Shown here: positions 1 through 64,000 of the stretch, piece by piece | How positions within the stretch are numbered: position 1 is the stretch's first letter | Layout of the letters: the number at the start of each line of letters is the position of its first letter | Origin: Candidatus Limnocylindria bacterium | GTDB taxonomy: Bacteria; Patescibacteriota; Saccharimonadia; Saccharimonadales; JAGQNK01 | Length of the DNA: 64,000 nt | NCBI GenBank assembly: GCA_035489815.1 | Contig: DATHJH010000032.1 | Location: 32,301 to 96,300, forward strand | Reading direction: 5' to 3' | Translations under genes and position numbers: made by a program | The notes under the pieces: generated by a model | The model's database searches: none | The model's input: only the letters and a program-made list of their open reading frames with translations | What the model was told of the DNA's origin: nothing

Positions 1-93
1 AGACATTTATAGCCTTGATGAGATTACAGAGAGAAGTCTATATAAGTTTGCAACTTACATTAACAAGCTGAACAAGGCGGATAAAAGCAAAAA

Positions 94-447
94 ATGAATG
101 ACTCTGACCACGGCAAGCGCAAAGACGCTGTGGTGGAGTTTTTAAGCGAACGTCCAACAAACCTTACATTGCGGACTATGGGCGCAAGACGTACCAAAGA
201 AGAGATGCAACACAATCTCGCTAGAAATCTGCTCTTAGGTTTCTTGACTCTATTTGTCGTCGCTATTATAGGCGCATATGTATTTGATCGAAGTTTTTGT
301 AGTAACCCCAATGTATGCGGCGATAACTTTGTAAACGTTAAGGTTGTTATTGAGACTATGTTGGATTTCGGCTCCCCATTCATAGGTATTATTATTGGAT
401 TTTTCTTTAGTGAAAAATTCTGGAATAATAGGAAAGAGAATGAGTAA
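94..447 (+). CDS. hypothetical small membrane protein (AT-rich edge region)
   Basis: 117-aa ORF with two hydrophobic segments (LLLGFLTLFVVAIIGAYVF, FGSPFIGIIIGFFF). It overlaps a 154-aa antisense ORF, so the coding strand is uncertain. No recognisable motif. Confidence 0.3.
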   Translation: MNDSDHGKRKDAVVEFLSERPTNLTLRTMGARRTKEEMQHNLARNLLLGFLTLFVVAIIGAYVFDRSFCSNPNVCGDNFVNVKVVIETMLDFGSPFIGIIIGFFFSEKFWNNRKENE

Positions 448-907
448 AAAACTAAACAAATCTGCCTCCCAGTCCGTTCCAAAAGAACCGAGCCCAACCG
501 GCATTGCCCGGTAGTTATACTCATTAACCAAAGAGCCGACGGGCTGTTGGCTACTCACCCCTAATCATTAATGACAATAGCCAACAATGTACTGAGTTTT
601 GTAATTTTCCTGTAGACGTGTTCGTTTACGTCAGAATAGCTCATCGGCGGATACTCAAAGACTGATGTTTCTAGGGCTTTTTGTTCACAGTCATTTTTCG
701 ATTGCTTACTACAAACACCCAGGCACCGGCACCGGTAAGTGCGATTATTAATAGCCACGTCACAAGTTTGTTCATCACTGCCATATGGATAACACTGCCT
801 ACTTGCTCGGAGGGGATACTCGCGTCATCCAGGACCTTTGTTCTTGGTGTGGAACCGGGACTCTGCTGTAGATTTATAGCTCGTAACGTCCGGCGTCATA
901 CTGTAAT

Positions 908-1921
908 ATGAAGCTTATGAAGAAGACTGCTGCTGTGCAGGCTAAAAAACTTGGTTCTCGTAAGCTTTTACTTGTCATTGTCATGGGTGTAATCGTGGTC
1001 ATTTGCGGGGCTGGATTTGGATACTCCAGGGTTCAAAATCGCAGCAGGGATTTACAGGCAAGCGACGTAAACCAGGACGGCACCATTGACATACTGGATG
1101 AAGCAGCAGAAATCGAAACAGCCCAGGAAACCCAGGATCAGCCTGAGGACGCTCCCGTTCAACCTGCACCAGGTGTTGAGGCACAAATTTATGACCTGAA
1201 GCTTATAGGCTTCTATCTCCATGACCATGCTTTAATCGGGGGAACGTATATACCCGATGGCGCTCCAAGCACCAGCACGGATTTTGAAATTTTCTCCAAA
1301 GGCATAGATCTAGGCACCTGTTCTGTTGTGCAGGACATCACCCACGACTACCCGGATAACAAAAAGCAAAAGATCACGCTCCAGTCAGTGGCTGCCCAAA
1401 AGGTCGTGCTGTATGACGGTGAAAACACCGTTACCGTTACCTGTCCCCAGCCAGGCGGGGACATTGTAAAGTCCATGAAGGTGCGGATGATGGATCTCAA
1501 GCCCGAACTGTGCCGGGATTTTTCATTCAGCGAGTCAGCCGTTACAGCCACGACGGTTGACGAACTAAAGAGCGGTGTTGCCGGCACCTGGTCAGGCTGC
1601 GTCACAACGCCTTGGCGACCCAAATACCATGTCGCCATCGTATTCAATAGCGACGGCACTTATTCGACCGCGTCAAATGAAGTGCTGGATGGGTACAGAA
1701 CCCCGGTGCTGTACTATGGCCTTGATGGTACCGATCCGAATAAAAAGTATTCGCTGGCCGCACTGCCCGACGGTACCTTTGGCGGCGACATTACCATCAC
1801 ATTTGGTGGCACAAGTGTTCAGAACCAGCTGAAAAACGTAAAGCTCATGTCAGACAAATTGTCCTTTGAATTTTTACATAGAAATCGGTACGGGCCGGTT
1901 AAGTTTGAACTGAGTCGTTGA
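908..1921 (+). CDS. hypothetical membrane-anchored exported protein with one EF-hand/dockerin-like Ca-binding loop
   Basis: 337-aa ORF. N-terminal basic stretch plus TM (LLLVIVMGVIVVICGAGFG), a DVNQDGTIDILD loop, an acidic linker, then a beta-rich domain. Confidence 0.6.
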   Translation: MKLMKKTAAVQAKKLGSRKLLLVIVMGVIVVICGAGFGYSRVQNRSRDLQASDVNQDGTIDILDEAAEIETAQETQDQPEDAPVQPAPGVEAQIYDLKLIGFYLHDHALIGGTYIPDGAPSTSTDFEIFSKGIDLGTCSVVQDITHDYPDNKKQKITLQSVAAQKVVLYDGENTVTVTCPQPGGDIVKSMKVRMMDLKPELCRDFSFSESAVTATTVDELKSGVAGTWSGCVTTPWRPKYHVAIVFNSDGTYSTASNEVLDGYRTPVLYYGLDGTDPNKKYSLAALPDGTFGGDITITFGGTSVQNQLKNVKLMSDKLSFEFLHRNRYGPVKFELSR

Positions 1922-1927
1922 CCAGGT

Positions 1928-3445
1928 CTAATGGACGACTGTCCACCTAAGGACTGTCTGAACCCTATGGTTCACTGACTGCACTGTGGGGTTTTGCCAG
2001 CGCCAGGTGTCCTCGGCCCGAATCAGCCAGCCGGCGGTGCCGCCTCCCCACACATACGTCAGAGCGAATGCCAGCAACAGGCAGGCTTTTAGGTGCCAGG
2101 CAAGCCTCATGAATCGCCTGTCAGCGATTGTCCAGCTAACCGCTTGAAGCATCACAACAAACACAATGATAAGGATAGGGAGCGTATATCGGGCCTGGAT
2201 AGCCTCGGCTTTCCACAGCCTGAGGTAAGAAAGGTAGTTGAAGAGCCACAGAATAGCCAGATACATCCCGGAAATACTTACCCCAAATCTTAAGTACGGC
2301 TGCCGCCAGAGCCGCTTCCACTGCAGCACCAACGCGGTCAAGCCCGTCACCAGCGCCAGATAGCCCACGGTCAACGGCAACGGCAACAGAGATTTAAGCT
2401 CGATCGGACCGAACGGTTCGAGGTCCGACACCACTCGCGTAGGGGTATGCATAAATATGGCGTAAAAACCGCGCATCATCCGGCTGAACCAATACTGGGA
2501 AAAGCTGAAGGGATTCCCGTAAGGTGCCTCTGGCGGCCGGTTCTGCACGTTTAAAACCTTATCCCGGTACCACGGCCCAAAATCCTCGCACAGTGAACGG
2601 GGCTGCACAACCTCACAAGACGGCCGGATTGACCCATACTGCACAACGTTGCCCCCGTAGCGTTCCGCGAACAGCCCGCCAACCACACCAAGCCCCAGAA
2701 GGATGAGTGCGAACGACAAGTCTTTGGGCGTCCTGCGCCAAGCCTTGCGGCAAACCAAAAGTAGCTTGCCCCGATTCCGCCGCCATATCACAATAGCCGC
2801 ATAGGCCAGTACTATGCCCGCCAGCGGCAAAAAAGTCTGCTTGATCAAAAGCGCTGTCATGCCCGTCAACACCAACAGCAAGCTGCGTTTCAGGAAGTCT
2901 TTGCGGCCTGTAATGAGTTCAGTAGCCTGGAGCAAGAAGACCGGCGTCAGCAGGAGCATCAGGTTGTCGTAACTCACATGCGCAGCCAAAAACGGCACAA
3001 TCGGCGTGGACACAAACGCCAGCAACGCCGCATGCGTCAGCCGCCGGGACACACCCCATCGAAGCAGCAGTTTTCTAAAGAGTATAAGAGCAACCGCCAC
3101 GAACACCACGTTCAGCAGGCGGGTCGCAACAATCAGTACCGCCTGATTGTCGGTAAAGATGTCAAAGAATCTGTACGGGAAGCTCATCAGGTAGTGATAC
3201 AGGAAGGACGGTTCGCGGGTCACGTCCCCCAGGACTCCCGTCCCTGCTGGCTGCTGGGCAATAACCGGCAACCACTGCCGGGCATACAACTGAATAACCC
3301 CCACGTGCACGAACTCGTCAAAAGGCAGCGGGTAGATGGCCGTGCAGGCCAGCCAGACGGATTGCACAACAAACAACAGAACAGTAGCTACAAAAAACTT
3401 GGTGCTGGCAAGCAGGTTGTGTATTCTCAGGGCAAGTTTTTCCAT
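1928..3445 (-). CDS. polytopic membrane protein, GT-C fold (PMT/ArnT-like) glycosyltransferase candidate, paralog 1
   Basis: 505 aa with more than 10 hydrophobic helices. Shares the motifs FLYHYLMSFPY and VSYDNL with the ORF at 19047-20465. Confidence 0.6.
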   Translation of the reverse strand: MEKLALRIHNLLASTKFFVATVLLFVVQSVWLACTAIYPLPFDEFVHVGVIQLYARQWLPVIAQQPAGTGVLGDVTREPSFLYHYLMSFPYRFFDIFTDNQAVLIVATRLLNVVFVAVALILFRKLLLRWGVSRRLTHAALLAFVSTPIVPFLAAHVSYDNLMLLLTPVFLLQATELITGRKDFLKRSLLLVLTGMTALLIKQTFLPLAGIVLAYAAIVIWRRNRGKLLLVCRKAWRRTPKDLSFALILLGLGVVGGLFAERYGGNVVQYGSIRPSCEVVQPRSLCEDFGPWYRDKVLNVQNRPPEAPYGNPFSFSQYWFSRMMRGFYAIFMHTPTRVVSDLEPFGPIELKSLLPLPLTVGYLALVTGLTALVLQWKRLWRQPYLRFGVSISGMYLAILWLFNYLSYLRLWKAEAIQARYTLPILIIVFVVMLQAVSWTIADRRFMRLAWHLKACLLLAFALTYVWGGGTAGWLIRAEDTWRWQNPTVQSVNHRVQTVLRWTVVH

Positions 3446-3477
3446 CTGTTACTCAACTATAACAGATGACTTTTTGG

Positions 3478-3580
3478 GCTGAGTGCTGCCGTGGCCCATC
3501 CTGAGGGGTCAGCAAGCGCCTCGGCGGCCAAAGGCCGTCCGTAAAAGCGCTCCTCAGGATGGGCCACGGCAGCACTCAGC
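3478..3580 (+). repeat. family-1 nested hairpin element, copy A (subtype 1a)
   Basis: Perfect 29-nt arms at 3478-3506 and 3552-3580 enclose the core GGTCAGCAAGCGCCTCGGCGGCCAAAGGCCGTCCGTAAAAGCGCT. Confidence 0.9.
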
Positions 3581-3662
3581 AGTCCGTAACCCTGCACCAT
3601 CCGCAATTTATGACTGCGAGTATTCTGTCATAGGTATAATATCCAAGTACTAAGGAGCATGT

Positions 3663-5018
3663 ATGTCAAAAGATTCACTGGCGGAAATATTTAAAGCATA
3701 TGACATCCGCGGCAAGGTCGGATCGCAGCTAACACCGGAAACAGTGGAGCGCATTGGTGCCGTATTCGGCGACTGGTTGCCTACAGAAGGCGTGGTAGCG
3801 GTGGGACATGACATGCGCCCGGACTCTGCCGAACTGGCACAGGCGCTTATCAAGGGCATTACAGTAACTGGCCGGGATGTTATGGATGTTGGCCAGGTGA
3901 CAAGTGACATGAGCTATTTTGCCGTTGGCAAATACAACCTGGCCGGGGCTGCCATGGTCACCGCCAGCCACAACCCGGGTGCCGACAACGGGATAAAACT
4001 CTACCGGGATCAGGTTATCGCTGTGGGCTTGGATGCCGGGTTAGACCAGATCCGCGACAGGGTACTTACAGATTACGCGCCAAAAACCGCCGCACAGCCC
4101 GGTCAAGTCACGGCAAAGGATATTACAGAGGACTGGCTTGCCCATGTTATGAGCTTTGTGCCGGATCCGGCCAAACTCAAGCCGTACAAAATGGCCGTGG
4201 ACGCCGGCAACGGTATGGCAGGTAAAATATTCCCGGAACTTGAACCCTATGTCCCGTTTGAAGTGACCGAACTGTACTTTGACCTGGACGGCACCTTCCC
4301 TAATCATGAGGCCAATCCGCAAAAGCCGGAAAATATGCAGGACCTCATCAAGACAGTCCAGGAAAACAAGCTGGACTTTGGCATTGCCTTTGATGGTGAC
4401 GGTGACCGCGCCGGGTTTGTGGATGACAAGGGCCGGATTGTGTCCGGAAGTGACCTGATCAGCATTGTTGCCCGGGAGTATTTGAAGAAGTACCCTGGGG
4501 CAGAAATAGTGCACGAGGTCCGCACCAGCCGGGCCACCCAGGAACTCGTCCGCGAATGGGGCGGCACACCCTTTAGAACCAAAGCCGGACGGGTCAGCAT
4601 CGGCACTGTCATGCGCGAACACGACGCCCCATTTGGCGGCGAGACAACCGGACACCTGTTTTTTAAGGAAAACTATTACGCCGACTCTGGCCTGATTGGC
4701 GCGATGATGGTCATCGTCGCCCTGCAGGCAGCTGGTAAAAAATTGTCGCAACTGGTGGACGAATACCACAGATATGCCACTATGCCAGAGGTAAATTTTG
4801 AAGTAGCTGATAAGGACGGAGCGTTAAAACGCCTGGCTCAGGCCTTTTCCAACGACACCCAGGATACCCTTGACGGGCTAACGGTGAATTTTGATGACGG
4901 TTGGTTTAATATCCGCGCCAGCAACACCGAACCAGTCATGCGCCTCAACGCCGAGGCCGGGACCCAGGCCCGCCTCGACGAGCTCGTTGCAAAAGTCACA
5001 CACCTAATCCAGGACTAG
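3663..5018 (+). CDS. manB: phosphomannomutase/phosphoglucomutase (alpha-D-phosphohexomutase family)
   Basis: 451 aa. FKAYDIRG N-terminus, catalytic TASHNPGADNG loop, metal-binding FDGDGDR. AAGGAG RBS upstream. Confidence 0.85.
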   Translation: MSKDSLAEIFKAYDIRGKVGSQLTPETVERIGAVFGDWLPTEGVVAVGHDMRPDSAELAQALIKGITVTGRDVMDVGQVTSDMSYFAVGKYNLAGAAMVTASHNPGADNGIKLYRDQVIAVGLDAGLDQIRDRVLTDYAPKTAAQPGQVTAKDITEDWLAHVMSFVPDPAKLKPYKMAVDAGNGMAGKIFPELEPYVPFEVTELYFDLDGTFPNHEANPQKPENMQDLIKTVQENKLDFGIAFDGDGDRAGFVDDKGRIVSGSDLISIVAREYLKKYPGAEIVHEVRTSRATQELVREWGGTPFRTKAGRVSIGTVMREHDAPFGGETTGHLFFKENYYADSGLIGAMMVIVALQAAGKKLSQLVDEYHRYATMPEVNFEVADKDGALKRLAQAFSNDTQDTLDGLTVNFDDGWFNIRASNTEPVMRLNAEAGTQARLDELVAKVTHLIQD

Positions 5019-5037
5019 CGGGATATACTAAACACAT

Positions 5038-6045
5038 ATGAAGATGCTCATTACCGGCGGCGCGGGGTTCATTGGTGCGAACTTTGTCCACTATATCCGC
5101 CAGCACTACCCTGACTATCAGATAATCGTCGTCGATAAACTTAATCAACAGGGTAACTTAGAAAACCTGGCTGCCGTTCGCGATCAGATAGAGTTTCATG
5201 AGTTTGACCTCATCGAAGAAGCCAAGCTGGTGCTTATCTTTGAGCAAGGCCTGGATTATGTCGTCCACTTTGCAGCCGAAACCAACGTAGACCGATCTAT
5301 CGAAGATCCGGACAATTTTGTGAACAGCAATGTGCTTGCCACCAACATCTTGTTGCGCCTCAGCCGTGACCACAAAGTCAAACGCTTCCACCACGTTTCT
5401 ACAGATGAGGTCTTTGGCAGCCTGGAACTCGGATCAGATGATAAGTTCAACGAGCACACCTCTTACGACCCGCGCAGTCCCTACTCTGCTACCAAAGCCG
5501 CCAGCGATCACCTGGTACGGTCCTACTTCCATACCTACGACCTGGATGTCACTATCAGTAACTGCTCCAACAACTACGGCCCTTACCAGGTACCAGAGAA
5601 CATTGTGCCGGTCTTTACCCTCATGGGCCTGCAGGACAAGCCGCTGACTATTTATGGCGACGGCAAAAGCATCCGGGATTACCTGTTTGTGCTGGACCAC
5701 TGCCGGGCCATTGACCTGATTCTGCGCAAAGGCCGTGCCGGTGAAACATACTGCGTCGGCGGTGGCCAGGAACAAAATGGCGTAGAAATCGCCGATGGTG
5801 TGCTCTCCATCCTGGATAAATCCCAGGAGCTGAAAAAGTTCGTGACCGACCGGCCCGGTCACGACCGCCGCTACGCCATTGACTACACCAAAATCAGCCG
5901 CGAACTGGGCTACCAACCAAGCGTGACATTTGAGGAAGGCCTGCGCCAAACCATCGACTGGTACCAGGCCAATACCGAGTGGTGGCAGCCCTACATGGAA
6001 AAGTTTTATGTACCGAAGTTCATGCAAAAGGACGTGGAACAATGA
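5038..6045 (+). CDS. rfbB: dTDP-glucose 4,6-dehydratase
   Basis: 335 aa. GGAGFIGANF Rossmann motif, YSATKAASDHL (YxxxK), full-length SDR-extended architecture. Confidence 0.9.
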   Translation: MKMLITGGAGFIGANFVHYIRQHYPDYQIIVVDKLNQQGNLENLAAVRDQIEFHEFDLIEEAKLVLIFEQGLDYVVHFAAETNVDRSIEDPDNFVNSNVLATNILLRLSRDHKVKRFHHVSTDEVFGSLELGSDDKFNEHTSYDPRSPYSATKAASDHLVRSYFHTYDLDVTISNCSNNYGPYQVPENIVPVFTLMGLQDKPLTIYGDGKSIRDYLFVLDHCRAIDLILRKGRAGETYCVGGGQEQNGVEIADGVLSILDKSQELKKFVTDRPGHDRRYAIDYTKISRELGYQPSVTFEEGLRQTIDWYQANTEWWQPYMEKFYVPKFMQKDVEQ

Positions 6046-6050
6046 GAGGC

Positions 6051-6159
6051 CCGGAACGGCTCACCCTTACGAATTCGTCAGGCTAAAGCTAACGCCATGG
6101 GCTGACCGAAGGTCACCCATAAAGTGGCCTAGAGAATTCGTAAGGGTGAGCCGTTCCGG
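6051..6159 (+). repeat. family-1 nested hairpin element, copy B (subtype 1b)
   Basis: Perfect 26-nt arms at 6051-6076 and 6134-6159. Core is GTCAGGCTAAAGCTAACGCCATGGGCTGACCGAAGGTCACCCATAAAGTGGCCTAGA. Confidence 0.9.
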
Positions 6160-6169
6160 CGGGAAAAAT

Positions 6170-7282
6170 ATGAATATAACCTTCTTTGGAACATACGACA
6201 CCAGCAACACCCCCCGGGTTCAAGCCCTCATTGACGGTATGCGCGCCCATGACCACAAGGTGACAGAATGCAACGCACCGCTCAAGGTCAACACCGCCTC
6301 CCGGGTAGCCATCATGCAACAGCCTTGGCGCTTGCCACTGCTGGGTGGGCACATCCTCCGCTGCTGGGTTCGTCTGATCGGAAAATCGCGACACCTTCCA
6401 CCAACTGATTTGGTGATAGTGGGACACTTGGGGCAGTTCGATATTCAGCTGGCGCATCTGCTGTTTAGAAAAAAACCTATTGCTCTAGACTACATGATCT
6501 CCGGCACCGAAACGGCCAACGACCGCGGGGCTAAAGGCGGACTCAAGACAAAAGTCCTCGGCTGGCTGGACCAGGCAGCCCTCAAAAAATCCGCCATTAT
6601 CATAGTAGATACTGAAGAACACCGCCTAGACCTACCCGGGCACCACCGATCCAAGGGTGTAGTCGTAAACGTCGGCGCCCCGCCCTCCTGGTTTGAGGCG
6701 GGCGAGGCAGAGGCCAAACGCAAAGTAACCAAACCCATTAGCATCGCCTTTTTCGGCAACTACATCCCCCTGCAGGGCGCCCCAATCATTGCCGAGGCCA
6801 CCCGCTCTATGCAATCTCCCGTCACCATAACCATGGTCGGCCCCCACGGCCAGGACTTTGCCAAAGCCCAGGCCGCCGCTCGGCCTGCCAAAGGCCCAGC
6901 CACCATCAAGTGGGTCGACCATTGGGTGCCCATAGACGAACTGCCCGCACTTATGGCTCAGCACGATGTGTGCCTGGGTGTCTTTGGTACCAGCCCCAAA
7001 ACTTATAAAGTCGTACCTAACAAAGTCTACCAGTGCGCCGCTGCCGGCGGTGCCATTGTGACCTCCGACACGCCGTCACAGCGGCGGGTCTTTGGCGCGT
7101 CCGCCATCTACACACCCCCCGGCGACGCCCACGCCCTGGCCGACGCCCTGGACAAACTGGCCAACAACCCCAAAGAAGTGCAACGCCTCCGCGCAGCCGC
7201 TTTCACCCTCGCCAAAAAATCCTTCCGCCCCGAACAAATCATCCGCCCCTTCCTCAAAAAACTCGAAGAACAAGGTCTATGA
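6170..7282 (+). CDS. glycosyltransferase (GT-B, GT1/GT4-like)
   Basis: The ORF-track frame opens at 5930, but that extension overlaps rfbB and the hairpin element. The ATG at 6170 (MNITFFGTYD) is the first start after the element. The C-terminal half is GT-B-like. Confidence 0.6.
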   Translation: MNITFFGTYDTSNTPRVQALIDGMRAHDHKVTECNAPLKVNTASRVAIMQQPWRLPLLGGHILRCWVRLIGKSRHLPPTDLVIVGHLGQFDIQLAHLLFRKKPIALDYMISGTETANDRGAKGGLKTKVLGWLDQAALKKSAIIIVDTEEHRLDLPGHHRSKGVVVNVGAPPSWFEAGEAEAKRKVTKPISIAFFGNYIPLQGAPIIAEATRSMQSPVTITMVGPHGQDFAKAQAAARPAKGPATIKWVDHWVPIDELPALMAQHDVCLGVFGTSPKTYKVVPNKVYQCAAAGGAIVTSDTPSQRRVFGASAIYTPPGDAHALADALDKLANNPKEVQRLRAAAFTLAKKSFRPEQIIRPFLKKLEEQGL

Positions 7283-7818
7283 GACAACTCGATCAACAAA
7301 AGTTCTGCGGCTGGTGTGGCGGCATGGTAACTTACCCTTCAAAATGGCAATCAGTCTGTAGCACATGCGGATACAAGCAATACCAAAACCCTTTACCATG
7401 CAGCAGCGCTCTTATTATCTGTGGCGATGAAGTACTAATACTCCAGCGGTCTATAGAACCAGGAAAGGGGAAGTTTGACCTCCCGGGCGGTTTTATGGAC
7501 ATGACAGACAAGTCCATAGAGGCAGCCGCTTACCGAGAACTGCACGAAGAATTGGGAATAAAACAGCGTATGATAACCCAGGTTACTTATTTTGGATCGG
7601 GCATACAGCCATACGAGTGGCAAGGAACAGAGCTACTCACAGCGCCCTGTTACTTTACCTGCCACATAACCACCAAGGACCGCGCCCGGCTTGTCGTTGA
7701 CCCCAAAGAGGGCTCTCAGGTACGCTGGGTAAGTCGGGCCGACGTACCGACCGTAGACTTTGCCTTTGATTTGGATAAGGAAATGCTTACCAGTTATTTT
7801 AGTAATAAAACACCTTAG
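7279..7818 (+). CDS. NUDIX hydrolase with N-terminal zinc ribbon
   Basis: Nudix box GGFMDMTDKSIEAAAYRELHEELGI. CGWCGG...CSTCG Cys4 ribbon. The start ATG overlaps the upstream stop (ATGA). Confidence 0.8.
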   Translation: MRQLDQQKFCGWCGGMVTYPSKWQSVCSTCGYKQYQNPLPCSSALIICGDEVLILQRSIEPGKGKFDLPGGFMDMTDKSIEAAAYRELHEELGIKQRMITQVTYFGSGIQPYEWQGTELLTAPCYFTCHITTKDRARLVVDPKEGSQVRWVSRADVPTVDFAFDLDKEMLTSYFSNKTP

Positions 7819-7830
7819 GAGGGTTATAGC

Positions 7831-8406
7831 GTGCAGCTTATAAAGACGGACATCGACGGAGTATTACAGGCTCAGCCAGACATACACGGTGACGAGCGCG
7901 GTTTTTTCATAGAAACCTACCGGCGGCAGTGGTTTCCAAATGGACGGGAAATGATCCAGGGCAACCGCGGCGACCGTAAAGCTGGCTCCATTGTGGGCTT
8001 TCACTATCACCTGCACCAAGCAGATTACTGGTACGTTCCCTTTGGCTCCGCCCGCGTCATCCTGCATGATTTTCGCAAGGACTCACCAACGTTTGGCGTG
8101 ACAGCCACCTTTGACCTTGGCGCAGACCTGAAAAGTCCGGATGATCCAAAAAAGTTCAATCACAATGGCCTCTACATCCCGCCCGGGGTAGCCCATGGCT
8201 TTGCTGCATTGTCCGACATGACTATCACCTACCTCGTGGACGGCTACTATAATCCAGCAGATGAACTAGGCATTGCCTGGAACGATCCCGATGTTGGAGC
8301 CGATTGGGGATTGAAAGATCCCGTCGCATCTGACCGCGACAAAAAGAATCCATTGCGCAAAGATATTCCGATTGAGCTAAGACCGCACTTTAAACTCCGG
8401 GGGTAA
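7831..8406 (+). CDS. rfbC: dTDP-4-dehydrorhamnose 3,5-epimerase
   Basis: 191 aa, GTG start. GDERGFFIETY, FHYH...QADYWYV, cupin-type RmlC pattern. Confidence 0.85.
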   Translation: MQLIKTDIDGVLQAQPDIHGDERGFFIETYRRQWFPNGREMIQGNRGDRKAGSIVGFHYHLHQADYWYVPFGSARVILHDFRKDSPTFGVTATFDLGADLKSPDDPKKFNHNGLYIPPGVAHGFAALSDMTITYLVDGYYNPADELGIAWNDPDVGADWGLKDPVASDRDKKNPLRKDIPIELRPHFKLRG

Positions 8407-8409
8407 ATC

Positions 8410-9270
8410 ATGGATGATTCAAAGTTTTTTATTGTCGGGGCAAACGGACAACTGGGTACTGCGCTGCGGGCTCAGTATCCGCAGGCTCAGTTTGCTGACA
8501 TTGATGAAATGGATATTACTGATCGCGCGTCGGTCATGGGCTACGACTGGTCCGGCGTTACCCATATCCTCAACGCCGCTGCCTACACGAACGTGGACGG
8601 GGCAGAAACCGCCGAAGGCCGGATGGCCGCCTGGAAGGTCAACGCCGCAGCCGTAGGCTACCTGGCAGAAGTTGCGCGGCAGCATGACATCACCCTGGTG
8701 CACATTTCTTCGGATTACGTTTTTGACGGCACCAAACATCCACATACCGAACAGGAGGACTTTGCGCCACTATCCGTCTACGGCGCCAGCAAGGCGGCGG
8801 GCGACCTGCTAGTTGCTTCTTTGCCAAAGCACTACATCCTGCGCACCAGCTGGGTCATTGGCGAGGGCAACAACTTTGTCCGTACCATGTTGGGCCTGGG
8901 TGCAAAAGGAGTGTCGCCAACAGTCGTAGCAGACCAAGTTGGCCGCCTCACCTTCACGAGCGAGCTTGTCCGGGCAATCGACCATCTCCTTTCAACTAGC
9001 GCAGCACATGGCACATATAATGTCAGTAATAGTGGTGAACCAGCCAGTTGGGCAGACATCGCCCGCCACATATTTGAAATTGCTGGACACAAAGACCTCA
9101 CCGTTACCGACACCACCACGGCCGAATACTTTGCCGGCAAAGAAAACATCGCCGCCCGCCCCCTGCACAGCACCTTTGACCTCACTAAACTTACTGCCAC
9201 TGGCTTTGAAAGCCGCGGTTGGTATGATGAATTAAGGGAATACGTCAAAAAGGAGCTTTCCACGCAATGA
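8410..9270 (+). CDS. rfbD: dTDP-4-dehydrorhamnose reductase
   Basis: 286 aa. VGANGQLG, YGASKAAGD (YxxxK). Confidence 0.85.
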   Translation: MDDSKFFIVGANGQLGTALRAQYPQAQFADIDEMDITDRASVMGYDWSGVTHILNAAAYTNVDGAETAEGRMAAWKVNAAAVGYLAEVARQHDITLVHISSDYVFDGTKHPHTEQEDFAPLSVYGASKAAGDLLVASLPKHYILRTSWVIGEGNNFVRTMLGLGAKGVSPTVVADQVGRLTFTSELVRAIDHLLSTSAAHGTYNVSNSGEPASWADIARHIFEIAGHKDLTVTDTTTAEYFAGKENIAARPLHSTFDLTKLTATGFESRGWYDELREYVKKELSTQ

Positions 9271-10133
9271 AGGGAATTATTTTAGCCGGTGGATCGGGCA
9301 CACGCCTGTACCCCATCACCCACGGCATCTGCAAGCAACTGATGCCGATCTACGACAAGCCAATGATCTACTATCCCTTGTCCACGCTGATGCTGGCTGG
9401 GATTCGGGACATCTTGATCATTACCACCCCGCACGACCAGGAACGGTTCAAACAGCTGCTGGGCGATGGTTCACGCGTGGGCTGTCACTTTGAGTACGTC
9501 ATTCAGGATCAGCCGCGCGGATTAGCCGACGCATTTATAGTTGGCGCTGACTTCATTGGGAATGACAAAGTCTGCCTGATCCTTGGCGACAACATATTTT
9601 ATGGCTCCGCCTTTGGTGAACAACTCAAAGAAAACACCGATCCCGACGGCGGCATCATCTACGCCTACCATACGTCCACTCCCGAAAGACTGGGTGTGGT
9701 GGAATTCGACAAAGACATGAATGCAATTTCAATTGAAGAAAAGCCAGAAAAACCCAAATCCAACTATGGCATCCCAGGCCTATACTTCTACGACAATGAC
9801 GCTGTAGAGATCGCCAGACAAGCAAAACCAAGTGCCCGGGGCGAACTGGAAATCACCGAAATCCATAACGGCTACCTCCGCCAGAACAAACTAAAAGTCA
9901 GCATTATGGACCGCGGTACGGCATGGATAGACCCGGGTAATTTTGATGACGTCCTAAAAGCCTCACAGTTTGTCCAGATTATCGAGGAAAGACAGGGTCA
10001 AAAAATCGGTTGCATAGAGGAGATCGCCTGGGAAGAGGGATACATTACCACCGCCCAGCTACAAGCCCTGGCCGAACCCCTCAAAAAGAGCGGCTACGGA
10101 CAGTATCTGCAGTCGCTGGTACAAGAAGCTTAG
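9267..10133 (+). CDS. rfbA: glucose-1-phosphate thymidylyltransferase
   Basis: 288 aa. MKGIILAGGSGTRLYPIT, with RmlA pattern throughout. ATGA overlap with rfbD. Confidence 0.95.
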   Translation: MKGIILAGGSGTRLYPITHGICKQLMPIYDKPMIYYPLSTLMLAGIRDILIITTPHDQERFKQLLGDGSRVGCHFEYVIQDQPRGLADAFIVGADFIGNDKVCLILGDNIFYGSAFGEQLKENTDPDGGIIYAYHTSTPERLGVVEFDKDMNAISIEEKPEKPKSNYGIPGLYFYDNDAVEIARQAKPSARGELEITEIHNGYLRQNKLKVSIMDRGTAWIDPGNFDDVLKASQFVQIIEERQGQKIGCIEEIAWEEGYITTAQLQALAEPLKKSGYGQYLQSLVQEA

Positions 10134-10157
10134 GCCCGCCTCCAAACGATCTCGGAC

Positions 10158-10263
10158 CCCATCACAAATACCCTCTTATTCCGTCAGGGTCAGCAAGCGC
10201 CTCCGAGGGCCCATGGCCCGAGGTAAAAGCGCCCTAGAGGAATAAGAGGGTATTTGTGATGGG
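10158..10263 (+). repeat. family-1 nested hairpin element, copy C (subtype 1a)
   Basis: Perfect 25-nt arms at 10158-10182 and 10239-10263. Core is GTCAGGGTCAGCAAGCGCCTCCGAGGGCCCATGGCCCGAGGTAAAAGCGCCCTAGA. Confidence 0.9.
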
Positions 10264-10289
10264 CCGATGCCTAGTAATAGTCATAACCG

Positions 10290-11258
10290 TTATTTATCGA
10301 AGCGTTGGCGCTTGGCGGCTTCCAGAATCTTTTCCTGATTATTCAGCAGCCGGTCCAGCATGTCCGCTACCAGGCCAAGCGCCCAAACCACCAGCGCCAA
10401 GGTCGTGAGATAGAGGCCAAGGGCCCCGACGGCAATGTAAGGGGTAATGCGATCGGTGCGTATCCAATGCACAAAGGTAAACCCGCCAAGCAGCAGACCC
10501 GGGATAATGAGTATAACCCCCAGATTCCCGAAAAACTTCAAGGGTGCATAGTCGCGGTACGCCCGGAGTATATTCAGCGCACTGCCAAACAGGAATTGCC
10601 AAAAACTTTTCACCACCCGGGACTTTCGGCCCTCGTAGTACTTCACATGGATAGGCACAGCCACGATATTCATCTTTTTGACGGCCAGCACCTGAAAGGA
10701 CTCCTGCGTATAGGTGTAGGTACTGTTGATGTTTATGGCCAGCATGGCCTTTTTGGTGTAGGCCCTAAAGCCGCAGGTGACGTCATAAAACCGCTCGCCT
10801 GACAGATTGCCCACAATCCACGCCCCGAGCCGGTTAGCCCAGTACTTGCCGCCCGGCATGCCTGCCGGTTTGCGGCGCTGCCCGGTATCAGGGTCAGTGA
10901 AGCGATCGGCGGCTACAAAGTCTGCGCCGTCTTGCAGGATTGGTTTAAGCAGCGTCGGGATGTCCTCTGGTGCAAACTGCAAATCACCGTCAATATTTAC
11001 GGCAATATCCGCATCCATGGACAGCGCCGTTTCTATGGCTTGCTCAAACCTATAGGCCAGCCGCTTTTGCTTGACGCCCTCTATGATCTTGGTGGCACCG
11101 GCCCGGCGGGCGGCGTCTGCCGTGCTGTCGGTGCTGCCGTCGCTGACCACCAGCGTTTCAATCTTATCCACGCCAGGTATCTTTTTGGGAATCCTCTTCA
11201 GGAGTTCACCAATAGTCTCTGCCTCGTCCTTACAGATAGAAAATATTATTAGCTTCAT
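10290..11258 (-). CDS. GT2 polyprenyl-phosphate glycosyltransferase (GtrB/CsbB/DPM1-like) with C-terminal TM helices
   Basis: GT-A N-terminal domain (LIIFSICKDE, VVSDGSTD, NIDGDLQF) followed by two C-terminal TM helices. The maximal ORF reaches 11300. The ATG at 11258 (MKLIIF) is preferred. Confidence 0.7.
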   Translation of the reverse strand: MKLIIFSICKDEAETIGELLKRIPKKIPGVDKIETLVVSDGSTDSTADAARRAGATKIIEGVKQKRLAYRFEQAIETALSMDADIAVNIDGDLQFAPEDIPTLLKPILQDGADFVAADRFTDPDTGQRRKPAGMPGGKYWANRLGAWIVGNLSGERFYDVTCGFRAYTKKAMLAININSTYTYTQESFQVLAVKKMNIVAVPIHVKYYEGRKSRVVKSFWQFLFGSALNILRAYRDYAPLKFFGNLGVILIIPGLLLGGFTFVHWIRTDRITPYIAVGALGLYLTTLALVVWALGLVADMLDRLLNNQEKILEAAKRQRFDK

Positions 11259-11320
11259 GAGTGGTGTATTTTTCTCCCTATTGCCACATTTTACTGTCAA
11301 AGTGTTTTATAATCTAGTAA

Positions 11321-12595
11321 ATGAAGATAGCTGTGATTGGATTAGGGTACGTTGGCCTGCCCCTGGCGCTCCTGGCAGAAGAAAAAGGCTTTGACGTCAT
11401 TGGTATTGATCTGGACAAAAACAAACTAACCAGACTGAGTAAACGCCAGCCGATCATTGATGACACGATCGCAAACAAACAGCTGGAAAAAACAAACATA
11501 CGCTTTTCTGACGACTTTTCGCTGCTACAGAACGTAGATATAGCAATTGTCTGCGTACCTACCCCTGTTGATGAAGCCAAAAACCCTGATCTGGGCCCCG
11601 TAAAAGGTGCCTCTGTCAGCGTGGCAAAACAGTTAAAGCCCGGCAGCTTGCTGGTGATCGAATCAACCATTAACCCAGGAGTCTGCGACGAAGTCGTTAT
11701 CCCAATCATAGAAAAAGAAACCGACCACGTCATAGGCAAGTCCCTGTACATAGCTCACTGCCCGGAGCGCATCAATCCCGGAGACCCCAAGTGGCATGTC
11801 GGCAACATCAACAGAGTACTCGGTGCCGATTCCGACAAAGCCCTGGATATGGCTTACAAATTTTATGACCAGCTCGTAGACGCCAAGGTCAAAAAGATGG
11901 GCAGCATCAAGGAAGCCGAGGCCTGCAAAGTGGTTGAAAACTCATTCCGGGACATCAACATAGCCTTTGTAAATGAGCTGGCTATGTCTTTTGACAAGCT
12001 GGGTATCAATGTAGTCAACGTCATAGACGGTGCCGCCACCAAGCCCTTTGCTTTTATGGCTCACTACCCTGGTATTGGCGTCGGCGGACACTGCATACCG
12101 GTAGACCCCTATTACCTGATTGAATATGCACGCAGTAATGGGTTTGAGCACAAGTTCCTGTCGCTGGCCCGCAGCATCAACGAATCCATGCCTGTCTATG
12201 CCATTGATCAGTTGGAACAAGCACTCATCCAAAAAAGCGGCCGGACACTTGATGGTGCATCCGTAACAGTGCTGGGATTGTCCTATAAGCCCAATGTGGC
12301 AGATGATCGTGAAAGTCCAGCCTATGTAGTCATAAGGGCTCTAAAGAAGCGCGGCGCACGGGTAACCGGGTATGACCCGTACCTCCTGGAAAAGTCAGAC
12401 GCCAAATCTCTGCCGGAAGCGCTCCAAGACAAAGACGCTGTCATACTAGTAACCAGCCATCAGGAATTCAAGGACCTTGCACCAGAAGCCTTCGCGGGCG
12501 TATCTGTACTGCTTGACGGCCGGAATGACCTCATCAAACACAAGGCCGCGCTTAATGAGCTAGGCGTAGTCTATCTAGGCCTTGGCCTGAACTAA
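11321..12595 (+). CDS. nucleotide-sugar dehydrogenase (UDP-glucose/GDP-mannose dehydrogenase family; WecC/WbpA-like)
   Basis: 424 aa. MKIAVIGLGYVGLPLA, catalytic GVGGHCIPVDP. Confidence 0.85.
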   Translation: MKIAVIGLGYVGLPLALLAEEKGFDVIGIDLDKNKLTRLSKRQPIIDDTIANKQLEKTNIRFSDDFSLLQNVDIAIVCVPTPVDEAKNPDLGPVKGASVSVAKQLKPGSLLVIESTINPGVCDEVVIPIIEKETDHVIGKSLYIAHCPERINPGDPKWHVGNINRVLGADSDKALDMAYKFYDQLVDAKVKKMGSIKEAEACKVVENSFRDINIAFVNELAMSFDKLGINVVNVIDGAATKPFAFMAHYPGIGVGGHCIPVDPYYLIEYARSNGFEHKFLSLARSINESMPVYAIDQLEQALIQKSGRTLDGASVTVLGLSYKPNVADDRESPAYVVIRALKKRGARVTGYDPYLLEKSDAKSLPEALQDKDAVILVTSHQEFKDLAPEAFAGVSVLLDGRNDLIKHKAALNELGVVYLGLGLN

Positions 12596-12600
12596 AGCCC

Positions 12601-13956
12601 ATGGAAAAAACAATTACCATCATTGGCGCAGGCTATGTAGGGTTGTCCACCGCAGCCCTGCTTTCTAACTGTGGGTACCAGGTCTACCTGATAGATATCA
12701 ACCAGGAGCGTTTGGACACCATTGCCAGCGGCAAATCATTTTTCTTTGAGGAAGGTATAGACCCGTTGATTGCAGCAGGCATCAGCGCCGGTTTGCTCAT
12801 TCCCACGGCAGACTACAAAACGGGGGTGTCAAAAAGTTCCATAGTATTTTCCTGTGTGGGCACGCCCGACAACCCTGACGGCAGCTCTAATCTGACCTAC
12901 GTATTCTCTGCGGCCAAAGAAGCCGCCTCGTACCTGCAGCCCGGTTCTGTCTATGTCCAGAAAAGCACCGTTCCCGTTGGCACTGGCGGCAGGGTAAGCC
13001 AGGAGTTTCAGAAGGCAGGCACAAAGGTAGCTTATGTGTCTAACCCTGAATTCCTGCGCGAAGGAACGGCCATCAGCGACACTCTGTGGTTTGACAGGAT
13101 CATATGCGGGGGCTCCGACGAAGAAGCCGTCCAGGCCGTGTTTACAATCTATAGATCGCTTGAGGAGTGCCGCGAGAAGATTGCGAACCTGACAAAACTA
13201 AAAACACCGGACGTTCAGCTGCCCGGTTCTTACATCGCAACCACGCTTGAGAGCGCAGAGCTCATCAAGGTCACTGCCAATGCCTTTTTGGCGCTAAAGA
13301 TTTCGTTCGCCAACTCCATTGCTAAACTGTCTGACCAGGTTGGCGCGGATATAACTGAAGTTATGGACGCCGTTGGCCAGGACAATAGAATTGGCCGGGC
13401 CTTTTTAAATGCCGGCCGGGGCTACGGCGGCGGCTGTTTTCCCAAGGATATGAGCGGGCTGATTGATGCCATGCACGAACACAGTGCCGACCCGCAGATC
13501 CTCACCGCCGCCCAGGAGGTGAACGCCTCTATGCCCGGCTATATTGTGAACAAAGTCCAGACCGCTATGGGCGACCTGCACGGCAAGAAGATTGCTGTGC
13601 TGGGTCTGGCTTTCAAGGCAGGCACCAGCGACGCCAGAAGGTCGCAGGGTGTGCGTATGGCAAACATCCTATCCAAATCAGAGGCCGTTGTTCGGGTCTA
13701 TGACCCGGAAGCCAGCCATGAAGCAGCTGAGGACCTGCGGCCAAACGTCGTTGTCTGCCAGGACCTCCATGCAGCCGTCAAAGGGGCAGATGCCGTGTTG
13801 GTAGCAACGGAATGGCCAGAGCTCATCCAAATGGATCTGAAGCGGCTGGTCAAGGACGCGGCTAAGCCTTGTATACTTGTTGATTGCATGAACAGATTCT
13901 CATCAGCCCAAGCCGCCGAAGCTGGGTTACAATACATAGGAGTCGGAAAAAGATGA
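12601..13956 (+). CDS. ugd: UDP-glucose 6-dehydrogenase
   Basis: 451 aa. IIGAGYVGLSTA, GYGGGCFPKD catalytic Cys motif. Confidence 0.8.
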   Translation: MEKTITIIGAGYVGLSTAALLSNCGYQVYLIDINQERLDTIASGKSFFFEEGIDPLIAAGISAGLLIPTADYKTGVSKSSIVFSCVGTPDNPDGSSNLTYVFSAAKEAASYLQPGSVYVQKSTVPVGTGGRVSQEFQKAGTKVAYVSNPEFLREGTAISDTLWFDRIICGGSDEEAVQAVFTIYRSLEECREKIANLTKLKTPDVQLPGSYIATTLESAELIKVTANAFLALKISFANSIAKLSDQVGADITEVMDAVGQDNRIGRAFLNAGRGYGGGCFPKDMSGLIDAMHEHSADPQILTAAQEVNASMPGYIVNKVQTAMGDLHGKKIAVLGLAFKAGTSDARRSQGVRMANILSKSEAVVRVYDPEASHEAAEDLRPNVVVCQDLHAAVKGADAVLVATEWPELIQMDLKRLVKDAAKPCILVDCMNRFSSAQAAEAGLQYIGVGKR

Positions 13957-14708
13957 GTCACAACACAACAAGTAACAACAAATTCTTCAAAGCACCCAGG
14001 TATCTCTTCCGAAAATACAATATCCTGAACCTGATCCAAACAATTCCCGTAAAAACCTTTGCAGACGTGGGGTGCGGAGCGGGCGAGTTGGCGTGTTCCC
14101 TGGCCCAAAGAGGATACAAAGGCGTGGGGATCGATTTTTCTGATGACGCACTGGCTGTTGCAAATGGCATCCGAAAAGAAAGAGGCCTGACCACCAAACA
14201 ACTGTCCTTCAACAAAGGCAGCCTCAGCGTCCTCCCTAAAAAATCTGATCTGATTATCTGCTGCGAGGTCATAGAACACCTGGAGGATGACAACAAATTC
14301 TTACAAGACGTCAAAAAGTACGGCGATTATTTTATCTTCTCTGTCCCCGCCCGCATGCAGTGGTTTGATCAATTTGACGAAAAGGTCGGCCATTTTCGCC
14401 GCTATGAAAAAGGTGAACTTATCAAACAGCTGGAAAAGCATGGGTACGTCATTAAGCGCTTTTCTTCCTACGGCTATCCTTTTATCAATGTCACCCGCCT
14501 GATGCGAAAAGCCCTGGCCGGCAAGGTAAAAAAGCAAAAAAACGCAGAGGAAATGACCAAACAAAGCGGCATCAACCCCATAAAGACCAAATACCTGCAG
14601 CTCTTAAATATAGAACCGTTTTTGTTGCCCCTGTACTGGATGAGCCGGCCTTTCAACAGATATAATCTATCTGAGGGGTACGTTGTCCTGTGTCAAAAGA
14701 AACAATAA
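13953..14708 (+). CDS. class I SAM-dependent methyltransferase
   Basis: FADVGCGAGELA motif I, CCEVIEHL. The ATG at 13953 overlaps the ugd stop (ATGA). Confidence 0.75.
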   Translation: MSHNTTSNNKFFKAPRYLFRKYNILNLIQTIPVKTFADVGCGAGELACSLAQRGYKGVGIDFSDDALAVANGIRKERGLTTKQLSFNKGSLSVLPKKSDLIICCEVIEHLEDDNKFLQDVKKYGDYFIFSVPARMQWFDQFDEKVGHFRRYEKGELIKQLEKHGYVIKRFSSYGYPFINVTRLMRKALAGKVKKQKNAEEMTKQSGINPIKTKYLQLLNIEPFLLPLYWMSRPFNRYNLSEGYVVLCQKKQ

Positions 14709-15553
14709 CCGCTTCTCTGTCCAGCGCCCGCAGATACATCGGCTTTTTTGTCATAGTTGCTGCCGCCGGAGCTTTTGTATGGTACCTCAGAGCCCACCCG
14801 GGAGCCCTGGACCCGCTGAGAGCGACGCCTTTGTACCTTATCCCGCTACTCGTTGTGCTGTACGGCCTGTTTTTACTCACTAACTTTTTCATTACCGCCA
14901 TTACCATAACTATAAGCGGCAAGTCCTATCCCTTGAAGGACTCGCTGATGCTAACCGTCTACTCCACGTTAGTGAATTTCTTTGGCCCCCTGCAAAGCGG
15001 CCCTGGATTCCGGGCGGTATACCTAAAAAAGAAGATCGGGCTGGGCATCAAGGACTACACGCTGGCCACCATGCTGTACTATGGGGCGTTCCTGGCCATT
15101 AGCCTGGTTATGATGCTTGGTATTCGCTACCCACTGGCGACGCTGGCTATAGTGGTCGTCATCACCGGGGCTGGCGTATGGTTCTTTCGGACGCAAAAAT
15201 TAGCCACTTTGATTCGTAACTTTGCTATCGTAGGGCTGGTGACATTGGTGCAGCTGGCACTCATAGCCATTATCTATTACCTGGAACTGCGGGCAACTGG
15301 CTATCATCCCTCACTGGCAGCAACCCTCACCTACACTGGTAGCGCCAACCTGGCTTTGTTCGTAGCCTTTACCCCCGGGGCAATTGGCATTCGGGAATCC
15401 TTCATATACTTTTCCCAGTCCATCCACCACATACCAACCGATCATATCCTGAGCGCCGGCCTGCTGGACCGATCAATCTACCTGATCTTCCTTGGGATTT
15501 TATTCATAAGTTCCAGCAGCCTGCACATCAGCAGCAAACTCCGGGCCAGATAG
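14690..15553 (+). CDS. polytopic membrane protein (flippase-like / LPG-synthase-TM-like, UPF0104-type)
   Basis: 287 aa, GTG start, about 8 TM helices. The function is inferred from topology and context only. Confidence 0.45.
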   Translation: MSKETITASLSSARRYIGFFVIVAAAGAFVWYLRAHPGALDPLRATPLYLIPLLVVLYGLFLLTNFFITAITITISGKSYPLKDSLMLTVYSTLVNFFGPLQSGPGFRAVYLKKKIGLGIKDYTLATMLYYGAFLAISLVMMLGIRYPLATLAIVVVITGAGVWFFRTQKLATLIRNFAIVGLVTLVQLALIAIIYYLELRATGYHPSLAATLTYTGSANLALFVAFTPGAIGIRESFIYFSQSIHHIPTDHILSAGLLDRSIYLIFLGILFISSSSLHISSKLRAR

Positions 15554-15577
15554 CTGCCAAAGGGCAGTCCAAGGCTG

Positions 15578-15725
15578 CCGACCCACCCTCACTTTCCCGT
15601 CATACCGGCCTTGATCTGCTATCCAGAAGCGTTATTGATCAGGCCTGGATTCCCAGTCAAGCCTGCCCTCGGCTCCGATCGGGGGCTGGGAATGACAGGG
15701 GTGGGAGAAAAAGTGGGGGGTAGGT
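15578..15725. repeat. family-2 structured element, copy D (MITE-like)
   Basis: About 148 bp bracketed by the imperfect direct repeat CAGTC(C)AAGGCTG (15565-15577 and 15726-15737). It contains hairpins GGCCTTGATC...GATCAGGCC and ATTCCCAG-TCAAGCC...CTGGGAATGAC. It is homologous to the element at 60087-60206. Confidence 0.7.
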
Positions 15726-15772
15726 CAGTCAAGGCTGTTAAAGCTTACGCTTTTATGCTATAATTATATTTG

Positions 15773-16318
15773 ATGGTACAAAATAAAAACTACAAGAAAC
15801 CTATACTTATCATACTTGCCGCCGTTTTGCTGGTAAGCGGCGGGGTTTTCGCATACAGAGCCTACGGCAGGGATTCAGGCCGGGACGATTGGGTGGATGG
15901 CGTAAACTACGGTCCGCCTACCGAGGAAGAAAAAGCCTCTGGTGACAAGCAGAAAGAAACCACGGACGCAGAGGAGGAGCAACAGAACGCTCCAGAACCT
16001 CCGGACCAAAATGACCCCCAGAAAAAAGCCGTGACCGTCATCATCACCGATGCCGATCAATATGATGCTATAATTGAAGTCCGATCCTTTATCTCCGACC
16101 ACTACCAAGACGGCACTTGTACGATCACCATCAAAAAAGGCAGCCAAACAGTTACCAAAAAAACGCCTGCCTACCGCGATGCCTCTACCACCATCTGCAC
16201 CAACCCGCTCATCAAACGTTCCGAGTTCCCGAGCGCCGGGGACTGGCAAGTTACAGTAGCCTACGCTTCCAAAGACGCTGCCGGCACATCGGACGCACAA
16301 ACCATTAAAATCAAGTAG
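15773..16318 (+). CDS. hypothetical membrane-anchored exported protein
   Basis: About 181 aa. N-terminal TM (PILIILAAVLLVSGGVFAY), an acidic linker, then a small beta domain. Confidence 0.6.
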   Translation: MVQNKNYKKPILIILAAVLLVSGGVFAYRAYGRDSGRDDWVDGVNYGPPTEEEKASGDKQKETTDAEEEQQNAPEPPDQNDPQKKAVTVIITDADQYDAIIEVRSFISDHYQDGTCTITIKKGSQTVTKKTPAYRDASTTICTNPLIKRSEFPSAGDWQVTVAYASKDAAGTSDAQTIKIK

Positions 16319-16321
16319 CTC

Positions 16322-18883
16322 ATGAAATACACCCTAGTCCCCCATCTCCCATACCTTGACAGGTCTGCCCTCCCAGAAGCAGTGCCAAACAGCCCGGCTG
16401 CCCTGAAACGTAGCTATGGCTACGTTTCAGGCACATCCAATCTGCCTGGCACTGCTTCTGGAAAGGCATCTAGCCGTCAGAGTATGGGAGATGGGGGACT
16501 AGGCAAACAGCAAGTAAAAAAGCGACTCGTGCCCACCATTGCTGCTGTTTTTGTCCTTGGTATCCTACTCCCGGCTGTTCTGCCCTCCCAGAACACAGAT
16601 GCGCTGAGCGGTTCGCAGTTTAATGCCGGACGAATCATCGATGATGCGGTGTTCTACAACAAAAACTCTATGTCCGCCAGCCAGATCCAAAGCTTCCTAA
16701 ACAGTAAGGTCCCGACTTGTGAAACCCACCATGCCAAATCTTCCAGCAGTAACGATTCCGGGCCGCCGTATAAATGCCTCAAGGACTATCGTCAAAATAC
16801 CGCCAACATTGCTCCGGACAGCGGCCTGTGTGGCGGCTACACCGGCAGAAGCAACGAAACAGCCGCCCAGATCATCTACCACGTCGCCCAAAGCTGCGGC
16901 ATAAGCCCTAAGGTCATACTGGTCATGCTCCAAAAAGAGCAAGGGCTGGTAACCGATACATGGCCATGGGACATTCAATACCGAAAGGCCATGGGCGCTT
17001 TCTGCCCGGACTCCGCCCCGTGCGATCCGGCTTATGCTGGATTCTTTTACCAGGTATACTACGGTGCTCATCGGTTCAAGGTCTATGCCGCCAACCCGGG
17101 TAGTTTCAACTACCGGGCCGGCCGCAATAACTCCATCCTCTGGAATCCCAAGACATCCTGCGGAAGGTCAACTGTGTACATCCAGAACCAGGCAACCGCC
17201 AGCCTCTACATTTATACCCCGTACCGCCCCAACCAGGCCGCCCTCAATAACCTGGGCGGCACCGGAGACAGCTGCAGCTCCTACGGCAATCGCAACTTCT
17301 GGGTATTCTATAACCAGTGGTTTGGCCCCACCACCGGCAGCCCCCTGTTCAAATTCAGTAATGACGCAACGGTGTATGTACTCGGCGCAAACAACAACTA
17401 CTACCGTATGGAAAATCGTGAAAAACTGGATATATACGGGTTCGGCGACACCATACATAGCGTCAAGACCGTCAGTACCAGCTATGTCTCCGGCCGGAGC
17501 TTTTCAGGCAACCTGCCGCTTATCGCCCGGTTCCAGGGAGATGAGGTCTACATGATTAGTGGCGGCCGGGCTCATCACTTTACCTCCCGGGCGCTGTTAC
17601 AGACATTTGGCTACGACATTGGCCAGGAAGCCCTGCTGCCGGCCGGCATTAAAGAATGGTACCCGGACGCCGAAGCCATGCAAACCACCGTTCGCAGCGC
17701 TAACGGCCCCGCTGTCTGGTCTGTCGAAGGCGGCAAGAAGCGGCACATCATCAATGGCGAGGCCTACCTTTCCGGCAGCCCCGCGTATGCGTCAAGGCCT
17801 GAGGTCACCTTATGGGAAGCCGTTATGGCGCCGATCGAAAACGGCCCGCCGATTCTGACGGCCAACAAGCTGTTAAAACGGACCGACCAAAACACTTACA
17901 TTTTCTGGGATGGCACCAAACGGCAGGAAATTTCTGCCAGAGTGGCCGCAGAGCTGCATCTGCCCCTCATCTATGCCACCAGAGCCTCCATACTCAACCA
18001 GTTACCCGCCGGGGGCACAGACATAGACAAGTATGTAAAAAACGGCGGCGGCGAGCTGTATGTCCTGGACTCGGGCCAAAAGTTCCTTGTGTCGCCCTCT
18101 GACCTCACCCAAATGGGACTTACCTCATCTTCATTCTCACTCGCCCCGGACGGATTCTTTGACTTTGTCCCCACTACTAAAGCTTTTAAACGGCTATTCA
18201 GAATTGGGAGCGACAGCGGCGTCTTCTTAATCAAAAGCGGGCAGCGCTATCACCTCATGAGCCCGGCCGCTGTTTCAGAAAGCGGCTTTGCACTGTCAGA
18301 CGCCATATCCCTGAACGACACATCAGCAAACCTGTTCCCTAATTCCGGAAAAAAGATTATGGCCAAGGGTACATTGTTCAGGATCGGCTCCAGGGATGAG
18401 GTGTTTGTAGTAAACACCGGCTCGTCCAGCCTGCACATTGTGTCTGCCCCTACCCTGAAGGACTACGGCCTGAAAATTGCCAGTACCTTCAGCCTCAACC
18501 CCACCCAGGCATCCGACTACCCAATGTCCGGAAAGCTCCGGCACATTGTGAAAGACGGCTCAAACAACGTCTGGCAGGTACAGAACGGCGCAGAGAAACG
18601 GCCCGTACCCACGCCCATGCAAGACCCCGGCGGCTATAACGTCATTGTTCCGGAATTAGCCGTTCTGGATACCAGCCTCTTTGGCGGATATGCCACTCAA
18701 TCAGACCTGACCAACCTCATACGCGCAGCGGGTGATGCCCGTGTATACAAGGTCGAAAACGGCAAAAAGCACTGGGTAACCAGTCGGGCCGTTTTTGACA
18801 CCAACGGGTTTTCACTCAGTAACGTCACGAACGTCTCCACAGGGTTCCTGAACAGCCTTGCCAGCGGTCCGAACATACACTAG
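16322..18883 (+). CDS. large exported cell-wall-associated protein: putative murein-hydrolase-like N-domain plus about 9 degenerate ~55-aa repeats
   Basis: 853-aa maximal ORF. A more likely start is the ATG at 16484 (MGDGGLGKQQVKKRL + TM), because codons 4-61 are the hairpin element. It carries the motif AAQIIYHVAQSCGISPKVILVMLQKEQGLV. The C-terminal repeats follow the pattern hYhh..G.+h.h.s...h...Gh. Confidence 0.7.
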   Translation: MKYTLVPHLPYLDRSALPEAVPNSPAALKRSYGYVSGTSNLPGTASGKASSRQSMGDGGLGKQQVKKRLVPTIAAVFVLGILLPAVLPSQNTDALSGSQFNAGRIIDDAVFYNKNSMSASQIQSFLNSKVPTCETHHAKSSSSNDSGPPYKCLKDYRQNTANIAPDSGLCGGYTGRSNETAAQIIYHVAQSCGISPKVILVMLQKEQGLVTDTWPWDIQYRKAMGAFCPDSAPCDPAYAGFFYQVYYGAHRFKVYAANPGSFNYRAGRNNSILWNPKTSCGRSTVYIQNQATASLYIYTPYRPNQAALNNLGGTGDSCSSYGNRNFWVFYNQWFGPTTGSPLFKFSNDATVYVLGANNNYYRMENREKLDIYGFGDTIHSVKTVSTSYVSGRSFSGNLPLIARFQGDEVYMISGGRAHHFTSRALLQTFGYDIGQEALLPAGIKEWYPDAEAMQTTVRSANGPAVWSVEGGKKRHIINGEAYLSGSPAYASRPEVTLWEAVMAPIENGPPILTANKLLKRTDQNTYIFWDGTKRQEISARVAAELHLPLIYATRASILNQLPAGGTDIDKYVKNGGGELYVLDSGQKFLVSPSDLTQMGLTSSSFSLAPDGFFDFVPTTKAFKRLFRIGSDSGVFLIKSGQRYHLMSPAAVSESGFALSDAISLNDTSANLFPNSGKKIMAKGTLFRIGSRDEVFVVNTGSSSLHIVSAPTLKDYGLKIASTFSLNPTQASDYPMSGKLRHIVKDGSNNVWQVQNGAEKRPVPTPMQDPGGYNVIVPELAVLDTSLFGGYATQSDLTNLIRAAGDARVYKVENGKKHWVTSRAVFDTNGFSLSNVTNVSTGFLNSLASGPNIH
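16333..16503. repeat. 171-nt triple-nested perfect hairpin element (E)
   Basis: Outer arms are 22/22 perfect (16333-16354 and 16482-16503). The middle stem is 14/14 (16373-16386 and 16448-16461). The inner stem is 12-13 bp (16403-16414 and 16419-16430) with loop TATG. Confidence 0.9.
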
Positions 18884-18899
18884 CTGGCTCTTCTTTTTT

Positions 18900-19006
18900 G
18901 GCCGAGTCAGCTACTTTCGTTCCTCTAGGGCGCTTTATGGGCGATCCTTACGGATCGGCCCATGGCGCTTGCTTACCCGGACGGAACGAAAATAACTGGC
19001 TCGGCC
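18900..19006 (-). repeat. family-1 nested hairpin element, copy F (subtype 1b, core on minus strand)
   Basis: 24-nt arms at 18900-18923 and 18983-19006 with 21 WC pairs. The minus-strand core is GTCCGGGTAAGCAAGCGCCATGGGCCGATCCGTAAGGATCGCCCATAAAGCGCCCTAGA. Confidence 0.9.
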
Positions 19007-19046
19007 CCGGACGTCCGATGTATATATATCGTATACTAGCTGTAAG

Positions 19047-20465
19047 ATGCTTGCTAAAACAATAATGAAGGGTCTAAATAAAAAGGGCCGCCAGGTCCAT
19101 GACCTTATAGTTGCCCTCATATCATCTAAGGTGTTTTTGGTTGGTTCTTTTGTCTGGTTTGCAGTCCAGGGCCTGTTCTTTGCCATAACCATCAGGGTGG
19201 GCTTGCCGCCGGACGAAAACTACCACCTCTCACTCATAAAGCTGTTTTCAGAACACAGTCCGTCGCCTTTCCTCGCCGATCAAGATGGCTATTTGGCACT
19301 GGGCGAGGTTGTCCACACGCCGTTTTTCCTCTACCACTACCTGATGAGTTTCCCCTATCTCCTCGTAGGCGATTCTGAGTGGGGATACGTTGTGCTCCGG
19401 CTACTCAATCTAGCGCTAGCGCTTGGTTCTATGTACCTGGTCTACCGAATTGCCGGCGAGCTCAAGGTGTCCAAACTGGTTCGTAACCTAAGCATATTCA
19501 TGCTGGTCAATACTTTGATGTTTGTATTTTTGTCTGCGGCGGTCAGCTACGACAATTTATTTATTTTCTTGTCCCTGGCAACTATTCTGTTTCTTCTGAG
19601 GCTGTTAAAGGGAGTTACCGCTTATCGGTTCCTGCTCTTTGGAGTGGCGATGGCTGCCGGTTCTTTGATAAAGGTCAACTTCTTGCCAGTGGCTTTTATT
19701 TGTCTGGCTGTTTTGATTTTCCGGTACCGCAATCGCTTTAGTACTATATGGCCGGCGCTGTCCCACAGCTTTATGGCCAGAAAACGGCTCAACAGTATAC
19801 TTGGCATCGTACTTGGCGTCCTGACCATATTGGTTATACAAAGGTACGGCTACAACGTCCTCAAATACCACACATACGCACCAAGCTGTCCTCAAGTGCA
19901 AACCTTGCAGGAATGTCGCCGTAGCCCGCTGTTTGTCAGAAACGAACACATTAGTCGTACTCCGCTTCGTGCCACTAAAGATCCTTTTGAATATGTCTAC
20001 GACTGGGTGCCGCTTATTCAGGCTAGAACCTACGGAATTTTTGCGCACAGGGAGCTCCCGGCGCTGAAACTCATACTGGCCTGGTCTCAGATACTTATAG
20101 TGCTTGGCGTCGTAGCAATTGCCCGGGTTTGGCGGCGCGAAGACAAGCTTCTGACGCTTACCCTGGGTATCAGCCTGTTTTATGTGGCCATTGTACTGCT
20201 GGAAAACTACGGCGCCTATACGTCTTCGGGCCGGTTTGGGTTTGCGCTCCATGGACGCTATTTGTTTGCTGTCTTGCCGCTCCTGTACGTCCTTGGCAAC
20301 CACTACACCCTCAAACTTCTGCGTGACAACTATACAAAAACGCTATTTCTAGCCGTCACTATTGCCGTATTTTTTGCGGCCAGCCTGCCTACCTTTATAT
20401 ATAAATCATCAGAGCTCTGGTATGCGGACCGGTTCAAGCAAACCAGGACCTACTTACTGCCGTAA
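19047..20465 (+). CDS. polytopic membrane protein, GT-C fold glycosyltransferase candidate, paralog 2
   Basis: 472 aa with more than 10 TM helices. Shares FLYHYLMSFPY and VSYDNL with the ORF at 1928-3445. Confidence 0.6.
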   Translation: MLAKTIMKGLNKKGRQVHDLIVALISSKVFLVGSFVWFAVQGLFFAITIRVGLPPDENYHLSLIKLFSEHSPSPFLADQDGYLALGEVVHTPFFLYHYLMSFPYLLVGDSEWGYVVLRLLNLALALGSMYLVYRIAGELKVSKLVRNLSIFMLVNTLMFVFLSAAVSYDNLFIFLSLATILFLLRLLKGVTAYRFLLFGVAMAAGSLIKVNFLPVAFICLAVLIFRYRNRFSTIWPALSHSFMARKRLNSILGIVLGVLTILVIQRYGYNVLKYHTYAPSCPQVQTLQECRRSPLFVRNEHISRTPLRATKDPFEYVYDWVPLIQARTYGIFAHRELPALKLILAWSQILIVLGVVAIARVWRREDKLLTLTLGISLFYVAIVLLENYGAYTSSGRFGFALHGRYLFAVLPLLYVLGNHYTLKLLRDNYTKTLFLAVTIAVFFAASLPTFIYKSSELWYADRFKQTRTYLLP

Positions 20466-21925
20466 GAATCAGACAATTTAAAGAGTGACCACGAAAGCAG
20501 TACCGTTCCAGCCGCAAACAACAGCAAGAGCAAGGTAACAATCATGCCTGGCAAGCCATTTGCCGCAGTGTCTCCGTGCAGCTTGCCCAGATGGCCCCGC
20601 ATAAGTCCCATGAGGCTGGAAACCCCCAAAGCACAGGCCGCAAGCGTTACCAGCTGGCCCCGCATGTTTCTAAACTGAAGCAGTCCAAAAGAAAACAAGA
20701 GCCCCATGGGCAGCAAGGCTGACAGAAGGTACCTGAAATTAATCGACCCGTACCCAAAGGCAAGTTTAATCTGGATGACGGACACACCAAGCCAGGCCAG
20801 GGCAAATATCGCCAACACACTCCGGCGCTTAGGCCCGCCTATAAGCCCCTTGAGCTCTTTCCTACTCAAAGATAAGCAGCCCGCTATGCAAAAGCTCAGG
20901 ACAGCCAAAGACACCTCCAAATACCGGGCATAGCCGGCATAGACCAGCCCCCACAGTTTGCTCCCCAGCAAAACGTCAGACAAAGACTGAAAGGAACGAC
21001 CCCCGCTATAGTCCAGGGGAGATGACTGGAGCGGGCTGCCATTTGTCTTATAATTCCATAGGTAGTAGAACCATCCGGAAGTAATTGTGATAGCTGCGAC
21101 AACCAGGACGGATACGCCGGCTGTCTGGAATATGACCTTCTTCAAGTTATGCTTGTAACGGATGAGGTAGTGCAGGCCGACGGCCAAAAGATTAAGCCCT
21201 ACAAAAAGTATATATGGCACCTTGGTAAGCATACCCGCGCAGGACAAAAGTACCAGCCACACCAGCAGCTTTTTGTTGGGGCCCTTATATACCAACTTAT
21301 AGCTTAGTATGAGTGAAAGGGTAGAAAACAACACCAGCAGCGGGTCAAGCGCATAGTCCTGGTTAAGCCGGGTAAACCGGTACATAAGGACGCCTAGCGC
21401 AGGCACAGCCACCGCAAACAGCGCCCGACGCCGCCCGGCCATCAGCCAGCCGCCCCAGGCCAGCGCTGCTATACAGCCTACCCCAATTAACAGGTTGATG
21501 ACACGCCCCACACCAATCGCCGCATGCAAGTTGCCGCGCGCCAAAAGGGGACCCACAAACGGCGCATGTACAACATAGAACAAAGGAGGATTTGCAGAAG
21601 CTGCCTGACGGCCAGAATAACCAGACGTGGTAAAGGCCGGGTACCTAAGACCGTCCTCCCACCTGGGTAGCTCCCCATGGTACACGCGCCAGACATAGTC
21701 AATGTGCTGCTTGGAATCGCTGGAGGAAATCCACGGCGTCGCAACCGACACCGTACCAGCAACACCGGCATACATACACACCACACCCAGCAGCCCTATC
21801 AACAAAGCCCTGGGGAAGGTTTTATTACGAATAGTCACGGTGCCGTTTGCCAGTCCCCGTATACGCGAAAAGAGTGTGGAAGGTTGTTTGAGCGGAGTCT
21901 TTTTGACATTTCTCTTTTTTGCCAT
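20450..21925 (-). CDS. polytopic membrane protein, GT-C/ArnT-PMT-like glycosyltransferase candidate, paralog 3
   Basis: About 491 aa from the ATG at 21925 (MAKKRNVKK). The maximal ORF reaches 21985. Many TM helices. Confidence 0.5.
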   Translation of the reverse strand: MAKKRNVKKTPLKQPSTLFSRIRGLANGTVTIRNKTFPRALLIGLLGVVCMYAGVAGTVSVATPWISSSDSKQHIDYVWRVYHGELPRWEDGLRYPAFTTSGYSGRQAASANPPLFYVVHAPFVGPLLARGNLHAAIGVGRVINLLIGVGCIAALAWGGWLMAGRRRALFAVAVPALGVLMYRFTRLNQDYALDPLLVLFSTLSLILSYKLVYKGPNKKLLVWLVLLSCAGMLTKVPYILFVGLNLLAVGLHYLIRYKHNLKKVIFQTAGVSVLVVAAITITSGWFYYLWNYKTNGSPLQSSPLDYSGGRSFQSLSDVLLGSKLWGLVYAGYARYLEVSLAVLSFCIAGCLSLSRKELKGLIGGPKRRSVLAIFALAWLGVSVIQIKLAFGYGSINFRYLLSALLPMGLLFSFGLLQFRNMRGQLVTLAACALGVSSLMGLMRGHLGKLHGDTAANGLPGMIVTLLLLLFAAGTVLLSWSLFKLSDSYGSK

Positions 21926-22095
21926 GCTGTGGAGTAGGATAGCATAAACCTGTGCCACTGATGGCACGTGGATCAGAGCGCACACAGGTAGGCAGCGCCA
22001 TGAGTCAGCCTAGGACTGCTCATAGCGCCAAACCACTGCTGATGGGTCAGTGATAGCCTTTATAGTCCAGGTATAAATATAGTAGAGTACCTGTA

Positions 22096-23418
22096 GTGTC
22101 AGACAGATCACTAAGCAAAAGCTCATCCATAATAGACCAGACCAGACCAGACCGCACGCCAGTCCAGACTTTTATAAAGCTGCTGGCACACGGACAGTTT
22201 GGTGAGATTGCCCGCGTACTCCTGCAAAAAATGCGCACCTTTTTTAGGCTGGGGTACCGGGCCTATGCCATTCCCAGACACCTTATTCGCAAACATCCAG
22301 CCGTAGACTTACGGTTCAAAAAGGCCCATCTAAAACGCAGGCTGCGCAGGCTCTACGGCCACCCTCACAGATTAGCCCCTGGTGCCCTGCGTGTAGCTGT
22401 TATTGTTGGGCAGGGCACGGTCCAGCCCAAAAGCTCTGCCTTTATCCGGCTTATCTCGCCGCTCACCGACCCTTCAATCACAGATAAAATATCCTTGCAG
22501 ATCTTTCCGGAAAACACTACCGCCCTGCCTGGCAGCTTTGACGTCTGCATTATCCAGCGAACTGTCTTTGACCACGAAGATGATGCAAAGGCTCTTGTCA
22601 GAAACCTGAAACAGAACAACACCGCACTGGTCGTAGACAGCGACGACGGCTTCCACGCCCTGGACAAAACCCATCCAGAACATGATGTGCACCAGGAGCG
22701 ACTGGCGGCCTTGAATTTTCTCCTGAAGTCAGCGGACCAGATTTGGCTTTCCACCAAAGAATTAGCAAAAACCTACAAAGGCCTGGAGCAAAAAATCCAC
22801 GTCGTTCCCAACAGCCTCGACCCCCGGGTCTGGCAGCAGCACAGCCAAAGATCCATCGCAGATCGAACCGGGCCGCTCCACTTGCTGTACATGGGCACTG
22901 CCACTCACGACGCCGACCTGGGAATGATTCTGCCCGCCCTGGATACCGTGGCCCGGCAACACCCCTTCCGCCTCAGTGTCATCGGCGTGTCAGACGACTT
23001 GCCCCAGCGGCCATGGATAGAACGCCTCCCCCAGGCAAAAGGCTCTATGTACCCGGACTTTGTGGAATGGTTTATGGGCATCGCGGGTTTTGACGTAGGC
23101 CTCTCGCCGCTGGTGGATTCACTTTTCAACCGCTGCAAATCAGACATAAAATGCCTGGACTATCTGGCCGCCGGCATGGTGCCAGTCGTTTCCGACATCA
23201 CCCCTTACCAAGTCAAAGACCTGGACCCCTACATCATCCGCAGCCAAAACGACCAGCAATCCTGGCAAAAAGCCCTGGAACAACTCGTCTCCAACCCCCA
23301 AGCCACCCGCAAACAACTCGCCCCCATGATAAAAAACGGCCAAGAATACGTATGGCAAAAAAGATCCTCCCAAACCACCGCCAAACTTTTGTTAGAGCTA
23401 CTCACTTCCTTGAAGTAG
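22096..23418 (+). CDS. glycosyltransferase-like protein (GT-B C-terminal half)
   Basis: 440 aa, GTG start. The C-terminal region LHLLYMGTATHDADL...LSPLVDSLFNRCKSDIKCLDYLAAGMVPVVSD resembles GT1/GT4 C-domains. Confidence 0.5.
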   Translation: MSDRSLSKSSSIIDQTRPDRTPVQTFIKLLAHGQFGEIARVLLQKMRTFFRLGYRAYAIPRHLIRKHPAVDLRFKKAHLKRRLRRLYGHPHRLAPGALRVAVIVGQGTVQPKSSAFIRLISPLTDPSITDKISLQIFPENTTALPGSFDVCIIQRTVFDHEDDAKALVRNLKQNNTALVVDSDDGFHALDKTHPEHDVHQERLAALNFLLKSADQIWLSTKELAKTYKGLEQKIHVVPNSLDPRVWQQHSQRSIADRTGPLHLLYMGTATHDADLGMILPALDTVARQHPFRLSVIGVSDDLPQRPWIERLPQAKGSMYPDFVEWFMGIAGFDVGLSPLVDSLFNRCKSDIKCLDYLAAGMVPVVSDITPYQVKDLDPYIIRSQNDQQSWQKALEQLVSNPQATRKQLAPMIKNGQEYVWQKRSSQTTAKLLLELLTSLK

Positions 23419-23451
23419 CGTAAGCTTCTAGAGTGTCAGGACAACTTACTC

Positions 23452-23601
23452 TTATCGCCTAGGTAACCAAGCCATCACTACAGCTACCAGAGGTACCGTT
23501 GCCGTAACCCAGCGCCATTCAAACCTCCAACTTATAACGAGCAGAATAAATAGTGCTGTAGCTATGAGGATCACATGTTTTTGCCTCATAAATCCCGTCA
23601 T
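23452..23601 (-). CDS. hypothetical 49-aa two-TM mini-protein
   Basis: Translated manually: MTGFMRQKHVILIATALFILLVISWRFEWRWVTATVPLVAVVMAWLPRR. Not in the ORF track because it is under 60 aa. It lies 11 nt downstream of the preceding ORF, in a low-GC islet. Confidence 0.4.
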   Translation of the reverse strand: MTGFMRQKHVILIATALFILLVISWRFEWRWVTATVPLVAVVMAWLPRR

Positions 23602-23612
23602 GATAGATGTAC

Positions 23613-23849
23613 TTATCTACGCTTTTTAAAAGTATGCCGTAGCTCGTCCTCAAAAATACTACCTGTAAATATAAGTATCACTACCAGCGTTAGCCAAACT
23701 TTATTCTCAAACGCAAAACTAGTTGCAATCAGTACAATTGAGGTAAGACCAAACTTTACTGAAAGCTCTTTCTTTGCTTTAGCTCTTGTGGAAGCAGCTA
23801 CTATTAGCAAGATCACAGCTAGCAAAAATAAACTACTTGATAAGTCCAT
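23613..23849 (-). CDS. hypothetical 78-aa three-TM mini-protein
   Basis: MDLSSSLFLLAVILLIVAAS..., hydrophobic throughout. It lies immediately downstream of the ORF at 23863-24852. Confidence 0.5.
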   Translation of the reverse strand: MDLSSSLFLLAVILLIVAASTRAKAKKELSVKFGLTSIVLIATSFAFENKVWLTLVVILIFTGSIFEDELRHTFKKRR

Positions 23850-23862
23850 GTATCACCCTTTC

Positions 23863-24852
23863 TTAGCACTTATATACCCACGCCACTAGAGGTGCCCCTA
23901 GCCAATAACTTCTATATATTGCAAGGCAGTACCCACGACGAGAGGCTTGGTTGGCAAGAAAAGATACCGTACCTGCGATTGCTGCAGCCTGTGGGAATCT
24001 TGCTGCGCCTAGGGCCGCTGCTGCACCGGAGGTTTCACTAATCCACCTCATGTCGCCTCGATTAAACCAGACTGTTATACCGTGCCATGATCGACTTATG
24101 CGCGGGTCTGCAATAATAGGATATACCACTCCGGGTACATTGTGCTTCACATGTTGGGTTAATGTTTTTCCGTCCGCGGTGAAGTAGGTTTGGATGGCAT
24201 TGCCTTTAGCGTCTTTGGCCCATGGCTTATCAATAGTGAACATAACTTTTTTATTTGCTCCAACGACGACCGCTCCTCCGTCCACTGCGAGCATAATACG
24301 CCCGCCATTCGGCACAGTCACTTTGTAGTCATACTCTGTAGGAGCATTCGGGTTATCTATGACTGTCAGCATGCGTAAGCCGCCGTCTTCTGTTGGCTGG
24401 ATGGCATTGGCAGAGCCATTACCGGAGTCGTAAGTGACTACTCCCGGCGCTGCCTGCTTGGCAAGGGCAGCACTATCTGCACCCGGGAGCTCAATGCTGA
24501 GTTTGTTTTGTCCTTCGGTACCAAAAGTGACACCTCGGTCGGCGTCTTTGGGGATGTCTATGGCTGTGTCATTGGTTGTAGCAGTTAGCGCTGAGTCCGA
24601 ATCACTCTTTGTGGCTACCTGGTCAGAGCTACTCAGGACGCCAGAGACAGTTTGGAGGGCGTTCTTTACCTCTGTGGTAGAGACGTTCTTATTATGGTTC
24701 GTAAGGCCGCGACTTCCAGCCAGAATTGTACCGAGTGGCAGACTGAGGTTGGAAAACGTTGCCGCTACTAGAGACAGCGCAACGAGCCTTAGTTTGTTTT
24801 GTTTTAGGAAGTGGATGTTTTGATGTACTAGGAGTTGCCTGAATTGACCCAT
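23863..24852 (-). CDS. hypothetical secreted protein
   Basis: 329 aa with a signal-peptide-like N-terminus (LRLVALSLVAATFSNLSLPLGTILAGS). No recognisable catalytic motif. Low-GC islet. Confidence 0.6.
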   Translation of the reverse strand: MGQFRQLLVHQNIHFLKQNKLRLVALSLVAATFSNLSLPLGTILAGSRGLTNHNKNVSTTEVKNALQTVSGVLSSSDQVATKSDSDSALTATTNDTAIDIPKDADRGVTFGTEGQNKLSIELPGADSAALAKQAAPGVVTYDSGNGSANAIQPTEDGGLRMLTVIDNPNAPTEYDYKVTVPNGGRIMLAVDGGAVVVGANKKVMFTIDKPWAKDAKGNAIQTYFTADGKTLTQHVKHNVPGVVYPIIADPRISRSWHGITVWFNRGDMRWISETSGAAAALGAARFPQAAAIAGTVSFLANQASRRGYCLAIYRSYWLGAPLVAWVYKC

Positions 24853-24974
24853 GCTCTGTATTCCCCTCGTTGTTTTAATTCACAAAGGAAATAGTACTTC
24901 ATGTATATATGCTTAACAATATGTAAGACTGTTTATTTTAGTGTGGTTTTGACAACTGGGGCCAACACTTCAAA

Positions 24975-25022
24975 AAACTGTACTTTTATTTTGTCCGGCC
25001 GGATATAAATGGAGTACAGTTT
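24975..25022. promoter_or_regulatory. imperfect 48-bp palindrome (candidate operator) upstream of the PaaX/Cas2-fold gene
   Basis: AAACTGTACT-N-GTCCGGCCGGAT-N-AGTACAGTTT. It shares its ends and its centre with the perfect palindrome at 25545-25598. Confidence 0.6.
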
Positions 25023-25033
25023 CAGAGGACATC

Positions 25034-25549
25034 ATGAAAAGAAGCAGGAGCACCAAAGATTTACCAAACTCAGCCCTGGCCTATGTACTGGAGGCCTTGA
25101 TCCCTTACTCTGATGCGAACGTAAAGCTAGCTTTCAAGCCGCACCTATTCTTTAACGACCTTGAGAACATTGCCCGGCAAAAGCAAAGCCTCAGCTACCG
25201 TCGTCAAACTTTACGGAATGCTTTTTACCACGCCAAGCGTAGTGGATTTATTGAGTTTAGTAAGTCTGGTGGCCCACGCCTTACGCGCAAAGGGGAAGCG
25301 TACTTAAAGCCCTATGAGCCAAGCAAGCTTGGCGACTCCGCACGACTCATGGTTATATTTGATATCCCGGAAGAACAGCGAGCCAAGCGTCGCTACCTAA
25401 GGCTCATACTTAGACAGTTAAAATTCAAAATGGTTCAGCAAAGTGTTTGGATAAGTAAGTACGATTGCAAAACGATTCTTCATGATGAGATCGAAGCGTA
25501 TGAGCTGCAGGCTTATGTTCAAATATACGAGTGCGTTCGATTATTATAA
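25034..25549 (+). CDS. PaaX-like / Cas2-fold domain DNA-binding protein
   Basis: 171 aa. The C-terminal RLMVIFDIPEEQRAKRRYLRLILRQLKFKMVQQSVWISKYD matches the ferredoxin-like Cas2/PaaX-middle-domain pattern. The N-terminal half is wHTH-like. Confidence 0.6.
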   Translation: MKRSRSTKDLPNSALAYVLEALIPYSDANVKLAFKPHLFFNDLENIARQKQSLSYRRQTLRNAFYHAKRSGFIEFSKSGGPRLTRKGEAYLKPYEPSKLGDSARLMVIFDIPEEQRAKRRYLRLILRQLKFKMVQQSVWISKYDCKTILHDEIEAYELQAYVQIYECVRLL

Positions 25550-25598
25550 CTGTACTCTAAAAATGTCCGGCCGGACATTTTTAGAGTACAGTTATAAG
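25545..25598. terminator. perfect 54-bp palindrome; candidate bidirectional intrinsic terminator and/or operator
   Basis: 27/27 perfect arms centred on GTCCGG|CCGGAC, flanked by A5/T5 runs. It contains the stop codon of the ORF at 25034-25549 and lies between convergent genes. Confidence 0.7.
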
Positions 25599-25630
25599 AG
25601 ATGACAGCCCTGTCTAAGAGGATCTTGGGG

Positions 25631-26548
25631 CTAGAGGCGCTTGCGGACTTGGCGGGCGAGGGCGTGGACTTTTGGGTTGCTTTTGATCAGCTTTTTAATA
25701 ACAGACCTGGCATCTAGTGATGGGCGGATGCCAGCTTCTTGTTCCAGGACTTGCTCGCGGGGGATTGCTGCGGCCATGTAGTCGCGGACGGACTGCCGGT
25801 ACTTGGGGTAGCGTTCCCACAGAATCTTATTATTTGCCTCCAACAGCTTGGACTTGACCTCTGGCGTAAAGCTGCGGGCCTCCAGGTGGAAGACATAGGC
25901 ACGGTTGGCCAGCACGCTTTTGTAGCCGTGTTTGGCGATCCGCATGCAAAAGTCCACTTCCTCGCCATACCCCTTGCCAAAAGCCTTATCAAACAAGCCG
26001 TACTGTTTTATTAATTTGCGGCGGATGAGCATGCAAAAGCCGTGGGCTACCGGCACTACCTGGTAGCGCGGCAAAAGCGGCTTGATCTTTTGGTACAGCT
26101 GGTAGGACTTGGGCGCAGCAACCCCCTTCTGGACCGCCGCAGACAGGGGAATGGTAGCAATCGTGGCATTGTTAGAACGCGGCGAAACTGCTCCGTGCCT
26201 GGGAGTGGCATACAGCACCGCCAACATTTCGTCCAAAAACCCGGCCGTGACCTTTGTGTCGCTATTGAGCAGCAGAATGTCGTTATTCGTTTTTTCAAGC
26301 GTAAGAACCGCATGATTACAATTGCCGACAAAGCCGAGGTTCTTTTTGTTCCGGTGGTAGGTAAAACCCGGCACATCCTTGATTGCCGCCTGAATATTAC
26401 GCTCTATCAGCTCCGCCTCCGGCCCGCAGTCATTGACCAGCATAACCGGGTGCAGCGTCGTGTCCACATGTTCTTTCAACGAACTTATGCATTCGCTCAA
26501 GGACGGCCAATCGCCGTAAACCGGGATAATGATCGTGACGGTATTCAT
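25631..26548 (-). CDS. GT2 family glycosyltransferase
   Basis: 305 aa. VTIIIPVYGDWPSL, LVNDCGPE, LLNSDT (DxD-like). Confidence 0.8.
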   Translation of the reverse strand: MNTVTIIIPVYGDWPSLSECISSLKEHVDTTLHPVMLVNDCGPEAELIERNIQAAIKDVPGFTYHRNKKNLGFVGNCNHAVLTLEKTNNDILLLNSDTKVTAGFLDEMLAVLYATPRHGAVSPRSNNATIATIPLSAAVQKGVAAPKSYQLYQKIKPLLPRYQVVPVAHGFCMLIRRKLIKQYGLFDKAFGKGYGEEVDFCMRIAKHGYKSVLANRAYVFHLEARSFTPEVKSKLLEANNKILWERYPKYRQSVRDYMAAAIPREQVLEQEAGIRPSLDARSVIKKLIKSNPKVHALARQVRKRL

Positions 26549-27909
26549 CCCTTCATCCTCCGGTACTTGGCCTTCAGGTTACTGCCAACGTGACGCACCC
26601 TGGCTTTGGCCTGGCGGGCCAGTAGCTTTTTGGCTGATACAGCCCCTAGGTTTTTGATATACTCATCTGCCACCTGCGGATAACTAAGCCAGGCATGGGA
26701 AAAGTGAAAGGGACGAGGCAATTCGTTGCGATTCATCCCCATGACCTTTTCTACCTTTTTGTAGAGTGAGGCAACTGTGTGTTTGCCGTTCATCATGGAC
26801 TTGGCATGAGTTATAGAATTCTGACCATGCTTTGCTACCAGTGACCGGTCTTTGGCGTAGTGCATGAGGGCGGCTACCAGGCTGGCAGTATCCCGATACT
26901 TGTACAGGTAGCCGTTTGAACCGTCCTTGACCATTTCCGGCGTCCCGCCGGCACCTACTCCCACAACCGGCTTGCCCAGCACCATGTACTCAAACGTCAC
27001 CCGTCCAAAAGCCTCCATGCGCGAGGACATAATGCCTACGTCAGCATGCGCCGCCAATGCCAGGGGATTTTTTTGAAAACCTGCAAAGTGGACCTTGTCC
27101 GCTATCTTGTACTTTTTCATGAGTTCATGCAGCGTGTTAATAAAAGCTGGATCACCCCGGCCAATAACGCAGAACTCTGTGTCGTAGCCTTTTTGGTTCA
27201 GCTCCCCCACCGCCTGGATCACCTCCTGGTGACCCTTGGACTCGGCTATGCCGCCGATGATAACCAGTTTGAGGCTGTCTTTACTTTTGAAGGGGGTAGG
27301 TACCGATTGAGCGGCTGCAGCCTGCATAGCATCTGTGTCAAAAGGATGGTAGAGCGTCGTTACTTTATCTGCCGGCACATACTGACTGACGTGCGTGGCC
27401 AGCGTCTCAGAATTCGTAATAACCAGTTGCGACAGCAGGTCCACGTCCTGGAAAGTCTGTTCCCGGCCCAGTTCAAACACCCGGCCGTGATCCAGGTCCC
27501 CGTATTCGCGGATGAACCAGACGTGCGGCACCCGCTGATAATAGGCAGCAAGGGCAGCCCAGGGACAAACCACAGAATTGGTCAGGACCACATCCGGCTT
27601 GGCAGCCTGAATGATCTTTTCTATTTCCAGTACCGCCTGAGTATTCTGACTGGCAGCTTTGTGCTTTTGCTCGGCAGCCTGTGGTGGCGTCCCCTCTGAC
27701 CAGAAGGTGTACGGCAGGGCATGGTACCTCCATCCGCGCTTCTCCAGCGCCGGGCCCAGAGACCCGACTGGTTTACGGATTATAAACTCCGGCTGGACGC
27801 CGTGGTCCCGGGCCCAAATGTCCATCACTTCCAGCATAGACATCTCTGCCCCGCCAGCCAGTTCCGATATGTGGGATAGAACCAATAGTTTGGGCTTGGT
27901 TTTATTCAT
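26545..27909 (-). CDS. GT4 (GT-B) glycosyltransferase
   Basis: 454 aa. EAFGRVTFEYMVLGKPVVGV E-x7-E-type motif. 4-nt overlap with the downstream GT2. Confidence 0.8.
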   Translation of the reverse strand: MNKTKPKLLVLSHISELAGGAEMSMLEVMDIWARDHGVQPEFIIRKPVGSLGPALEKRGWRYHALPYTFWSEGTPPQAAEQKHKAASQNTQAVLEIEKIIQAAKPDVVLTNSVVCPWAALAAYYQRVPHVWFIREYGDLDHGRVFELGREQTFQDVDLLSQLVITNSETLATHVSQYVPADKVTTLYHPFDTDAMQAAAAQSVPTPFKSKDSLKLVIIGGIAESKGHQEVIQAVGELNQKGYDTEFCVIGRGDPAFINTLHELMKKYKIADKVHFAGFQKNPLALAAHADVGIMSSRMEAFGRVTFEYMVLGKPVVGVGAGGTPEMVKDGSNGYLYKYRDTASLVAALMHYAKDRSLVAKHGQNSITHAKSMMNGKHTVASLYKKVEKVMGMNRNELPRPFHFSHAWLSYPQVADEYIKNLGAVSAKKLLARQAKARVRHVGSNLKAKYRRMKG

Positions 27910-27926
27910 AAGTTTTCTAACAGTAG

Positions 27927-28586
27927 CTATTTTTCCAGAGAAACAACTATCTCAAACCTACTATACACCGGCCGATCAAAAGTCACCTTTTTCTTGGGAC
28001 CCAGGGACTTGTTGTAAAAGATGGTGTTGTGCGGGGCGTCCAGGGGCAAGATGTGCTTATCACTACTGTCGGCTATCGGCAGTTTGGGTTCGATGGTGTA
28101 GTGCCGCAGCCCCAGTTGCTTAAACATTTCCTTGAACTCATCCAGGGTTATGGGCGAGTTGTGGTCGTAGCCGTCTGTCCAGTCAATCTTCAGGCCCAGC
28201 CCCTTCAGATAGTCTATATCCTCAAACGACGGATGGTGAATGAAAAAGAACTCCCGCGACCATTTTTTGCACCGTTCCAGCACCTGCATAACCGTTTCCT
28301 GATCTGGCAGGTGTTCCAGGAAGTCCATCATCGCCACGTAGCGGAAGCTATTTTCCGGGTAGTCCAGGGTCAGTACATCGGCACAAATGGCGTCATACCC
28401 CGCCTTAGTGGCTTCATCAATCCACTCCTGCTTCATGTCCACGCCCAGGCCCCGCCCGCCGTACTTGCGATGGCTCCAGCCAATGGAACTGCCTTTTTTG
28501 CAGCCCAAGTCTAAAAAGTCGTAGTCTGGTTTTTTAGCTTTTTGTTTAAAGAATTTCCTAAGCGGCACAATCCCCGGATTATACAC
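27927..28586 (-). CDS. class I SAM-dependent methyltransferase
   Basis: 219 aa. FLDLGCKKGSS motif I, MMDFLEHL. Confidence 0.6.
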   Translation of the reverse strand: MYNPGIVPLRKFFKQKAKKPDYDFLDLGCKKGSSIGWSHRKYGGRGLGVDMKQEWIDEATKAGYDAICADVLTLDYPENSFRYVAMMDFLEHLPDQETVMQVLERCKKWSREFFFIHHPSFEDIDYLKGLGLKIDWTDGYDHNSPITLDEFKEMFKQLGLRHYTIEPKLPIADSSDKHILPLDAPHNTIFYNKSLGPKKKVTFDRPVYSRFEIVVSLEK

Positions 28587-28707
28587 TGCCGGAAGAGTGA
28601 CTGCAAAAGATAGAGCTTTACCTCGTGTCAGTCATGTATTGTAGAGATCTACGAGTAGTCAACAGACTATTGCTAATCTTCTAAAATCGCTTATACTAGA
28701 AATTAGC

Positions 28708-29538
28708 ATGAAGAAATCAATCACTAAAATAGTCGTTCAGGACACAAACATTGCGCTGCAAGTAGTAGATGGCGAAGATTATATCTGCCTGACTGACATG
28801 GCCAAAAGTATGGGCGGCCCTGCCCTTGTGGAAAAGTGGTTCCGGAATAAAAACACTCTGGAATTCTTAGGCACATGGGAGATTATCCACAACCCTCATT
28901 TTAAAACCCCCGAATTCGGGGGAATTAGAAGTCAAGCCGGTAGTCATAGATTTCTCCTATCAGCGAAACAATGGATTGAAACAACCGCCGCTATAGGCGT
29001 GAGAGCGCAAGCAGGTCGCTACGGAGGCACATACGCCCACAAAGATATCGCTTTTGAATTTGGATCTTGGCTGAGCCCTGAATTCAAGCTTTATCTGATA
29101 AAGGAATTCCAACGGCTCAAGGAAGCAGAGGCGGAACAGGAGCAGTGGAACTACCAACGCTTTCTAACAAAAGTAAACTGGCGGCTACAAACCAGTGCAG
29201 TACAACAAACACTTATACCGATATCATCCTTGCCGATAGGAAAACATGGCATTATTTATGCTAGCGAAGCAGAGTTGTTGAACCTAGCATTATTCGGGCA
29301 AACGTCTAAGGAGTGGAGGAAGCAAAATCCCGCCCTCGTCAAATCCGGCAATATACGGGATCAGGCTAGTATTGATCAGCTCACGGTTTTATCTAATCTT
29401 GAAAGTATCAATTCAATGCTAATTAGCCAAGGTATGGATAAGGCCGAGCGGTTTGAGAAGTTGCGTATGGAGGCAGTAAGGCAGCTCCAAGCAATCGTAG
29501 GCGCCAATCTGAAGCTTATGCCTAGCGATGACAAGTAG
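28708..29538 (+). CDS. KilA-N domain-containing protein
   Basis: 276 aa. The pattern YICLTDMAK...WFRNKNTLEFLGTWE...GGTYAHKDIAFEFGSWLSPEFKLYLIKEF is typical of KilA-N DNA-binding proteins. It is a low-GC single-gene islet on the opposite strand to its neighbours. Confidence 0.8.
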   Translation: MKKSITKIVVQDTNIALQVVDGEDYICLTDMAKSMGGPALVEKWFRNKNTLEFLGTWEIIHNPHFKTPEFGGIRSQAGSHRFLLSAKQWIETTAAIGVRAQAGRYGGTYAHKDIAFEFGSWLSPEFKLYLIKEFQRLKEAEAEQEQWNYQRFLTKVNWRLQTSAVQQTLIPISSLPIGKHGIIYASEAELLNLALFGQTSKEWRKQNPALVKSGNIRDQASIDQLTVLSNLESINSMLISQGMDKAERFEKLRMEAVRQLQAIVGANLKLMPSDDK

Positions 29539-29569
29539 ATCAAAGCCTAGCCTGCCTAAATGTCTAAAA

Positions 29570-30784
29570 CTAAGTAACGGTTACTTGAATCTTGGGGCGG
29601 GTGAGGGTTTGGACGTGGGCGGAGACGCCTTTGATGATGAATTCGTGGATGTTGTCGCGGCGCAGCAACAGATGGGGATTGAGCGGCGAATCATCGGCTA
29701 CACCCAGATTAATGGTATACACACCGTTGGCAAAAATGTTTTGGATTTTGAACCGCGCGGTCATTTCTTTGTCAGCCTCCAACCGGTATTGGCCTGCCCA
29801 TAGTGCGGTGTCAGCCGAAATAAGCATTAGTTTGTCATGATTCTTTACGTTTATGCCAATGTTGACGTGATCTATGGCGATCTTACTTTTGACCGTGACC
29901 TCTATTTCAAAATCCTCGTCTGCTTCAATGGCTCCCTGGGCCTTGCCGCCCTGGATGACGCGCGCTTTGACCAATTCCACGGTCTCGGTGCCGTCGGCTT
30001 CCTCGCCCCGCTGCTGGCTCAGCCGGTCGGCTTCCTCGCGCAGGAACATTTCCTCGTACCGGCCGGCTATTTTGGTGCTGGTACCGATCTCTTTTATCTC
30101 ACCATATTCCAGTAGCAGAGCCCTGTCGCAAAAACGTTCTATCATGGCCATGGCATGGGACACCAGGATGATGGTCCGGTTTTCATTTTTGAGCGAGGCA
30201 AAATAGTCAAAACACTTTTGTTGAAAGGCAGAGTCGCCCACGGCCAGCACTTCGTCCAGCAGCAGTATGTCTGACTTGGCCCGGATGGCGATGGAAAAGG
30301 CCAGGCGCACCTGCATGCCGCTGGAATAGTTCTTCAGCTTTTGGTCCATGAATTTTTCCAGTTCTGCAAACTCTACAATGTCATGGTACATGGCTTCCGT
30401 CTGCTTCCGGCTAAAGCCCAGGAGGGCAGCGTTCAGAAAGACATTGTCCCGGCCGCTTAGTTCCGGGTTAAAGCCCACGCCCAGTTCTATAAAAGGCACC
30501 AGGCTGCCGTATATTTTGATCTTGCCTTTGTCCGGGGTATAGACGCCGGCCATGCACTTCAAAAGGGTGCTTTTGCCGCTGCCGTTGCGGCCGACGATGC
30601 CAAAGAACTCGCCTTTTTTGACTTCAAAGGAAACGTTCTTTAGACTCTGCTGCAGTTCATAGCTTTTGCTGCGGAAACTGCTGAGGAAAACGCCTTTGAG
30701 GGACGACTGTTTTTCATGGGGCAGCTTGAATGCCTTGCTGACGTTTTCTACCCTAATAGCTATGTCTTGGGTGCTGTCCGGCAT
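29570..30784 (-). CDS. polysaccharide/teichoic-acid ABC exporter ATP-binding protein with C-terminal extension (Wzt/TagH-like)
   Basis: 404 aa. Walker A GRNGSGKST, signature YSSGMQVRLAFS, Walker B ILLLDEVLAVGD, plus an extra ~150-aa beta-rich C-domain. Confidence 0.9.
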   Translation of the reverse strand: MPDSTQDIAIRVENVSKAFKLPHEKQSSLKGVFLSSFRSKSYELQQSLKNVSFEVKKGEFFGIVGRNGSGKSTLLKCMAGVYTPDKGKIKIYGSLVPFIELGVGFNPELSGRDNVFLNAALLGFSRKQTEAMYHDIVEFAELEKFMDQKLKNYSSGMQVRLAFSIAIRAKSDILLLDEVLAVGDSAFQQKCFDYFASLKNENRTIILVSHAMAMIERFCDRALLLEYGEIKEIGTSTKIAGRYEEMFLREEADRLSQQRGEEADGTETVELVKARVIQGGKAQGAIEADEDFEIEVTVKSKIAIDHVNIGINVKNHDKLMLISADTALWAGQYRLEADKEMTARFKIQNIFANGVYTINLGVADDSPLNPHLLLRRDNIHEFIIKGVSAHVQTLTRPKIQVTVT

Positions 30785-30786
30785 GC

Positions 30787-31611
30787 TCAGATCTCCTCCG
30801 CAAAATACTTAGAGCGCTTGCGAAAATACGCAGAACTTATGAGCAGAGCGATAACTACCAGGGTAAATGGTATCAGGCGAGCCATTGGGTTATGGAATAC
30901 GTCGCCAGTCTGCAAATTGCTGTCGTGGGTTATGACTGCCCGGGAGTCCTGGATTATTTGCGCCAGGGGGTTAGAGATAATGAGCTTTTGCAGAGGTGAA
31001 GAGTCTATGAGGCTTAGGGGGTAAAGGATGGGTATGGTGTAGAACATAGCTTGCTTGAGGATGTCCCATATATGCTCAATGTCGCGGTAGCGTACATACA
31101 GGGCTGACAGGAAGAAGCCTGTTGATACTGACACTACGACCAGCTCGACCAGCAGGAGCGGGAATATAATGACGGTCAGCCAGGACAACGCAGTATCATG
31201 AGCAAACAACACAAAGATAAAGACTACGACGAGGTTTAAGGACATGTTGATGAATGCCGAGGATATGGCGGCCACGGGGATGAGGTAGCGGGGTATGTTT
31301 ATTTTGCGGATGAGGCTGCCTTTGTCGACAATCGAGGAAAGGGCGTTGGATGTTGCCTCTGTGAAAAAGTTCCATAGTACGATACCCAGCAGTAGTGATA
31401 TGGGGTAGTTGGGTACTCCTCTGCCAATATGCAAGAACCTGGTAAATACCGTGTAGAGGATGGCAAACAACATGAGCGGCTTCAGCAGCGACCACAAATA
31501 GCCCAGGACGGAACCTTGGTACCTAAGTTTGAAGTCTGTTCGGATCATCTCCAGCAGCAGGCTTTTGTAGGTTTTCTGGAAGGCTTTTACTGTTCTTGTG
31601 AGCTTCATCAA
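30787..31611 (-). CDS. ABC-2 type polysaccharide exporter permease (Wzm/TagG-like)
   Basis: 274 aa, 6 TM helices, immediately upstream of the ATPase. Confidence 0.85.
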   Translation of the reverse strand: MMKLTRTVKAFQKTYKSLLLEMIRTDFKLRYQGSVLGYLWSLLKPLMLFAILYTVFTRFLHIGRGVPNYPISLLLGIVLWNFFTEATSNALSSIVDKGSLIRKINIPRYLIPVAAISSAFINMSLNLVVVFIFVLFAHDTALSWLTVIIFPLLLVELVVVSVSTGFFLSALYVRYRDIEHIWDILKQAMFYTIPILYPLSLIDSSPLQKLIISNPLAQIIQDSRAVITHDSNLQTGDVFHNPMARLIPFTLVVIALLISSAYFRKRSKYFAEEI

Positions 31612-31681
31612 GTAGAATAATTATATATGATAGTTCGTCGGGTAGTATACCCGCATTGTCTTATTATCACGAGATGCCTTG

Positions 31682-31782
31682 GCCGGCACCGACCACTCGC
31701 CCCCCTAGGGCGCTTTTACGAATTGCCTAACGGCGATTCGAGGCGCTTGCTGACCCTAGGGGGCCAAGCAGTCGGTGCCGGC
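31682..31782 (-). repeat. family-1 nested hairpin element, copy I (subtype 1a, core on minus strand)
   Basis: 26-nt arms at 31682-31707 and 31757-31782 with 22 WC pairs. The minus-strand core is GGGTCAGCAAGCGCCTCGAATCGCCGTTAGGCAATTCGTAAAAGCGCCC. Confidence 0.9.
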
Positions 31783-31796
31783 TGGCCCGTGGAGTT

Positions 31797-31960
31797 AGAA
31801 CCTGCTCATGATCTCGCTCCTGATGCCAAAACTGATCCATTTCGAGTGGCAATTCGTTCTAGTTTTCCTGCTGTACCCATAGGTACGGCAGGGGGATTAG
31901 GGCGGATTGACGCCGGAATGGGCGGCTTTGGGACAGGATTTGAGATCATGAACAGGTTCT
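31797..31960. repeat. 164-nt nested hairpin element (J)
   Basis: 19-nt arms at 31797-31815 and 31942-31960 with 18/19 paired. An inner 11-bp stem lies at 31867-31877 and 31883-31893. Confidence 0.8.
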
Positions 31961-31976
31961 CAGAAAGGCCCTGCTC

Positions 31977-33587
31977 GTGAAGCCGTTTCACAAAGATCCA
32001 TCCAAAGACATTGAGGCCGCCGAAGAGGCCATGACTGGGAAGGATTGGCCTGCTGCAATTGAACGGTGGGGAAGGATTTTGCAGACTTATAAACGCAAGA
32101 CTCCGGCTGGGGTATATGTCCGGCTGTCTATTGCCTACCGCAGACAGACCAAGTACCCAGAGGCTGAGGAAGTCCTGGCTCATGGCTTGAAGAAACACAC
32201 AGATTATATGCCTTTGTACATTGAGTACGCCGAGGTTGCCACAGAACAGAAGGATTGGGTGGAAGCTGCCCGACGGTGGCAGGTGGTACTGGATACCTTT
32301 CCAGAAACAACCCCTGTAGATGTCTGGATTAAGCTGGTACGGGCCTACCGGTTCCAGAATGACCTGGACCACGCTGAAAAGTTTGTTACCCGGGGCTTAG
32401 ACATCTACACCAATGACGCCGGGCTGTGTACGGAAGCCGCGTATATTGCCGCTGCTCAGGAGGATTGGCCAAAGGCCCTGGCCTCCTGGCAGACCATCAT
32501 AAGCGGGCAAAAGGACCTGGCGCCGGCAGAGGCCTGGGCAGGGCTGGGAAAAGCGCAGCGCAGGACTGGAGATAGCCTGCAGGCCGAAACTACTATCAAA
32601 AAAGGCCTTCAAAAACACCCTGATCACCTGGGCCTCAACCTTGAATATGCAGAACTCGCCAACGATCAACAAGACTGGGCAGAAGCCCTGAAGCGGTGGC
32701 AGGCGGTACTGGACAAGTTTGGCGACTCGCCGTCCATGACTATCTACCTTAGCCAGACTACACGGTTCACTCTAAGTATTCTCAAGAGACTGCAAGATAT
32801 TGCAGCCTATAAAAAGGGCCTTAGCAGATATGCCAGCAAAAAGGGCCGCCGAAAGATTGCTATTGTCACGGCCGTGAGCGCAGGCTACGACAGCCTGAAG
32901 CCGCACGAGGTGATTGACGACAGGTTTGATTACATCGCCTACACAGACGCAAAGCTGGATGACATCGGCCTCTACGATATCCGGCCATTGCCCCAGACCT
33001 GGCCCGACGCCGGGCCGCTCTCCAATAAACCACTGGATAATCCGCGTGCTATTCGGATAATTAAAACCCATCCCCACGTCCTCTTTGACCAGTACGATCT
33101 GGTGGTCTGGCTGGATACCTCCGTTATGATTGTGGGCGATATCTATCCTGCCTTAGAAAAGTTTATGGAGTCCGGCCGGGCCATCGGTGCCGGTGTGCAC
33201 CCAGAGCGCAGCTCTATTTTTGAGGAACTGGAAGCCTGCATAGCTATGAAAAAAGACGATCCGGCGGACCTCAAACGCCAGCTGGCCTACTACAAAAAGA
33301 TCGGGTTCGAGGACACCGGACTGGCGGAGTGCGGGTTCCTGGCCTTTAATCTGCGGGACAAGCGGGACCAGGTAGCCGCTGCTATGGACACCTGGTGGGA
33401 TCAGATTTGCCGCTTTAGCCGGCGGGACCAGCTGAGTTTTCCGTATGCGCTGGCGTCAAACAAAGTGGTGTGGCACCCGCTTACCAAGCCCCCGCAGGAT
33501 ATCCGCCATCACCCGGACTTTGTGATCACCCCGCACCAGTACGAACCGGCCATTCTGGCAGAATTTGAAAGTCTATTACAGAAATAA
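31977..33587 (+). CDS. TPR-repeat protein fused to a glycosyltransferase-like (DUF616-type) C-terminal domain
   Basis: 536 aa, GTG start. The N-terminal half has about 7 TPR-like units (W..A...W). The C-terminal half reads IAIVTAVSAGYDSL...WLDTSVMI...SRRDQLSFPYAL. Confidence 0.6.
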   Translation: MKPFHKDPSKDIEAAEEAMTGKDWPAAIERWGRILQTYKRKTPAGVYVRLSIAYRRQTKYPEAEEVLAHGLKKHTDYMPLYIEYAEVATEQKDWVEAARRWQVVLDTFPETTPVDVWIKLVRAYRFQNDLDHAEKFVTRGLDIYTNDAGLCTEAAYIAAAQEDWPKALASWQTIISGQKDLAPAEAWAGLGKAQRRTGDSLQAETTIKKGLQKHPDHLGLNLEYAELANDQQDWAEALKRWQAVLDKFGDSPSMTIYLSQTTRFTLSILKRLQDIAAYKKGLSRYASKKGRRKIAIVTAVSAGYDSLKPHEVIDDRFDYIAYTDAKLDDIGLYDIRPLPQTWPDAGPLSNKPLDNPRAIRIIKTHPHVLFDQYDLVVWLDTSVMIVGDIYPALEKFMESGRAIGAGVHPERSSIFEELEACIAMKKDDPADLKRQLAYYKKIGFEDTGLAECGFLAFNLRDKRDQVAAAMDTWWDQICRFSRRDQLSFPYALASNKVVWHPLTKPPQDIRHHPDFVITPHQYEPAILAEFESLLQK

Positions 33588-33600
33588 AAGGGATTTACTT

Positions 33601-34488
33601 ATGACAAAGCTGCTGGACCGTTTGCGTACCAAACCAAAAACTATAGAAAACGACGTGACGGTCATCATCCGCGGCGTAGGCGAACGGACCGAGGCCGCCT
33701 GCCTGGCGCTTGTGTCCCGGGAAATACCCCGCACCAACATCCACCTCATTCACGAAACGCCTTTTAGCGCCGCCCTTAAAAAATCCTACAAAATCGGTTT
33801 GGCGAAAGGCCGGAAGTGGACCATGGTGGTTGACGCAGATGTACTCATCCGCCCTGGTGCCATACTGGACCTCTATACCCGGGCAGAGAACGATCCGCAG
33901 TCGGTCTTTGTGCTGATTTCAGACATGTTAGACAACTTTTTTGGCGGCACCCGGGTAGGCGGCGTCAAACTGTACCGGACTAAGCTCCTTAAAAAAGCGC
34001 TCAAGCTAGCGCCCGACGTCAACGTCCGCCCCGAGGGCTTTGTGAATAAAACCATGCACAAAAACGGCTACTATGTAGACATTACCGGCATTTCCTGCGG
34101 TCTGCACGACTTTGAGCAGTTTTATGCCGACATCTTCCGCAAAGGTTTTGCCCACGGTAACAAGCATGCCTCGCTGGCCGATCTGCTGATTCCTTACTGG
34201 AAAAGGATGGCCAAAAAGGACAAGGACTTTGCGGTGCTGCTGGCCGGTTTTGAAACCGCCAAACACAAAGGCGGTGACCTAAAACTTGAAAAGGACGAAG
34301 TACTGGCAGAGTTCACCCAGTTCCTTACAACGTCCAAAACGCGGGAAAAGCCTGCTCTGAAAAAGAAGATCGATTTGAAGGACGTTACCGCTATAATGGA
34401 TACGTTCGTGCCGCCCAAAGAGTACACGGCGGTCATACGCGAAATAAATAAGTGGGGAAAGCCGGAAATACCTAAAGATGCCAAGTAA
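33601..34488 (+). CDS. hypothetical protein, possible GT-A-like glycosyltransferase
   Basis: About 295 aa from the ATG at 33601 (MTKLLDRL). VTVIIRGVGERTE ... MVVDADVLI (DxD-like). Confidence 0.4.
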   Translation: MTKLLDRLRTKPKTIENDVTVIIRGVGERTEAACLALVSREIPRTNIHLIHETPFSAALKKSYKIGLAKGRKWTMVVDADVLIRPGAILDLYTRAENDPQSVFVLISDMLDNFFGGTRVGGVKLYRTKLLKKALKLAPDVNVRPEGFVNKTMHKNGYYVDITGISCGLHDFEQFYADIFRKGFAHGNKHASLADLLIPYWKRMAKKDKDFAVLLAGFETAKHKGGDLKLEKDEVLAEFTQFLTTSKTREKPALKKKIDLKDVTAIMDTFVPPKEYTAVIREINKWGKPEIPKDAK

Positions 34489-35461
34489 AAAAACTACCCT
34501 TGCCCCATTCGCTCAGTTTACCTATAGGGGCAAAGCCCTCCAGGAAAAAGACGGCTCCTTAACAGACGGCAAAACTACCTTCCCCGTCAGGGACGGGATT
34601 CCCCGCTTTACCCCGGACCAGTCGTACTCTACCGGCAATTTCTCTAAACTGCGGGAAAACCACGCCACGCTGCAGCTGGACTCCATCAACGGCACCACAG
34701 ACCGGCTGAACACCATCCTCAACCGTACCCGCTGGCCCAGGGACTTTTTCAAGGGCAAGACGGTGCTGGAGTGCGGCTGCGGCGCCGGCCCGGATACTGA
34801 AATCCTGCTGGACCTCGGCGCCAAGGTGGTGTCCGTGGACATTGCCGGTGTAGACATTGCCAAGCGAAACTTGTCCAAACACCCCCGCGCCGACCACGTG
34901 CAATTTGTACAGGACAGTATTGCCAACCTCCACCTAAAGCCGCAGTCCTTTGACGTTGTGTTTTGCCATCGGGTCCTGCAGCACACGCCCGACCCGGCAG
35001 CGACCCTCAAACACATCCTGCAGTTTGTGAAAAAAGACGGCTACCTTTTTGTCCACTCCTACTCCAGCAGCCGGTTTCAGATGCGGCGCTGGAAGTACGC
35101 ACTCCTGCCATTCACCAACAAACTGCCGCCAGTTTTGCTGTATAAGATCATACAATTTTACGCCTGGCCAACATTTTACCTCACCAATTTTACGAACAAG
35201 ACTAAGCTCGGGGCCAGGTTTAATCACATCTTTGTGCCGTTTCTAAACTACCGGTCCAGCAAAAAATTCAGCCAAAAGTCCAACAAGTTCATTGTCGAAT
35301 ACGGCGTCCACGATACCTTCGACGCCCTCAGTCCACCCTACGACCAGCCGCTCACCCCGGAGCAGATGGAGAAGATAGCCCAGAAAGCACTAGGTGGCAC
35401 AGCCCGAAAGTTCGATGTCTATAAAGATACCGGCATGACACTGCTAAGGACGAAACTGTAA
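34478..35461 (+). CDS. SAM-dependent methyltransferase with N-terminal Trm112-like segment
   Basis: 327 aa. FPVRDGIPRF, VLECGCGAGPD motif I. Confidence 0.75.
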   Translation: MPSKKTTLAPFAQFTYRGKALQEKDGSLTDGKTTFPVRDGIPRFTPDQSYSTGNFSKLRENHATLQLDSINGTTDRLNTILNRTRWPRDFFKGKTVLECGCGAGPDTEILLDLGAKVVSVDIAGVDIAKRNLSKHPRADHVQFVQDSIANLHLKPQSFDVVFCHRVLQHTPDPAATLKHILQFVKKDGYLFVHSYSSSRFQMRRWKYALLPFTNKLPPVLLYKIIQFYAWPTFYLTNFTNKTKLGARFNHIFVPFLNYRSSKKFSQKSNKFIVEYGVHDTFDALSPPYDQPLTPEQMEKIAQKALGGTARKFDVYKDTGMTLLRTKL

Positions 35462-35462
35462 C

Positions 35463-37226
35463 ATGTGCGGTATCTTTGGCCACACACAACCCGGCAAGAA
35501 CCCGACCGCCTCACGGCGTGCTTTGAACACTTTAGCCCACCGCGGGCCAGACCAATGGAACGACTGGCAGGACAAGGAAGTGTATGTGGGCCACCGGCGG
35601 CTCAGCATTATCGATCTGTCTGAACATGGGCGGCAGCCTATGTCTGCCCAGGGCGTTGTTATAACGGTGAATGGGGAAATCTATAATTACAAAACCCTCA
35701 AAAAAGAACTGGGGAACAAGTACGCCTACCAAAGTGATTCTGACTCAGAAGTCCTCATCTACGGCTATCTGGAATGGGGCATGGACAAGCTTCTGGAAAA
35801 ATTAGAAGGTATGTATGCTTTTGTGCTGTACGACACCAGGCAGAGGAAACTCTTTTTGGGCCGGGACCGGGCGGGCATCAAACCCTTGTACTATTCGCAT
35901 AAGGGCGGCCAAATAGCCTGGGCCTCAGAGCTCAAAGCCCTTACCAGTTTCCATACCGAGGCAAAGCTGGAGGTTGACTCCACGGCCGTCTACGACTACC
36001 TGACCTACCGGTACATCCCCACCCCAAAAACGCTCTACAAGGACGTATACAAACTGCCGCCGGCGCAGTACCTGGAACTGGACCTGCACACGCACAAGCT
36101 CCAGAAAAAACAGTATTGGACACTCGGGCTTGTCAAAATCAACCCAACCCTGGACGAGGCCGCCGCCAAAGTCAGGGAACTGGTCGACCAAGCCGTCCAG
36201 GAACAGCTGATGAGCGACGTCCCAGTGGGCTTTTTCCTGAGCGGCGGCATGGACTCCAGCACCGTCGTAGGCATAGCCGCCCAGCACAGCAAACAGCTAA
36301 ACACCTACGCCATCGGTTTTGATATAAAAGAGCACGACGAAACCCACTTTGCCGAACTGGTAGCCAAAAAGTTTAAGACCAATCACCGGCGCAAGGTCGT
36401 GTCTGTGGGTGAGGTCAAAAAACTCTTCCCCAAAATCAAAGACTGGTACGACGAGCCTTTTGCTGACACCTCCACCTTCCCGGTTTACATAGTGTCCAAG
36501 CTCACCAAGCCCAGTTCAACAGTGGTGTTGACCGGCGACGGCGGAGACGAAGTCTTTGGCGGCTACAACTGGTACGCCGACTTCAAAAAAAATGCCCCTG
36601 GTTTTATCAAAGAGAACTACCCCGGCTCCCGACTAAAAAGAAAACTCACCCGGTCCCACCAGGCAACCATCACCAACCTGGAGTTCGCCTACTACACCAA
36701 ACTCATGGGCGGCCTGACCCGGGAAGAAAAGGCCGGCTACCGCAAACAATTCGGTATAGCTGACTCCTACGATGACTATTGGTATTTTAGAAAATTCTAC
36801 CGGCCAGAACTGCCCCTCTATACCCGCCTGCAATACCTGGACTTTCACACCTATCTGCATGACGACATCTTAACCAAAGTCGACCGGGCCAGCATGGCCG
36901 TAGCCCTGGAGTGCCGGGTACCACTGCTGTCCACCCCCCTCATCGAGTACCTGTTTTCTCTGCCGGAAAATATTCGCTATCACAACGGTGAGCTTAAGGG
37001 ACTTATGAAATACGCCTTCCACGACCTGCTGCCGGATGAAATCCTAAACCGCAAAAAAAAAGGCTTCAGCATCCCCACCGGCCGCTGGCAGCCAAACCTG
37101 ATGGAGCGGGACACCACCGTACCAGAGTTCATCCTCAAAAAGTTTTTCAATAATACCACGGGTCGGTCCAAAACGGCTGCCCCTTCACAGCACAAAAGGC
37201 TTCAGCATAGCCGGCGTAATTTTTGA
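35463..37226 (+). CDS. asnB: asparagine synthase (glutamine-hydrolysing) family amidotransferase (WbpS-like context)
   Basis: 587 aa. MCGIFG N-terminal nucleophile, PP-loop FLSGGMDSS. The last ~20 codons overlap hairpin element K. Confidence 0.85.
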   Translation: MCGIFGHTQPGKNPTASRRALNTLAHRGPDQWNDWQDKEVYVGHRRLSIIDLSEHGRQPMSAQGVVITVNGEIYNYKTLKKELGNKYAYQSDSDSEVLIYGYLEWGMDKLLEKLEGMYAFVLYDTRQRKLFLGRDRAGIKPLYYSHKGGQIAWASELKALTSFHTEAKLEVDSTAVYDYLTYRYIPTPKTLYKDVYKLPPAQYLELDLHTHKLQKKQYWTLGLVKINPTLDEAAAKVRELVDQAVQEQLMSDVPVGFFLSGGMDSSTVVGIAAQHSKQLNTYAIGFDIKEHDETHFAELVAKKFKTNHRRKVVSVGEVKKLFPKIKDWYDEPFADTSTFPVYIVSKLTKPSSTVVLTGDGGDEVFGGYNWYADFKKNAPGFIKENYPGSRLKRKLTRSHQATITNLEFAYYTKLMGGLTREEKAGYRKQFGIADSYDDYWYFRKFYRPELPLYTRLQYLDFHTYLHDDILTKVDRASMAVALECRVPLLSTPLIEYLFSLPENIRYHNGELKGLMKYAFHDLLPDEILNRKKKGFSIPTGRWQPNLMERDTTVPEFILKKFFNNTTGRSKTAAPSQHKRLQHSRRNF

Positions 37227-37291
37227 CCTCGTGGCCAAAATTACCCGCGCGAAGCGGTCTTCTGGGTGGGAAGGGGCAGCTGTTTTGGACC
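37165..37291. repeat. 127-nt hairpin element (K) straddling the asnB stop codon
   Basis: 22-nt arms at 37165-37186 and 37270-37291. 21/22 are WC pairs and one is G:T. Confidence 0.8.
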
Positions 37292-37333
37292 AGATACATA
37301 AACTTACCAATTACTATTAAGGAGCATGTGCAT

Positions 37334-38293
37334 ATGGAATCATCAACTATCTTAGTGACCGGCTGTGCCGGATTCATTGGCAGCAATTTTATAAAACAAT
37401 TCAAGGAAAAGTACCCAGACACCACAGTCATCGGCATGGACGATTTTTCTACCGGCCGTCGAAGCGTCCTGGACCCGGCTATCACCTTTTACGAAGGATC
37501 GATACTCGATGAAAAGCTGCTGGAAAAGATCTTCAGTACCCATAAACCAGCGTATATCTTTCATTTTGCCGCCCTGCCTCGCGTGTCCTACTCCGTCGAA
37601 CACCCCCGGTTAACCACCGAGGTAAACATCGTCGGGACCGTCGCCCTGTTAGAAGCCGCTCACAAACACGGCGCCAAACGCTTCATCTACTCATCGTCAT
37701 CAGCCCTCTACGGCGGCGCCAAAAAGCTCCCAACCAAGGAATCAGAAAACCCGCCCAGCCCCAAATCCCCGTATGCCGTGCAAAAGTACGTTGGCGAACC
37801 GTTTTGCAAAGTCTTTAGTGAACTTTTTAGCCTGGACACTGTTTGTCTGCGCTATTTTAATGTCTTTGGCCCGGGGCAATACGGCGACTCCCCTTACTCC
37901 ACGGTCATTTCCGCCTGGCTGGAGTCAGTTTACTTCCCGGACAAAAAGCAGGCCTTCATAGAAGGGGATGGTACACAGTCCCGCGACTTCTGCTACATAG
38001 ACAATGTCGTAGCCGCCAACATGCTGGCCATGGAATCAGACAAAGACTTCGGGGGTGAAGCTGTCAATGTCGCCCACGGCGAACAAACCACCGTCAACGA
38101 GGTAAAGACATTAATTGAAAAGTACACGGGCAAACAACTATCCTTGGAGCACCGCCCGCCACGCGTCGGTGATGTTGCCCATACCAATGCCGACGTCTCT
38201 ATGGCCAAAGAACTGTTGGGGTACGAACCAACCGTCCGGTTCGAAGAAGGTCTGCAGCGCACCATAGCCTGGTTTGAAACCCGCACCGAATAG
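37334..38293 (+). CDS. NAD-dependent nucleotide-sugar epimerase/dehydratase (SDR-extended)
   Basis: About 319 aa from the ATG at 37334, preceded by an AAGGAG RBS. VTGCAGFIGSNF, YAVQKYVGE (YxxxK). Confidence 0.85.
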   Translation: MESSTILVTGCAGFIGSNFIKQFKEKYPDTTVIGMDDFSTGRRSVLDPAITFYEGSILDEKLLEKIFSTHKPAYIFHFAALPRVSYSVEHPRLTTEVNIVGTVALLEAAHKHGAKRFIYSSSSALYGGAKKLPTKESENPPSPKSPYAVQKYVGEPFCKVFSELFSLDTVCLRYFNVFGPGQYGDSPYSTVISAWLESVYFPDKKQAFIEGDGTQSRDFCYIDNVVAANMLAMESDKDFGGEAVNVAHGEQTTVNEVKTLIEKYTGKQLSLEHRPPRVGDVAHTNADVSMAKELLGYEPTVRFEEGLQRTIAWFETRTE

Positions 38294-38300
38294 TGCTGTA

Positions 38301-39320
38301 ATGAATTCAATGAATTCACTAAAAACCTGTGTCGTTATACCCAACTGGAACGGTAGGGCTGAAATTGGGGCCTGTTTGGATTCTCTACTGAAGCAATCCT
38401 TAAACGCTACAATCATTGTCGTAGAAAACGGCTCGACGGATGGTTCGCTGGAGTTCATACGTCAAAACTACCATCAGGTGGACCTGGTAGTGAACCAGAA
38501 AAACCTGGGCTTTGCTGGCGGCGTTAACAGCGGTATTCGGCGGGCAAAGCAACTTGGAGCCGACTATGTGGCCCTCCTCAACAACGACGCCCTCGTGCAC
38601 AAGGACTGGCTCAAACACCTGGCTACCGCCCTGTACGAAGATGCCGAACTTAGTGCCGCCGCCAGTAAACTGCTGAGCGGCGATAAAAAGCACATCGACA
38701 GTACCGGTGATTTCTACACCACCTGGGGATTACCGTTCAACCGTCAACGCGGTGAACCAGCCTCTCGGGCCATCAGCCATGAGGGCTTGGTGTTTGGACC
38801 CTGCGCCGGGGCGGCACTGTACCGGATGGCAGCGTTGGACGACGTGGGATTATTTGATGAGGACTTTTTTGCCTATCACGAGGACGCCGACCTGCACTTC
38901 CGGCTGCAACTGGCCGGCTGGCAGACGCTGTACGTCCCCCAGGCCGAAGCCTACCACCAGACCGGCACCACCTCTGGCAAAATCAAAGGCTTTACCACCT
39001 ACCAGACATTCAAAAACTACCCCTTACTTTTCTGGAAAAACGTTCCCGCCCGCCTGCTGCCCGTCATGCTGCCGCGCTTTACATTGGTCTATCTGTTTAT
39101 CTACTGTAATTCACTGGTCAGCGGCCGGGGCTGGCCAGCTACCAAAGGCTTGTTGCGTATGCTCACCTTACTGCCAAAGAAATTACTGGAACGGAGGCAC
39201 ATCCAAAAGTCCCGGAAAGTTTCTATAGACTACATAAACTCCGTTCTGGTGCATGACTTACCGCCCAATGCCGCCAGGCTGCGCCGGTTTCGAGCGCTTT
39301 TTACCCGATCCCACCGCTAG
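38301..39320 (+). CDS. GT2 family glycosyltransferase (rhamnosyltransferase-like)
   Basis: CVVIPNWNG, VVENGSTD, LLNNDA. The start is taken as ATG 38301, after the epimerase stop. Confidence 0.8.
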   Translation: MNSMNSLKTCVVIPNWNGRAEIGACLDSLLKQSLNATIIVVENGSTDGSLEFIRQNYHQVDLVVNQKNLGFAGGVNSGIRRAKQLGADYVALLNNDALVHKDWLKHLATALYEDAELSAAASKLLSGDKKHIDSTGDFYTTWGLPFNRQRGEPASRAISHEGLVFGPCAGAALYRMAALDDVGLFDEDFFAYHEDADLHFRLQLAGWQTLYVPQAEAYHQTGTTSGKIKGFTTYQTFKNYPLLFWKNVPARLLPVMLPRFTLVYLFIYCNSLVSGRGWPATKGLLRMLTLLPKKLLERRHIQKSRKVSIDYINSVLVHDLPPNAARLRRFRALFTRSHR

Positions 39321-40574
39321 ACCGGCCAACCCCCACCAGCCAAAAGCCACGGCTTCGTTTGTCCATAAGTGCATGACCAGGCACATGACCGCATAAGCCG
39401 CTGCCGCACCCAGGAGGGTGATAGTCAAAGGCGACAGAACCTGCGTGACCAGACGCCTGATCACAAACAGCCATATGGCCACAAATACGGCCAGGCCCAC
39501 AACCCCCACTTCGTACGCAATCTGCACATAGTAGTTCTCCGTCAGCTGCTGATTACCCCTGTTTCGTATAGATACAATACCGGCGGTGCCCGGACCGTGC
39601 CCCAGCGGCTTGTCTACCACCCCCTGGACTCCTTCTTTTATAAAGCGCAGGTGGTATTCGTCCGAGTCCAGGGCAGCAGCCGCGTTTTTATCGTCTGCCT
39701 TGAGCACAATGCTGCGGAAACTCTGGGTGCCGCGAACACTATAGGCCGCAAAATAAAGCACCAAAAGACCCACGGCCAGTACCGGCCAGTACCACTTAAG
39801 TATATGTACTGTCTTTTGGCGATGGGACATGACCAGTACCATACCCAGGCCAACCGCCAACCCCAGCCATGCTCCCCGCGAAAAGCTCAAGTACAGCACA
39901 ATCAGGTGCAGGACTAACAGCCCGCATAGCAGCACCTTGTTCTTTTGTTTTTGGATCAGCTGGACCAGTAAAAGGATAGGGATTATGAGGTAGGCGCCAA
40001 ACGAATTCGGATCACGAAAGGTGGCAAAGATGCGGGGAAGGGCCGGATCTTCATTTATAAAAAAGTTGGGTTTTACTCCCAAAGCCTGACTATAGCCAAA
40101 GTGCTTTAGAATGTCTTTGGGCAAAAACCACTGTAGCAGGCCCAGTACACAAACAATGGTGCTTATGACCAGTACAAATTTTACGAGCTGTCTGTGGTCA
40201 GCGCGATACTTCAGCAGTAGTCCGCCGCCCACAGCAATCAAAAATATCCATATAAAGCGGTTGTTATAGGTGCTGGCCAGGGCCGCAGTGTCCAGCGGCG
40301 TATCTTTATTTACCAGATACAGCACAACGTGCAGGGCCGCATAGAGCGCCGCCAAAACCAGCAACACAATGTAGTTCTGCCATTCCCGGCGTTGGACCTT
40401 CAGCAGCACCAGAACACCGGTCATGGCCAGCAGCCCGATAGTTACCAGGTCTTTGCCGATCTTCCAGCCTTCCAGCCCGCCCAGCGACGTTCCCAGCCAT
40501 TGGGACACAAAAATATGAAACGGCATATAGGCCAGCAAAGCATAAACCCCGTATGCAGGTAGTCGTCTGATCAT
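39258..40574 (-). CDS. O-antigen ligase/polymerase family membrane protein (Wzy_C-like)
   Basis: About 438 aa with at least 10 TM helices and the motif LSFSRGAWLGLAVGL. The maximal ORF reaches 40652. ATG 40574 (MIRRLPAYG) is preferred. Confidence 0.7.
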   Translation of the reverse strand: MIRRLPAYGVYALLAYMPFHIFVSQWLGTSLGGLEGWKIGKDLVTIGLLAMTGVLVLLKVQRREWQNYIVLLVLAALYAALHVVLYLVNKDTPLDTAALASTYNNRFIWIFLIAVGGGLLLKYRADHRQLVKFVLVISTIVCVLGLLQWFLPKDILKHFGYSQALGVKPNFFINEDPALPRIFATFRDPNSFGAYLIIPILLLVQLIQKQKNKVLLCGLLVLHLIVLYLSFSRGAWLGLAVGLGMVLVMSHRQKTVHILKWYWPVLAVGLLVLYFAAYSVRGTQSFRSIVLKADDKNAAAALDSDEYHLRFIKEGVQGVVDKPLGHGPGTAGIVSIRNRGNQQLTENYYVQIAYEVGVVGLAVFVAIWLFVIRRLVTQVLSPLTITLLGAAAAYAVMCLVMHLWTNEAVAFGWWGLAGLAVGSGKKRSKPAQPGGIGR

Positions 40575-40596
40575 TTCCACCGTATAATTGTAACCT

Positions 40597-41703
40597 ATGG
40601 AGCACCCCCAAAAACACATCGTCATCGACGCCCGCATCCGTCGCTCCAGCACCGGCCGCTACGTCGACCGTTTAGTAGAGCATTTGCAGAAAAACGACAG
40701 CCATACTCGCTACACCGTGCTGGTTGAGCCGGACGACCCCTGGCAACCCAGTGCCGGGAACTTCACCCGCGCAACGTCACCCTATCCGCAGTTTTCCTTC
40801 AACCCGCTGCACCAGTTGGGCTTTGCCTGGCAGCTCTACAAGCTTGGTGCCGATATCGTGCACTTTCCCATGAACCAGCAGCCGCTTTTGTACTTCAAGC
40901 CGGTCGTTACGTCCTGCATGGACCTGACGATGCTGCGTTTCACACGGCCGGGCAGGGCAACCCTGCCTGTCTTTTGGCTGAGGATGGCGGGTTATCGGTT
41001 TTTGTTTTGGTACTCCTTGCGCAAGTCCAAAGCCATCATCACCATAAGCCAGTTTGTAAAACAGGATGTCGAGAACCACTACCCCTTCGCCACAGGCCGT
41101 ATTACTGTCACCTATTGCGCCAGCGAGCCTCCGCTGGGGGGCAAAGCACTTGCTCCTCCCGGTGTCAATCAACCCTTCATCATGCATGTCGGCAGTCCCT
41201 TTCCACACAAAAACATCGAGCGGCTTATAGAGGCTTTTGCCATCCTGAAAAAGTCTCACCCCAAACTTCAGCTCGTCCTGGTAGGCAAGAAAGAGTATCA
41301 TTTTACCCAGTTAGAAGAACAGGCTCAGGCCAATCCCTTTGTCCGTGACATCATCTTTACCGGCTTCGTGTCAGAGGAAGAGCTCAAGTGGCTCTACCAA
41401 AACGCCGAGGCCTATGTGCTGCCCTCTCTCAGCGAAGGCTTTGGCCTGCCAGGGCTAGAAGCCATGGTGCACGGATGCCCCGTCGTCAGCAGCAATGCCA
41501 CCTGCCTGCCCGAAGTCTACGGTAATGCCGCCCACTATTTTGACCCCAAAAGTACAGAAGACATCGCCCAAAAAACGGACGAGGTCCTTGCTAATATCTC
41601 CTTGCGCAAAACTCTTATCAAAGAAGGGTATGTCCGGCTCAAGAAATATTCCTGGCAGCGCATGGCCGAACAAACCTTAGAAATCTACAGGGGTACGCTG
41701 TAG
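40597..41703 (+). CDS. GT4 (GT-B) glycosyltransferase
   Basis: 368 aa. SLSEGFGLPGLEAMVHGCPVVSS. Confidence 0.85.
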   Translation: MEHPQKHIVIDARIRRSSTGRYVDRLVEHLQKNDSHTRYTVLVEPDDPWQPSAGNFTRATSPYPQFSFNPLHQLGFAWQLYKLGADIVHFPMNQQPLLYFKPVVTSCMDLTMLRFTRPGRATLPVFWLRMAGYRFLFWYSLRKSKAIITISQFVKQDVENHYPFATGRITVTYCASEPPLGGKALAPPGVNQPFIMHVGSPFPHKNIERLIEAFAILKKSHPKLQLVLVGKKEYHFTQLEEQAQANPFVRDIIFTGFVSEEELKWLYQNAEAYVLPSLSEGFGLPGLEAMVHGCPVVSSNATCLPEVYGNAAHYFDPKSTEDIAQKTDEVLANISLRKTLIKEGYVRLKKYSWQRMAEQTLEIYRGTL

Positions 41704-41720
41704 TCACCCTTCATAATCTA

Positions 41721-42716
41721 TCAGGCCGCCTTCGGTTCCGGTTGCTGCCCTTGTCCCCAGTAATTTCGAATACCATTGCCAATATCTTGATAAGCAATCT
41801 GCAGGCCACGCTCTGATGTATCGCCAATGGCCCGGGCAACACTCGAAAGAGGTGTCTCAACAACAACCCGCTTAACTTTCCCAGCCTCTTTCACTACCCC
41901 CAGCATATATCCAATATCGCCCGCATAGTTTCCGTTCAGGGCGCCGCGTAGCTCTGTCATACTCGCTTCACTACGGCCCTGGTCCAACCTGCCAACCGAA
42001 AGATGCACTTCAGGACTATATGGTGCCAGGTAGGGCACAGACGCTTCGATATTACTTATGACTTGCGGTCCAATAGTAGACGGATGATGTACCCATCCGG
42101 TGTCCAAGGCGTAGCCATTATACCCTCGAACGATACGCATTTTGTGATCAAATTCCCCCAGAGTAGACGCACCGACTCTGCGGGCTTCTTTGTCGTGCGG
42201 CTGAATCAGCGCTTTGTCCGGTTGGGCAGCCGCAATCTGCTTATTATCAAGTTGGGGGTTGGCGTGGGGGTAAAAAACCGCATCGCGCGTCCCGCTGCAT
42301 GCCAGTTCTTCTTGGGCCTTGCCAATGGCCCTGGCAGAACCCATAACCGTCGGCCCAAACACCACCCTGCCAACACCCGGGGTATTGATAGCCACTCGCG
42401 CAGCCCACGAACCCCTGTTAGACACTTCGCCGGGAACCCGATCCTGTCTTCTTGACCGGGGCGTATGCCGCCAGCCCTGATGCCACGAATTCACCACAAG
42501 CTCTCTGGCGTCGACCGCCCGCTTTATGGCACCTATGCCATGTCCAGGCACCATGTCGAAAATAGGCATCCACTGCACACCGTCAAACCCGGCTGCGGCT
42601 GCGAACTCACCAAGTCGCCCTGGGGTGTAGCGGAAAAGGTTGCCCAAGTTGGTGCGCGGGTCAGTGTCCAGAATGTTCTGGTTCGAAAAGACTACTTCTA
42701 GATTTTGATTCGGCAT
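41721..42716 (-). CDS. hypothetical protein
   Basis: 331-aa soluble ORF with no motif I can name. Confidence 0.5.
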   Translation of the reverse strand: MPNQNLEVVFSNQNILDTDPRTNLGNLFRYTPGRLGEFAAAAGFDGVQWMPIFDMVPGHGIGAIKRAVDARELVVNSWHQGWRHTPRSRRQDRVPGEVSNRGSWAARVAINTPGVGRVVFGPTVMGSARAIGKAQEELACSGTRDAVFYPHANPQLDNKQIAAAQPDKALIQPHDKEARRVGASTLGEFDHKMRIVRGYNGYALDTGWVHHPSTIGPQVISNIEASVPYLAPYSPEVHLSVGRLDQGRSEASMTELRGALNGNYAGDIGYMLGVVKEAGKVKRVVVETPLSSVARAIGDTSERGLQIAYQDIGNGIRNYWGQGQQPEPKAA

Positions 42717-42772
42717 TATTTAACGGTACTAACAAAAAAGTTCGTCGTCCGTAATAATTTTCACATCCAACC

Positions 42773-42853
42773 TATAGACATCACACTCTGTCCTGCCACC
42801 AGAGTTGCCTGAGGGCAGGCAAGTCGGGACAGGGTCAGGGTGTGATGTCTATA
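42773..42853. repeat. 81-nt nested hairpin element (L)
   Basis: Perfect 14-nt arms at 42773-42786 and 42840-42853. Inner pairings are CTGTCC/GGACAG and CTGCC/GGCAG. Confidence 0.75.
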
Positions 42854-42869
42854 AAGCCACCCTAAAAAG

Positions 42870-43349
42870 TTACGGTGCCGGTTTGAAAACAACGTGGCGG
42901 TCCGGACCTTCGCCCTCCGATTCGGTTTGCAGGCCGGCGTCAGTGGCCACCTTGTGTACCGTACGGCGATCGGTAGCGTTCATCGGCTTAAGGTGCAGAG
43001 GCTCGCCGGAGTCCTTGACAATAGCCACCCATTCCCCGGCCTGCTGAGCCAGGCGGTCGGCCCGGGATTTTTTATAATCAGCCACGTCAACATTTACCCG
43101 GCTGGCAGCATAGCCTTGATTCTTCAGGGCATTACTTGTCACAAACTGCAGGGCGCGCATGGTGTCGCCGCGCTGGCCGATCAGAAAGCCGTTCAGGTGC
43201 GTGCTGGGCACATGGAGTTCTATAACCTCGTTATCCTCAGTTGTAGCATAAATGTCGGTGTTCAGGCCAAAGAAAGACAGGATGTCTTCCAGATACTTCT
43301 TGGCATACTGAATAGCTGCTTCTATATCCATAGGCTTTGCGTCTGGCAT
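42870..43349 (-). CDS. jag: Jag/KhpB RNA-binding protein (KH + R3H domains)
   Basis: 159 aa. R3H region LKPMNATDRRTVHKVA. Conserved position downstream of yidC, with the start overlapping the yidC stop. Confidence 0.8.
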   Translation of the reverse strand: MPDAKPMDIEAAIQYAKKYLEDILSFFGLNTDIYATTEDNEVIELHVPSTHLNGFLIGQRGDTMRALQFVTSNALKNQGYAASRVNVDVADYKKSRADRLAQQAGEWVAIVKDSGEPLHLKPMNATDRRTVHKVATDAGLQTESEGEGPDRHVVFKPAP

Positions 43350-44320
43350 TATCTCCTCCTCTTTTTAGCTGACTTTGAGGAAGATTTCTTATTTTTGGTT
43401 TTCGGTTTACCCTGAGTTTGTTGAACTGGGCGGACGGGTTTTTTAGAGACAACTTCGCCCTCTATGATTTTTTTCTTATTGGATTTGTCAGGCTGGTCAG
43501 CAATAGCTTCCAGCTCCTCTTCATCTTGCCTCAGTATGATGTACTGCTGCAGGTAGGCCACCAGACCGCTTACAAACCAATACAGTCCCAAGGCCGAGGG
43601 CAGGTTAATGGTAAAAACAAATATCATGACCGGTATAAAAAATCGGGTGCTGCGGCCGACAGCAGCATTAACCTCTCCCTGATCGGACTTTTTGCCCGAA
43701 CCGGCATCCTTCAGGATTTGGCGTAGCGTTCGGGCGTCTTTTTCAGTCGGCATCAACTGAACGGCCTGGAAATACTGGGTAACCGCGCTGCCGGCAACCA
43801 GGAACATAGCCGGCCAGTAAATACCGCCGCCTGATGGAATAGCGGCTTTAGTAAGGTCAATAAACCCAAGGAATGTCGCGTCAAACTGGCCGATGTTTTC
43901 GGCCAGGGACTTCAGCCAACCCAGGTTCTGCAGGTACGGGTAGGAAAACTCAATCACTGCATGCGGATTCTTAACTACCTTTTGCAGGCCAGAGTAAAGG
44001 CCCAGCAGAATGACGAGCTGAATGGCCAGCACGCCCAGGGAACCAAAGGGGCTGACCTCGCGCTCCTTATAGAGCTCCATAACCATCATGGATTCTTTCT
44101 GGCGGTCGCCTTTGGCTTCTTTTTTAATGCGCTTCAACTCTGGCTGAAGCCTCCGCATAGCTTTGGCATGATGCAGCTGCTTCTTAATAAGCGGCCACAT
44201 CAGCAGACGGATGACGATAGTAAATATTACAAGCGCCAGGCCAAAATTGTGACCGGGCAGCAGGGCATAAATCAGAACAAGCAGATTAAAGATTGGCTGG
44301 ACTATGAATGACTGGAACAT
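43349..44320 (-). CDS. yidC: membrane protein insertase YidC (short monoderm type, Lys-rich C-tail)
   Basis: 323 aa. GLALVIFTIVIRLLMWPL, QPELKRIKKE, MELYKEREVSPFGS. Confidence 0.9.
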   Translation of the reverse strand: MFQSFIVQPIFNLLVLIYALLPGHNFGLALVIFTIVIRLLMWPLIKKQLHHAKAMRRLQPELKRIKKEAKGDRQKESMMVMELYKEREVSPFGSLGVLAIQLVILLGLYSGLQKVVKNPHAVIEFSYPYLQNLGWLKSLAENIGQFDATFLGFIDLTKAAIPSGGGIYWPAMFLVAGSAVTQYFQAVQLMPTEKDARTLRQILKDAGSGKKSDQGEVNAAVGRSTRFFIPVMIFVFTINLPSALGLYWFVSGLVAYLQQYIILRQDEEELEAIADQPDKSNKKKIIEGEVVSKKPVRPVQQTQGKPKTKNKKSSSKSAKKRRR

Positions 44321-44422
44321 GTTTTCTCCCTCAGGTTATACCCATAATACCAAACTAACGCCTGTACGGCAGGGTGTTAAACAAAAAGCGAACACTTATA
44401 TATCCCGAAAGTATCCCCAAAA

Positions 44423-44767
44423 CTATAAAATGCGGGCCTGGCGAAGCTGGTCCAGCACGGTCTTTTCAAGCTCTGCAGCCGGAATAGCAGCCATCTGTTC
44501 GCTATAAACTGTCAATACCATGTCATAAGGCCTCGACATGTCTGCCTCGTGCCGGCGAACCGCCTCATATAAACGGCGGCGGATACGGTTACGCACAACG
44601 GCCGATTTGTTGACCTTTTTACTGACTACCACTGCCAGCCGGTAGGAGGTGCGACGGTCGTTAGGAGCAACCTTCAAACTGGACAGAGGACCGCGAACGG
44701 TCCGGCCGTGCTGATAAACGTAACGCAGGCTGCCGTATCCGTGGAAGCGATGTTTTCGCGCAATCAT
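44423..44767 (-). CDS. rnpA: ribonuclease P protein component
   Basis: 114 aa. RLAVVVSKKVNKSAVVRNRIRRRL. Synteny with rpmH. Confidence 0.9.
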   Translation of the reverse strand: MIARKHRFHGYGSLRYVYQHGRTVRGPLSSLKVAPNDRRTSYRLAVVVSKKVNKSAVVRNRIRRRLYEAVRRHEADMSRPYDMVLTVYSEQMAAIPAAELEKTVLDQLRQARIL

Positions 44768-44876
44768 GCTATGGAAACCGTCTACTGCCCTTCCCGGTTT
44801 TTTTAATATTTGACATGAGCCAAAAAAAGTTTTACAAATGTTTAAAAGTGCTTTGTATTCTGAAGTATAAAACTGT

Positions 44877-45014
44877 TCAGGCAGATATCTTCTTGCGGCC
44901 CTTGATGCGGCGGCGCTGTAAAACCGCCCGCCCTGCCTTGCTGGCCATGCGCTTCATAAAGCCATGCTGTCGGGCACGCTTGCGGGTCTTCGGCTGATAA
45001 GTTCTTTTTGGCAT
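44877..45014 (-). CDS. rpmH: 50S ribosomal protein L34
   Basis: Translated manually (under 60 aa, so absent from the ORF track): [49 protein letters not shown] lies upstream. Confidence 0.9.
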
Positions 45015-45254
45015 TTTCTTCTCCTTAATGCTCTATTGTAATCAAGCTTTCAACTGTTGCCTAGGTCTCACACCTGGACGCCGGGGTGTATTCTTGCCGG
45101 GAAACGGACCGGACCGTATTTAATGAGGTACGGTAAGGAGTATCCCGGATAAAAATCGCGCCGGGCGGCGGTGAGGACAGCGTGCGGGGGCCCAGGGTGT
45201 TTTTAACAATGGTTATTCGCTTATATTAGCAACTTTTCCCCATTTTTTCAACTA

Positions 45255-45360
45255 TTTTCCACAGATATTACAGAGGTGGTCTTTAGATGTGTACAAGTCT
45301 GCCCCTGTTCCTGAAAAATTATAGGGGTTCCTTCTTATTCCAAACACAGGTTGTGGAAAA
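45255..45360. promoter_or_regulatory. pair of inverted DnaA-box-like 9-mers upstream of dnaA
   Basis: TTTTCCACA at 45255-45263 and its reverse complement TGTGGAAAA at 45352-45360. Each has one mismatch to TTATCCACA. Confidence 0.6.
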
Positions 45361-45415
45361 GTGATATATTTGTTGGTAGACTCTTAGAACAGATTCTGGA
45401 AGGAGTACGGAGGGT

Positions 45416-46798
45416 ATGCAAGACAGCCTGTGGCAAGCAGTACTGGGGGAGATAGAGCTGACGGTTTCCCGGGGTCATTACGTCACGTGGTTTAAAAATA
45501 CCCGGCTGCTCCGCCATCAGAACGACACGCTCGTCATAGGCGTTCAGAATGTCTTTGTAAAACAACAACTGGAACGCAAGTTCAATCAGCTCATAACCGA
45601 TACTTTAGAAAAAAACGGTGTAAAGCCGGAACACATCGAATACAAGATAGACTCTGGTATGGCTCAATCCCGAAAGGCAGATGATGAACTTTCCGGGACC
45701 ACCGTGCTCAGGAATCCTGAAAAAAGGTCTGTCGTCCAGGCAGCCGGCAAGTCCAGCCGTACCACGCTCACCCACACTTACCGCCAGGGACTGAATACGA
45801 AATATACCTTCGACAGTTTCATAGTTGGCTCCGGCAACGAACTGGCTTATGCTGCCTGCCAGGCTATCGCTCAAAATCCGGGCAGCAAGTATAATCCCCT
45901 CTTTGTCTACGGCGGCGTTGGTATTGGCAAAACACACCTCATTCAGGCCGCGGGCAACGCCGTTATCGCCAGGAATCCTGCTGCTCATGTCGTCTATGTT
46001 TCCACGGAACAGTTTGTGCAGGAGTTTCTGGATGCTATCCGGTACAAGAAAAATACCGATTTTGCCGGCTTTTACCGGAGCGCCGATGTGCTGATTATCG
46101 ACGATATGCAGTTTATCGCCGGTAAGGAAAAGACGCAGGAAGAATTCTTTCACACCTTTAATGCCCTTCACCAGGCCAACAAACAGATCATTATCAGCAG
46201 TGACAAGCCGCCGAAAGACATCCCCACCCTGGAGGAACGGCTGCGCAGCCGGTTTGCCTGGGGCATGAGTATAGATATGCAGATCCCGGACTTTGAGACG
46301 CGCTGTGCTATTGTCCAGACCAAGGCCCACGAGCACGCCACTACCCTGCCCCCGCCAGTGGTAGAGTTCCTGGCTAACCTCATCCAGACCAATATCCGTG
46401 AACTGGAAGGCGCCCTGAACCAACTGCTGGCTTTTTGTGAAATGAGGGGGCTGGAACCCGAACTTACCTTAGCCACCAGCCTGTTGGGCACCAGCAAAAC
46501 CCGGCCCAAGCATTTAAGTGCCAAGCAGATTATTGAACGAACCGCCAAGCACTTCCAGATCCCCCTGGAGGAAATGCTGGGCCCAAAAAGAGACAAAGAC
46601 ATCGTCGTACCCCGCCAGGTGGCTATGTATATGCTGCGGAGCGAACTACACCTGAGCTTCCCAAAAATCGCCCGGGAACTGGGCCGCAAGGACCACACTA
46701 CCGCCATTCATTCCGTCGAAAAAATCACCAGGGAATCCGGCCTGGACCCGGTTATAAAAGCCGCCATCACCGAAATCAAGGAGCGTCTCTATGCTTAG
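45416..46798 (+). CDS. dnaA: chromosomal replication initiator protein DnaA
   Basis: 460 aa. Walker A GGVGIGKTHL, DDMQFIAGKE, C-terminal DNA-binding KDHTTAIHS. Confidence 0.95.
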   Translation: MQDSLWQAVLGEIELTVSRGHYVTWFKNTRLLRHQNDTLVIGVQNVFVKQQLERKFNQLITDTLEKNGVKPEHIEYKIDSGMAQSRKADDELSGTTVLRNPEKRSVVQAAGKSSRTTLTHTYRQGLNTKYTFDSFIVGSGNELAYAACQAIAQNPGSKYNPLFVYGGVGIGKTHLIQAAGNAVIARNPAAHVVYVSTEQFVQEFLDAIRYKKNTDFAGFYRSADVLIIDDMQFIAGKEKTQEEFFHTFNALHQANKQIIISSDKPPKDIPTLEERLRSRFAWGMSIDMQIPDFETRCAIVQTKAHEHATTLPPPVVEFLANLIQTNIRELEGALNQLLAFCEMRGLEPELTLATSLLGTSKTRPKHLSAKQIIERTAKHFQIPLEEMLGPKRDKDIVVPRQVAMYMLRSELHLSFPKIARELGRKDHTTAIHSVEKITRESGLDPVIKAAITEIKERLYA

Positions 46799-47135
46799 AA
46801 TTAGCACTGACCCACAAACCCTGCCCGGAGGAATTTCCGGCTGTCAGTCAGGTACCATGAGTGCTAAAAATCTGTGGGAAATTTGTGCACAAGCTGTGCA
46901 GAGGCTGTGGGTTGGACTGGGACAAAACCGGCACCTTACACACAGGCGGCTGGCGGCTGGCGGGACACTGTGGGAAAAACCGGGATTTTTGCACGGGTTG
47001 TACCACTTTTGTACTCAGGATTTGCCCACATATTTTTATACCTTTACGCCTCTGTTGTTAGGACAATTGTCCACCCCGTCCACAGGCCCTACTAAAACTA
47101 CTACTATATATAATAAGTAATTAAGGAGTATAGGA
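46799..47135. other. candidate oriC (dnaA-dnaN spacer with DnaA-box cluster and AT-rich unwinding segment)
   Basis: TGTGGGAAA occurs at 46873-46881 and 46969-46977. Weaker boxes lie at about 46906, 47022-47030 (TTGCCCACA), 47067-47075 and 47078-47084. An AT-rich run sits at about 47096-47125. Confidence 0.65.
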
Positions 47136-48227
47136 ATGAAACTGCAAGTCACCCAGGAAAACCTCACCCGAGCCCTAAACAATGTCAGCCGGGTAGCTAA
47201 TACACGCGGCACCCTGCCCATTCTGGCGAACGTCCTGCTCAAGACCGTGGGTAATCGCCTCAGTATCGCTGCCACCAACCTGGATATTGCCATCACTCAT
47301 TACATTGGCTCCAAAGTCGGTGAAGAAGGCTCTATAACCGTCCCTGCCCGGTTGATGCAGGATTTTGTAAGCAGCCTGCCGAGCGGTGTCATAGACCTCA
47401 AGCTGGATGATTACAAGCTCAACATCAGTACTGACAAATACCAGTCGGTTATTAACGGCATTTCGGCCGAGGACTATCCGGTTATGCCAGCTATAGCTGA
47501 CGGCAAAAGCTGGAAAATAGCCGGCAAAACTCTCAAGGCCGGTCTACAGCAGGTGGTTATGGCGGCGTCAAACGATGAAGCCCGACCAGTTCTGACCGGG
47601 GTGTACCTTCACAGTCACGAAGGAGACCTGTATATGGTGGCCACAGACAGTTACCGCCTGGCCGAGAAGAAGCTTATGAAGTCCACTGACGAGGTGCAGC
47701 TTCTCATACCGGCTACCGCCCTCCAGGATTTGCTGCGTATTCTGGGCGAGTATGAGGGTGATGTGAATGTGACGCATGATGACCAGCAGGTGCTGTTCAA
47801 GGTGGGCGACATCGAGTTAGTTACCCGACTTATCGAGGGCAGTTACCCTGATTACCGCAAACTCATTCCGTCCAATTTTGCCTCCAGCGCCAAGCTGAAG
47901 CGGGCTGACCTCACAAACATTACCAAGGTGTCCAGCCTGTTCGCCCGTGAAAGTGCCGGCAGTGTGACTATCCACCTGGACGGTGAAAAATCCCAGGTGA
48001 GCATCCGCTCAGTCGCCTCGCAGTTAGGAGAGAACACATCTGCGGCGACAGCCGAGGTCACAGGCGACGGCATAATAACCCTTAATTCACGGTATATTCT
48101 GGATGCCCTGCATGCTCTCAGCGGCGAGGATGTCACCTTCTCTTTTAACGACAAACTGGAACCAACCGTCCTGGCCGACCCAAAGGCTGGCGACTATCTG
48201 CATGTCATTATGCCGCTCAAGTCGTAA
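47136..48227 (+). CDS. dnaN: DNA polymerase III beta sliding clamp
   Basis: 363 aa with a typical N-terminus (MKLQVTQENLTRAL...LPILANVLL) and three-domain length. Confidence 0.95.
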   Translation: MKLQVTQENLTRALNNVSRVANTRGTLPILANVLLKTVGNRLSIAATNLDIAITHYIGSKVGEEGSITVPARLMQDFVSSLPSGVIDLKLDDYKLNISTDKYQSVINGISAEDYPVMPAIADGKSWKIAGKTLKAGLQQVVMAASNDEARPVLTGVYLHSHEGDLYMVATDSYRLAEKKLMKSTDEVQLLIPATALQDLLRILGEYEGDVNVTHDDQQVLFKVGDIELVTRLIEGSYPDYRKLIPSNFASSAKLKRADLTNITKVSSLFARESAGSVTIHLDGEKSQVSIRSVASQLGENTSAATAEVTGDGIITLNSRYILDALHALSGEDVTFSFNDKLEPTVLADPKAGDYLHVIMPLKS

Positions 48228-48645
48228 ACGGATTTTTGACAGTTAGACCACCATACTTACGTCCATCTTGTAAATCCTCGCTATAGAGAATGGCGCAGTT
48301 GAGATCTATAGCAGCTTGTACAATAAGTGCATCGTAAAAACTGAGAGAGTGCCCAGCGTGAAGGGCGACAGCACTGTTATAAAAGTAAATATCCGGAGTG
48401 TGTTTTAAGAGCCTCCTCATAAAAGTATTGAGTATACTTTCAAGATCAAGATCCAGGGTGGTTTTTTTAAATTTCCCGGTAGCAATATTGCAAAACTCTT
48501 GAACCACCTGTGAACTGATGCAGCCCCGGCCGGACCGCAGTGCATCCCGGATAAGCGTGTTGGCCGTGCTTTGCTTAACCTTATCCCGAGGGTCTAGCGC
48601 ATAAATGAGAATGTTTGTATCTAGAAAATAGCTCTGTTTTGGCAA
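48217..48645 (-). CDS. PIN-domain toxin (VapC-like)
   Basis: 142 aa. YFLDTNILIYAL (Asp1), SFYDALIVQAA, ILYSEDLQ acidic residues. Confidence 0.8.
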   Translation of the reverse strand: MPKQSYFLDTNILIYALDPRDKVKQSTANTLIRDALRSGRGCISSQVVQEFCNIATGKFKKTTLDLDLESILNTFMRRLLKHTPDIYFYNSAVALHAGHSLSFYDALIVQAAIDLNCAILYSEDLQDGRKYGGLTVKNPFTT

Positions 48646-48647
48646 GT

Positions 48648-48866
48648 CTATCTCTCGTTCATTTCTTCTCTGGTAAATTTACGTCCTGGCTGGACGTAGC
48701 TTAGTCGCTTCATAAGTTCATTGTATTCCCTGACGGCTCGTTCTCGATCTGTGTATTGTTTGAGCCACTCACGAAAAAGGTTGTTAAGCGTAGTATTCTG
48801 GGAACGCGCTCGTTCTCTGGCAGCTTCAATAAGCTTTTCATCGGCAGAAAGAGTAATGTTTTTCAT
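48648..48866 (-). CDS. ribbon-helix-helix antitoxin (VapB/CopG-like)
   Basis: 72 aa. MKNITLSADEKLIEAARERA beta-strand-helix pattern. It lies 2 nt upstream of the PIN gene. Confidence 0.7.
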   Translation of the reverse strand: MKNITLSADEKLIEAARERARSQNTTLNNLFREWLKQYTDRERAVREYNELMKRLSYVQPGRKFTREEMNER

Positions 48867-48935
48867 ACGACAATAGTGTACACAGCTATAGTGCTACCGT
48901 CAATAAAGCTTCTCTCTATCGTATACTGGTAACAC

Positions 48936-49997
48936 ATGTTGGACTCAGTGAGATTACAGAGGTTTCGGTCGTACCGGGACGAGTCTTTTGAATTTGACCC
49001 CGGGGTGAATATTATCGTCGGGCCGAATGCCAGCGGCAAGACAAATCTGCTGGAGGCGCTCCTTGTCAGCTACACGGGCGGTTCCTTTCGGGCTAAGGAT
49101 GGAGAGCTGGTGGCTTTTGGAGCGCCCTGGGCGCGGCTGGATGTCCTGGGGCCTGGTGGCGGTCGTACAGTAAAACTGCTCGTGCAGGAAAACGGGTTGG
49201 TAAAGAAAGAGTTTGTCATTGGGGATCAAAAGCTTGTGCGCTTGAGTTTGCAGAAGTCGCTGCCGGTAGTGTTGTTTGAGCCGAATCACCTGCTTCTGCT
49301 GCACGGCTCACCCGATCTCAGGCGTGAGTATATGGACGCTCTGCTGGAGCAGACCGTGGCGGGGTATGGGAAGATCCGGCGGGATTATCGCCGGGCTTTG
49401 GCTCAGCGTAATGCGCTCTTAAAACGTGGTGCATCCGCCCGGGGTCAGCTATTTGCCTGGGACATCCGGCTGAGCGAGATTGGTGCGCGTATTGCAAGCG
49501 AGCGTAATGCTCTTGTGCGGCGAATGAACGGACAGTTAGGGTTGCTCTACCACTCCATGGCCCGTTCTCGTGCCAATACAGTGACTGTTACATATGCAGC
49601 CAGCTGTGACATCACCCAGTACAGCTCAAGCCTGCTACACGCCCTGGAAAAGCGCCAGGACGTGGATATTGAACGTGGATACACTACAATCGGACCGCAT
49701 CGTGAGGATTTGGTCGTGGCTTTTGACGGGCGGGAGGCGTCGCAGGTTGCTTCCCGCGGAGAGACGCGTACCATATTGTTGGCCCTCAAGGTCATGGAGC
49801 TACAGTTCATAGAGGAGGCCCGCGGCACTCAACCGATCCTCCTCCTGGATGACGTCTTCAGCGAACTGGACGGTGCCCGCCGCCGGGCCCTGACAGAAGT
49901 CATCAGCGGCTACCAAACCTTTATAACCACCACCGACGCGGACGTCGTGGTCCAGCATTTTATGAATAAGTGCCGGATCATTCCTCTCGGCGGCTAG
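48936..49997 (+). CDS. recF: DNA replication and repair protein RecF
   Basis: 353 aa. Walker A GPNASGKTNLLEAL, signature/Walker B LLLDDVFSELD. Confidence 0.95.
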   Translation: MLDSVRLQRFRSYRDESFEFDPGVNIIVGPNASGKTNLLEALLVSYTGGSFRAKDGELVAFGAPWARLDVLGPGGGRTVKLLVQENGLVKKEFVIGDQKLVRLSLQKSLPVVLFEPNHLLLLHGSPDLRREYMDALLEQTVAGYGKIRRDYRRALAQRNALLKRGASARGQLFAWDIRLSEIGARIASERNALVRRMNGQLGLLYHSMARSRANTVTVTYAASCDITQYSSSLLHALEKRQDVDIERGYTTIGPHREDLVVAFDGREASQVASRGETRTILLALKVMELQFIEEARGTQPILLLDDVFSELDGARRRALTEVISGYQTFITTTDADVVVQHFMNKCRIIPLGG

Positions 49998-50011
49998 CCG
50001 TGCAGGAGTTT

Positions 50012-50117
50012 GCCACACATGCTACCTGCTGAATCTCTAGGCCGCTTTATAGGTGGCCTTACGGCCAGCCTATGGCGCTAGCTTTAGCCTGACGATTCAG
50101 CAGGTAGCATGTGTGGC
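50012..50117 (-). repeat. family-1 nested hairpin element, copy M (subtype 1b, core on minus strand)
   Basis: Perfect 24-nt arms at 50012-50035 and 50094-50117. The minus-strand core is GTCAGGCTAAAGCTAGCGCCATAGGCTGGCCGTAAGGCCACCTATAAAGCGGCCTAGA. Confidence 0.9.
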
Positions 50118-50193
50118 CCGGGTATGAGGACATTCCTGGTGCAGTTTGTAATTGGTGGCGGACAGAGTTTTGAAAGGAGGGTTTCCCGCGTAG

Positions 50194-51774
50194 TTATTCG
50201 AGGGTATTTTTTATCTGGTATTTCTTACGGTCAATACCGATCTCGTTCAGCTTTTTGTTAATCTGGGCATTTGCTTGCCGTAATCTGTCGGGTTCGTAGC
50301 CAAAAGCATCCAGTTTTGGCTGATACTCCAGCCTGCCGGCGTTGGGTGATATGGATATGAGAGTGCCGTAGGTAGAGACAGCAGAAACCTCCGGTACTTT
50401 CATAAGCTGGGCAACCTTTTGGTCGATCTTGTCGCTGATCTGCTGCTGTTCTATGTACAAGACCGAACGGGCTCCTGCATCGCTGGTAACACACAGCAAG
50501 TACGTGTCGTCTACCGGCTGTACGCCGCAGTAGTTGTAATCTCCAAAACCGTACTGGATTACGCCGGACTGTGTATCAACGTCAAAGTTTAAGACCTCAG
50601 TGTCCCTTACTATCACTAACCCGCCGCGGAAAATTGCCAGGTCGCGTACATTACTGACGGTGTAGAGCTGTTGAACTGTTTCACCGCTGACGTCATAGAC
50701 CTCCAGGGCGTTTTCGTGCAAACCGCACAGTTTTTTGTCGCCGCAGAGGCGAATGGAGTCAAACCTTTTCTTTTGAAAGCTGTATCTTCTGGTTTGGTCG
50801 CCGTCCTGCAGGACTATTTCACTGTCTATATCAGAACCTTCGCCTTCTGCAGTATAGGCAATCGCAAAAGCGGAGCCGCGGGCGGTAAGCGCATAGGGTT
50901 TTAGCTTGGTGTTGCCCGGCCCGGCTATGGCTACCTCGACGGGCTTGGCCCCCAGTGCGGCGTAATAATGGGCGCTGGTAAGAGTGGAGGGATAAGCCAG
51001 GAAGCCATCCCGGTAAGCCTGCAAGCTGTAGCGCTCTTCGCCCAGGTCCGGCAGGTTGGTTCTGTTGGCCAGATTCGGCTTCAGTGCGCTTTGGAAATTG
51101 AAGGCCACGTGCGGTGTGTGCCCCGGTTCGGTGTCCCGGGCAAATTCATCGTGGCCGGCTACCACTACCTCATAGGTGAGTGCTATGGTCCCCTCTTTGG
51201 TCTGGATAATACCTTCCAGCAGGTCCTGTGTTGGAAAAGACCCGGTTCGCGGGTAGGTGGGCAAACTGGCGGTTGCCGGCACATGGACCTGAAGGGTGTC
51301 AAAGCCGCTGCCGCAGTCGTAGGAAACAAGGTGGGTTTTTAGAAAGTAGATGCACTCTTTGGGTTGGTTGCCTACAAACCGCCGGCCTTTTTCCGCCCCG
51401 GGCCTGGCCTGAACGGTCGTTGTTTCACCTTTGGCCTCCACTACGGAAAAGTACTGTGTTTCATCCTGGCGTACGGTTAGTTCATAGGTGCCGTTAGGCA
51501 GACTGGCCTCAATATGCCTGGAGGGGTCTTTGATTTCGGTAATGTCGTCCGGTTTGGCCTGATTGACGAACCGGTAGGTTACCTCGTTATTACTGGCGCT
51601 TTCGACATTGACTATCACCTTTGTTTTGCCGGCCACCAGTGTGAATATCAGGGCCATGCCTATGAAGACACCGGCAATTACAGCCAACAGGATCAGCTTG
51701 CGGCGTTGGTTACTGCCCGGCTGCTGCCCTGGCTGCACATACGATTCGTAAGGATTTATTTGTTCTGGTGGCAT
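50194..51774 (-). CDS. hypothetical single-pass membrane protein with large beta-rich ectodomain (last gene of the T4SS-like cluster)
   Basis: 526 aa. N-terminal P/Q-rich segment, TM (LILLAVIAGVFIGMALIFTLV). No named motif. Confidence 0.6.
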   Translation of the reverse strand: MPPEQINPYESYVQPGQQPGSNQRRKLILLAVIAGVFIGMALIFTLVAGKTKVIVNVESASNNEVTYRFVNQAKPDDITEIKDPSRHIEASLPNGTYELTVRQDETQYFSVVEAKGETTTVQARPGAEKGRRFVGNQPKECIYFLKTHLVSYDCGSGFDTLQVHVPATASLPTYPRTGSFPTQDLLEGIIQTKEGTIALTYEVVVAGHDEFARDTEPGHTPHVAFNFQSALKPNLANRTNLPDLGEERYSLQAYRDGFLAYPSTLTSAHYYAALGAKPVEVAIAGPGNTKLKPYALTARGSAFAIAYTAEGEGSDIDSEIVLQDGDQTRRYSFQKKRFDSIRLCGDKKLCGLHENALEVYDVSGETVQQLYTVSNVRDLAIFRGGLVIVRDTEVLNFDVDTQSGVIQYGFGDYNYCGVQPVDDTYLLCVTSDAGARSVLYIEQQQISDKIDQKVAQLMKVPEVSAVSTYGTLISISPNAGRLEYQPKLDAFGYEPDRLRQANAQINKKLNEIGIDRKKYQIKNTLE

Positions 51775-51807
51775 AGCCTATTCCTCACCTTTTTTAAGCA
51801 TCACTTC

Positions 51808-52611
51808 TCATCCCTCTGCCGGGCAGCCCTGGCCGCTGGTAAACTGCGTGAAATAGTTGGCGGCCTGGGTTTGGCGGCGTGGAACGGCCTGGCTCATCCG
51901 GCCGGGTATTTCGTAGTGCCGGGTAATGATTTCGCTGGCTGCCCGGGGGTCGGCGTCTGCTCCTAGTGCTGTAAGCGGGTCAAGCGTACTGTTTCTGTAA
52001 GGGCCGTTTAGTTCACGCCAGATTGCCTCCAGCTGGACGCTCCTGGTGCCTGGTGCCTGGCCGAGTTCGTCGGCGACTATCTGCAGCTGATCCTTCCTGC
52101 CCGGCGAGGTGAACTGTATAAGTCCATAGCCGCCCCCCAACTGGTCGCCGCCGCTTCGCCGCTCGCGGCTAATGTAGATACGACCGGCAGAGTCTTTATA
52201 CTGCACGGGCGGTATCTGGTCGTCCAGGCTGGTGGGCTGCCCGGCCCGGGATATTTCACCCCTTGAGTTTTGCCAGCTGTACTCAACCAGCCGGGGTTCA
52301 AAATGCGCTTCTTCTACCATGTTACCCAGGAAGCCAGCTGCCACCCCCGGCGCTAAGCTTCTGGTCTGGGTAAAGTAGTTCCATATCTCCTCGGCGGCGT
52401 TGCAGCCTTGCAGGGGTGCTCCGGCAGCCGGGTCGGTCTGTCTTTGGGCGTCTATGACCTCGTGATCAAAATGGCCGATTTCTTTGTCGAATATGGCTTT
52501 TTGTTCTCTGGACAGGGCTGCTACGGAAACAGCCGGAATAAACAGCTGGGCAACCAGGCCGGCCAACCCCAACCCTATCAAAAGTTTTGCTGCTACCTTG
52601 TGTCGTCTCAT
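51808..52611 (-). CDS. secreted peptidoglycan hydrolase candidate (phage-tail-lysozyme-like domain)
   Basis: The start at 52611 (MRRHKVAAKL) is preceded by an AGGAGG RBS. Signal anchor present. FLGNMVEEAHFEP and GGGYGLIQFTSPGRKDQL resemble the GN..ES...P / GiGl.QWT..R pattern. Confidence 0.6.
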   Translation of the reverse strand: MRRHKVAAKLLIGLGLAGLVAQLFIPAVSVAALSREQKAIFDKEIGHFDHEVIDAQRQTDPAAGAPLQGCNAAEEIWNYFTQTRSLAPGVAAGFLGNMVEEAHFEPRLVEYSWQNSRGEISRAGQPTSLDDQIPPVQYKDSAGRIYISRERRSGGDQLGGGYGLIQFTSPGRKDQLQIVADELGQAPGTRSVQLEAIWRELNGPYRNSTLDPLTALGADADPRAASEIITRHYEIPGRMSQAVPRRQTQAANYFTQFTSGQGCPAEG

Positions 52612-52612
52612 A

Positions 52613-55366
52613 TTATCCTCCTGACGTGGACCAGTGCCACGATTCACTCGGCAGATTACTCAGCCCGAACCGGGCGGCGTTAGCCACCAGCCAGTTCCAG
52701 CCCGCGTCGCCGCGCCGGACTGTACCGCCGTTTAGCGTAAAGTCTATGGCCAGCCCGCGTTCGTGCATTGATTTTCCCGGTATGGCCGTTGGTATACGGC
52801 AAGTGCTTGGGCTGGCAGTCCAGACGTCCCGGCAGCCATTCTGGGTGCGCAGCCGTATCTGGTCGGCCGTATCGCGCCAGCCCCCGCCGGCCAGATTTAC
52901 GCCCGCCGCATGGGCCTCGGTGAGCAGCTGATCAATGCGGCCGCCAATGCACCGGTGCACCCGAACGCCTTGTACCACGACAGTTTCGGACTCGGGAACG
53001 GGTGCTTGCGGGCAGCCGCCGGCGTCGAGTGCAGGGCTGCCGGCAGGGGTCACCACTTCGCTGTCGGCCTGGCCGTACAGCTGGTCGCAGGCCCCTTCAT
53101 CCAACCCTTCATAACAGTCCAGGGCAAGCACGTTAAGGGTGTAGGCGAGGTAATAACGGTAGCGTAGTACTTCTTCCCTGCCTCTGTCTGCGTGGCACTT
53201 TGCCGGAAGTTGGACAAGGTCGTCTTCTTCCCCGGCCTTGCTATAGCGCAGATTCCCTTCGCGGGTGATGGTCATGGCGTGGCAGTCATCGCCGTATTCG
53301 TTGTTTAAACGCTCCAATTCATCAGGGTGATCTTCAAAGTAATTGCCGACTTCAAAGGGGTTTTCAAACCGGGGGTCGTCTTGCTCTGCTTCGGTAAAGC
53401 CGACAGTAGCAAAACCGTAGTCATAGCCGTTGGCGTCCTGCGCGATTGCTCTGCTGCCGGCAAAGGGCGCGGCAATCGCGCTGCTTATAACATTCGGCAG
53501 CCGGGCAATTGTGGCGATGGCCTCTGTCCTGGTCCGCGGTACCTTCATGAGCGTCGTTGCGGCCAGCGAATCAGCGTTAAAAATGTTCAGGTAGCGTTCG
53601 TAAAGGCTGGCGTTGGCCAGGTCCTGCATTCTTTCTTCGGTCGCCAGTTGCCTGACAGCGCGCGCTTCTGTTGTGCTAAGTTCGCTGCCGCCGGTCATCC
53701 GCATTTGTTCACGGGCCGCCAGCGCATTGCCGACGTTTACGATGCCACCCCACATGGCGCCTTTGGCGGCGGTGCTGGCAATCTGGCTGGCGTAGCGGTC
53801 CCGCAGCCACTGGATCCACTCGTCCTTGGTTCGGCCAGTCGGGCTCAGTGCCAGGTTAATGGCGCCGTCCACCAGGCTCTGAACCCTCCCTACGCCGGGC
53901 AGGTTGTTAATAAAATCACCAGTTTCATTAATCAGATCGCAGGCATCTGGTCCAACGCCGACCCCCCCTATTTCGACCCTGGTCGTTATTCGGTCAACAG
54001 CATCTAGGAGCGCGGGTCTCTCCCTGGAGCCGGGCTTGAGCCCGTTTGCTGACAACAGGTCTACGCCGGCTGCCGCGCCATTGCCGCTGGCGGCCTGAAT
54101 GCCGGAGTCTGCCGCCCAGGAGGTGTCGGTTTCCTGGTCGTAGAAATGCTCGGCGTACACCCCCATTTCTTCAATACTCAGATCCTCAAAGCTCTTGATC
54201 TGGTCGCCCATAGCAACGGCGCCCAGGCCCATACGTATCATGGTCAGCTGGCTTTCCAGGTTCTGGGCGTCTATAGACTCGCTAAAGCCCTTGGCGGCAC
54301 ATACCAGGGCGACGGCCGCAGCCGGACCCCGGGCGGTCCGAAGAGCTGTGCTGAACTTTTGCCGCAGCCGGCCCAGGCGGGTCGTGTTAACGTCTATGTC
54401 TGCACCGCCGGTCCGGTGCCGGTTGGCTTCTTCGTCTCTGAGCTTTTCCTTCTCTTGCCGCCGCTGGTCGCGGCTTAGGGCAAATCTGTCCGCGGTTTGC
54501 CGGAAACGATTCCTGAACGGGTGGAATAAGCCATCGGTTCCACCACGTTTTATATGTAATCTTGCCCCCATCCAGGCACTGATCCGGTTGACTTTCAGCG
54601 CTTTGGTGGCTGCTCTGGTAATGCGATTCCGATCCCGAAACGGCATGTCCTGGGTTACGACACCTCTGGCACCATTTACCGGGTTACCGTCTATATCTAC
54701 AGCGCTCTGAAAAGAGCCGTTTACGTCTATATCCTGCGCTCGCATTCGATCAAGGGTAGGCTTAGCTTTTACCGGGTCAGTCACCTGAAAACCTATGCCG
54801 CGCTGTGTTCCCGCCTGATACAACGGCCTCATACCGTTGTCGCTGAAACGACTTGCCCAGCGGTCGGCCCGCTGGTTGCCCCAGAGCCCCATGCGCCCCC
54901 GGGCAGCTTTGCCGGCCAGGGCGTAGACCACGAACCGGCCTGAGAATTTGTCGCCAAGGCTTTCGGAGGGGCTGTGGTGAAAAATCTTCATAAACTGGGA
55001 GACCTGAAGGAACTGCAACGGCCCGGACGTAATGCCGCCAATGCCCAGAATGCCGCCTACCACAAGGCCCGCTATGCCGCCCGTCACGGCGGTGCGGCGG
55101 GTAAGCAGCCCCTTAATGCCCCTTGAGCGCGAACTGCCTCCTTTGCCGCCGGCCTGCTGCTGGTCGTTTGACTGCGGAGTGACTTCTCCTTCGCTGTTTA
55201 CAGCAAATACCCTATCTCTTTCGGTGTTGTCCGGGCTATCCGCTGCCTGCTGGTCGTTTGGCTGGGAGGTCGCTTCTCCGTCATTGTTTACACTAAACAC
55301 TCTGCCTCTTTCAGACTCGCCAGTGTCTGAGGTGTATCCGTTTTGCTGTGGTGGAGGTTGTGCCAT
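52613..55366 (-). CDS. 917-aa T4SS-associated membrane protein with C-terminal M15B (VanY-type) peptidase domain
   Basis: Disordered N-terminus with a 30-aa tandem repeat, a Gly-rich TM, a large central domain, and a C-terminal SMHERGLAIDF (SxHxxGxAxD) plus ESWHW zinc-peptidase signature. Confidence 0.7.
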   Translation of the reverse strand: MAQPPPQQNGYTSDTGESERGRVFSVNNDGEATSQPNDQQAADSPDNTERDRVFAVNSEGEVTPQSNDQQQAGGKGGSSRSRGIKGLLTRRTAVTGGIAGLVVGGILGIGGITSGPLQFLQVSQFMKIFHHSPSESLGDKFSGRFVVYALAGKAARGRMGLWGNQRADRWASRFSDNGMRPLYQAGTQRGIGFQVTDPVKAKPTLDRMRAQDIDVNGSFQSAVDIDGNPVNGARGVVTQDMPFRDRNRITRAATKALKVNRISAWMGARLHIKRGGTDGLFHPFRNRFRQTADRFALSRDQRRQEKEKLRDEEANRHRTGGADIDVNTTRLGRLRQKFSTALRTARGPAAAVALVCAAKGFSESIDAQNLESQLTMIRMGLGAVAMGDQIKSFEDLSIEEMGVYAEHFYDQETDTSWAADSGIQAASGNGAAAGVDLLSANGLKPGSRERPALLDAVDRITTRVEIGGVGVGPDACDLINETGDFINNLPGVGRVQSLVDGAINLALSPTGRTKDEWIQWLRDRYASQIASTAAKGAMWGGIVNVGNALAAREQMRMTGGSELSTTEARAVRQLATEERMQDLANASLYERYLNIFNADSLAATTLMKVPRTRTEAIATIARLPNVISSAIAAPFAGSRAIAQDANGYDYGFATVGFTEAEQDDPRFENPFEVGNYFEDHPDELERLNNEYGDDCHAMTITREGNLRYSKAGEEDDLVQLPAKCHADRGREEVLRYRYYLAYTLNVLALDCYEGLDEGACDQLYGQADSEVVTPAGSPALDAGGCPQAPVPESETVVVQGVRVHRCIGGRIDQLLTEAHAAGVNLAGGGWRDTADQIRLRTQNGCRDVWTASPSTCRIPTAIPGKSMHERGLAIDFTLNGGTVRRGDAGWNWLVANAARFGLSNLPSESWHWSTSGG

Positions 55367-55387
55367 AGTTGTTTATGCTTTTCTGTA

Positions 55388-57289
55388 TTATAACCCTGGA
55401 TACAGCCTATTGTTCAAGTCGATTGTGCCCTGCTGCCCGGCCAGTTCGCCCTGCGCCTCTATTTGGGCGACTTGCTCGGGGTTGGTGGTAATCAGGCCGG
55501 TCTCTGTCGGACTGGCGGCAATCTGAATGTGCACATGGTTCTGCCCGGCAAAGAACAGGCCTTGCCCTACCGGGAACTGGCTCAGACGTTTCTTTTCCTC
55601 GCTTGTAAGCTTAAAAACGCCTGCAAGGACATCTACAGCGGAAGTGGACTGCTTGAGCAGTATTTGCATAGAGGCGTTGGCGACAATCGCCCGGCCCATG
55701 CGGCTGCCCATAAAGTCTTCCACGTCCTGAGTTATGGTGGTGATTCCCAGGTTGTATTTGCGGGCGCGCTTGGCCAGCGAGAAGAGGAAGGTTGCCGAAT
55801 CTTCGTATTTCATAAGCTGCCAGGCCTCGTCCACTACCAGAATGCGCCGCTTTTTATCTGTCTTGGTCCGGTTCCAGATAAAGTTCAGGACAATGTACAT
55901 AGCTACCGGGCGGAGCTCGTCCTCCAGATCCCGGATGTTAAAGACCACCAGCTGGTTGTTAATGTCTATGTTGCTTTGCTGGCTGAATATGCCGGCAAAG
56001 GTTCCGGTGGTGTATTTGCGCAGCCGCTGGGCCAGCTGCGGCCCGGTGCCCCCCATGTGCAACAGCGTGTCGTACAGGTCGGAAATGGTCGGCGGCTGGG
56101 CGGTATGAGTCAGCGGGTCATTGGTAATGCCGGCCTTGGCATAGGTCTCGATCAGGGCAGAGTCCAGGTCGGCCTCTTCTACCGGGCTGAGCGCCGGGAT
56201 GGCTGTTGCCTGGCCGCCCATCATCTGGGTCTGGGCGCCGCCCATCATGAGCCGCAGCAGGCCATGCAGGGTAATGAGGTTGCTGCGCAGTGCGCTGTCG
56301 GCTTCATCAGTATCCACCACCTTTGGCAGGTCAAAGGGATTTATGCGTGTCGGTGAAGTCAGGCTCAACCGCACATAGGCGCCGCCGACGGCCTCGGCCA
56401 TGCGCTGGTATTCGTTTTCCGGGTCTATGATGAACACCTCGGTGCCGAACATCATGCTGCGAAGCGCCTCTAACTTGACGGTGAACGATTTACCGGCACC
56501 GGACTTGGCAAAAACCACGGAGTTGCCGTTTTCCAGAGAGAACCGGTCAAAAATGACCAGGCCGGAGTTGTGCATATTGATACCGTACAAAATGCCGTTA
56601 TCTTGCGTGAGGTCGGCACTGGTGAACGGAAAGCTGGTGCTGAGCGCGCCGGTGTTAAAGTTGCGGCGGATTTGCAGCTGGTCGCTAAACTGCGGCACGG
56701 TGCTGTTAAAGCCCTGTTCCTGTTGGGAGGTAGCCGGCTTGGAGTAAAGCAGCTGCTGCCCCAACAGGGATTCGACCTTGTGGGTGACAAACTCCAACTC
56801 GTCCTGTGATGAAGCGTACAGCGTAAAGTAAAAGCCAAAGCGGAAGAACCTTTCCTCGCCCACCTGCAGTTTGTCGCGCATTTCCTCGGCGTCCAGGATG
56901 GCCGCTTGCTTGCCCGGGTCGCGGACCCGGCCCTTTTCGGCGTCTATCTGGATACCGGCTTCCAGCTGCGAAACCTTTTTGCGCAGATTTTCCAGTACCA
57001 CCTGGCTTTCCACCGGGTAAATGAACAGTGACATATCTATGACCTCATCAAGATTGATCATAGGCGACAGCCAGCCGGTAAAGACCTGCCGGGGATAGCC
57101 ATACACATAGTAGGTACGAGCCAGCCGGGTACCCAGCTGAAAGTGCGTTGCCATATATTCCAAAGAAGCCGGTGCAATGAAATCGCGCAGCGCAGTGACG
57201 CCCTTCTGAAAGGCCGCCTGCACCTCCTGCTGTTCTGCCATACGTTGCTGTTGAGCTATGGCGACCGGGTCAAGCTGCTGTTTAGCCAC
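55388..57289 (-). CDS. virB4: VirB4-family T4SS ATPase (C-terminal two-thirds of a Gram-positive VirB4/PrgJ/TcpF-type protein)
   Basis: 633 aa. GTG start with a GGAAGGAG RBS. YYVYGYPRQVFTGWL, Walker A FAKSGAGKSFT, Walker B RRILVVDEAWQL. Confidence 0.9.
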   Translation of the reverse strand: MAKQQLDPVAIAQQQRMAEQQEVQAAFQKGVTALRDFIAPASLEYMATHFQLGTRLARTYYVYGYPRQVFTGWLSPMINLDEVIDMSLFIYPVESQVVLENLRKKVSQLEAGIQIDAEKGRVRDPGKQAAILDAEEMRDKLQVGEERFFRFGFYFTLYASSQDELEFVTHKVESLLGQQLLYSKPATSQQEQGFNSTVPQFSDQLQIRRNFNTGALSTSFPFTSADLTQDNGILYGINMHNSGLVIFDRFSLENGNSVVFAKSGAGKSFTVKLEALRSMMFGTEVFIIDPENEYQRMAEAVGGAYVRLSLTSPTRINPFDLPKVVDTDEADSALRSNLITLHGLLRLMMGGAQTQMMGGQATAIPALSPVEEADLDSALIETYAKAGITNDPLTHTAQPPTISDLYDTLLHMGGTGPQLAQRLRKYTTGTFAGIFSQQSNIDINNQLVVFNIRDLEDELRPVAMYIVLNFIWNRTKTDKKRRILVVDEAWQLMKYEDSATFLFSLAKRARKYNLGITTITQDVEDFMGSRMGRAIVANASMQILLKQSTSAVDVLAGVFKLTSEEKKRLSQFPVGQGLFFAGQNHVHIQIAASPTETGLITTNPEQVAQIEAQGELAGQQGTIDLNNRLYPGL

Positions 57290-57403
57290 GGAATGCTCCT
57301 TCCAGTCGCGAAGTCAGGAGTGCGGAGTCAGAAGAAAGGAGATCTAACCCCTTCGCACTTCGCACTTCTATCTTCTCACTCCTAAAAGGCGACAGCATTT
57401 TAC

Positions 57404-58381
57404 TCATTGGAGGGTCCTATCCAGGTTGGGCTGGGGCGCCAGGCCCTGGCCCTTGGTGACAACCGGCGCACTCAGATCATTAAAGTTCTTGAGCTGCTGG
57501 CGGGTGGCGGTATCGGGGTTGTAGGTGTCATAATACAGTTCAATTAATTCCTGTGTATCAAGCGGCAGGCCCTGTATGTTGCACTGCAGCAGGCCGGAGA
57601 GCACGGCTTGAACCCGGTTGCGCAGCTCATCTTTGGCGGTGTTGAGGTCCTGTTCGTTGATAACCACGTGCTGCTCTTGTTTACTAAAAAGGCCTTTAAG
57701 CCCGGAGAAAAAGTTTTTACTTTGTGTCAAAGCCTTTTGCACGTCAAGCGTTGGAAAATACGGGATGACCACATAGAACTTCTTGTCCATAATGTTCGTC
57801 TGGAGCGCCAGATTGTCCACAAAGCCCAAATAATCTTCCATCAGTAGCGCCAGCAGCATGTTGTCGTGTTCCTGGCGGATTTTGTCCAACTTTTCCAGAT
57901 ACGGCCGGATGTCTACCTTTTGCGAGCGGATAAATATTTGCACCGGGAAATACAGCGAGTTCAAAAATCCCTGGTAGGCATACTCAACCGCCTCGCGCTC
58001 TTCACCGCTCATCAGGTCAAAGTTTATGGACTTGACCATAACGACCGAACGGAAGGAACCGTCGTTCATGATGACAATGCCGTCGCGGATTTCTGCTATC
58101 TGGAGGGCGTTTTGCGTGCTGTTAGGGTTGCCTTTGGCTGCCGGCGGTTTTGTTTGTTGAGGGGGTTGGACTGCTGCCGGGGCCGTCTGTTGGTACGGAT
58201 TTGGAGGTTGTACGGGCGGCGCTGCATAAGGCGCCGGGTTGTAAGGAGCTGCCGCCGGAGCTTGCCCGGAGGGGGCAGCGTAAGGAGTACCGGGGCCGCC
58301 ACTGGCGGCTCCCATAGGTTGCTGAGGATTCATATCTGGATTCATAGGGTTTGTACTAAGGTCTCCCACCGGATGATTCAA
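57404..58381 (-). CDS. P/Q-rich protein carrying the extreme N-terminal VirB4-type domain (split VirB4, part 1)
   Basis: 325 aa. After ~95 aa of low complexity comes IAEIRDGIVIMNDGSFRSVVMVKSINFDLMSGEEREAVEYAYQGFLNSLYFPVQIFIRSQKVDI, the pattern that opens Tn916 Orf16/PrgJ-type VirB4 proteins. Confidence 0.65.
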   Translation of the reverse strand: MNHPVGDLSTNPMNPDMNPQQPMGAASGGPGTPYAAPSGQAPAAAPYNPAPYAAPPVQPPNPYQQTAPAAVQPPQQTKPPAAKGNPNSTQNALQIAEIRDGIVIMNDGSFRSVVMVKSINFDLMSGEEREAVEYAYQGFLNSLYFPVQIFIRSQKVDIRPYLEKLDKIRQEHDNMLLALLMEDYLGFVDNLALQTNIMDKKFYVVIPYFPTLDVQKALTQSKNFFSGLKGLFSKQEQHVVINEQDLNTAKDELRNRVQAVLSGLLQCNIQGLPLDTQELIELYYDTYNPDTATRQQLKNFNDLSAPVVTKGQGLAPQPNLDRTLQ

Positions 58382-58386
58382 GGGTT

Positions 58387-59589
58387 TTAGTGAAGGTTAA
58401 TCACCACTTCGCCATCTGACAGACCTTGCTCTTTAGGCTTTTTATTTGCCTGGCGGGCAATGGTTGCCACATCTAGATCATCATTGGTTGCAAGTCCAAT
58501 TATATCAGGGTCCGGGGCTTGTGTCACAGGCTGATCATAGGCTGGCGGGAGGGCCGGCTGAACAGGCATGGCCGCGGCTGCGCTGGCAGCCGCTTTGGCC
58601 TCTGCCTGTTGCTCTTCCAGGGTTTTGATGACCCGCATGTTGCCGTAGTTTTTCGGTGTCTTTTGTTCGGCGTGAATTTTTTCTAATAATTCCTCTTCTG
58701 TCAGGGGGCCGCCGGCCGGGGCAAGCGGCTTAAGCGGCATTCCCTGTGATTGCTGGATTGCTGCCGGGTCGGGCGTGACAATAGTGCTCCCCGGTGCGGC
58801 GGGGAGACTGCCTGGCCCCGGGGGTTGCATTGCCGGGCCGTTGCTGTTCAAAAACCAGTAGTCAGGCTGCGCTGGCGGCTGGCTTGCTTGGGGTTGACCA
58901 GGTACCGGGGTTGGTAACTGCACAGACAGCGGCTGCGGGTTTTTCATATTGCTGACAATTTGATCGCGGTGCGCTTTGGAAGAAGCGCTGATCATCCGGT
59001 CAAGGCTTTGTGCCGTCGGGTTGTTTTGTTCGTCCAGTATGTCGTCGGTGGCGGTCGTATCATCCGGGGCTGCTGCCGACATAGAGCTAATATCAATCAG
59101 CCGGTCAGAACCGGCGCCTGCAGCGGCAAGGGTCGGCGTGCTGAACAGAGCGGCATTGACATTTTTTATAGCCCAGCCCCGGCTGTCGATAGTGTTGGCC
59201 AGGGCCTCCAAACGCGAACGAACTTCCCCCTCGGACATATTTTTAGTCAGAATCTTTTCAATCTTTTTCGGTGCGGTAATGGTCACCAGATCTCTGGTGC
59301 CGCTCTGATTCCAGATTCGCTTTCGGGGCTTCAGGGCAAAACGGATCTTAGCCAACAGCCACGTTTCCGTCGGCTGTTCCCCGCCGAACGGTAGGGCCAA
59401 CAGACTAAAAAAGATCGTGTGCGGCAGCAACGGCAACACCAAAAACCAGGCTACAATAAACAGCCGAAAACCTACAAACAGCGAAACAGCAACAATTATA
59501 AGATAGACAAACTGCCGTATACCAAAAGGCCCGATCAGCTTATCCTCTGCCTCAATATCCTGAATAACCTTGTACGTCGCCATTAACAT
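58387..59589 (-). CDS. PrgI-family (VirB3-like) T4SS membrane protein with long Pro/Ala/Gln-rich C-terminal tail
   Basis: 400 aa. The N-terminus YKVIQDIEAEDKLIGPFGIRQFVYLIIVAVSL is followed by 2 TM helices, and the gene lies directly upstream of the VirB4 genes. Confidence 0.65.
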   Translation of the reverse strand: MLMATYKVIQDIEAEDKLIGPFGIRQFVYLIIVAVSLFVGFRLFIVAWFLVLPLLPHTIFFSLLALPFGGEQPTETWLLAKIRFALKPRKRIWNQSGTRDLVTITAPKKIEKILTKNMSEGEVRSRLEALANTIDSRGWAIKNVNAALFSTPTLAAAGAGSDRLIDISSMSAAAPDDTTATDDILDEQNNPTAQSLDRMISASSKAHRDQIVSNMKNPQPLSVQLPTPVPGQPQASQPPAQPDYWFLNSNGPAMQPPGPGSLPAAPGSTIVTPDPAAIQQSQGMPLKPLAPAGGPLTEEELLEKIHAEQKTPKNYGNMRVIKTLEEQQAEAKAAASAAAAMPVQPALPPAYDQPVTQAPDPDIIGLATNDDLDVATIARQANKKPKEQGLSDGEVVINLH

Positions 59590-59653
59590 GTAGTATCAAG
59601 AGTCAAAGGCCACGAGTCAAGAGTATCGGCATCCGCTAAAGCTATTTTTAACT

Positions 59654-60031
59654 CTATGACAAAAGAGTAACGTCAATGAGGCTACCGTAGTTTTTTGCCA
59701 GCTTGCCATCAAAAGTTACAAACTGCTTACAGTCACCCAATACCGCACAAGCCACCTGCAATGCGTCTTCAAAATCGTCATCCTGGCGGTTGGTGATAGC
59801 CCAGCGCAAGACCGGCGAGCCCATATCCGTTATCTTATAGCTCTGAATATCTTCCAGCAGATCGGCCAGCGTATGTTTTTCTTTTTGACCAAAATATACA
59901 TACAGATGCGCCGAAAGCGGAGATATACATGCTTGCTCAGCACGAACCAGAGCTGCTGCTGCAACCTCGGCCTTCCTGCGCCCCCGCAAAAGCACTTCCA
60001 GCAAAATGTTTGCGTCAAAACAGGTCTTCAT
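59654..60031 (-). CDS. PIN-domain toxin (VapC-like)
   Basis: 125 aa. CFDANILLEVL (Asp), DFEDALQVA, VTFDGKL. Confidence 0.75.
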   Translation of the reverse strand: MKTCFDANILLEVLLRGRRKAEVAAAALVRAEQACISPLSAHLYVYFGQKEKHTLADLLEDIQSYKITDMGSPVLRWAITNRQDDDFEDALQVACAVLGDCKQFVTFDGKLAKNYGSLIDVTLLS

Positions 60032-60036
60032 GCATG

Positions 60037-60450
60037 CTATCCGCGATATGGAGGCTTATGCTTTGGGTCCGTGTCAAGCATCTGATACCTGACTCTCAAA
60101 ACCCTGGTCCTGTCATCCTCCAGCTTGACTGGAGGATCCAGTAGAATAACAAGAATACTGGATTGTCTGGTCAAGCCAGACAATGACGAGGTTTTGAGAG
60201 TCAGGTTCTGATGATACAGCTCTTTGACGGATTTATTCGGATCAAATGCAGGCTTACTGCTTGTGCCCTTGCGGTTGGCAGTGCGGACAAGAAAGCGCTG
60301 GACTGCCTCGCGGCTACCGGGCGCAGTCTTCTTGGCGGACGGAACTTCCGGGGTAATAGTAAAAGCAGGCTTAGACCGATACGTCACCCGGATACGTTCC
60401 CCGGCCCTTGCCCGTGCAACAACCTTGTCCAGATTTGTCACACTATGCAA
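60037..60450 (-). CDS. Phd/YefM-like antitoxin ORF with an in-frame repeat-element insertion in its 3' third
   Basis: 137 aa. The N-terminus (VTNLDKVVARARAGERIRVTYRSKPAFTITP) is antitoxin-like. The codons covering 60087-60206 are the MITE-like element. The ORF ends 5 nt before the PIN gene. Confidence 0.55.
   Translation of the reverse strand: MHSVTNLDKVVARARAGERIRVTYRSKPAFTITPEVPSAKKTAPGSREAVQRFLVRTANRKGTSSKPAFDPNKSVKELYHQNLTLKTSSLSGLTRQSSILVILLDPPVKLEDDRTRVLRVRYQMLDTDPKHKPPYRG
60087..60206. mobile_element. family-2 MITE-like element, copy N
   Basis: 120 bp with perfect 17-bp terminal inverted repeats ACCTGACTCTCAAAACC / GGTTTTGAGAGTCAGGT. It is flanked directly by the 6-bp direct repeat TCTGAT (60081-60086 and 60207-60212). 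It has three internal hairpins. Confidence 0.8.
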
Positions 60451-60470
60451 TTAATGTTATATAGTAACTT

Positions 60471-61172
60471 ATGCATGAGTTTATAGAGCAGGCTACTGAA
60501 AGAAGGAGAATCTACGACCACAACCGGAATCAGGCCAAACTGTTAGAAACTCAGGACGTGCTTGAAAAGCAAAGAGCTTCAGAAGCACGCGAGAGGGAGT
60601 TGCAGGTTGCTGCCAGGTTCCAACCGCTTATTGCTGCTACCGTCAAGGAAGCTGCAAAAGATATTGCTCCCATATTGCCAGAAGCGACTGCCAATGTAGC
60701 TCTTTGGCGTCAACCTAAGCGTGTTGTGACCAAGAAGCTTGGAGTTGCCACATTACTTTTCGGTGTAAGTTATAGGGTGACCTATGAGGAGCAGGAGCCC
60801 AAACCGGCTTGGCTCATTAGGCGTCATATTGCCTCACCAAGAGGTATTGGCTTTGGCCCTTACTTCGGAAGTATTCCTGATTTCCCTCAACACGAGATTG
60901 AAGAAACGGGACTCGTGGTGGACGGGACCGGCCAATTATTAACTTATGAAATTTGCCATGGCACCGGTAACGTTTCTGATTATGAAGTACGCAGAACATA
61001 CCAGAAGCTCAGTAGTTCACCGTCCAGTCCTTTTACGGCTGCAAGCTATCGGCCAGCTACTGATGCGGAAATTGCTCCTCTGGGCAGTATTACACCCCAT
61101 ACGGATGTCAACGGTGTACCGATTGACATATCGATGTGGCGTAATCGACTACTGTCCCTAATTCCTGCGTAG
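60471..61172 (+). CDS. hypothetical protein
   Basis: 233-aa ORF on the opposite strand to the T4SS cluster, with lower GC. No motif recognised. Confidence 0.5.
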   Translation: MHEFIEQATERRRIYDHNRNQAKLLETQDVLEKQRASEARERELQVAARFQPLIAATVKEAAKDIAPILPEATANVALWRQPKRVVTKKLGVATLLFGVSYRVTYEEQEPKPAWLIRRHIASPRGIGFGPYFGSIPDFPQHEIEETGLVVDGTGQLLTYEICHGTGNVSDYEVRRTYQKLSSSPSSPFTAASYRPATDAEIAPLGSITPHTDVNGVPIDISMWRNRLLSLIPA

Positions 61173-61351
61173 AATTCTCATCGGTCAGCTCCTCGCCGAC
61201 CAGGTAGCCTACTCATTAAGCCCCTGGCTTGTCCAGGGTCTGACTCCTTACGGTTTTCTGCCCGGCGTTCGTTTTATTCGTTATTTTTTGCTCTAACCTT
61301 GGCTTTGTCTGGCCGACTCTTCGCCATGGCCTTTTGTTTTTTATCTTTCGC

Positions 61352-62497
61352 TTACTTCACGCGCGGTGATGCTTGATCGACTTCGTCGCCAGGGATTATG
61401 GTAATAATCGGCCCCCTATGTGGCTTACCAGAAACTGCTGCGCCCTGCTGAGCCAGCCTATTCAGTTCGTCGTCTTCCGTATGGTACAGTTTATCAAATT
61501 GACTTACCAATCTTGCTCTGGAAGAATCTGTTATGCCCGAGTCAAACTCTTCCATGGGTATACTCAACTGGGATGAGAGGAATCCCCGAACTGCATTTTG
61601 TTCCATCATAGTGCGAAAGGCTCCCGCGTCAAATGCCTGAGCTGTCTCCGCGGCCTTATCGGCTGCTGCCTTGGTTAGTGGGTTGACCTGGTCTCTAATG
61701 CCTTGCTTGATGCGTAGGATTTGTGCAGGGTCAAAGCCGTTTTGAGGAGTTTCCGCTCCTTGTTCGTGTCCGTTGGGGTAGAGTTCGTTATGCGGAGTGG
61801 GGGCGTCCTCAACACGGATAACAGTTGCCCGCCCCGTACTGCCAGTTTCTTTAGGATACCCCAATTGCTCTTCGCCGTTCGTAAGCATATGCTGGCGTTC
61901 TTGGTATTCTCTCTCAACTTTTCTTATTGATTTTTGTGTTGTATGAGGATGGTCTCTAAGCGATCCATTTTCATCTCGCCACAATGATTTTCCTGTTTCA
62001 GGGTCAATGTCGTAGACACCGTGCTGATCTACTGCCTGAGTAGCGCGGAGTGTGCCCAAAGTATCGCTTCGACGGAAGGCCTTTCGAGACCTTCGCCACT
62101 CCTTCCCTGAAGACGGCCAGCGGCCCTCCTCAAGGCTGTAGTTTTTGCGCTCTCGTGCAGCAGTATTCCAGTCAGGGCCCTCATAATCCTGGGTAGTTTT
62201 CTCCGGCTGCGTCCCGGGCCTGTCTCTGAGCTGCCGGCGCCGGAGTATGGCCCGAAGCCCGGTAACGGCTGTTGCTTCACCGGCCACTACTGCCGTAGGT
62301 TCCGTAGCCACTGCTATTTTATCTTGGTCGGTCTGAGGGCCGGCGTCAGCCCCGCTCTGCTGGCGGAGTTGATCTCTCAATGCGTCTGCTTCTGGTGAAG
62401 GTGCCTTGTTACCAACGTCCCAATACTCTCCATAAGCACCCAGGTCTGGTTCTGCGGAAGTTGGACGAAGATTTTTTTCGCTTCTTCTTTCTGACAT
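61352..62497 (-). CDS. hypothetical, largely disordered charged protein
   Basis: 381-aa ORF, rich in R/E/D/Q/G. No motif recognised. Confidence 0.5.
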   Translation of the reverse strand: MSERRSEKNLRPTSAEPDLGAYGEYWDVGNKAPSPEADALRDQLRQQSGADAGPQTDQDKIAVATEPTAVVAGEATAVTGLRAILRRRQLRDRPGTQPEKTTQDYEGPDWNTAARERKNYSLEEGRWPSSGKEWRRSRKAFRRSDTLGTLRATQAVDQHGVYDIDPETGKSLWRDENGSLRDHPHTTQKSIRKVEREYQERQHMLTNGEEQLGYPKETGSTGRATVIRVEDAPTPHNELYPNGHEQGAETPQNGFDPAQILRIKQGIRDQVNPLTKAAADKAAETAQAFDAGAFRTMMEQNAVRGFLSSQLSIPMEEFDSGITDSSRARLVSQFDKLYHTEDDELNRLAQQGAAVSGKPHRGPIITIIPGDEVDQASPRVK

Positions 62498-62559
62498 CTG
62501 TTACATTATAACATCATGTTTTATTATTGTCAAAAAATCAAGCAATCAAGAGTGCAACA

Positions 62560-64000
62560 CTACGGCCTTCCTGGCCCGCCAGCTCCTGGTGCGGGAGGTT
62601 GAAACCCTGCTCCCGGGTCGGTCGGACGGCTCCCTGCGCGACGGGCTTCCTCCTCGGACAGGCCATACTCCTTTTTCATTTCGCGGAATTCTGCATCGCC
62701 TCTTGATGCGTCGACTTCCTGAAGTTGCGTTTGGCCGCTTCTGGCCACCCTGGTTATAACAGTATTATTAGGTCCGGGAACGTTGATCGTAACTTGTCCT
62801 TCTCTGCCGAATACTTGATTTGCCAGTAACGTGCCCACGGTTTGTTTAGCCTGACCAGCTTGGTCATGGATGCTAGAGACAGCGGCCAGTTGTTGTTTGA
62901 CCACTCGTTGTGCCTGTGCCTTGTCTGCATCACTGGCAGCGGGATCCAGATAAACTTGTGCGGCATTGCCCTTGGCTTTGTCGAGTCCTCTGTTAATTGC
63001 CTGGGCAAACATGCCTGCAGTTTTGGCGTTTCTTGATCCTATAACTGCTGCCGGTCCACCATTTGCATACGCCTTGTCCACGATCATGTCTGTAATTGCC
63101 TGGGTGCTTTCGCCACGCTCGGCCATGCTTATGGCCGCCAAATGGTCACCAAATCCCGCTTCTGACACTTCATACCGTTGCGCAGACTTGAAACCGGACT
63201 TACCCGCTGCCACCAGGGAACCTTGTATCGACCTGTTGCCTTTAGTATATTTTGCAATGTCTTCATGCCACTTACCGATATCTCCTTCCTCGTAGGAGGT
63301 GCCTGCCGCAGGCAGTTTGGCCAGCGTAGCCAAGGTAAATCCTTCGTTGCCCATTTCCTTGCGTAGACGCATGATCTGGCCCAGTGCTATTTCCTGGCTT
63401 TTGCCTGTGAATCCATTTTTTGCCAGCGCGCTCTTCGTTTTTGTAATGTCGCCTTCGCCCTCGAGCGCAGCTTTCATGATCGAATCGTTGGCAAAGAAAG
63501 CTCTTGCTCCAGAAAGTTTTTCTGATTCTTCCATGGCTTTTTCAAAGTGTTGATCAGCAACGGCTCCCTGCAGGTTTCCCCTCATCATGCTCGGACGCAG
63601 ACCAGCTTTTTTAGCATTGGAAGCATAGCCTATTCGAGTATTCCATTTCTCGCGGCGAGAGCCCTCTGGGGCGCCCCTGAAGAAGTTGCTGGCCTTGGCT
63701 CGCTCGCCAGCTTCCTTCTTGATTCGTGTACGCCTTTCGCGTTGGCGGTCGAACAGGCCTTTGCTGCGGTCGTTGGCTATACCGGCTACGTTGGCAAACA
63801 GGCCGCCGGCAAACTTGAAGGTAAATGGAATAAAGGCATAGGGTATCATGTAGGCAATCAGGGTGCTGATGGGTTGCAGTATAGCGCCGTCCAGTCCGGC
63901 ACTATTGCCCTCGTGAATGGTAAAGGCAAAGACACGGCCCATAGCGATCACGGCCATAATCAACGGGTACATGATAAGCAGCTTGCTGAAGGCGCTCCAC
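62560..64000 (-). CDS. T4SS-associated polytopic membrane protein (VirB6/TrbL-like candidate), 5'-truncated by the window edge
   Basis: The frame stays open to position 64000 (WSAFSKLLIMYPLIMAV...). Hydrophobic helices are followed by a ~400-aa soluble tail ending in a Pro/Gly-rich tip. Confidence 0.45.
   Translation of the reverse strand, partial: WSAFSKLLIMYPLIMAVIAMGRVFAFTIHEGNSAGLDGAILQPISTLIAYMIPYAFIPFTFKFAGGLFANVAGIANDRSKGLFDRQRERRTRIKKEAGERAKASNFFRGAPEGSRREKWNTRIGYASNAKKAGLRPSMMRGNLQGAVADQHFEKAMEESEKLSGARAFFANDSIMKAALEGEGDITKTKSALAKNGFTGKSQEIALGQIMRLRKEMGNEGFTLATLAKLPAAGTSYEEGDIGKWHEDIAKYTKGNRSIQGSLVAAGKSGFKSAQRYEVSEAGFGDHLAAISMAERGESTQAITDMIVDKAYANGGPAAVIGSRNAKTAGMFAQAINRGLDKAKGNAAQVYLDPAASDADKAQAQRVVKQQLAAVSSIHDQAGQAKQTVGTLLANQVFGREGQVTINVPGPNNTVITRVARSGQTQLQEVDASRGDAEFREMKKEYGLSEEEARRAGSRPTDPGAGFQPPAPGAGGPGRP

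Follow-up and report, generated by a model that had tools for sequence, protein, structure and literature searches.

A hairpin at the start of a Saccharibacteria secreted-protein gene is very probably one copy of a palindromic MITE that inserts in frame

Introduction

A hairpin of 171 nt stands at the apparent 5' end of a gene for a large predicted secreted protein in the window (the whole 64,000-nt stretch of DNA analysed here), and the question it raises is whether it belongs to that gene, as a control structure or a coding segment, or came to it from elsewhere. The original prediction had put forward both a recently inserted palindromic element and a translational or RNase-dependent control device. 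Here we set the structure against its orthologous site, related copies at other loci and known families of mobile repeats.

Results

Structure of the hairpin

The hairpin consists of the following parts:

16333-16354: 5' arm of the outer stem, 22 nt, belonging to the terminal inverted repeat (pairing, fold, arm search)
16373-16386: middle stem, 5' arm, 14 nt, perfect (pairing)
16402-16431: inner hairpin, perfect 13-bp stem (16402-16414 with 16419-16431) and TATG loop at 16415-16418 (pairing, fold)
16447-16460: middle stem, 3' arm, 14 nt, perfect (pairing)
16482-16503: outer stem, 3' arm, 22 nt, including ATG 16484 and the right CTAG (pairing, fold, arm search)

Between 16333 and 16503, perfect stems of 22, 14 and 13 bp are set apart by asymmetric internal loops, just as the original prediction of three concentric, mismatch-free stems had described. 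The outer arms pair over 22 bp without mismatch and can be extended to 28 nt at 93% complementarity. Calling the whole hairpin entirely perfect is right for the stems but not for the palindrome, whose halves are non-identical and differ by ~14 substitutions and 2 indels concentrated in the junctions. Folded as RNA, the + strand reaches -119.6 kcal/mol, compared with -55.3 +/- 4.1 for shuffled sequences (z = -15.9), of which 0/200 fold as well, and the - strand is more stable still, at -139.8 kcal/mol.

Filled and empty sites

Comparison of orthologous loci for the 171-nt block, suggested from the outset as a check, found it absent from the closest relatives (loci L001 and L002), whose gene product is 81% identical at the amino-acid level and in which 5-35 nt separate the upstream stop from the gene start. 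The empty site in the relative reads ...ATATA-CTAG-GTAAAAAACAG..., with a single CTAG, and the filled site in the window reads ...ACACC-CTAG-(161 nt)-CTAG-GCAAACAG..., which delimits the following features:

16334..16502, + strand (the family's "sense" orientation): putative mobile palindromic element, 169 nt with both CTAGs included, which adds 165 nt net (55 codons) and has frame 0 open (blastn, nhmmer, alignments, frame analysis)
16334..16337: left CTAG, either a copy of the target site or the terminus of the inverted repeat (alignment of the copies, empty site in L001)
16499..16502: right CTAG, either the target in duplicate or the terminus of the inverted repeat (alignment of the copies)

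The protein level agrees. The N-terminal 54 aa are shared by 0/120 of the homologs listed, which are mostly 760-850 aa long with a minority shorter, or longer up to ~1000 aa; the best of these listed homologs cover ~92% of the query and have ordinary signal peptides at their N-termini, and none of the top 40 examined carries the hairpin-encoded block at its N-terminus. Conservation of the block as protein in homologs, which would have spoken against an insertion, was not seen among orthologs, and the block recurs as an in-frame insert in non-homologous proteins (see below). These sequence comparisons indicate that the hairpin is a lineage-specific insertion in the window's genome; at the DNA level, the filled-versus-empty comparison for this element family comprises one pair (the window against L001/L002), the TsaE case below being at protein level only. 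The 3' arm (TATGGG...ACTAGG) also resembles TATGGGTAAATATATACTAGG in the relative, a likeness that we take as coincidence.

A dispersed family of copies

A phmmer search of 1.84 billion proteins with the hairpin-encoded peptide matched five unrelated predicted proteins, one of them TsaE, at 70%, 72%, 47%, 65% and 48% identity (E 7e-17 to 7e-5), and the loci of these proteins carry DNA copies that are 72-89% identical across the full 171 nt (blastn). An nhmmer profile added one more copy, from a Ca. Saccharibacteria MAG (E = 5e-19), which a fold scan had earlier picked up independently. Altogether, eight distinct DNA copies were recognized at unrelated loci by one or other of these measures (72-89% identity, or nhmmer E = 5e-19). 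The element has CTAGTCCCCCAYC... ends, and in 8/8 copies CTAG is the boundary of homology on both sides, with unrelated flanks outside; in two copies the TAG of a stop codon forms part of the CTAG. The hairpin belongs to a dispersed, CTAG-bounded repeat family and, being missing from the relative's orthologous site, bears out the suggestion of a recently inserted palindromic element.

Copies sit inside unrelated ORFs and also at an intergenic site, and they tend to preserve the reading frame. Net lengths (CTAG to CTAG, minus 4) for seven copies, six of them in called ORFs, are 165, 165, 168, 147, 165, 165 and 165 nt; the value is 165 nt in 5/6 in-ORF copies and a multiple of 3 in 7/8 copies. 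In the sense orientation frame 0 is free of stops, the reverse orientation holds a conserved TAG, and the only open frame of the element encodes a 55-aa peptide rich in Pro, Ser and Gly. At locus L095, this 55-aa block splits an otherwise collinear alignment of TsaE with homologs of 133-147 aa, and it occurs in 0/79 of the TsaE homologs listed. The copy that was found without the peptide search is likewise in frame, within a 184-aa ORF. In the alignment of the eight DNA copies the element's arms co-evolve, with compensatory double changes at 33/63 pairs on the sense strand and 37/74 on the antisense strand.

Several other searches delimited the family. Within the 64-kb window we detected no second copy using the outer arm, the junctions, the middle stem, the inner stem or the family profile, and the viral contigs searched gave no match. 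A metagenome scan with a 20-mer from the middle stem, which is among the more variable parts of the element, returned 14 single-arm chance matches only, from a collection that does not include the window's contig. Three weak peptide matches (P0153, P0157 and P0160) are repeat-rich proteins with many short matched stretches (6-29) and were excluded from the copy count.

Identity of the element

Taken together, these features make it very probable that the 171-nt hairpin represents a palindromic, non-autonomous MITE circulating in Saccharibacteria, the taxonomy of five of the host contigs being provisional. The element is small (169 nt) and has no transposase gene; its terminal inverted repeats are perfect over 22 bp in the window copy, and the equivalent arms pair in 8/8 copies; the eight copies are dispersed among unrelated flanks; and CTAG flanks every copy, with a single CTAG in L001/L002. 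Beyond these MITE characters, it shares with the palindromic elements of Rickettsia the habit of frame-keeping insertion into ORFs with a conserved encoded peptide, as seen in the five unrelated proteins and most clearly in the TsaE insert among them.

The likely course of events would be as follows. Nearly the whole 169-nt element is an imperfect inverted repeat, and the target CTAG would have lain between a -10-like TATACT box and the start codon of the secreted-protein gene, or within its first codons. Insertion would have duplicated this CTAG or its central TA, two outcomes that look alike at a CTAG site. Since one frame is stop-free in the inserted orientation, the element lengthens the ORF instead of breaking it, here as in tsaE and the other ORFs. 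A transposase was presumably supplied in trans, probably from an element of the IS630/Tc1 type (TA duplication within CTAG) or the IS5 type (4-bp YTAR duplication). IS630- and IS5-type elements favour CTAG, TA or YTAR as targets. No transposase gene or Pfam family is annotated within +/-6 kb of six copies, and the retrieved loci contain neither single-end matches to the element nor a transposase with matching ends. CTAG at both ends fits a duplicated target and a terminal repeat combined with target preference equally well, and it fits DDE and single-strand HUH transposition alike.

Start of the host gene

If the element is a MITE, where does translation of its host gene begin? The relevant features are:

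15770..16318, + strand: upstream gene of 182 aa, ending in a TAG stop codon at 16316..16318 that aligns with the orthologous stop in L001
16322..16324, + strand: in-frame ATG, 3 nt past the upstream stop, candidate ancestral start (alignment with L001)
16322..18883, + strand: host gene, encoding a predicted secreted protein of unassigned function, common across Saccharibacteria, with a signal peptide followed by a conserved A-LSGS motif (ORF and homologs)
16484..16486, + strand: ATG in frame within the element, where the database gene call P0001 (799 aa) begins (sequence, gene call)

The maximal ORF (16322..18883, 853 aa) does pass through the hairpin without a stop, and ATG 16484 does fall in the 3' outer arm, both as first claimed. 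Whether this ATG is also the likelier start, as was proposed, is more doubtful. The database call adopts ATG 16484, and Met occupies the position of this codon in 5/8 family copies, but the codon is enclosed in the 22-bp outer helix and lacks an upstream Shine-Dalgarno sequence, and ATG 16322 has an aligned counterpart in the relative. From ATG 16322 the N-terminus reads MKYTL in the window and MGKYIL in L001, and between this ATG and the KKR codons third codon positions account for 5/7 nucleotide differences, as counted from the alignment. Where the relative's gene call has its start ATG, the window has GTA, which would require a start further upstream. On this sequence evidence we somewhat favour initiation at ATG 16322 with read-through of the element, because an in-frame ATG is aligned in the relative and the element lies in exactly its open orientation and frame.

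Initiation at ATG 16322 could occur by coupling to the stop 3 nt upstream or as a leaderless start, after which the ribosome would cross the element; initiation at ATG 16484, within the 3' arm, would be the less likely alternative. With a start at ATG 16322, the 55 added residues would lie in the n-region of a cleaved signal peptide, so that the mature protein would be unchanged. This corrects the earlier reading of the gene start: the long ORF may well be the translated form, with the insert limited to the cleaved signal peptide. As a side effect, the highly stable mRNA hairpin may reduce translation or draw RNase III, and such an effect on expression of the host gene is possible.

Alternative explanations

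A hidden start codon would also be expected if the hairpin had evolved as a cis-regulatory device for the host gene, its 22-bp helix concealing ATG 16484 until melting, RNase III or ribosomes arriving from the upstream gene allowed translation. The burial of this ATG, its missing Shine-Dalgarno sequence and the GTA in place of the relative's start can all be read in this way, and there is precedent in the Correia (CREE/NEMIS) elements of Neisseria, MITE hairpins that are often co-transcribed with adjacent genes, can be bound or cleaved by RNase III, and can alter the expression of those genes (PMC2649163, PMC10969869). Yet the structure is missing from the closest relative's orthologous site and from the N-termini of the top 40 homologs, the same element lies within unrelated ORFs such as tsaE and at an intergenic site, and the better-folding strand is antisense to the gene. 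Neither mark of a cis-regulatory RNA leader was found, namely conservation among orthologs or a match to a curated family: Rfam gave no match at the gathering score, and in E-value mode returned only generic miRNA-precursor-like models of long hairpins, far under threshold, while no promoter- or terminator-like sites were found in the element. The control-device half of the original prediction thus lacks support as an evolved function; we consider it improbable, and any regulatory effect would be a by-product of transposition.

Two further explanations would deny the element its present extent or its existence. A smaller element might have inserted, with the 5' arm of the outer stem arising as an inverted copy of the start region already there (TATGGG...ACTAGG); indeed, the 3' arm GTATGGGAGATGGGGGACTAGG agrees with the relative's CTATGGGTAAATATATACTAGG at 12/21 positions and stands equally far from the KKR codons. 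However, the central 9 nt of this supposedly homologous stretch match at 0/9 positions, the better alignment of the relative's ATGGGTAAATATATACTAG is with the left flank ATGAAATACACCCTAG, and copies at unrelated loci keep the outer arms (as with CTAGTCCCCCACCACCCACAC / GTGTGGGTGGTGGGGGACTAG in L098), so that these must travel with the element. We rejected a copied-flank origin of the outer stem on this last ground and regard it as very improbable. That the hairpin is a palindromic chimera produced by the assembler has a negligible chance of being correct: the contig is metagenomic and assemblers can generate inverted chimeras, but the element is internal to a contig of ~104 kb, the palindrome is imperfect, and related copies come from independent ENA, JGI, Logan and GTDB MAG assemblies (source metagenomes ENA ERZ27268082/85, JGI 3300020027/34 and Logan SRR13378641/44).

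Strand asymmetry

One property of the family, a strong strand asymmetry with G-U pairs confined to the antisense strand, would not be expected of a plain MITE. In 9/9 copies the antisense strand, opposite the open frame, has the more stable fold, by 10-38 kcal/mol and with 7-13 G-U pairs against 0-5, since mismatched positions read C·A on the sense strand. When the two arms are compared in a strand-neutral way, differences of the C·A-on-sense type number 68 and those of the opposite type 16, counts that are non-independent since the asymmetry is partly inherited among copies. The consensus structure follows the same pattern: the antisense strand reaches -118.8 kcal/mol and the sense strand -77.7 (covariation term -7.8 versus -2.6), and G-U alternates with G-C or A-U among copies at 35 pair positions.

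These observations would suit an element whose functional form is the antisense strand, either as ssDNA mobilised by an HUH/Y1 enzyme (IS200/IS605- or RAYT-like) or as a structured antisense RNA, with arms kept complementary by hairpin-templated copying or correction. IS608-like insertion (IS200/IS605) takes place 3' of a target tetranucleotide, and an element ending in CTAG next to a CTAG, with a single-CTAG empty site, would be expected from it as well. The strand asymmetry and the CTAG boundaries are thus compatible with IS200/IS605- or REP/RAYT-type elements. Against such a kinship, IS200/IS605 elements have short subterminal hairpins, for which a whole-element palindrome is atypical, no Y1 gene was seen near the copies, and nothing promoter-like that could drive an antisense RNA was detected. 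The asymmetry could also reflect selection weakening the mRNA hairpin in ORF copies, or a mutational strand bias. We think it unlikely, if less so than an evolved regulator, that the active form is the antisense strand folded into a near-continuous helix of ~74 bp (a ssDNA transposition intermediate or structured RNA), that several Saccharibacteria families of this kind exist, including family A (see below), and that hairpin-templated copying or repair keeps their arms complementary. Were it true, these families would propagate in a manner distinct from classical cut-and-paste MITEs.

Discussion

Read as a MITE copy, the striking structure at the start of this large secreted-protein gene would be a transposition scar, not a regulator. 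Its known counterparts lie in other lineages. Among IS630/Tc1-mariner- and IS5-derived MITEs we find the same insertion at CTAG with apparent TA or CTAG duplication, terminal inverted repeats and no transposase coding capacity; unlike in these, the inverted repeat covers the whole element instead of 15-30 bp at its ends, and no parent IS with the same ends was found. Correia elements are also MITEs (~100-160 bp) with long terminal inverted repeats and a TA-containing target, but they are mostly intergenic and have an IHF site and promoter-forming ends; in the Saccharibacteria element no promoter-like site was found. ERIC and other enterobacterial elements are likewise imperfect palindromes (~127 bp) transcribed with genes; as their G-U pairs arise on just one of the strands, the RNA hairpin and what it does vary with orientation. 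An RNase E effect in Yersinia is mentioned in PMC10969869. ERIC is nevertheless mainly intergenic, belongs to another lineage and has no CTAG boundary.

The closest parallel is with the palindromic elements of Rickettsia (RPE-1 and related families; Ogata et al. 2000, summarised in PMC10969869), dispersed repeats of ~150-170 bp, many of them in frame in unrelated genes, including housekeeping genes. Both are palindromic repeats of about this size in small, host-dependent genomes, with dispersed in-frame copies that keep the ORF open and encode a conserved peptide. They differ in host phylum (here Saccharibacteria/CPR), in the clear CTAG boundaries and CTAG empty site of the present element, and in that nearly all of it forms one long hairpin. 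To our knowledge, a pronounced G-U strand asymmetry like that of the Saccharibacteria element is not known for RPEs. We propose the relation as an analogy only, without claiming membership. A search of the literature found no earlier account of a MITE family in Saccharibacteria/CPR that behaves like RPEs, and such a family, whose in-frame insertions reach the housekeeping gene tsaE, is apparently documented here for the first time. That such similar elements occur in two unrelated bacterial groups, both reduced and host-dependent (Saccharibacteria/CPR and Rickettsia), is of some evolutionary interest. In practical terms, such elements inflate and distort protein predictions in CPR metagenome bins (6/8 copies lie within called proteins), and their copies mark recent mobility in genomes of very small size.

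The window's genome is rich in lineage-specific palindromic insertions missing from the relative. A 164-nt hairpin at 31797-31960 gave a suggestive pairwise alignment with the element (z = 4.3), but the family profile misses it and we treated it as a different element. Nor does the hairpin at 16333-16503 belong to the hairpins that we call family A: an nhmmer profile built from 11 family A cores recovers the six window copies already known, with no hit within 16333-16503 at E <= 1, and alignment reveals no shared core. A scan of a genome collection with the family A core likewise yielded no information on the present element. Family A hairpins, whose arms bear no similarity to the empty site, combine a conserved AGCAAGCGCC...AAAGCGCC core with variable stems of 24-33 bp that are perfect within each copy and unrelated between copies.

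Structure and coding context of the hairpin

The hairpin at 16333-16503 starts 15 nt past the end of an upstream gene encoding 182 aa (stop codon 16316-16318), in a window whose gene content is that of a cell-envelope polysaccharide locus. As the original prediction stated, its three nested stems are free of mismatches, the maximal ORF (16322..18883, 853 aa) remains open through the entire structure, and an in-frame ATG (16484) lies within the 3' outer arm.

Stems of the hairpin, set apart by asymmetric internal loops
16333-16354 / 16482-16503: outer stem, 22 bp, no mismatch
16373-16386 / 16447-16460: middle stem, 14 bp, no mismatch
16402-16414 / 16419-16431: inner stem, 13 bp, no mismatch, TATG loop

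The + strand RNA folds at -119.6 kcal/mol (shuffled sequences, -55.3 +/- 4.1; z = -15.9), and the - strand fold is stronger, at -139.8 kcal/mol. The palindrome is imperfect, with ~14 substitutions and 2 indels between its halves, concentrated in the junctions.

Named homologs of the host ORF belong to Candidatus Saccharibacteria or Saccharimonadales. The 120 homologs listed are mostly 760-850 aa long, the best ones cover ~92% of the 853-aa query, and the N-termini of the best 40 of the 120 consist of signal peptides of ordinary type followed by a conserved A-LSGS motif. Since these lengths, coverage and N-termini (best 40) do not include the 54 hairpin-encoded residues, sequence comparison marks these residues as foreign to the protein family. 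The database copy of the host gene, P0001, is 799 aa long and starts at ATG 16484.

A dispersed family of CTAG-bounded elements

The suggestion that the structure is an inserted palindromic element, to be checked at orthologous loci, was confirmed both by an empty orthologous site and by a dispersed family. In the closest relative (loci L001 and L002; host-gene product P0002, 81% identity), the upstream gene and the host gene are again neighbours, with no hairpin between them, and the 171-nt block is absent. There, the upstream stop is followed after 5 nt by the first in-frame ATG and after 35 nt by the called start. The empty site contains one CTAG and the filled site two, for a net gain in the window of 165 nt, or 55 codons.

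Empty and filled sites
Relative, empty: TTAG-TTACT-ATG GGT AAA TAT ATA CTA GGT AAA AAA CAG ATG AAA AAG CGC
Window, filled: GTAG-CTC-ATG AAA TAC ACC CTAG-[161 nt]-CTAG GC AAA CAG CAA GTA AAA AAG CGA

No further copy of any part of the element was found in the 64-kb window, and scanning metagenome contigs with a 20-mer from the middle stem yielded chance matches only. When the peptide read through the hairpin was searched against 1.84 billion representative proteins, a ~57-aa block recurred in five unrelated predicted proteins (70, 72, 47, 65, and 48% identity), whose loci hold DNA copies of the entire 171 nt. An independent fold scan of other Saccharibacteria loci added the L085 copy, which a family profile built without it matched at E = 5e-19.

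Copies of the element
L098:6119-6289: 89% identity
L096:6147-6319: 88% identity
L096:544-715, - strand: 73% identity
L100:5584-5724: 86% identity, truncated
L100:5012-5163: 75% identity, apical deletion
L095:2126-2294: 72% identity
L102:1723-1891: 72% identity
L085:3571-3739: from the fold scan, in a MAG labelled Ca. Saccharibacteria

A multiple alignment shows the copies to be similar up to the CTAG at either end, with unrelated sequence beyond it. Being CTAG-bounded and dispersed among unrelated flanks, the element has the defining features of a miniature inverted-repeat transposable element (MITE). An alternative origin of the 5' arm, by inverted duplication of the start region (the 3' arm TATGGG...ACTAGG resembles the relative), was rejected because copies are dispersed at other loci. 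CTAG/TA target preferences are established for IS630/Tc1- and IS5-type transposases, and from the CTAG/TA target of the element we infer a transposase of one of these types; no gene for either was found near element copies. The window contains four-fold fewer CTAGs than its base composition predicts (65 observed vs 248 expected), and target sites are therefore scarce. Several window CTAGs coincide with stop codons or with a TATACTAG motif. The intergenic copy L096:544-715 lies between two convergent genes, its terminal CTAGs overlapping both stop codons, and the truncated L100 copy begins at a CTAG holding the stop codon of the preceding ORF.

The literature searched yielded no published MITEs of Saccharibacteria or Patescibacteria; the family therefore seems previously undescribed and new, within an overall kind, the MITE, that is already known. 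In-frame insertion into ORFs has been described for Rickettsia palindromic elements (PMC10969869), a property shared with the present element by analogy, not homology.

Compatibility with reading frames

Subtracting 4 from the CTAG-to-CTAG length gives 165 nt for five copies and 168 and 147 nt for two indel variants, all multiples of 3. Frame 0 (CTA GTC ...) in sense orientation is stop-free in every in-ORF copy, while the reverse orientation contains a conserved TAG; the intergenic L096:544 copy measures 167 nt and has stops. By alignment, the cleanest in-frame case is the TsaE protein P0156 (202 aa; Pfam TsaE model match at residues 8-113), in which a 55-aa block (LAPHPPHPNES...GMGDGAL) is flanked by collinear conserved segments; all 79 TsaE homologs listed are 120-178 aa long. 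The L085 copy, found without the peptide search, is likewise in frame, within a 184-aa ORF.

Start codon and possible effect on the host gene

The original prediction considered ATG 16484 the more plausible start. This choice, also that of the gene caller, yields a textbook n-region (MGDGGLGKQQVKKR), and the predicted burial of this codon in the 22-bp helix stands, with no Shine-Dalgarno sequence found ahead of it; the preference itself shifts, with modest confidence, to ATG 16322. The latter lies 3 nt past the upstream stop and has an aligned in-frame counterpart in the relative (ATG in both; MKYTL vs MGKYIL), 5/7 nucleotide differences from there to the KKR codons fall at third codon positions (binomial p ~0.045), the orientation and frame of the element are the only one of six keeping the host ORF open, and the window has GTA in place of the ATG called as start in the relative. 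These observations make translation from ATG 16322 with read-through of the element moderately probable. The 55 extra residues, rich in Pro, Ser, Gly, and Ala, would then be placed in the n-region of a signal peptide that is removed by cleavage before LSGS, so that the mature protein would be unchanged. Alternatively, because the CTAG of the empty site ends a TATACTAG motif, which is found 7-10 nt ahead of other, apparently leaderless window genes, the insertion may have come between a promoter and its gene instead of entering coding sequence.

Several window genes have a TATACT/TATAAT-like box, often TATACTAG, 7-10 nt before the start codon (ATGs 19047, 28708, 48936, 5038, 11321, and 60471; - strand, 62497 and 3445); this spacing and the missing Shine-Dalgarno sequence suggest leaderless or near-leaderless mRNAs. 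AAGGAG or GGAGG is present at other window genes.

The proposal of a control device found no support, as the hairpin is absent at the relative's site and 16100-16700 holds no promoter- or terminator-like site. Its stability could still slow ribosomes or invite RNase III cutting; Correia elements, which share the transcript-hairpin aspect, are cut by RNase III (PMC2649163).

Arm co-evolution and strand asymmetry

Compensatory double changes across eight copies, at 33/63 consensus pairs (sense) or 37/74 (antisense), argue that the arms co-evolve. In 9/9 copies folded, the fold is 10-38 kcal/mol stronger on the strand antisense to the open frame, with 7-13 G-U pairs per copy vs 0-5 on the sense strand, and the consensus energies are -118.8 (antisense) vs -77.7 kcal/mol (sense). 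A strand-neutral count of arm-vs-arm differences gave 68 of the C·A-on-sense type (G-U on antisense) vs 16 of the opposite type, and 35 pair positions switch between G-U and G-C or A-U among copies. These counts are non-independent because the copies are related, yet the direction is equal in every copy, the most divergent included. The asymmetry could reflect selection on one strand's hairpin, as single-stranded DNA in transposition or as antisense RNA, or mutational strand bias. Selection for a weaker mRNA hairpin in ORF-resident copies is also possible, as these are necessarily in sense orientation.

Other long hairpins

The window genome has at least 11 long hairpins in 64 kb, and such hairpins are nearly lacking from the relative's 34 kb of syntenic sequence. 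Three further window hairpin sites are empty in the relative (18901-19006; 31682-31782 plus 31797-31960; 37165-37291); conversely, the relative carries a family A element at a site empty in the window. Presence or absence at orthologous sites argues that family A hairpins are mobile.

Window copies of family A (~100 nt)
3478-3580, + strand
6051-6159, + strand
10158-10263, + strand
18901-19006, - strand
31682-31782, - strand
50012-50117, - strand

The 24-33-bp stems of these six are perfect within a copy and wholly different between copies. The ~45-nt core, GG(G/C)T(C/A/G)AGCAAGCGCC-[apical hairpin]-(T)AAAGCGCC(CTAGAG), is conserved, with compensatory changes in its apical hairpin. Four other Ca. 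Saccharibacteria MAGs carry family A as well. All copies outside the window, the relative's (L093) included, are L093:11620-11728, L025:1065-1122, L031, L085:1300-1357, L046:67-131, and L077:1989-2052; the family has no Rfam match. Membership of the 16333 element was rejected, as the family A core profile does not detect it.

The 164-nt hairpin 31797-31960, whose + strand forms roughly twelve G-U pairs, adjoins a family A element and is followed 16 nt downstream by the GTG start codon (31977) of a TPR/TOD1 glycosyltransferase gene. Hairpin and family A element are both missing from the relative's 86-nt intergenic region (L093), and the 16333 family profile does not detect this hairpin. The 127-nt hairpin 37165-37291, absent in the relative (L093:15245-15470), is inserted in an asparagine-synthase-like gene (35463..37226), ~45 nt short of the ancestral stop codon; the gene now terminates inside the hairpin with a new C-terminus. 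Two more long hairpins, 42773-42853 (81 nt, z = -7.7) and 60087-60206 (120 nt, z = -9.9), have no copies elsewhere in the window or the other loci examined. A perfect 54-nt palindrome at 25544-25597 (TTATAACTGTACTCTAAAAATGTCCGG|CCGGACATTTTTAGAGTACAGTTATAA) and a related copy at 24976-25021 flank a 171-aa gene (25034..25549). Unlike the other hairpins, the former is kept in the relative (L001:9903-9947); it looks ancestral and is perhaps a bidirectional terminator or operator.

Hairpins of ~130-170 nt from further families occur in other Ca. Saccharibacteria MAGs (L085:2449-2628, L046:5329-5508, L056:6553-6732), the latter two having a common core, CGTATTTnnCATACGGTGAG, and different stems. Long hairpin elements thus seem general to the phylum. 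A further in-frame insertion may be present in an exonuclease-III-like ORF (L085:2628-3533, - strand), as a stretch rich in Ser, Ala, and Arg (TTAASSRPSEARGKTSSGNLANGMPRQARNDSARK).

Follow-up and report, generated by a model that had tools for sequence, protein, structure and literature searches.

The hairpin at positions 18900 to 19006 of the window (the whole stretch of 64,000 nucleotides that was analyzed) belongs to an undescribed family of hairpin repeats, each about 100 bases long, that are scattered between genes and limited to some Saccharimonadales. All members have a conserved, asymmetric core of about 57 nt, closed by an outer stem of 17 to 33 bp (22 to 33 bp in most copies) whose sequence no two copies share, and covariation in the aligned sequences strongly supports a single-stranded fold as what is conserved. 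We tentatively regard this hairpin, copy F, as one copy of a dispersed, noncoding REP-like or MITE-like repeat that is mobile, or rapidly turning over, at the DNA level. The folded strand may be single-stranded DNA (as for REP/RAYT and IS200/IS605-type elements) or a transcript; we lean slightly toward a life cycle at the DNA level, in which RNA hairpins would be incidental to read-through.

Family members and their common fold

Copies within the window were obtained by repeat finding and pattern searches, and external copies by one scan each of genome and metagenome collections. A covariance model (R1) built from 21 copies recovered, with cmsearch, 22 full copies (6 in the window and 16 in external Saccharibacteria contigs) as well as one armless partial core. 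The core pattern was matched 5 times against 0 expected; the family can be described by CTAGGNCRCTTTN{18,32}GGCGYTWGCT. True copies were confined to contigs of Candidatus Saccharibacteria/Saccharimonadales, the other matches in the scanned collections being without the hairpin, and among the Saccharibacteria of the species-level genome collection the core pattern was matched in three MAGs only. Rfam 15 gave no match at the gathering threshold over the window, searches with copy F and four external loci at E values of up to 10 or 5 returned only noise, and no description was found in the literature on hairpins, repeats, or noncoding RNAs of Saccharibacteria, TM7x, or Patescibacteria. IMG/VR held no exact match for the core pattern or for three 20-mers from the arms; a role of the arms as spacers against phages was rejected on that result and on the finding that no arm had a second copy in any DNA examined.

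Copy F has its core sense on the minus strand and scores 90.2 bits (E = 3e-18) over its 107 nt. Its outer stem pairs a unique 24-nt 5′ arm, GGCCGAGCCAGUUAUUUUCGUUCC (18983 to 19006), with a 24-nt 3′ arm, GGAACGAAAGUAGCUGACUCGGCC (18900 to 18923). The conserved core between them (18924 to 18982, delimited from alignment A1 and the structure analysis) runs in the order bulged G, UC, CGGG, the U of the U.G pair, the bulge AAGCAA, P2 GC, GCC, the P3 hairpin, AAA, GC, G, CCCU, bulged A, and GA. The inner hairpin P3 (18937 to 18963) reads AUGGGC(C)GAUCC-GUAA-GGAUCGCCCAU; one C is bulged, and the loop is of the GNRA type. In place of GUCAGG, copy F reads GUCCGG, a variant that it has in common with the external copies L018 and L036.

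Perfect outer stems, free of any mismatch, are found in 12 of the 22 copies. They include, in the window, copies B (6051 to 6159, plus strand), C (10158 to 10263, plus strand), and X (50012 to 50117, minus strand), the last two lying between convergent genes (recF and a 526-aa gene in the case of X). The armless core at 21987 to 22029 (plus strand; 20.8 bits, E = 0.047) has the form GGCAGCGCC-hairpin-AGCGCC and is probably a decayed copy. A faint likeness to this core (AAGCAAGC...CACGGGCATAAG) was seen in the orthologous spacer (about 6040 to 6100) of the closest relative, L043.

Read in the core sense, the family consensus opens with the copy-specific arm of 17 to 33 nt, followed by a bulged G and by UC paired with GA (with a bulged A on the 3′ strand), then by AGG(G/C) paired with (C/G)CCU and by an invariant U.G (U22.G68). 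A bulge of 6 to 7 nt, MAGCWA, in which AGC is invariant, leads into the 2-bp helix P2 (R-C/G-Y) and an internal loop formed by GCC opposite AAA(A). The inner hairpin has the consensus AYGGG-C-UNNNC ... loop ... GNNNA-CCCRU, one C being bulged, and the 3′ arm ends the element. With the structure so specified, the share of paired cells is 89.5%, compared with 71% in shuffled alignments, and 26 of 34 pairs have double changes; the observed values were reached by 0 of 500 shuffles. Pairing falls to 34 to 46% when partners are slid by 1 to 3 columns, and RNAalifold, unaided, returned the same structure. Compensatory changes are present in P1, P2, and P3, with R:Y covariation of P2 in 21 of 21 copies (17 G:C and 4 A:U). 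The family therefore has the compensatory-change-backed secondary structure that marks a structured noncoding RNA, a signal that a single-stranded DNA hairpin would give identically. An alternative 4-bp GCGC/GCGC register for P2 was rejected because it breaks the R30:Y67 covariation, and a reading of the core as a small ORF because changes in loop length, judged by eye, break any reading frame.

Every core contains two AAGCGCC words at a spacing of about 36 nt, and many copies lie just upstream of promoters, as would suit a double-stranded DNA site at which a regulator or nucleoid protein binds the two direct repeats near promoters. We consider such a site very improbable, given that a duplex has no need of the compensatory changes in all three helices, that the neighboring genes are functionally unrelated, and that relatives are without copies.

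Strand asymmetry and polarity

The preliminary description had named F and I (31682 to 31782, core sense on the minus strand, 101 nt) as the copies with imperfect outer arms, had counted 7 non-Watson-Crick arm positions between them, 5 being G-U wobbles in the core sense and 1 a wobble on the plus strand, and had taken this asymmetry as a sign of an RNA helix transcribed in the core sense. Direct reading of the sequence and alignment of the 5′ and 3′ arms, with strand-symmetric scoring, reproduced the count exactly. On the minus strand, the exceptions in copy F are one C.A (18999/18907) and two U.G (18995/18911 and 18992/18914), and those in copy I are three G-U (31770/31694, 31769/31695, and 31766/31698) and one G.G (31764/31700); on the plus strand the same positions give 1 wobble, five A.C, and one C.C. 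Among the six copies in the window, F and I are indeed the only ones with imperfect outer arms, the one G.U of copy A falling within a core helix. An exception in the opposite direction, which had also been pointed out in the inner stem of copy I, is there as a C.A in P3. The 5:1 split of wobbles in the arms of F and I is not significant (two-sided binomial P = 0.22).

Over all 22 copies, the outer stems contain 619 Watson-Crick pairs, 11 core-sense G-U pairs, 3 A.C (G-U pairs when the antisense strand is read), and 19 mismatches of other kinds. From the inner hairpins come a further A.C (copy I) and a G.U (L005, read by eye where the automatic alignment stopped short), for a family-wide G-U:A.C count of 12:4 in the core sense (two-sided P = 0.077) and of 7:2 without F and I (one-sided P = 0.09). 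The tally across copies that had been proposed as a check thus goes in the same direction as F and I, falls short of significance (P = 0.08), and is only a trend; the bias is real yet too weak to mark the element as a functional RNA. It is not accompanied by a preference in folding energy: with RNA parameters, the minimum free energies of 21 copies differed between strands by a mean of −0.8 kcal/mol and split 11:10 (Wilcoxon P = 0.55), the values for the two strands being −66.6 and −63.3 kcal/mol for F and −75.7 and −67.3 kcal/mol for I. With DNA folding parameters F had no strand preference and I still favored the core sense. Energy asymmetry was accordingly dropped as a strand test, being not significant with RNA parameters and mixed with DNA parameters; the hairpins are far from chance (z of −8 to −15, with −7 to −10 given for F and I on either strand).

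Composition bears on these counts in two ways. The cores of F and I are both on the minus strand, which is the G+T-enriched leading strand left of about 45 kb, and the mutational bias of that strand, which acts in the direction of the count, could contribute to it. In the other copies the core-sense strand is not locally G+T-rich, and composition therefore does not explain their wobble events. The window spans a replication origin (about 44.8 to 45.4 kb), as judged from yidC, dnaA, dnaN, and recF at 43349 to 49997 and a cumulative GC-skew minimum nearby, at about 44 to 48 kb. Left of this origin, three copies are on the plus strand and two on the minus strand, which does not fit strict dependence on the lagging-strand template, and a replication-strand rule for orientation was rejected as these copies point both ways.

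Generic long palindromes, such as terminators, mRNA stabilizers, or cruciform spacers, would account for such hairpins if the asymmetry were chance plus replication-strand mutation bias. Neither 5:1 nor 12:4 is significant, F and I are on the leading strand, rich in G+T, neither strand of the hairpins folds better than the other, and other, unrelated long palindromes are found at 16333 to 16503, 37165 to 37291, 24959 to 25021, and 25544 to 25610. This explanation nevertheless seems unlikely to us: it does not lead one to expect an asymmetric 57-nt core with invariant unpaired bases that is conserved across lineages, nor a tag on one side only; a U-tract is missing, and at least 7 copies are found between divergent promoters, a setting that calls for no terminator.

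The polarity of the element is seen in its unpaired positions and its flanks. Apical loops in the core sense (the inner-hairpin set plus copy L001) contain 41 A, 14 U, 8 G, and 12 C, with GNRA loops in 4 copies (GUAA three times and GCAA once). Purines predominate in the unpaired core segments, and loops and bulges are rich in A. The word CCACGGGC (with at most one mismatch), which is the same as the 5′ strand of the consensus inner hairpin, lies 5′ of the core-sense arm, 0 to 8 nt upstream, in 7 of 21 copies: in copy I (site 31783 to 31792, the tag being 2 nt upstream of the 5′ arm) and in L029, L031, L021, L038, L004, and L036. In the 30-nt flanks of the 21 copies it was never found on the 3′ side and never as its reverse complement; against a background of 1% per 30-nt window this gives a P of about 1e-9 for a motif that was chosen after inspection of the data. 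The end of the 3′ arm tends to GGC(A/C), followed by AAAC. Taken together, the A-rich and GNRA loops, the purine-rich unpaired core, the invariant U.G, and the one-sided tag indicate that the element is truly oriented, and make the GUCAGG-sense strand the better candidate for the folded form.

Much of the same evidence bears on the main rival to a DNA-level repeat, a structured RNA that acts in the GUCAGG sense as a protein-binding or catalytic domain closed by a long P1; in a variant of it, P1 could be cut by RNase III to free a small stable RNA, or the element could act in cis on mRNA ends. In its favor are the wobble counts (12:4, and 7:2 outside F and I, which local composition does not explain), the invariant U22.G68, the P2 covariation, the GNRA and A-rich loops and bulges, and a tandem G.A in P3 of copy C. 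Moreover, the unpaired core segments of L005 and L013 are 100% identical even though their neighboring MsrA genes are no more than about 42% identical, which could mean a host-level function. G.T is the least destabilizing mismatch in single-stranded DNA hairpins too, and wobbles are equally tolerated there, so that the wobble asymmetry cannot separate RNA from single-stranded DNA. With neither a strand preference in folding energy nor an Rfam match, and with the genomic context described below, we view a structured RNA as possible but doubtful.

Genomic context and turnover among relatives

In the Pfam-scanned ORFs of the window and the scanned neighbors of external copies, the flanking genes are unrelated housekeeping genes. 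A link to one pathway, e.g., polysaccharide genes, was rejected, as external copies flank polA, priA, hcp, msrA, ABC-F, and MFS genes. Between tandem genes, the core is in the sense orientation in B, L036, and L034 and antisense in F, L005, and L021, a 3:3 division that speaks against a structured RNA; at least 7 copies lie between divergent genes. Strong −10-like hexamers beside the element face outward (on the 5′ side in 13 copies and on the 3′ side in 10), the few inward-facing −10 matches are mostly palindromic, and no conserved promoter or terminator accompanies the copies, all of which again counts against a transcribed unit. Copy A (3478 to 3580, plus strand) illustrates this arrangement, being placed between two outward-facing −10 boxes, the back-to-back promoters of its divergent neighbors.

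Copy F starts 16 nt past the stop codon of a plus-strand gene, with the TATACT of the next gene 25 nt beyond it, a geometry in which read-through gives the strand antisense to the core. No terminator-like site coincides with F; it has no U-tract, and a T-run precedes the hairpin, so that the combination of a GC-rich hairpin and a U-tract at a gene 3′ end that typifies intrinsic terminators is not what is seen here. Copy I lies between the sole AT-rich promoter cluster (31610 to 31660) and a plus-strand TPR gene, and transcription of its neighbor would probably read it, too, antisense to the core. An insertion of copy I into the coding start of the TPR gene was considered and rejected, with no detectable homology to the N termini of relatives. 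By promoter geometry as predicted from sequence, which is unfavorable for A, F, and I, the context speaks against a transcript of F or I in the core sense. Of the original RNA-helix reading, what stands is a polar element with a folded single strand, as borne out by the covariation, the 12:4 count, the loops, and the U.G; its assignment to RNA is at odds with the promoter context of the two copies from which it was drawn.

Presence of the element differs between close relatives. In L043 (neighboring protein 81% identical, synteny kept) the F locus is empty, three further syntenic relatives have no copy in 67 kb, and the syntenic relatives of the F-flanking protein, at five loci in four organisms (L043/L044, L045, L046, and L047), are without copies. 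At the locus in L036 that is orthologous to that of copy B, the flanking proteins are 90 to 93% identical and both loci have an element, with non-homologous arms and different spacers and core subtypes. A further orthologous pair, L013 (2590 to 2697) and L001 (7910 to 8000), shares an ABC-F flank that is 91% identical and the promoter word caaacaatgctatactg. Here the core subtype is the same, and the two loci hardly differ in core or proximal arm; the distal arm is different, and the two cores are opposite in orientation relative to the same ABC-F promoter. Either the core was flipped by recombination between the arms, or the element was inserted anew. Orientation that differs between orthologous loci, and absence from close relatives, are further points against a structured RNA.

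The repeat that we favor would be mobile, and its mobility is something that we infer; against this reading, no insertion event was caught among the loci compared, and the flanks of the elements have no consistent direct repeat or target-site duplication (one possible 7-bp repeat flanks L024). Also against it, no transposase, HUH enzyme, RAYT/Y1, integrase, or reverse transcriptase was found in the roughly 40 Pfam-scanned ORFs of the window or in the scanned neighbors of external copies. Logan assemblies of SRR7026476 and SRR7026477 (L041, L042, L048, and L049) were 100% identical to the window ends, which places the organism in both data sets; the contig of the window could be extended by only about 3 kb of identical sequence. 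Within the window, a type IV secretion-like gene cluster at 51808 to 59589 encodes a phage-tail-lysozyme-domain protein, a VanY-domain protein of 917 aa, a TraG/VirB4-like ATPase, and a PrgI-family protein.

Likeness to known elements and possible origin of the arms

Like REP/REPIN sequences, the element is a short, noncoding, extragenic palindromic repeat with a patchy distribution across species, and like them it is polar and probably folds as a single strand. REPs (for CGTC-tagged REPs, see Di Nocera et al. 2013, PMC3733652) carry an unpaired tag on one side; in the element CGUC spans the junction of arm and core in nearly all copies (alignment A1 columns 14 to 17 in about 17 of 21), internal where the GTAG/CGTC tag of REPs is terminal, and the separate word CCACGGGC lies 5′ of the arm. 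The 8- to 9-bp stems of REPs are conserved in sequence; the element has instead a conserved 57-nt apex with internal loops upon a long stem that is different in every copy, and its outer stems share no sequence, in contrast to the 20- to 40-nt unit with a conserved stem that defines REP/REPIN. REPs also favor gene 3′ ends and have a RAYT, whereas the element is often in divergent promoter regions and no RAYT was seen in the scanned ORFs near it.

MITEs and repeats with terminal inverted repeats that are transcribed as hairpins (ERIC and the Correia elements of Neisseria) resemble the element in being intergenic, about 100 to 150 nt long, folded into long hairpins, and present or absent between relatives. 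They have conserved terminal inverted repeats and direct target-site duplications; the element has unique arms and no duplication, and so falls outside the definition of a MITE. Integron attC sites are likewise imperfect, sequence-variable palindromes of about 60 to 140 nt that are often found just after stop codons, and act when their single bottom strand is folded, extrahelical bases setting the choice of strand. Conservation in attC lies at the stem base (R and L boxes), with a variable apex, the reverse of the element, whose copies have mixed orientations and housekeeping neighbors, with no integrase or co-oriented cassette array found. Small RNAs with a variable P1, e.g., multi-copy self-cleaving ribozymes, are alike in their asymmetric conserved core, covarying helices, GNRA or A-rich loops, and free closing helix; a P1 of 22 to 33 perfect base pairs is atypical of them, and there was no Rfam match even at E values of up to 10. 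In its architecture (a variable closing helix, internal loops, GNRA, and U.G) the core looks more like a structured RNA than like known single-stranded DNA transposon ends.

An unrelated palindrome in the window offers a view of how long arms may arise. At 16333 to 16503 is a three-tier palindrome of 171 nt (minimum free energy of −118.9 kcal/mol) that is absent from L043. In a MAFFT alignment its 3′ outer arm, GTATGGGAGATGGGGGACTAGG, aligns with the native L043 sequence CTATGGGTAAATATATACTAGG just upstream of the orthologous start codon, and this arm now supplies the ATG of a 799-aa protein. The 160 nt to its left are an insertion that includes the 5′ arm, which repeats the 3′ arm in inverted form without a mismatch. 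Inverted duplication of a flank has thus supplied an arm to at least one long palindrome of this genome. If it also took place at GUCAGG elements, it would explain arms that are unique, perfect, and different between orthologues, without selection on RNA; that it operates there is our inference, weakly supported by the alignment of F with L043. Two related palindromes with the centre TGTCCGGCCGGA (24959 to 25021 and 25544 to 25610) flank a 171-aa ORF (25034 to 25549) with a PaaX_M/Cas2-like domain, and a long inverted repeat at 37165 to 37291, not a family member, has 25-nt arms that are 92% complementary and 77 nt apart and overlaps the end of an asparagine synthase gene.

For the DNA-level repeat that we favor, a working mechanism would be as follows. 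The asymmetric core of about 57 nt would be recognized when its GUCAGG-sense strand is single and folded, presumably by a trans-acting protein encoded elsewhere, and would be what the family requires to persist and spread. The outer stem would not be maintained by selection on an RNA helix; it would be made and re-made in DNA by local inverted duplication of the flank, through template switching or self-correction on the quasi-palindromic core. It is somewhat unlikely, yet worth bearing in mind, that the family is something new in kind, whether a non-autonomous element whose core builds a long perfect stem from its flanks and is flipped by arm recombination, or a structured or processed RNA specific to Saccharibacteria.

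The wobble asymmetry from which this analysis set out is a fair test of which strand folds, provided that many copies are used and replication-strand bias is controlled for, and its outcome is the same for RNA and single-stranded DNA. Saccharibacteria have tiny, streamlined genomes, which makes a proliferating 100-nt repeat notable, the more so at a density of 6 copies in 64 kb beside the origin of replication and with none in close relatives. A conserved apex upon a unique, perfect stem inverts the usual rule for bacterial repeats, and this inverted architecture points to an undescribed route by which palindromes are generated or to an undescribed structured RNA.

Follow-up and report, generated by a model that had tools for sequence, protein, structure and literature searches.

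A probable closticin 574-family precursor cassette with a candidate PaaX-type regulator in a Saccharimonadia genome

Introduction

What does a block of four small genes encode in the midst of a glycosyltransferase cluster? We analyzed this question in a 64,000-nucleotide stretch of DNA, hereafter the window. Its initial annotation described a secreted 329-amino-acid (aa) protein, two mini membrane proteins and a divergent PaaX/Cas2-fold regulator, and likened the set to a toxin/immunity or bacteriocin-like cassette.

Results

All four genes are present in the ORF list with its translations. On the minus strand, the 329-aa gene (23863–24852, stop codon included) is followed after 13 nt by the gene for a 78-aa membrane protein (23613–23849), which has a GGGTG ribosome-binding site, and after a further 11 nt by that for a 49-aa membrane protein (23452–23601). 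The 171-aa PaaX-like gene (25034–25549, plus strand) diverges from this trio. Pfam confirmed glycosyltransferases on the flanks, with GT2, GT4, a weakly GT1-like 440-aa protein and PMT_2. No tRNA genes or Rfam matches were found in the 64-kb window.

The description of the block as low in GC stands for its edges, where raw GC dips to 0.41–0.46, but not for the middle of the 329-aa gene, which is at genome level (0.52–0.53). Codon usage bears it out throughout: GC at third codon positions (GC3) is 0.29 for the 78-aa gene, 0.42 for the 49-aa gene, 0.48 for the 329-aa gene and 0.49 for the 171-aa gene, against a mean of 0.612 (sd 0.063) for the window's 44 long ORFs and 0.62–0.68 for the flanking glycosyltransferase genes. 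Because GC3 is low in all four genes relative to the window's ORFs, the compositional anomaly is real and larger than chance. Comparison with sister genomes was a proposed check. In the closest relative the cassette occupies the identical spot, and is therefore not a very recent insertion; the PaaX-like gene is missing there, and a 52%-identical ortholog sits elsewhere, in an unrelated gene neighborhood.

The 329-aa protein is 100% identical to a public MAG protein and has ~130 homologs by sequence search; a genome scan with this single sequence as query yielded 2 loci. At its N-terminus (aa 1 to ~47; 24712–24852, minus strand) lies the predicted Sec-type signal peptide, in which basic residues K17, K20 and R22 precede a hydrophobic stretch of ~25 aa. 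Relatives carry AxA-type cleavage sites at the aligned position, and the AF2 model places a low-pLDDT helix here. The signal peptide is followed by a conserved all-beta domain (aa 51–250; 24103–24702, minus strand), the pro-domain or core, modeled at pLDDT >90 as mostly beta strands. Foldseek found no match for this fold in the PDB at E<1e-3, and likenesses to diphtheria toxin and capsid were discarded as noise (TM<0.3). PDB sequence searches were negative whether queried by the protein or by the family profile, and a structure search of BFVD led only to two phage proteins, both uncharacterised. Pfam, NCBIfam, PADLOC and PHROGs gave no match above threshold for any of the three minus-strand proteins. 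The early verdict of an unknown fold with no assignable motif thus holds for Pfam, NCBIfam and the PDB, even though the protein is a member of a bacteriocin family that is known but un-modeled.

To our knowledge, closticin 574 has so far stood apart as an 'unusual class II bacteriocin', an oddity for which neither a structure nor a Pfam model exists. We take its source to be Clostridium tyrobutyricum ADRIAT 932 (Kemperman et al. 2003), and that of the pCBM588 bacteriocin to be C. butyricum MIYAIRI 588 (Nakanishi and Tanaka 2010). Aligned by hhalign with the C. butyricum pCBM588 precursor, our family profile gave a probability of 98.9% (E 1.4e-17) over 155 columns ending at ADP. BLASTP retrieved a 'putative closticin' of phage BN12 at E 6e-19, and tblastn matched the core to this protein, to C. 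butyricum pCBM588 and to C. beijerinckii pNF1. Homology to the closticin 574 precursor runs via pCBM588 and pNF1, which have been equated with closticin 574 (PMC5894183), and the published closticin 574 fragment (PMC7690686) is found within the tails of BN12/pCBM588/pNF1-type proteins. According to PMC5894183, the peptides with bacteriocin activity correspond to the final 83 aa. One family member, CLB of B. altitudinis, was inactive when assayed cell-free (PMC10888436). Directly 3' of the validated clostridial genes lies one for a 94–100-aa multi-TM DUF6442 protein. Hence, homology of the pro-domain to validated bacteriocins supports the original comparison with a bacteriocin-like or toxin/immunity cassette, in which an exported effector is joined by small membrane partners and a regulator. 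We consider the 329-aa protein to be, probably, a closticin 574-family precursor with a new type of C-terminal 'warhead'.

Core and tail meet at the junction motif YPIIADP (aa 244–250; 24103–24123, minus strand), YPxxADP across the family, in which 114 sequences show no variation at Y244, P245, D249 or P250. Breakpoints fall at the same place: 37 of 119 BLASTP alignments stop exactly at residue 250, and DNA homology with the paralog loci L008 and L011 stops at or near the ADP codon. Closticin is reportedly hydrolyzed at an Asp-Pro site (attributed to Kemperman, 2003). Such hydrolysis is supported by the CLB primer, because it starts the mature peptide at Pro, in an account where the pre-protein is 309 aa long, has a signal peptide and yields an active peptide of 82 aa (PMC10888436). 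From the validated relatives we infer that D249-P250 is the processing site at which the tail would be released.

Behind the invariant D249-P250 come 79 residues (80 aa with P250; 23866–24102, minus strand), as in closticin 574-type precursors, where Asp-Pro precedes a C-terminal peptide of ~80 aa. We assign this presumed mature bacteriocin to tail class 0. Its cysteines C59 and C79 (C309 and C329 of the protein) are invariant, whereas the pro-domain is Cys-free in 63 of 63 non-redundant copies. The tail shares 86% amino acid identity with its ortholog (dN/dS 0.03), and is built in the AF2 model from a strand, a helical hairpin and a beta hairpin. It is moderately hydrophobic (max KD 1.09); a glycine-zipper or pore-former reading found weak support, since its 7 small-xxx-small motifs come with low hydropathy, and was set aside. 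Queried alone against Pfam, the tails had no match, and the window's own tail is no recognized toxin. A blastp-short comparison of the published fragment and the BN12 tail with all 163 tails of the collection detected no homology of the tail to closticin 574 (KCAGSIAWAIGSG...KIKKYI) at E≤0.05. From a representative library of 1.8 billion proteins the tail retrieved a single full-length relative and a single stand-alone tail, besides two false positives that are repeat proteins. A tail-profile search found two proteins, so class 0 could not be shown behind other carriers; a related tail sits behind a 900-aa DNRLRE protein in Streptomyces.

Some 200 relatives make up the wider family; most are Saccharimonadales, and Streptomyces, Bacillus and Clostridium are also represented. 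They have the core in common, and their tails sort into at least 14 unrelated classes, DUF2599 and DUF6973 among them; a conserved N-terminal region is joined to interchangeable, unrelated C-terminal domains after a sharp junction. Recognized toxins occur among these domains: a Rhodococcus plasmid protein carries a TNT toxin domain (PF14021, E 2.6e-19) behind the core and a YPILADP junction, and closticin-type activity is published. Modules also occur on their own, as orphan tail fragments in loci L024 and L054 and as stand-alone proteins of signal peptide plus tail (P0156, P0159). In the window, the 49-aa gene is the only one that fits an orphan module. Literature searches turned up nothing of relevance to DUF6973, DUF2599 or toxins of Saccharibacteria. 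The family bears the signature of polymorphic toxins, which lends further weight to the toxin/immunity idea.

The small membrane proteins would supply the protective half. The 78-aa protein has 2–3 hydrophobic segments and the 49-aa protein 2, and dN/dS against the sister locus is 0.13 and 0.30, respectively (rough values, with dS saturated), so both mini-ORFs are real genes. The 78-aa protein has a weak, sub-threshold Pfam match to DUF7649. Its sole homolog, 75% identical, is encoded first behind the precursor gene in the orthologous locus, where the tail is the same; because homologs occur in one orthologous locus group, the pairing with the tail comes down to a single comparison. Its position, ortholog and dN/dS make it a candidate cognate immunity protein. 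The 49-aa protein, with two TM segments, belongs to a W-x-W ... T-x-PL family with homologs in L003, L014 and L018, in the last of which it is the first gene behind a different tail subtype. We regard it as a candidate additional or orphan immunity protein; both small proteins are probably immunity factors.

Across the family, most loci have a small TM ORF within ~30 nt 3' of the precursor gene; an obvious one was not seen in several high-GC loci, such as L045, L050 and L062. Similar 3' proteins go with similar tails in 10 of 10 pairs, and 0 of 1383 tail-dissimilar pairs have similar 3' proteins. A near-identical core with a different tail is followed by an unrelated 3' gene, and first-position genes of one class reappear as later genes in other loci, in arrays of non-cognate small membrane genes. 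The 3' gene hence co-varies with the toxin domain as a putative immunity gene, although this co-variation could partly reflect simple linkage.

The 171-aa protein does carry the PaaX/Cas2 signature initially noted: Pfam matches PaaX_M (PF20803) at E 5.7e-16 (58.8 bits, cutoff 24) and Cas2 at 4e-5. Pfam is silent for the N-terminal half, which the AF2 model builds from helices (14–69) and wing strands (73–83) as a winged helix-turn-helix (wHTH). Full-length Foldseek matches are Rv0674 (3kfw) and E. coli PaaX (8a39), at E 4–6e-4 and probability 1.00, and Cas2 structures match the C-terminal ~70 aa only. A CRISPR/Cas2 reading was rejected on these full-length folds and on the lack of tandem or spaced repeats in the 64 kb; as first reported, there is no CRISPR array and no cas1, and the neighbors are glycosyltransferases. 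The protein ends right after the Cas2-like domain, and the C-terminal helical effector-binding domain is absent. As modeled, it is a truncated PaaX-type protein, wHTH plus Cas2-like domain without the effector domain. Its 33 homologs are 143–202 aa long, and those with an organism label are from Saccharibacteria; P0122 is the closest. PaaX-like genes elsewhere sit in unrelated neighborhoods.

Two palindromic elements, the only two in the window, bracket the PaaX-like gene. Element 1 (24975–25022, unstranded; AAACTGTAC-N-TCCGG|CCGGA-N-GTACAGTTT) is separated from the PaaX-like ATG by 11 nt; relative to the 329-aa ATG it is placed ~125 nt 5'. Element 2 (25544–25597, unstranded), perfect over 27+27 nt, overlaps the PaaX-like stop codon and sits 34 nt past the GT2 stop. 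Such a position at gene ends also fits a terminator. The outer arms of the palindrome read ACTGTAC-N30-GTACAGT and its center CCGGCCGG; with 6 distinct copies analyzed, symmetry is limited to these parts, and the inner spacers are not kept complementary. Together the elements delimit a ~570-bp unit absent from the otherwise collinear sister locus, which has a single palindrome with a left half like element 2 and a right half like element 1, a chimeric look as expected from recombination between two copies.

Element 1 borders the conserved 5' region of the cassette (24853–24974, minus strand), the presumed promoter and leader, which aligns among the window, L003, L011, L012 and L008. A sigma-70 consensus scan found no promoter-like site in it. 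The region is identical over ~125 nt in L008, a paralog from the same MAG without the palindrome. The element recurs with identical arms 119–131 nt 5' of the cassette genes of L003–7, L009/10, L011 and L012, four further cassettes on other contigs; PaaX-like genes are bracketed or preceded by palindromes in 6 unrelated contexts. Recurrence of the palindrome ~125 nt 5' of at least four sister cassettes makes the 171-aa protein plausible as a repressor acting in trans. As for a dedicated regulator, adjacency is not conserved: the gene is missing at the sister locus, although that locus is syntenic, and at each of the 84 other loci. The link would lie instead in the palindromic motif common to the sister cassettes.

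Discussion

Could the four ORFs simply be hypothetical genes that have no function in common and happen to lie in a spacer of odd composition? That no curated family match exists for any of the three minus-strand proteins would agree with this, yet it is already contradicted by the tight operon spacing, purifying selection on all genes, a gene order that recurs in dozens of loci and homology to validated bacteriocin precursors; we give it almost no credence. An improbable but more serious alternative is a non-toxic surface family, in which a displayed beta domain serves, for example, in attachment of an epibiont to its host and the variable tail docks onto its own small membrane anchor. Many tails are indeed hydrophobic, those of classes 2, 4 and 5 start with a TM-like segment right after ADP, the 3' partner is always a membrane protein that co-varies with the tail, and the core weakly resembles domains of two large uncharacterised phage proteins. 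Against it stand the demonstrated bacteriocin activity of two family peptides, the TNT toxin, secreted stand-alone tails without cargo, tail fragments that occur as orphans, and non-cognate small membrane genes in arrays. Moreover, the exposed domain would be conserved and the supposed anchor variable, the opposite of surface-antigen variation.

A third alternative leaves the cassette as it is and concerns the PaaX-like gene, which may be unrelated to it: a small mobile or excisable gene-plus-palindrome unit, comparable to a REP-flanked gene, that entered a pre-existing hairpin serving as the glycosyltransferase operon terminator. Absence of the unit from the collinear sister locus, the chimera-like palindrome left there, the place of element 2 just behind GT2, the unrelated neighborhoods of PaaX-like genes elsewhere and the low GC3 are all compatible with such a history. 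The palindrome is nevertheless a poor hairpin or terminator, because its spacers are not kept complementary and a T-run is absent; it keeps a fixed distance 5' of four other cassette paralogs on other contigs, occurs in two copies per 64 kb, unlike REP elements, and has an outer-arm spacing that fits known PaaX operator geometry. We hold a mobile origin of this kind to be possible, though the less likely account.

The reading we favor, and consider probable, is that the minus-strand operon encodes a Sec-exported closticin 574-family precursor and its immunity within a polymorphic family, with PaaX-type control as a candidate step. The precursor would be exported via Sec, and its ~200-aa beta-rich pro-domain would be split from the C-terminal ~80 residues at Asp249-Pro250, as in the validated relatives. 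Cleavage would free a disulfide-bonded antibacterial module of a type unrelated to closticin itself. The producer would be guarded by the 78-aa membrane protein, whose gene starts 13 nt behind that of the precursor, and the 49-aa protein would probably give immunity against a related tail subtype of neighboring cells. On this scheme one carrier domain would serve many interchangeable C-terminal toxins, each with its own 3' gene, and the 171-aa protein would most likely bind the ACTGTAC-N30-GTACAGT palindromes by its own gene and the cassettes, thereby controlling them.

More broadly, the distribution of the closticin pro-domain indicates a widespread carrier, present in Saccharimonadia, other CPR groups, Streptomyces, Bacillus, Clostridium, phages and plasmids, with at least 14 modules including the TNT NADase. 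Tentatively, this carrier may define a large, undescribed, Sec-dependent polymorphic toxin family that provides the main interbacterial weapons of soil Saccharibacteria and is shared with their actinobacterial hosts; in this lineage the paralogous cassettes may form a regulon under a minimal PaaX/Cas2-fold repressor that lacks the effector domain and acts through a common palindromic operator. If the widespread carrier role is confirmed, ultra-small epibiotic bacteria would gain a simple toxin arsenal requiring the Sec pathway only, numerous new antibacterial peptides of small size would come to light together with their membrane immunity proteins, DUF2599 and DUF6973 would acquire a candidate role, and the Asp-Pro junction would offer a practical mining rule for closticin-type toxins. 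The PaaX-like mini-regulator with its gene-specific flanking palindromes is a separate lead on CPR gene regulation.

Among known systems, CRISPR Cas2 shares with the 171-aa protein the ferredoxin-like C-terminal domain with its (V/I)FDIPE strand, but here a wHTH is fused N-terminally and the window has neither cas1 nor array. PaaX is a repressor of phenylacetate catabolism. Like PaaX of E. coli W (8a39) and Rv0674 (3kfw), the 171-aa protein has an N-terminal wHTH followed by a Cas2-like dimerization domain. E. coli PaaX binds TGATTC-N27-GAATCA and autorepresses (PMC9493321); the candidate site here likewise consists of two inverted arms ~30 bp apart and occurs in the gene's own flanks, as in autoregulated paaX. 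Differences from PaaX are the length of 171 aa without the C-terminal ligand-binding (phenylacetyl-CoA) domain, the absence of paa genes nearby and the extra conserved center of the palindrome, TCCGGCCGGA.

Polymorphic toxin systems such as CdiA-CT/CdiI, Rhs, LXG and MafB are said to be treated by Zhang et al. in 2012 and by Jamet and Nassif in 2015. In common with them, the closticin-type family joins a carrier conserved at the N-terminus, across a sharp junction motif, to many C-terminal toxin modules that are unrelated to each other and include TNT. A protective gene that co-varies lies 3', modules also occur as orphans, and there are several paralogs to a genome. Unlike them, it uses plain Sec export without a dedicated secretion system, and its carrier is a small unannotated beta domain. 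Its modules are mostly ~45–130-aa, often hydrophobic, two-Cys peptides, and its candidate immunity proteins mostly 50–120-aa membrane proteins.

The closest comparison is with closticin 574 and the pCBM588 bacteriocin. The window departs from these in a C-terminal module unrelated in sequence, a 3' protein that is not DUF6442, a host that is probably Saccharimonadia (CPR) where theirs is a Firmicute, a location on a large contig instead of a small plasmid, and a PaaX-like gene plus palindrome without an adjacent thioredoxin gene. What they share is the architecture: a signal peptide, a homologous ~200-aa pro-domain (...PWAxDAxG...), a [YF]PxxADP junction, a C-terminal two-Cys peptide of ~80 aa (the active part in closticin/pCBM588), a total length of 309–329 aa and a small multi-TM gene directly 3'.

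A compositionally atypical cassette and its setting

Gene calling recovered all four ORFs of the initial annotation in place. On the minus strand lie the genes for the 329-aa precursor (23863..24852), the 78-aa protein (23613..23849) and the 49-aa protein (23452..23601); the gaps between them are 13 and 11 nt, and the 78-aa gene is preceded by a GGGTG ribosome-binding site. The 171-aa ORF (25034..25549) lies on the plus strand. The low-GC islet described there held at the level of codons: GC3 is 0.29–0.49 in the four genes, versus 0.612 ± 0.063 in 44 long ORFs of the window and 0.62–0.68 in the flanking glycosyltransferase genes, whereas the drop in raw GC is confined to the edges of the block. 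Consistent with the earlier reading that no CRISPR array is nearby, the 64-kb window contains no CRISPR-like repeat, tRNA or Rfam family.

The cassette is syntenic in a sister genome, between a GT2 gene and a 440-aa gene, with a 68–69% identical precursor, 75–79% identical flanking DNA and additional small membrane genes, but without the 171-aa gene. A 52%-identical ortholog sits among unrelated genes, and the cassette's location is therefore variable over a longer time scale, consistent with its atypical codon composition. Another copy, cut off at a contig end (L095, 112-3432), adjoins a resolvase and a TraG/T4SS coupling protein, a hint that some cassettes ride on conjugative elements.

Just past a methyltransferase gene, window positions 28708-29538 (+) encode a 276-aa phage-type transcription regulator (phrog_2657, E 5.8e-52; GC3 0.48). 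At the corresponding position, the sister-cassette contig L005 has genes with recorded KilA-N Pfam matches and L003 has none called, so this site is a variable insertion near the cassette. Two more ORFs with clearly low GC3 (0.43 and 0.47) at 60471-62497 may form a further compositionally foreign patch. At 20450-21985 (-), adjoining a PMT_2 glycosyltransferase gene, a 511-aa multi-TM protein with no Pfam match is 48% identical to its syntenic counterpart, against 71–94% for neighbouring genes, and has thus evolved unusually fast. A perfect 120-nt palindrome at the end of contig L071 (1-120) most likely reflects an artefact of assembly.

Public records list identical proteins under ‘Candidatus Limnocylindria bacterium’, a label at odds with the distribution of the precursor family. 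Where labelled, the precursor and PaaX-like families are mostly from Saccharimonadales or Saccharibacteria, and labels of precursor relatives range to Verrucomicrobiae and Bacillota. Taxonomic labelling of these soil MAGs seems unreliable, and the cassette's host is probably a Saccharibacterium.

A conserved core joined to exchangeable tails

The 329-aa protein, initially described as of unknown fold, had no match in any curated library searched. Its AF2 model (pLDDT 83.7) has a confident all-beta core and a less confident tail comprising a strand, helical hairpin and beta hairpin; Foldseek with this model returned no PDB relative, in keeping with that description. Homolog searches collected about 130 proteins, chiefly from Saccharimonadales MAGs where an organism is labelled, with some from Streptomyces and Kerfeldbacteria. 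Strikingly, 37 of 119 pairwise alignments end exactly at query residue 250, while the subjects run on for 45–130 residues. Residues 244–250 form the motif YP[VI]x[AS]DP, in which Y244, P245, D249 and P250 are invariant across 114 sequences.

Sequences C-terminal to this junction fall into at least 14 mutually unrelated tail classes. The largest, class 0, includes the window tail and has the pattern W-x-W-x-G ... ET ... Gly/Ala-rich ... G-x-C-L ... C-terminal Cys, with two invariant Cys; others comprise DUF2599, DUF6973 and many Trp/Gly-rich two-Cys peptides. Tails bear a Cys pair, whereas the core is Cys-free in 63 of 63 non-redundant copies. The break is abrupt: the same MAG also encodes paralog P0003, which shares 70% identity with the window protein as far as residue 250 and is unrelated from there on, and DNA homology between the window and the P0003 locus (L008) stops at the ADP codon; against paralog locus L011 it stops 16 nt ahead of that codon. 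Tails also occur as truncated orphans (L024, L054) and as stand-alone proteins with a signal peptide and a class-0 tail (P0156, P0159). Against the sister locus, the tail is the best-conserved segment (86% amino acid identity).

In the same metagenome, a class-0 paralog (L019, 5001-5980) matches residues 1–329, with a longest ORF of just 164 aa and an 80-aa three-TM gene still downstream; it is possibly a pseudogene or an assembly error.

Downstream membrane proteins co-vary with the tail

The survey of downstream genes covered 84 copies of the precursor gene, drawn from 2 genome and 79 metagenome loci. At most low-GC loci, a 50–150-aa protein with 2–4 hydrophobic segments starts within ~30 nt of the stop codon. 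Across 1485 locus pairs, all 10 with similar first-downstream proteins were tail-similar, and none of the 1383 tail-dissimilar pairs had similar first-downstream proteins. The window and L011 have very similar cores (295 bits), different tails and unrelated downstream proteins; the same holds for L036 and L021. In four sets of loci (L009 with L003 and L018; L043 with L003; L027 with L038; L033 with L023), first-position proteins of one tail class recur later behind other tails. The 78-aa protein has its sole homolog, 75% identical, in the orthologous locus. The 49-aa family is encoded first behind another tail subtype in L018 and later in L003 and L014. Measured against the sister locus, all three cassette genes are under purifying selection.

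The precursor family thus behaves like a polymorphic toxin system. The bacteriocin/immunity reading first offered from gene layout is now supported by homology, architecture, polymorphism, co-variation and purifying selection; the precursor's product would be toxic, and the 78-aa and 49-aa proteins would confer immunity.

A PaaX-like protein flanked by a shared palindrome

The PaaX/Cas2-type signature of the 171-aa protein was borne out (PaaX_M, E 5.7e-16). In its AF2 model, a wHTH precedes a ferredoxin-like domain, with Rv0674 and E. coli PaaX as best full-length fold matches. Cas2 structures, in contrast, match just the last ~70 residues, and the C-terminal effector domain of PaaX is missing. 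Its 33 homologs (143–202 aa), from Saccharibacteria where labelled, are encoded in unrelated neighbourhoods. Because the gene is missing from the collinear sister locus and all other cassette loci, it is not cassette-dedicated by synteny. The proposal of a dedicated regulator thus lacks conserved adjacency; the link to the cassette is instead a palindrome common to sister cassettes.

Two copies of this palindrome, AACTGTAC-N-TCCGG|CCGGA-N-GTACAGTT, flank the 171-aa gene (24975-25022 and 25544-25597); 0.01 were expected in 64 kb, and there are no others. Upstream of the ortholog and of three differently tailed paralogs (L009/10, L011, L012) it recurs at a distance of 119–131 nt, in agreement with the 125-nt spacing to the window precursor. 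In five other contexts, too, palindromes bracket or precede PaaX-like genes, with similar CCGG-type centres and gene-specific arms. Among six copies of the ACTGTAC element, only the outer arms and the centre are conserved and symmetrical, and complementarity is not maintained in the spacers, which favours a protein-binding site over a hairpin. Since E. coli PaaX represses its own promoter and has TGATTC-N27-GAATCA as its binding site (PMC9493321), the palindrome is, by analogy, a plausible candidate operator of the 171-aa protein, which may regulate the cassette. Alternatively, the element might be a terminator, or part of a mobile unit of gene plus palindrome.

A second PaaX-like paralog, P0126, from the metagenome that also yielded contigs attributed to the window's MAG, is likewise flanked by palindromes (L091, 2280-2325 and about 2876-2916). 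Their GTCCGGCCGGAC centre is unchanged and their arms differ (CATTCTACCAC, ACGTATCAC), suggesting several regulator/site pairs of distinct specificity in one community or genome.

Kinship with closticin 574

The decisive lead to the family's identity came when the core was compared with annotated phages and plasmids by tblastn. Matches comprised a Paenibacillus phage BN12 gene annotated ‘putative closticin’, C. butyricum plasmid pCBM588 (8,060 bp), C. beijerinckii plasmid pNF1 (10 kb), small B. cereus plasmids, 16 Streptomyces plasmids and a Rhodococcus ‘TNT domain-containing protein’. The window protein matches the BN12 protein at E 6e-19. The proteins encoded by pCBM588 (317 aa) and pNF1 (325 aa) carry a signal peptide, the core (...DKPWAYDANG...), an FP[VI]VADP junction and a tail with two Cys. 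Aligned to the pCBM588 protein, the family profile reaches 98.9% probability (E 1.4e-17), with the alignment stopping at ADP. In the original closticin 574 abstract, the precursor is reportedly ‘hydrolysed at an Asp-Pro site’; the window precursor would be cleaved at D249–P250.

The stretch KCAGSIAWALGS...KIKKYI.ALGG in the pCBM588/pNF1 tail is the published closticin 574 fragment (PMC7690686), which is 50% identical to the BN12 tail (E 8e-9). The gene on pNF1 shares homology with closticin 574 and with the bacteriocin gene of MIYAIRI 588, and its last 83 residues correspond to the peptides that have bacteriocin activity (PMC5894183). The closticin 574 pre-protein has 309 aa, of which 27 form the signal peptide, and yields an 82-aa peptide after post-secretion processing; a primer for the mature closticin homolog starts at Pro (PMC10888436).

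Validated clostridial bacteriocin genes are followed by a 94–100-aa multi-TM DUF6442 protein, unannotated in pCBM588. There (L098, 1945-2229), a 94-aa multi-TM ORF 28 nt past the validated gene resembles the DUF6442 protein behind the pNF1 gene and is likely an overlooked immunity gene; a thioredoxin gene lies directly upstream of the bacteriocin gene.

The Rhodococcus protein joins the core and a YPILADP junction through a long linker to a TNT domain (PF14021, E 2.6e-19). A 902-aa Streptomyces DNRLRE protein has a C-terminal core, FPVVADP and a tail resembling, by eye, longer class-0 tails, followed by a 58-aa two-TM gene. On a high-GC contig (L064, 3231-5732), an 833-aa protein has the core and junction preceded by a long N-terminal extension; its tail is helical and 107 aa long, and a two-TM gene of 105 aa lies downstream. 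The carrier is thus also employed in far larger proteins.

The window tail has no relation to the closticin peptide, so the known scaffold here bears a new module. Judged by homology, the window cassette encodes a closticin-type precursor whose C-terminal module is novel: compared with closticin 574, its scaffold is homologous and its C-terminal module unrelated.
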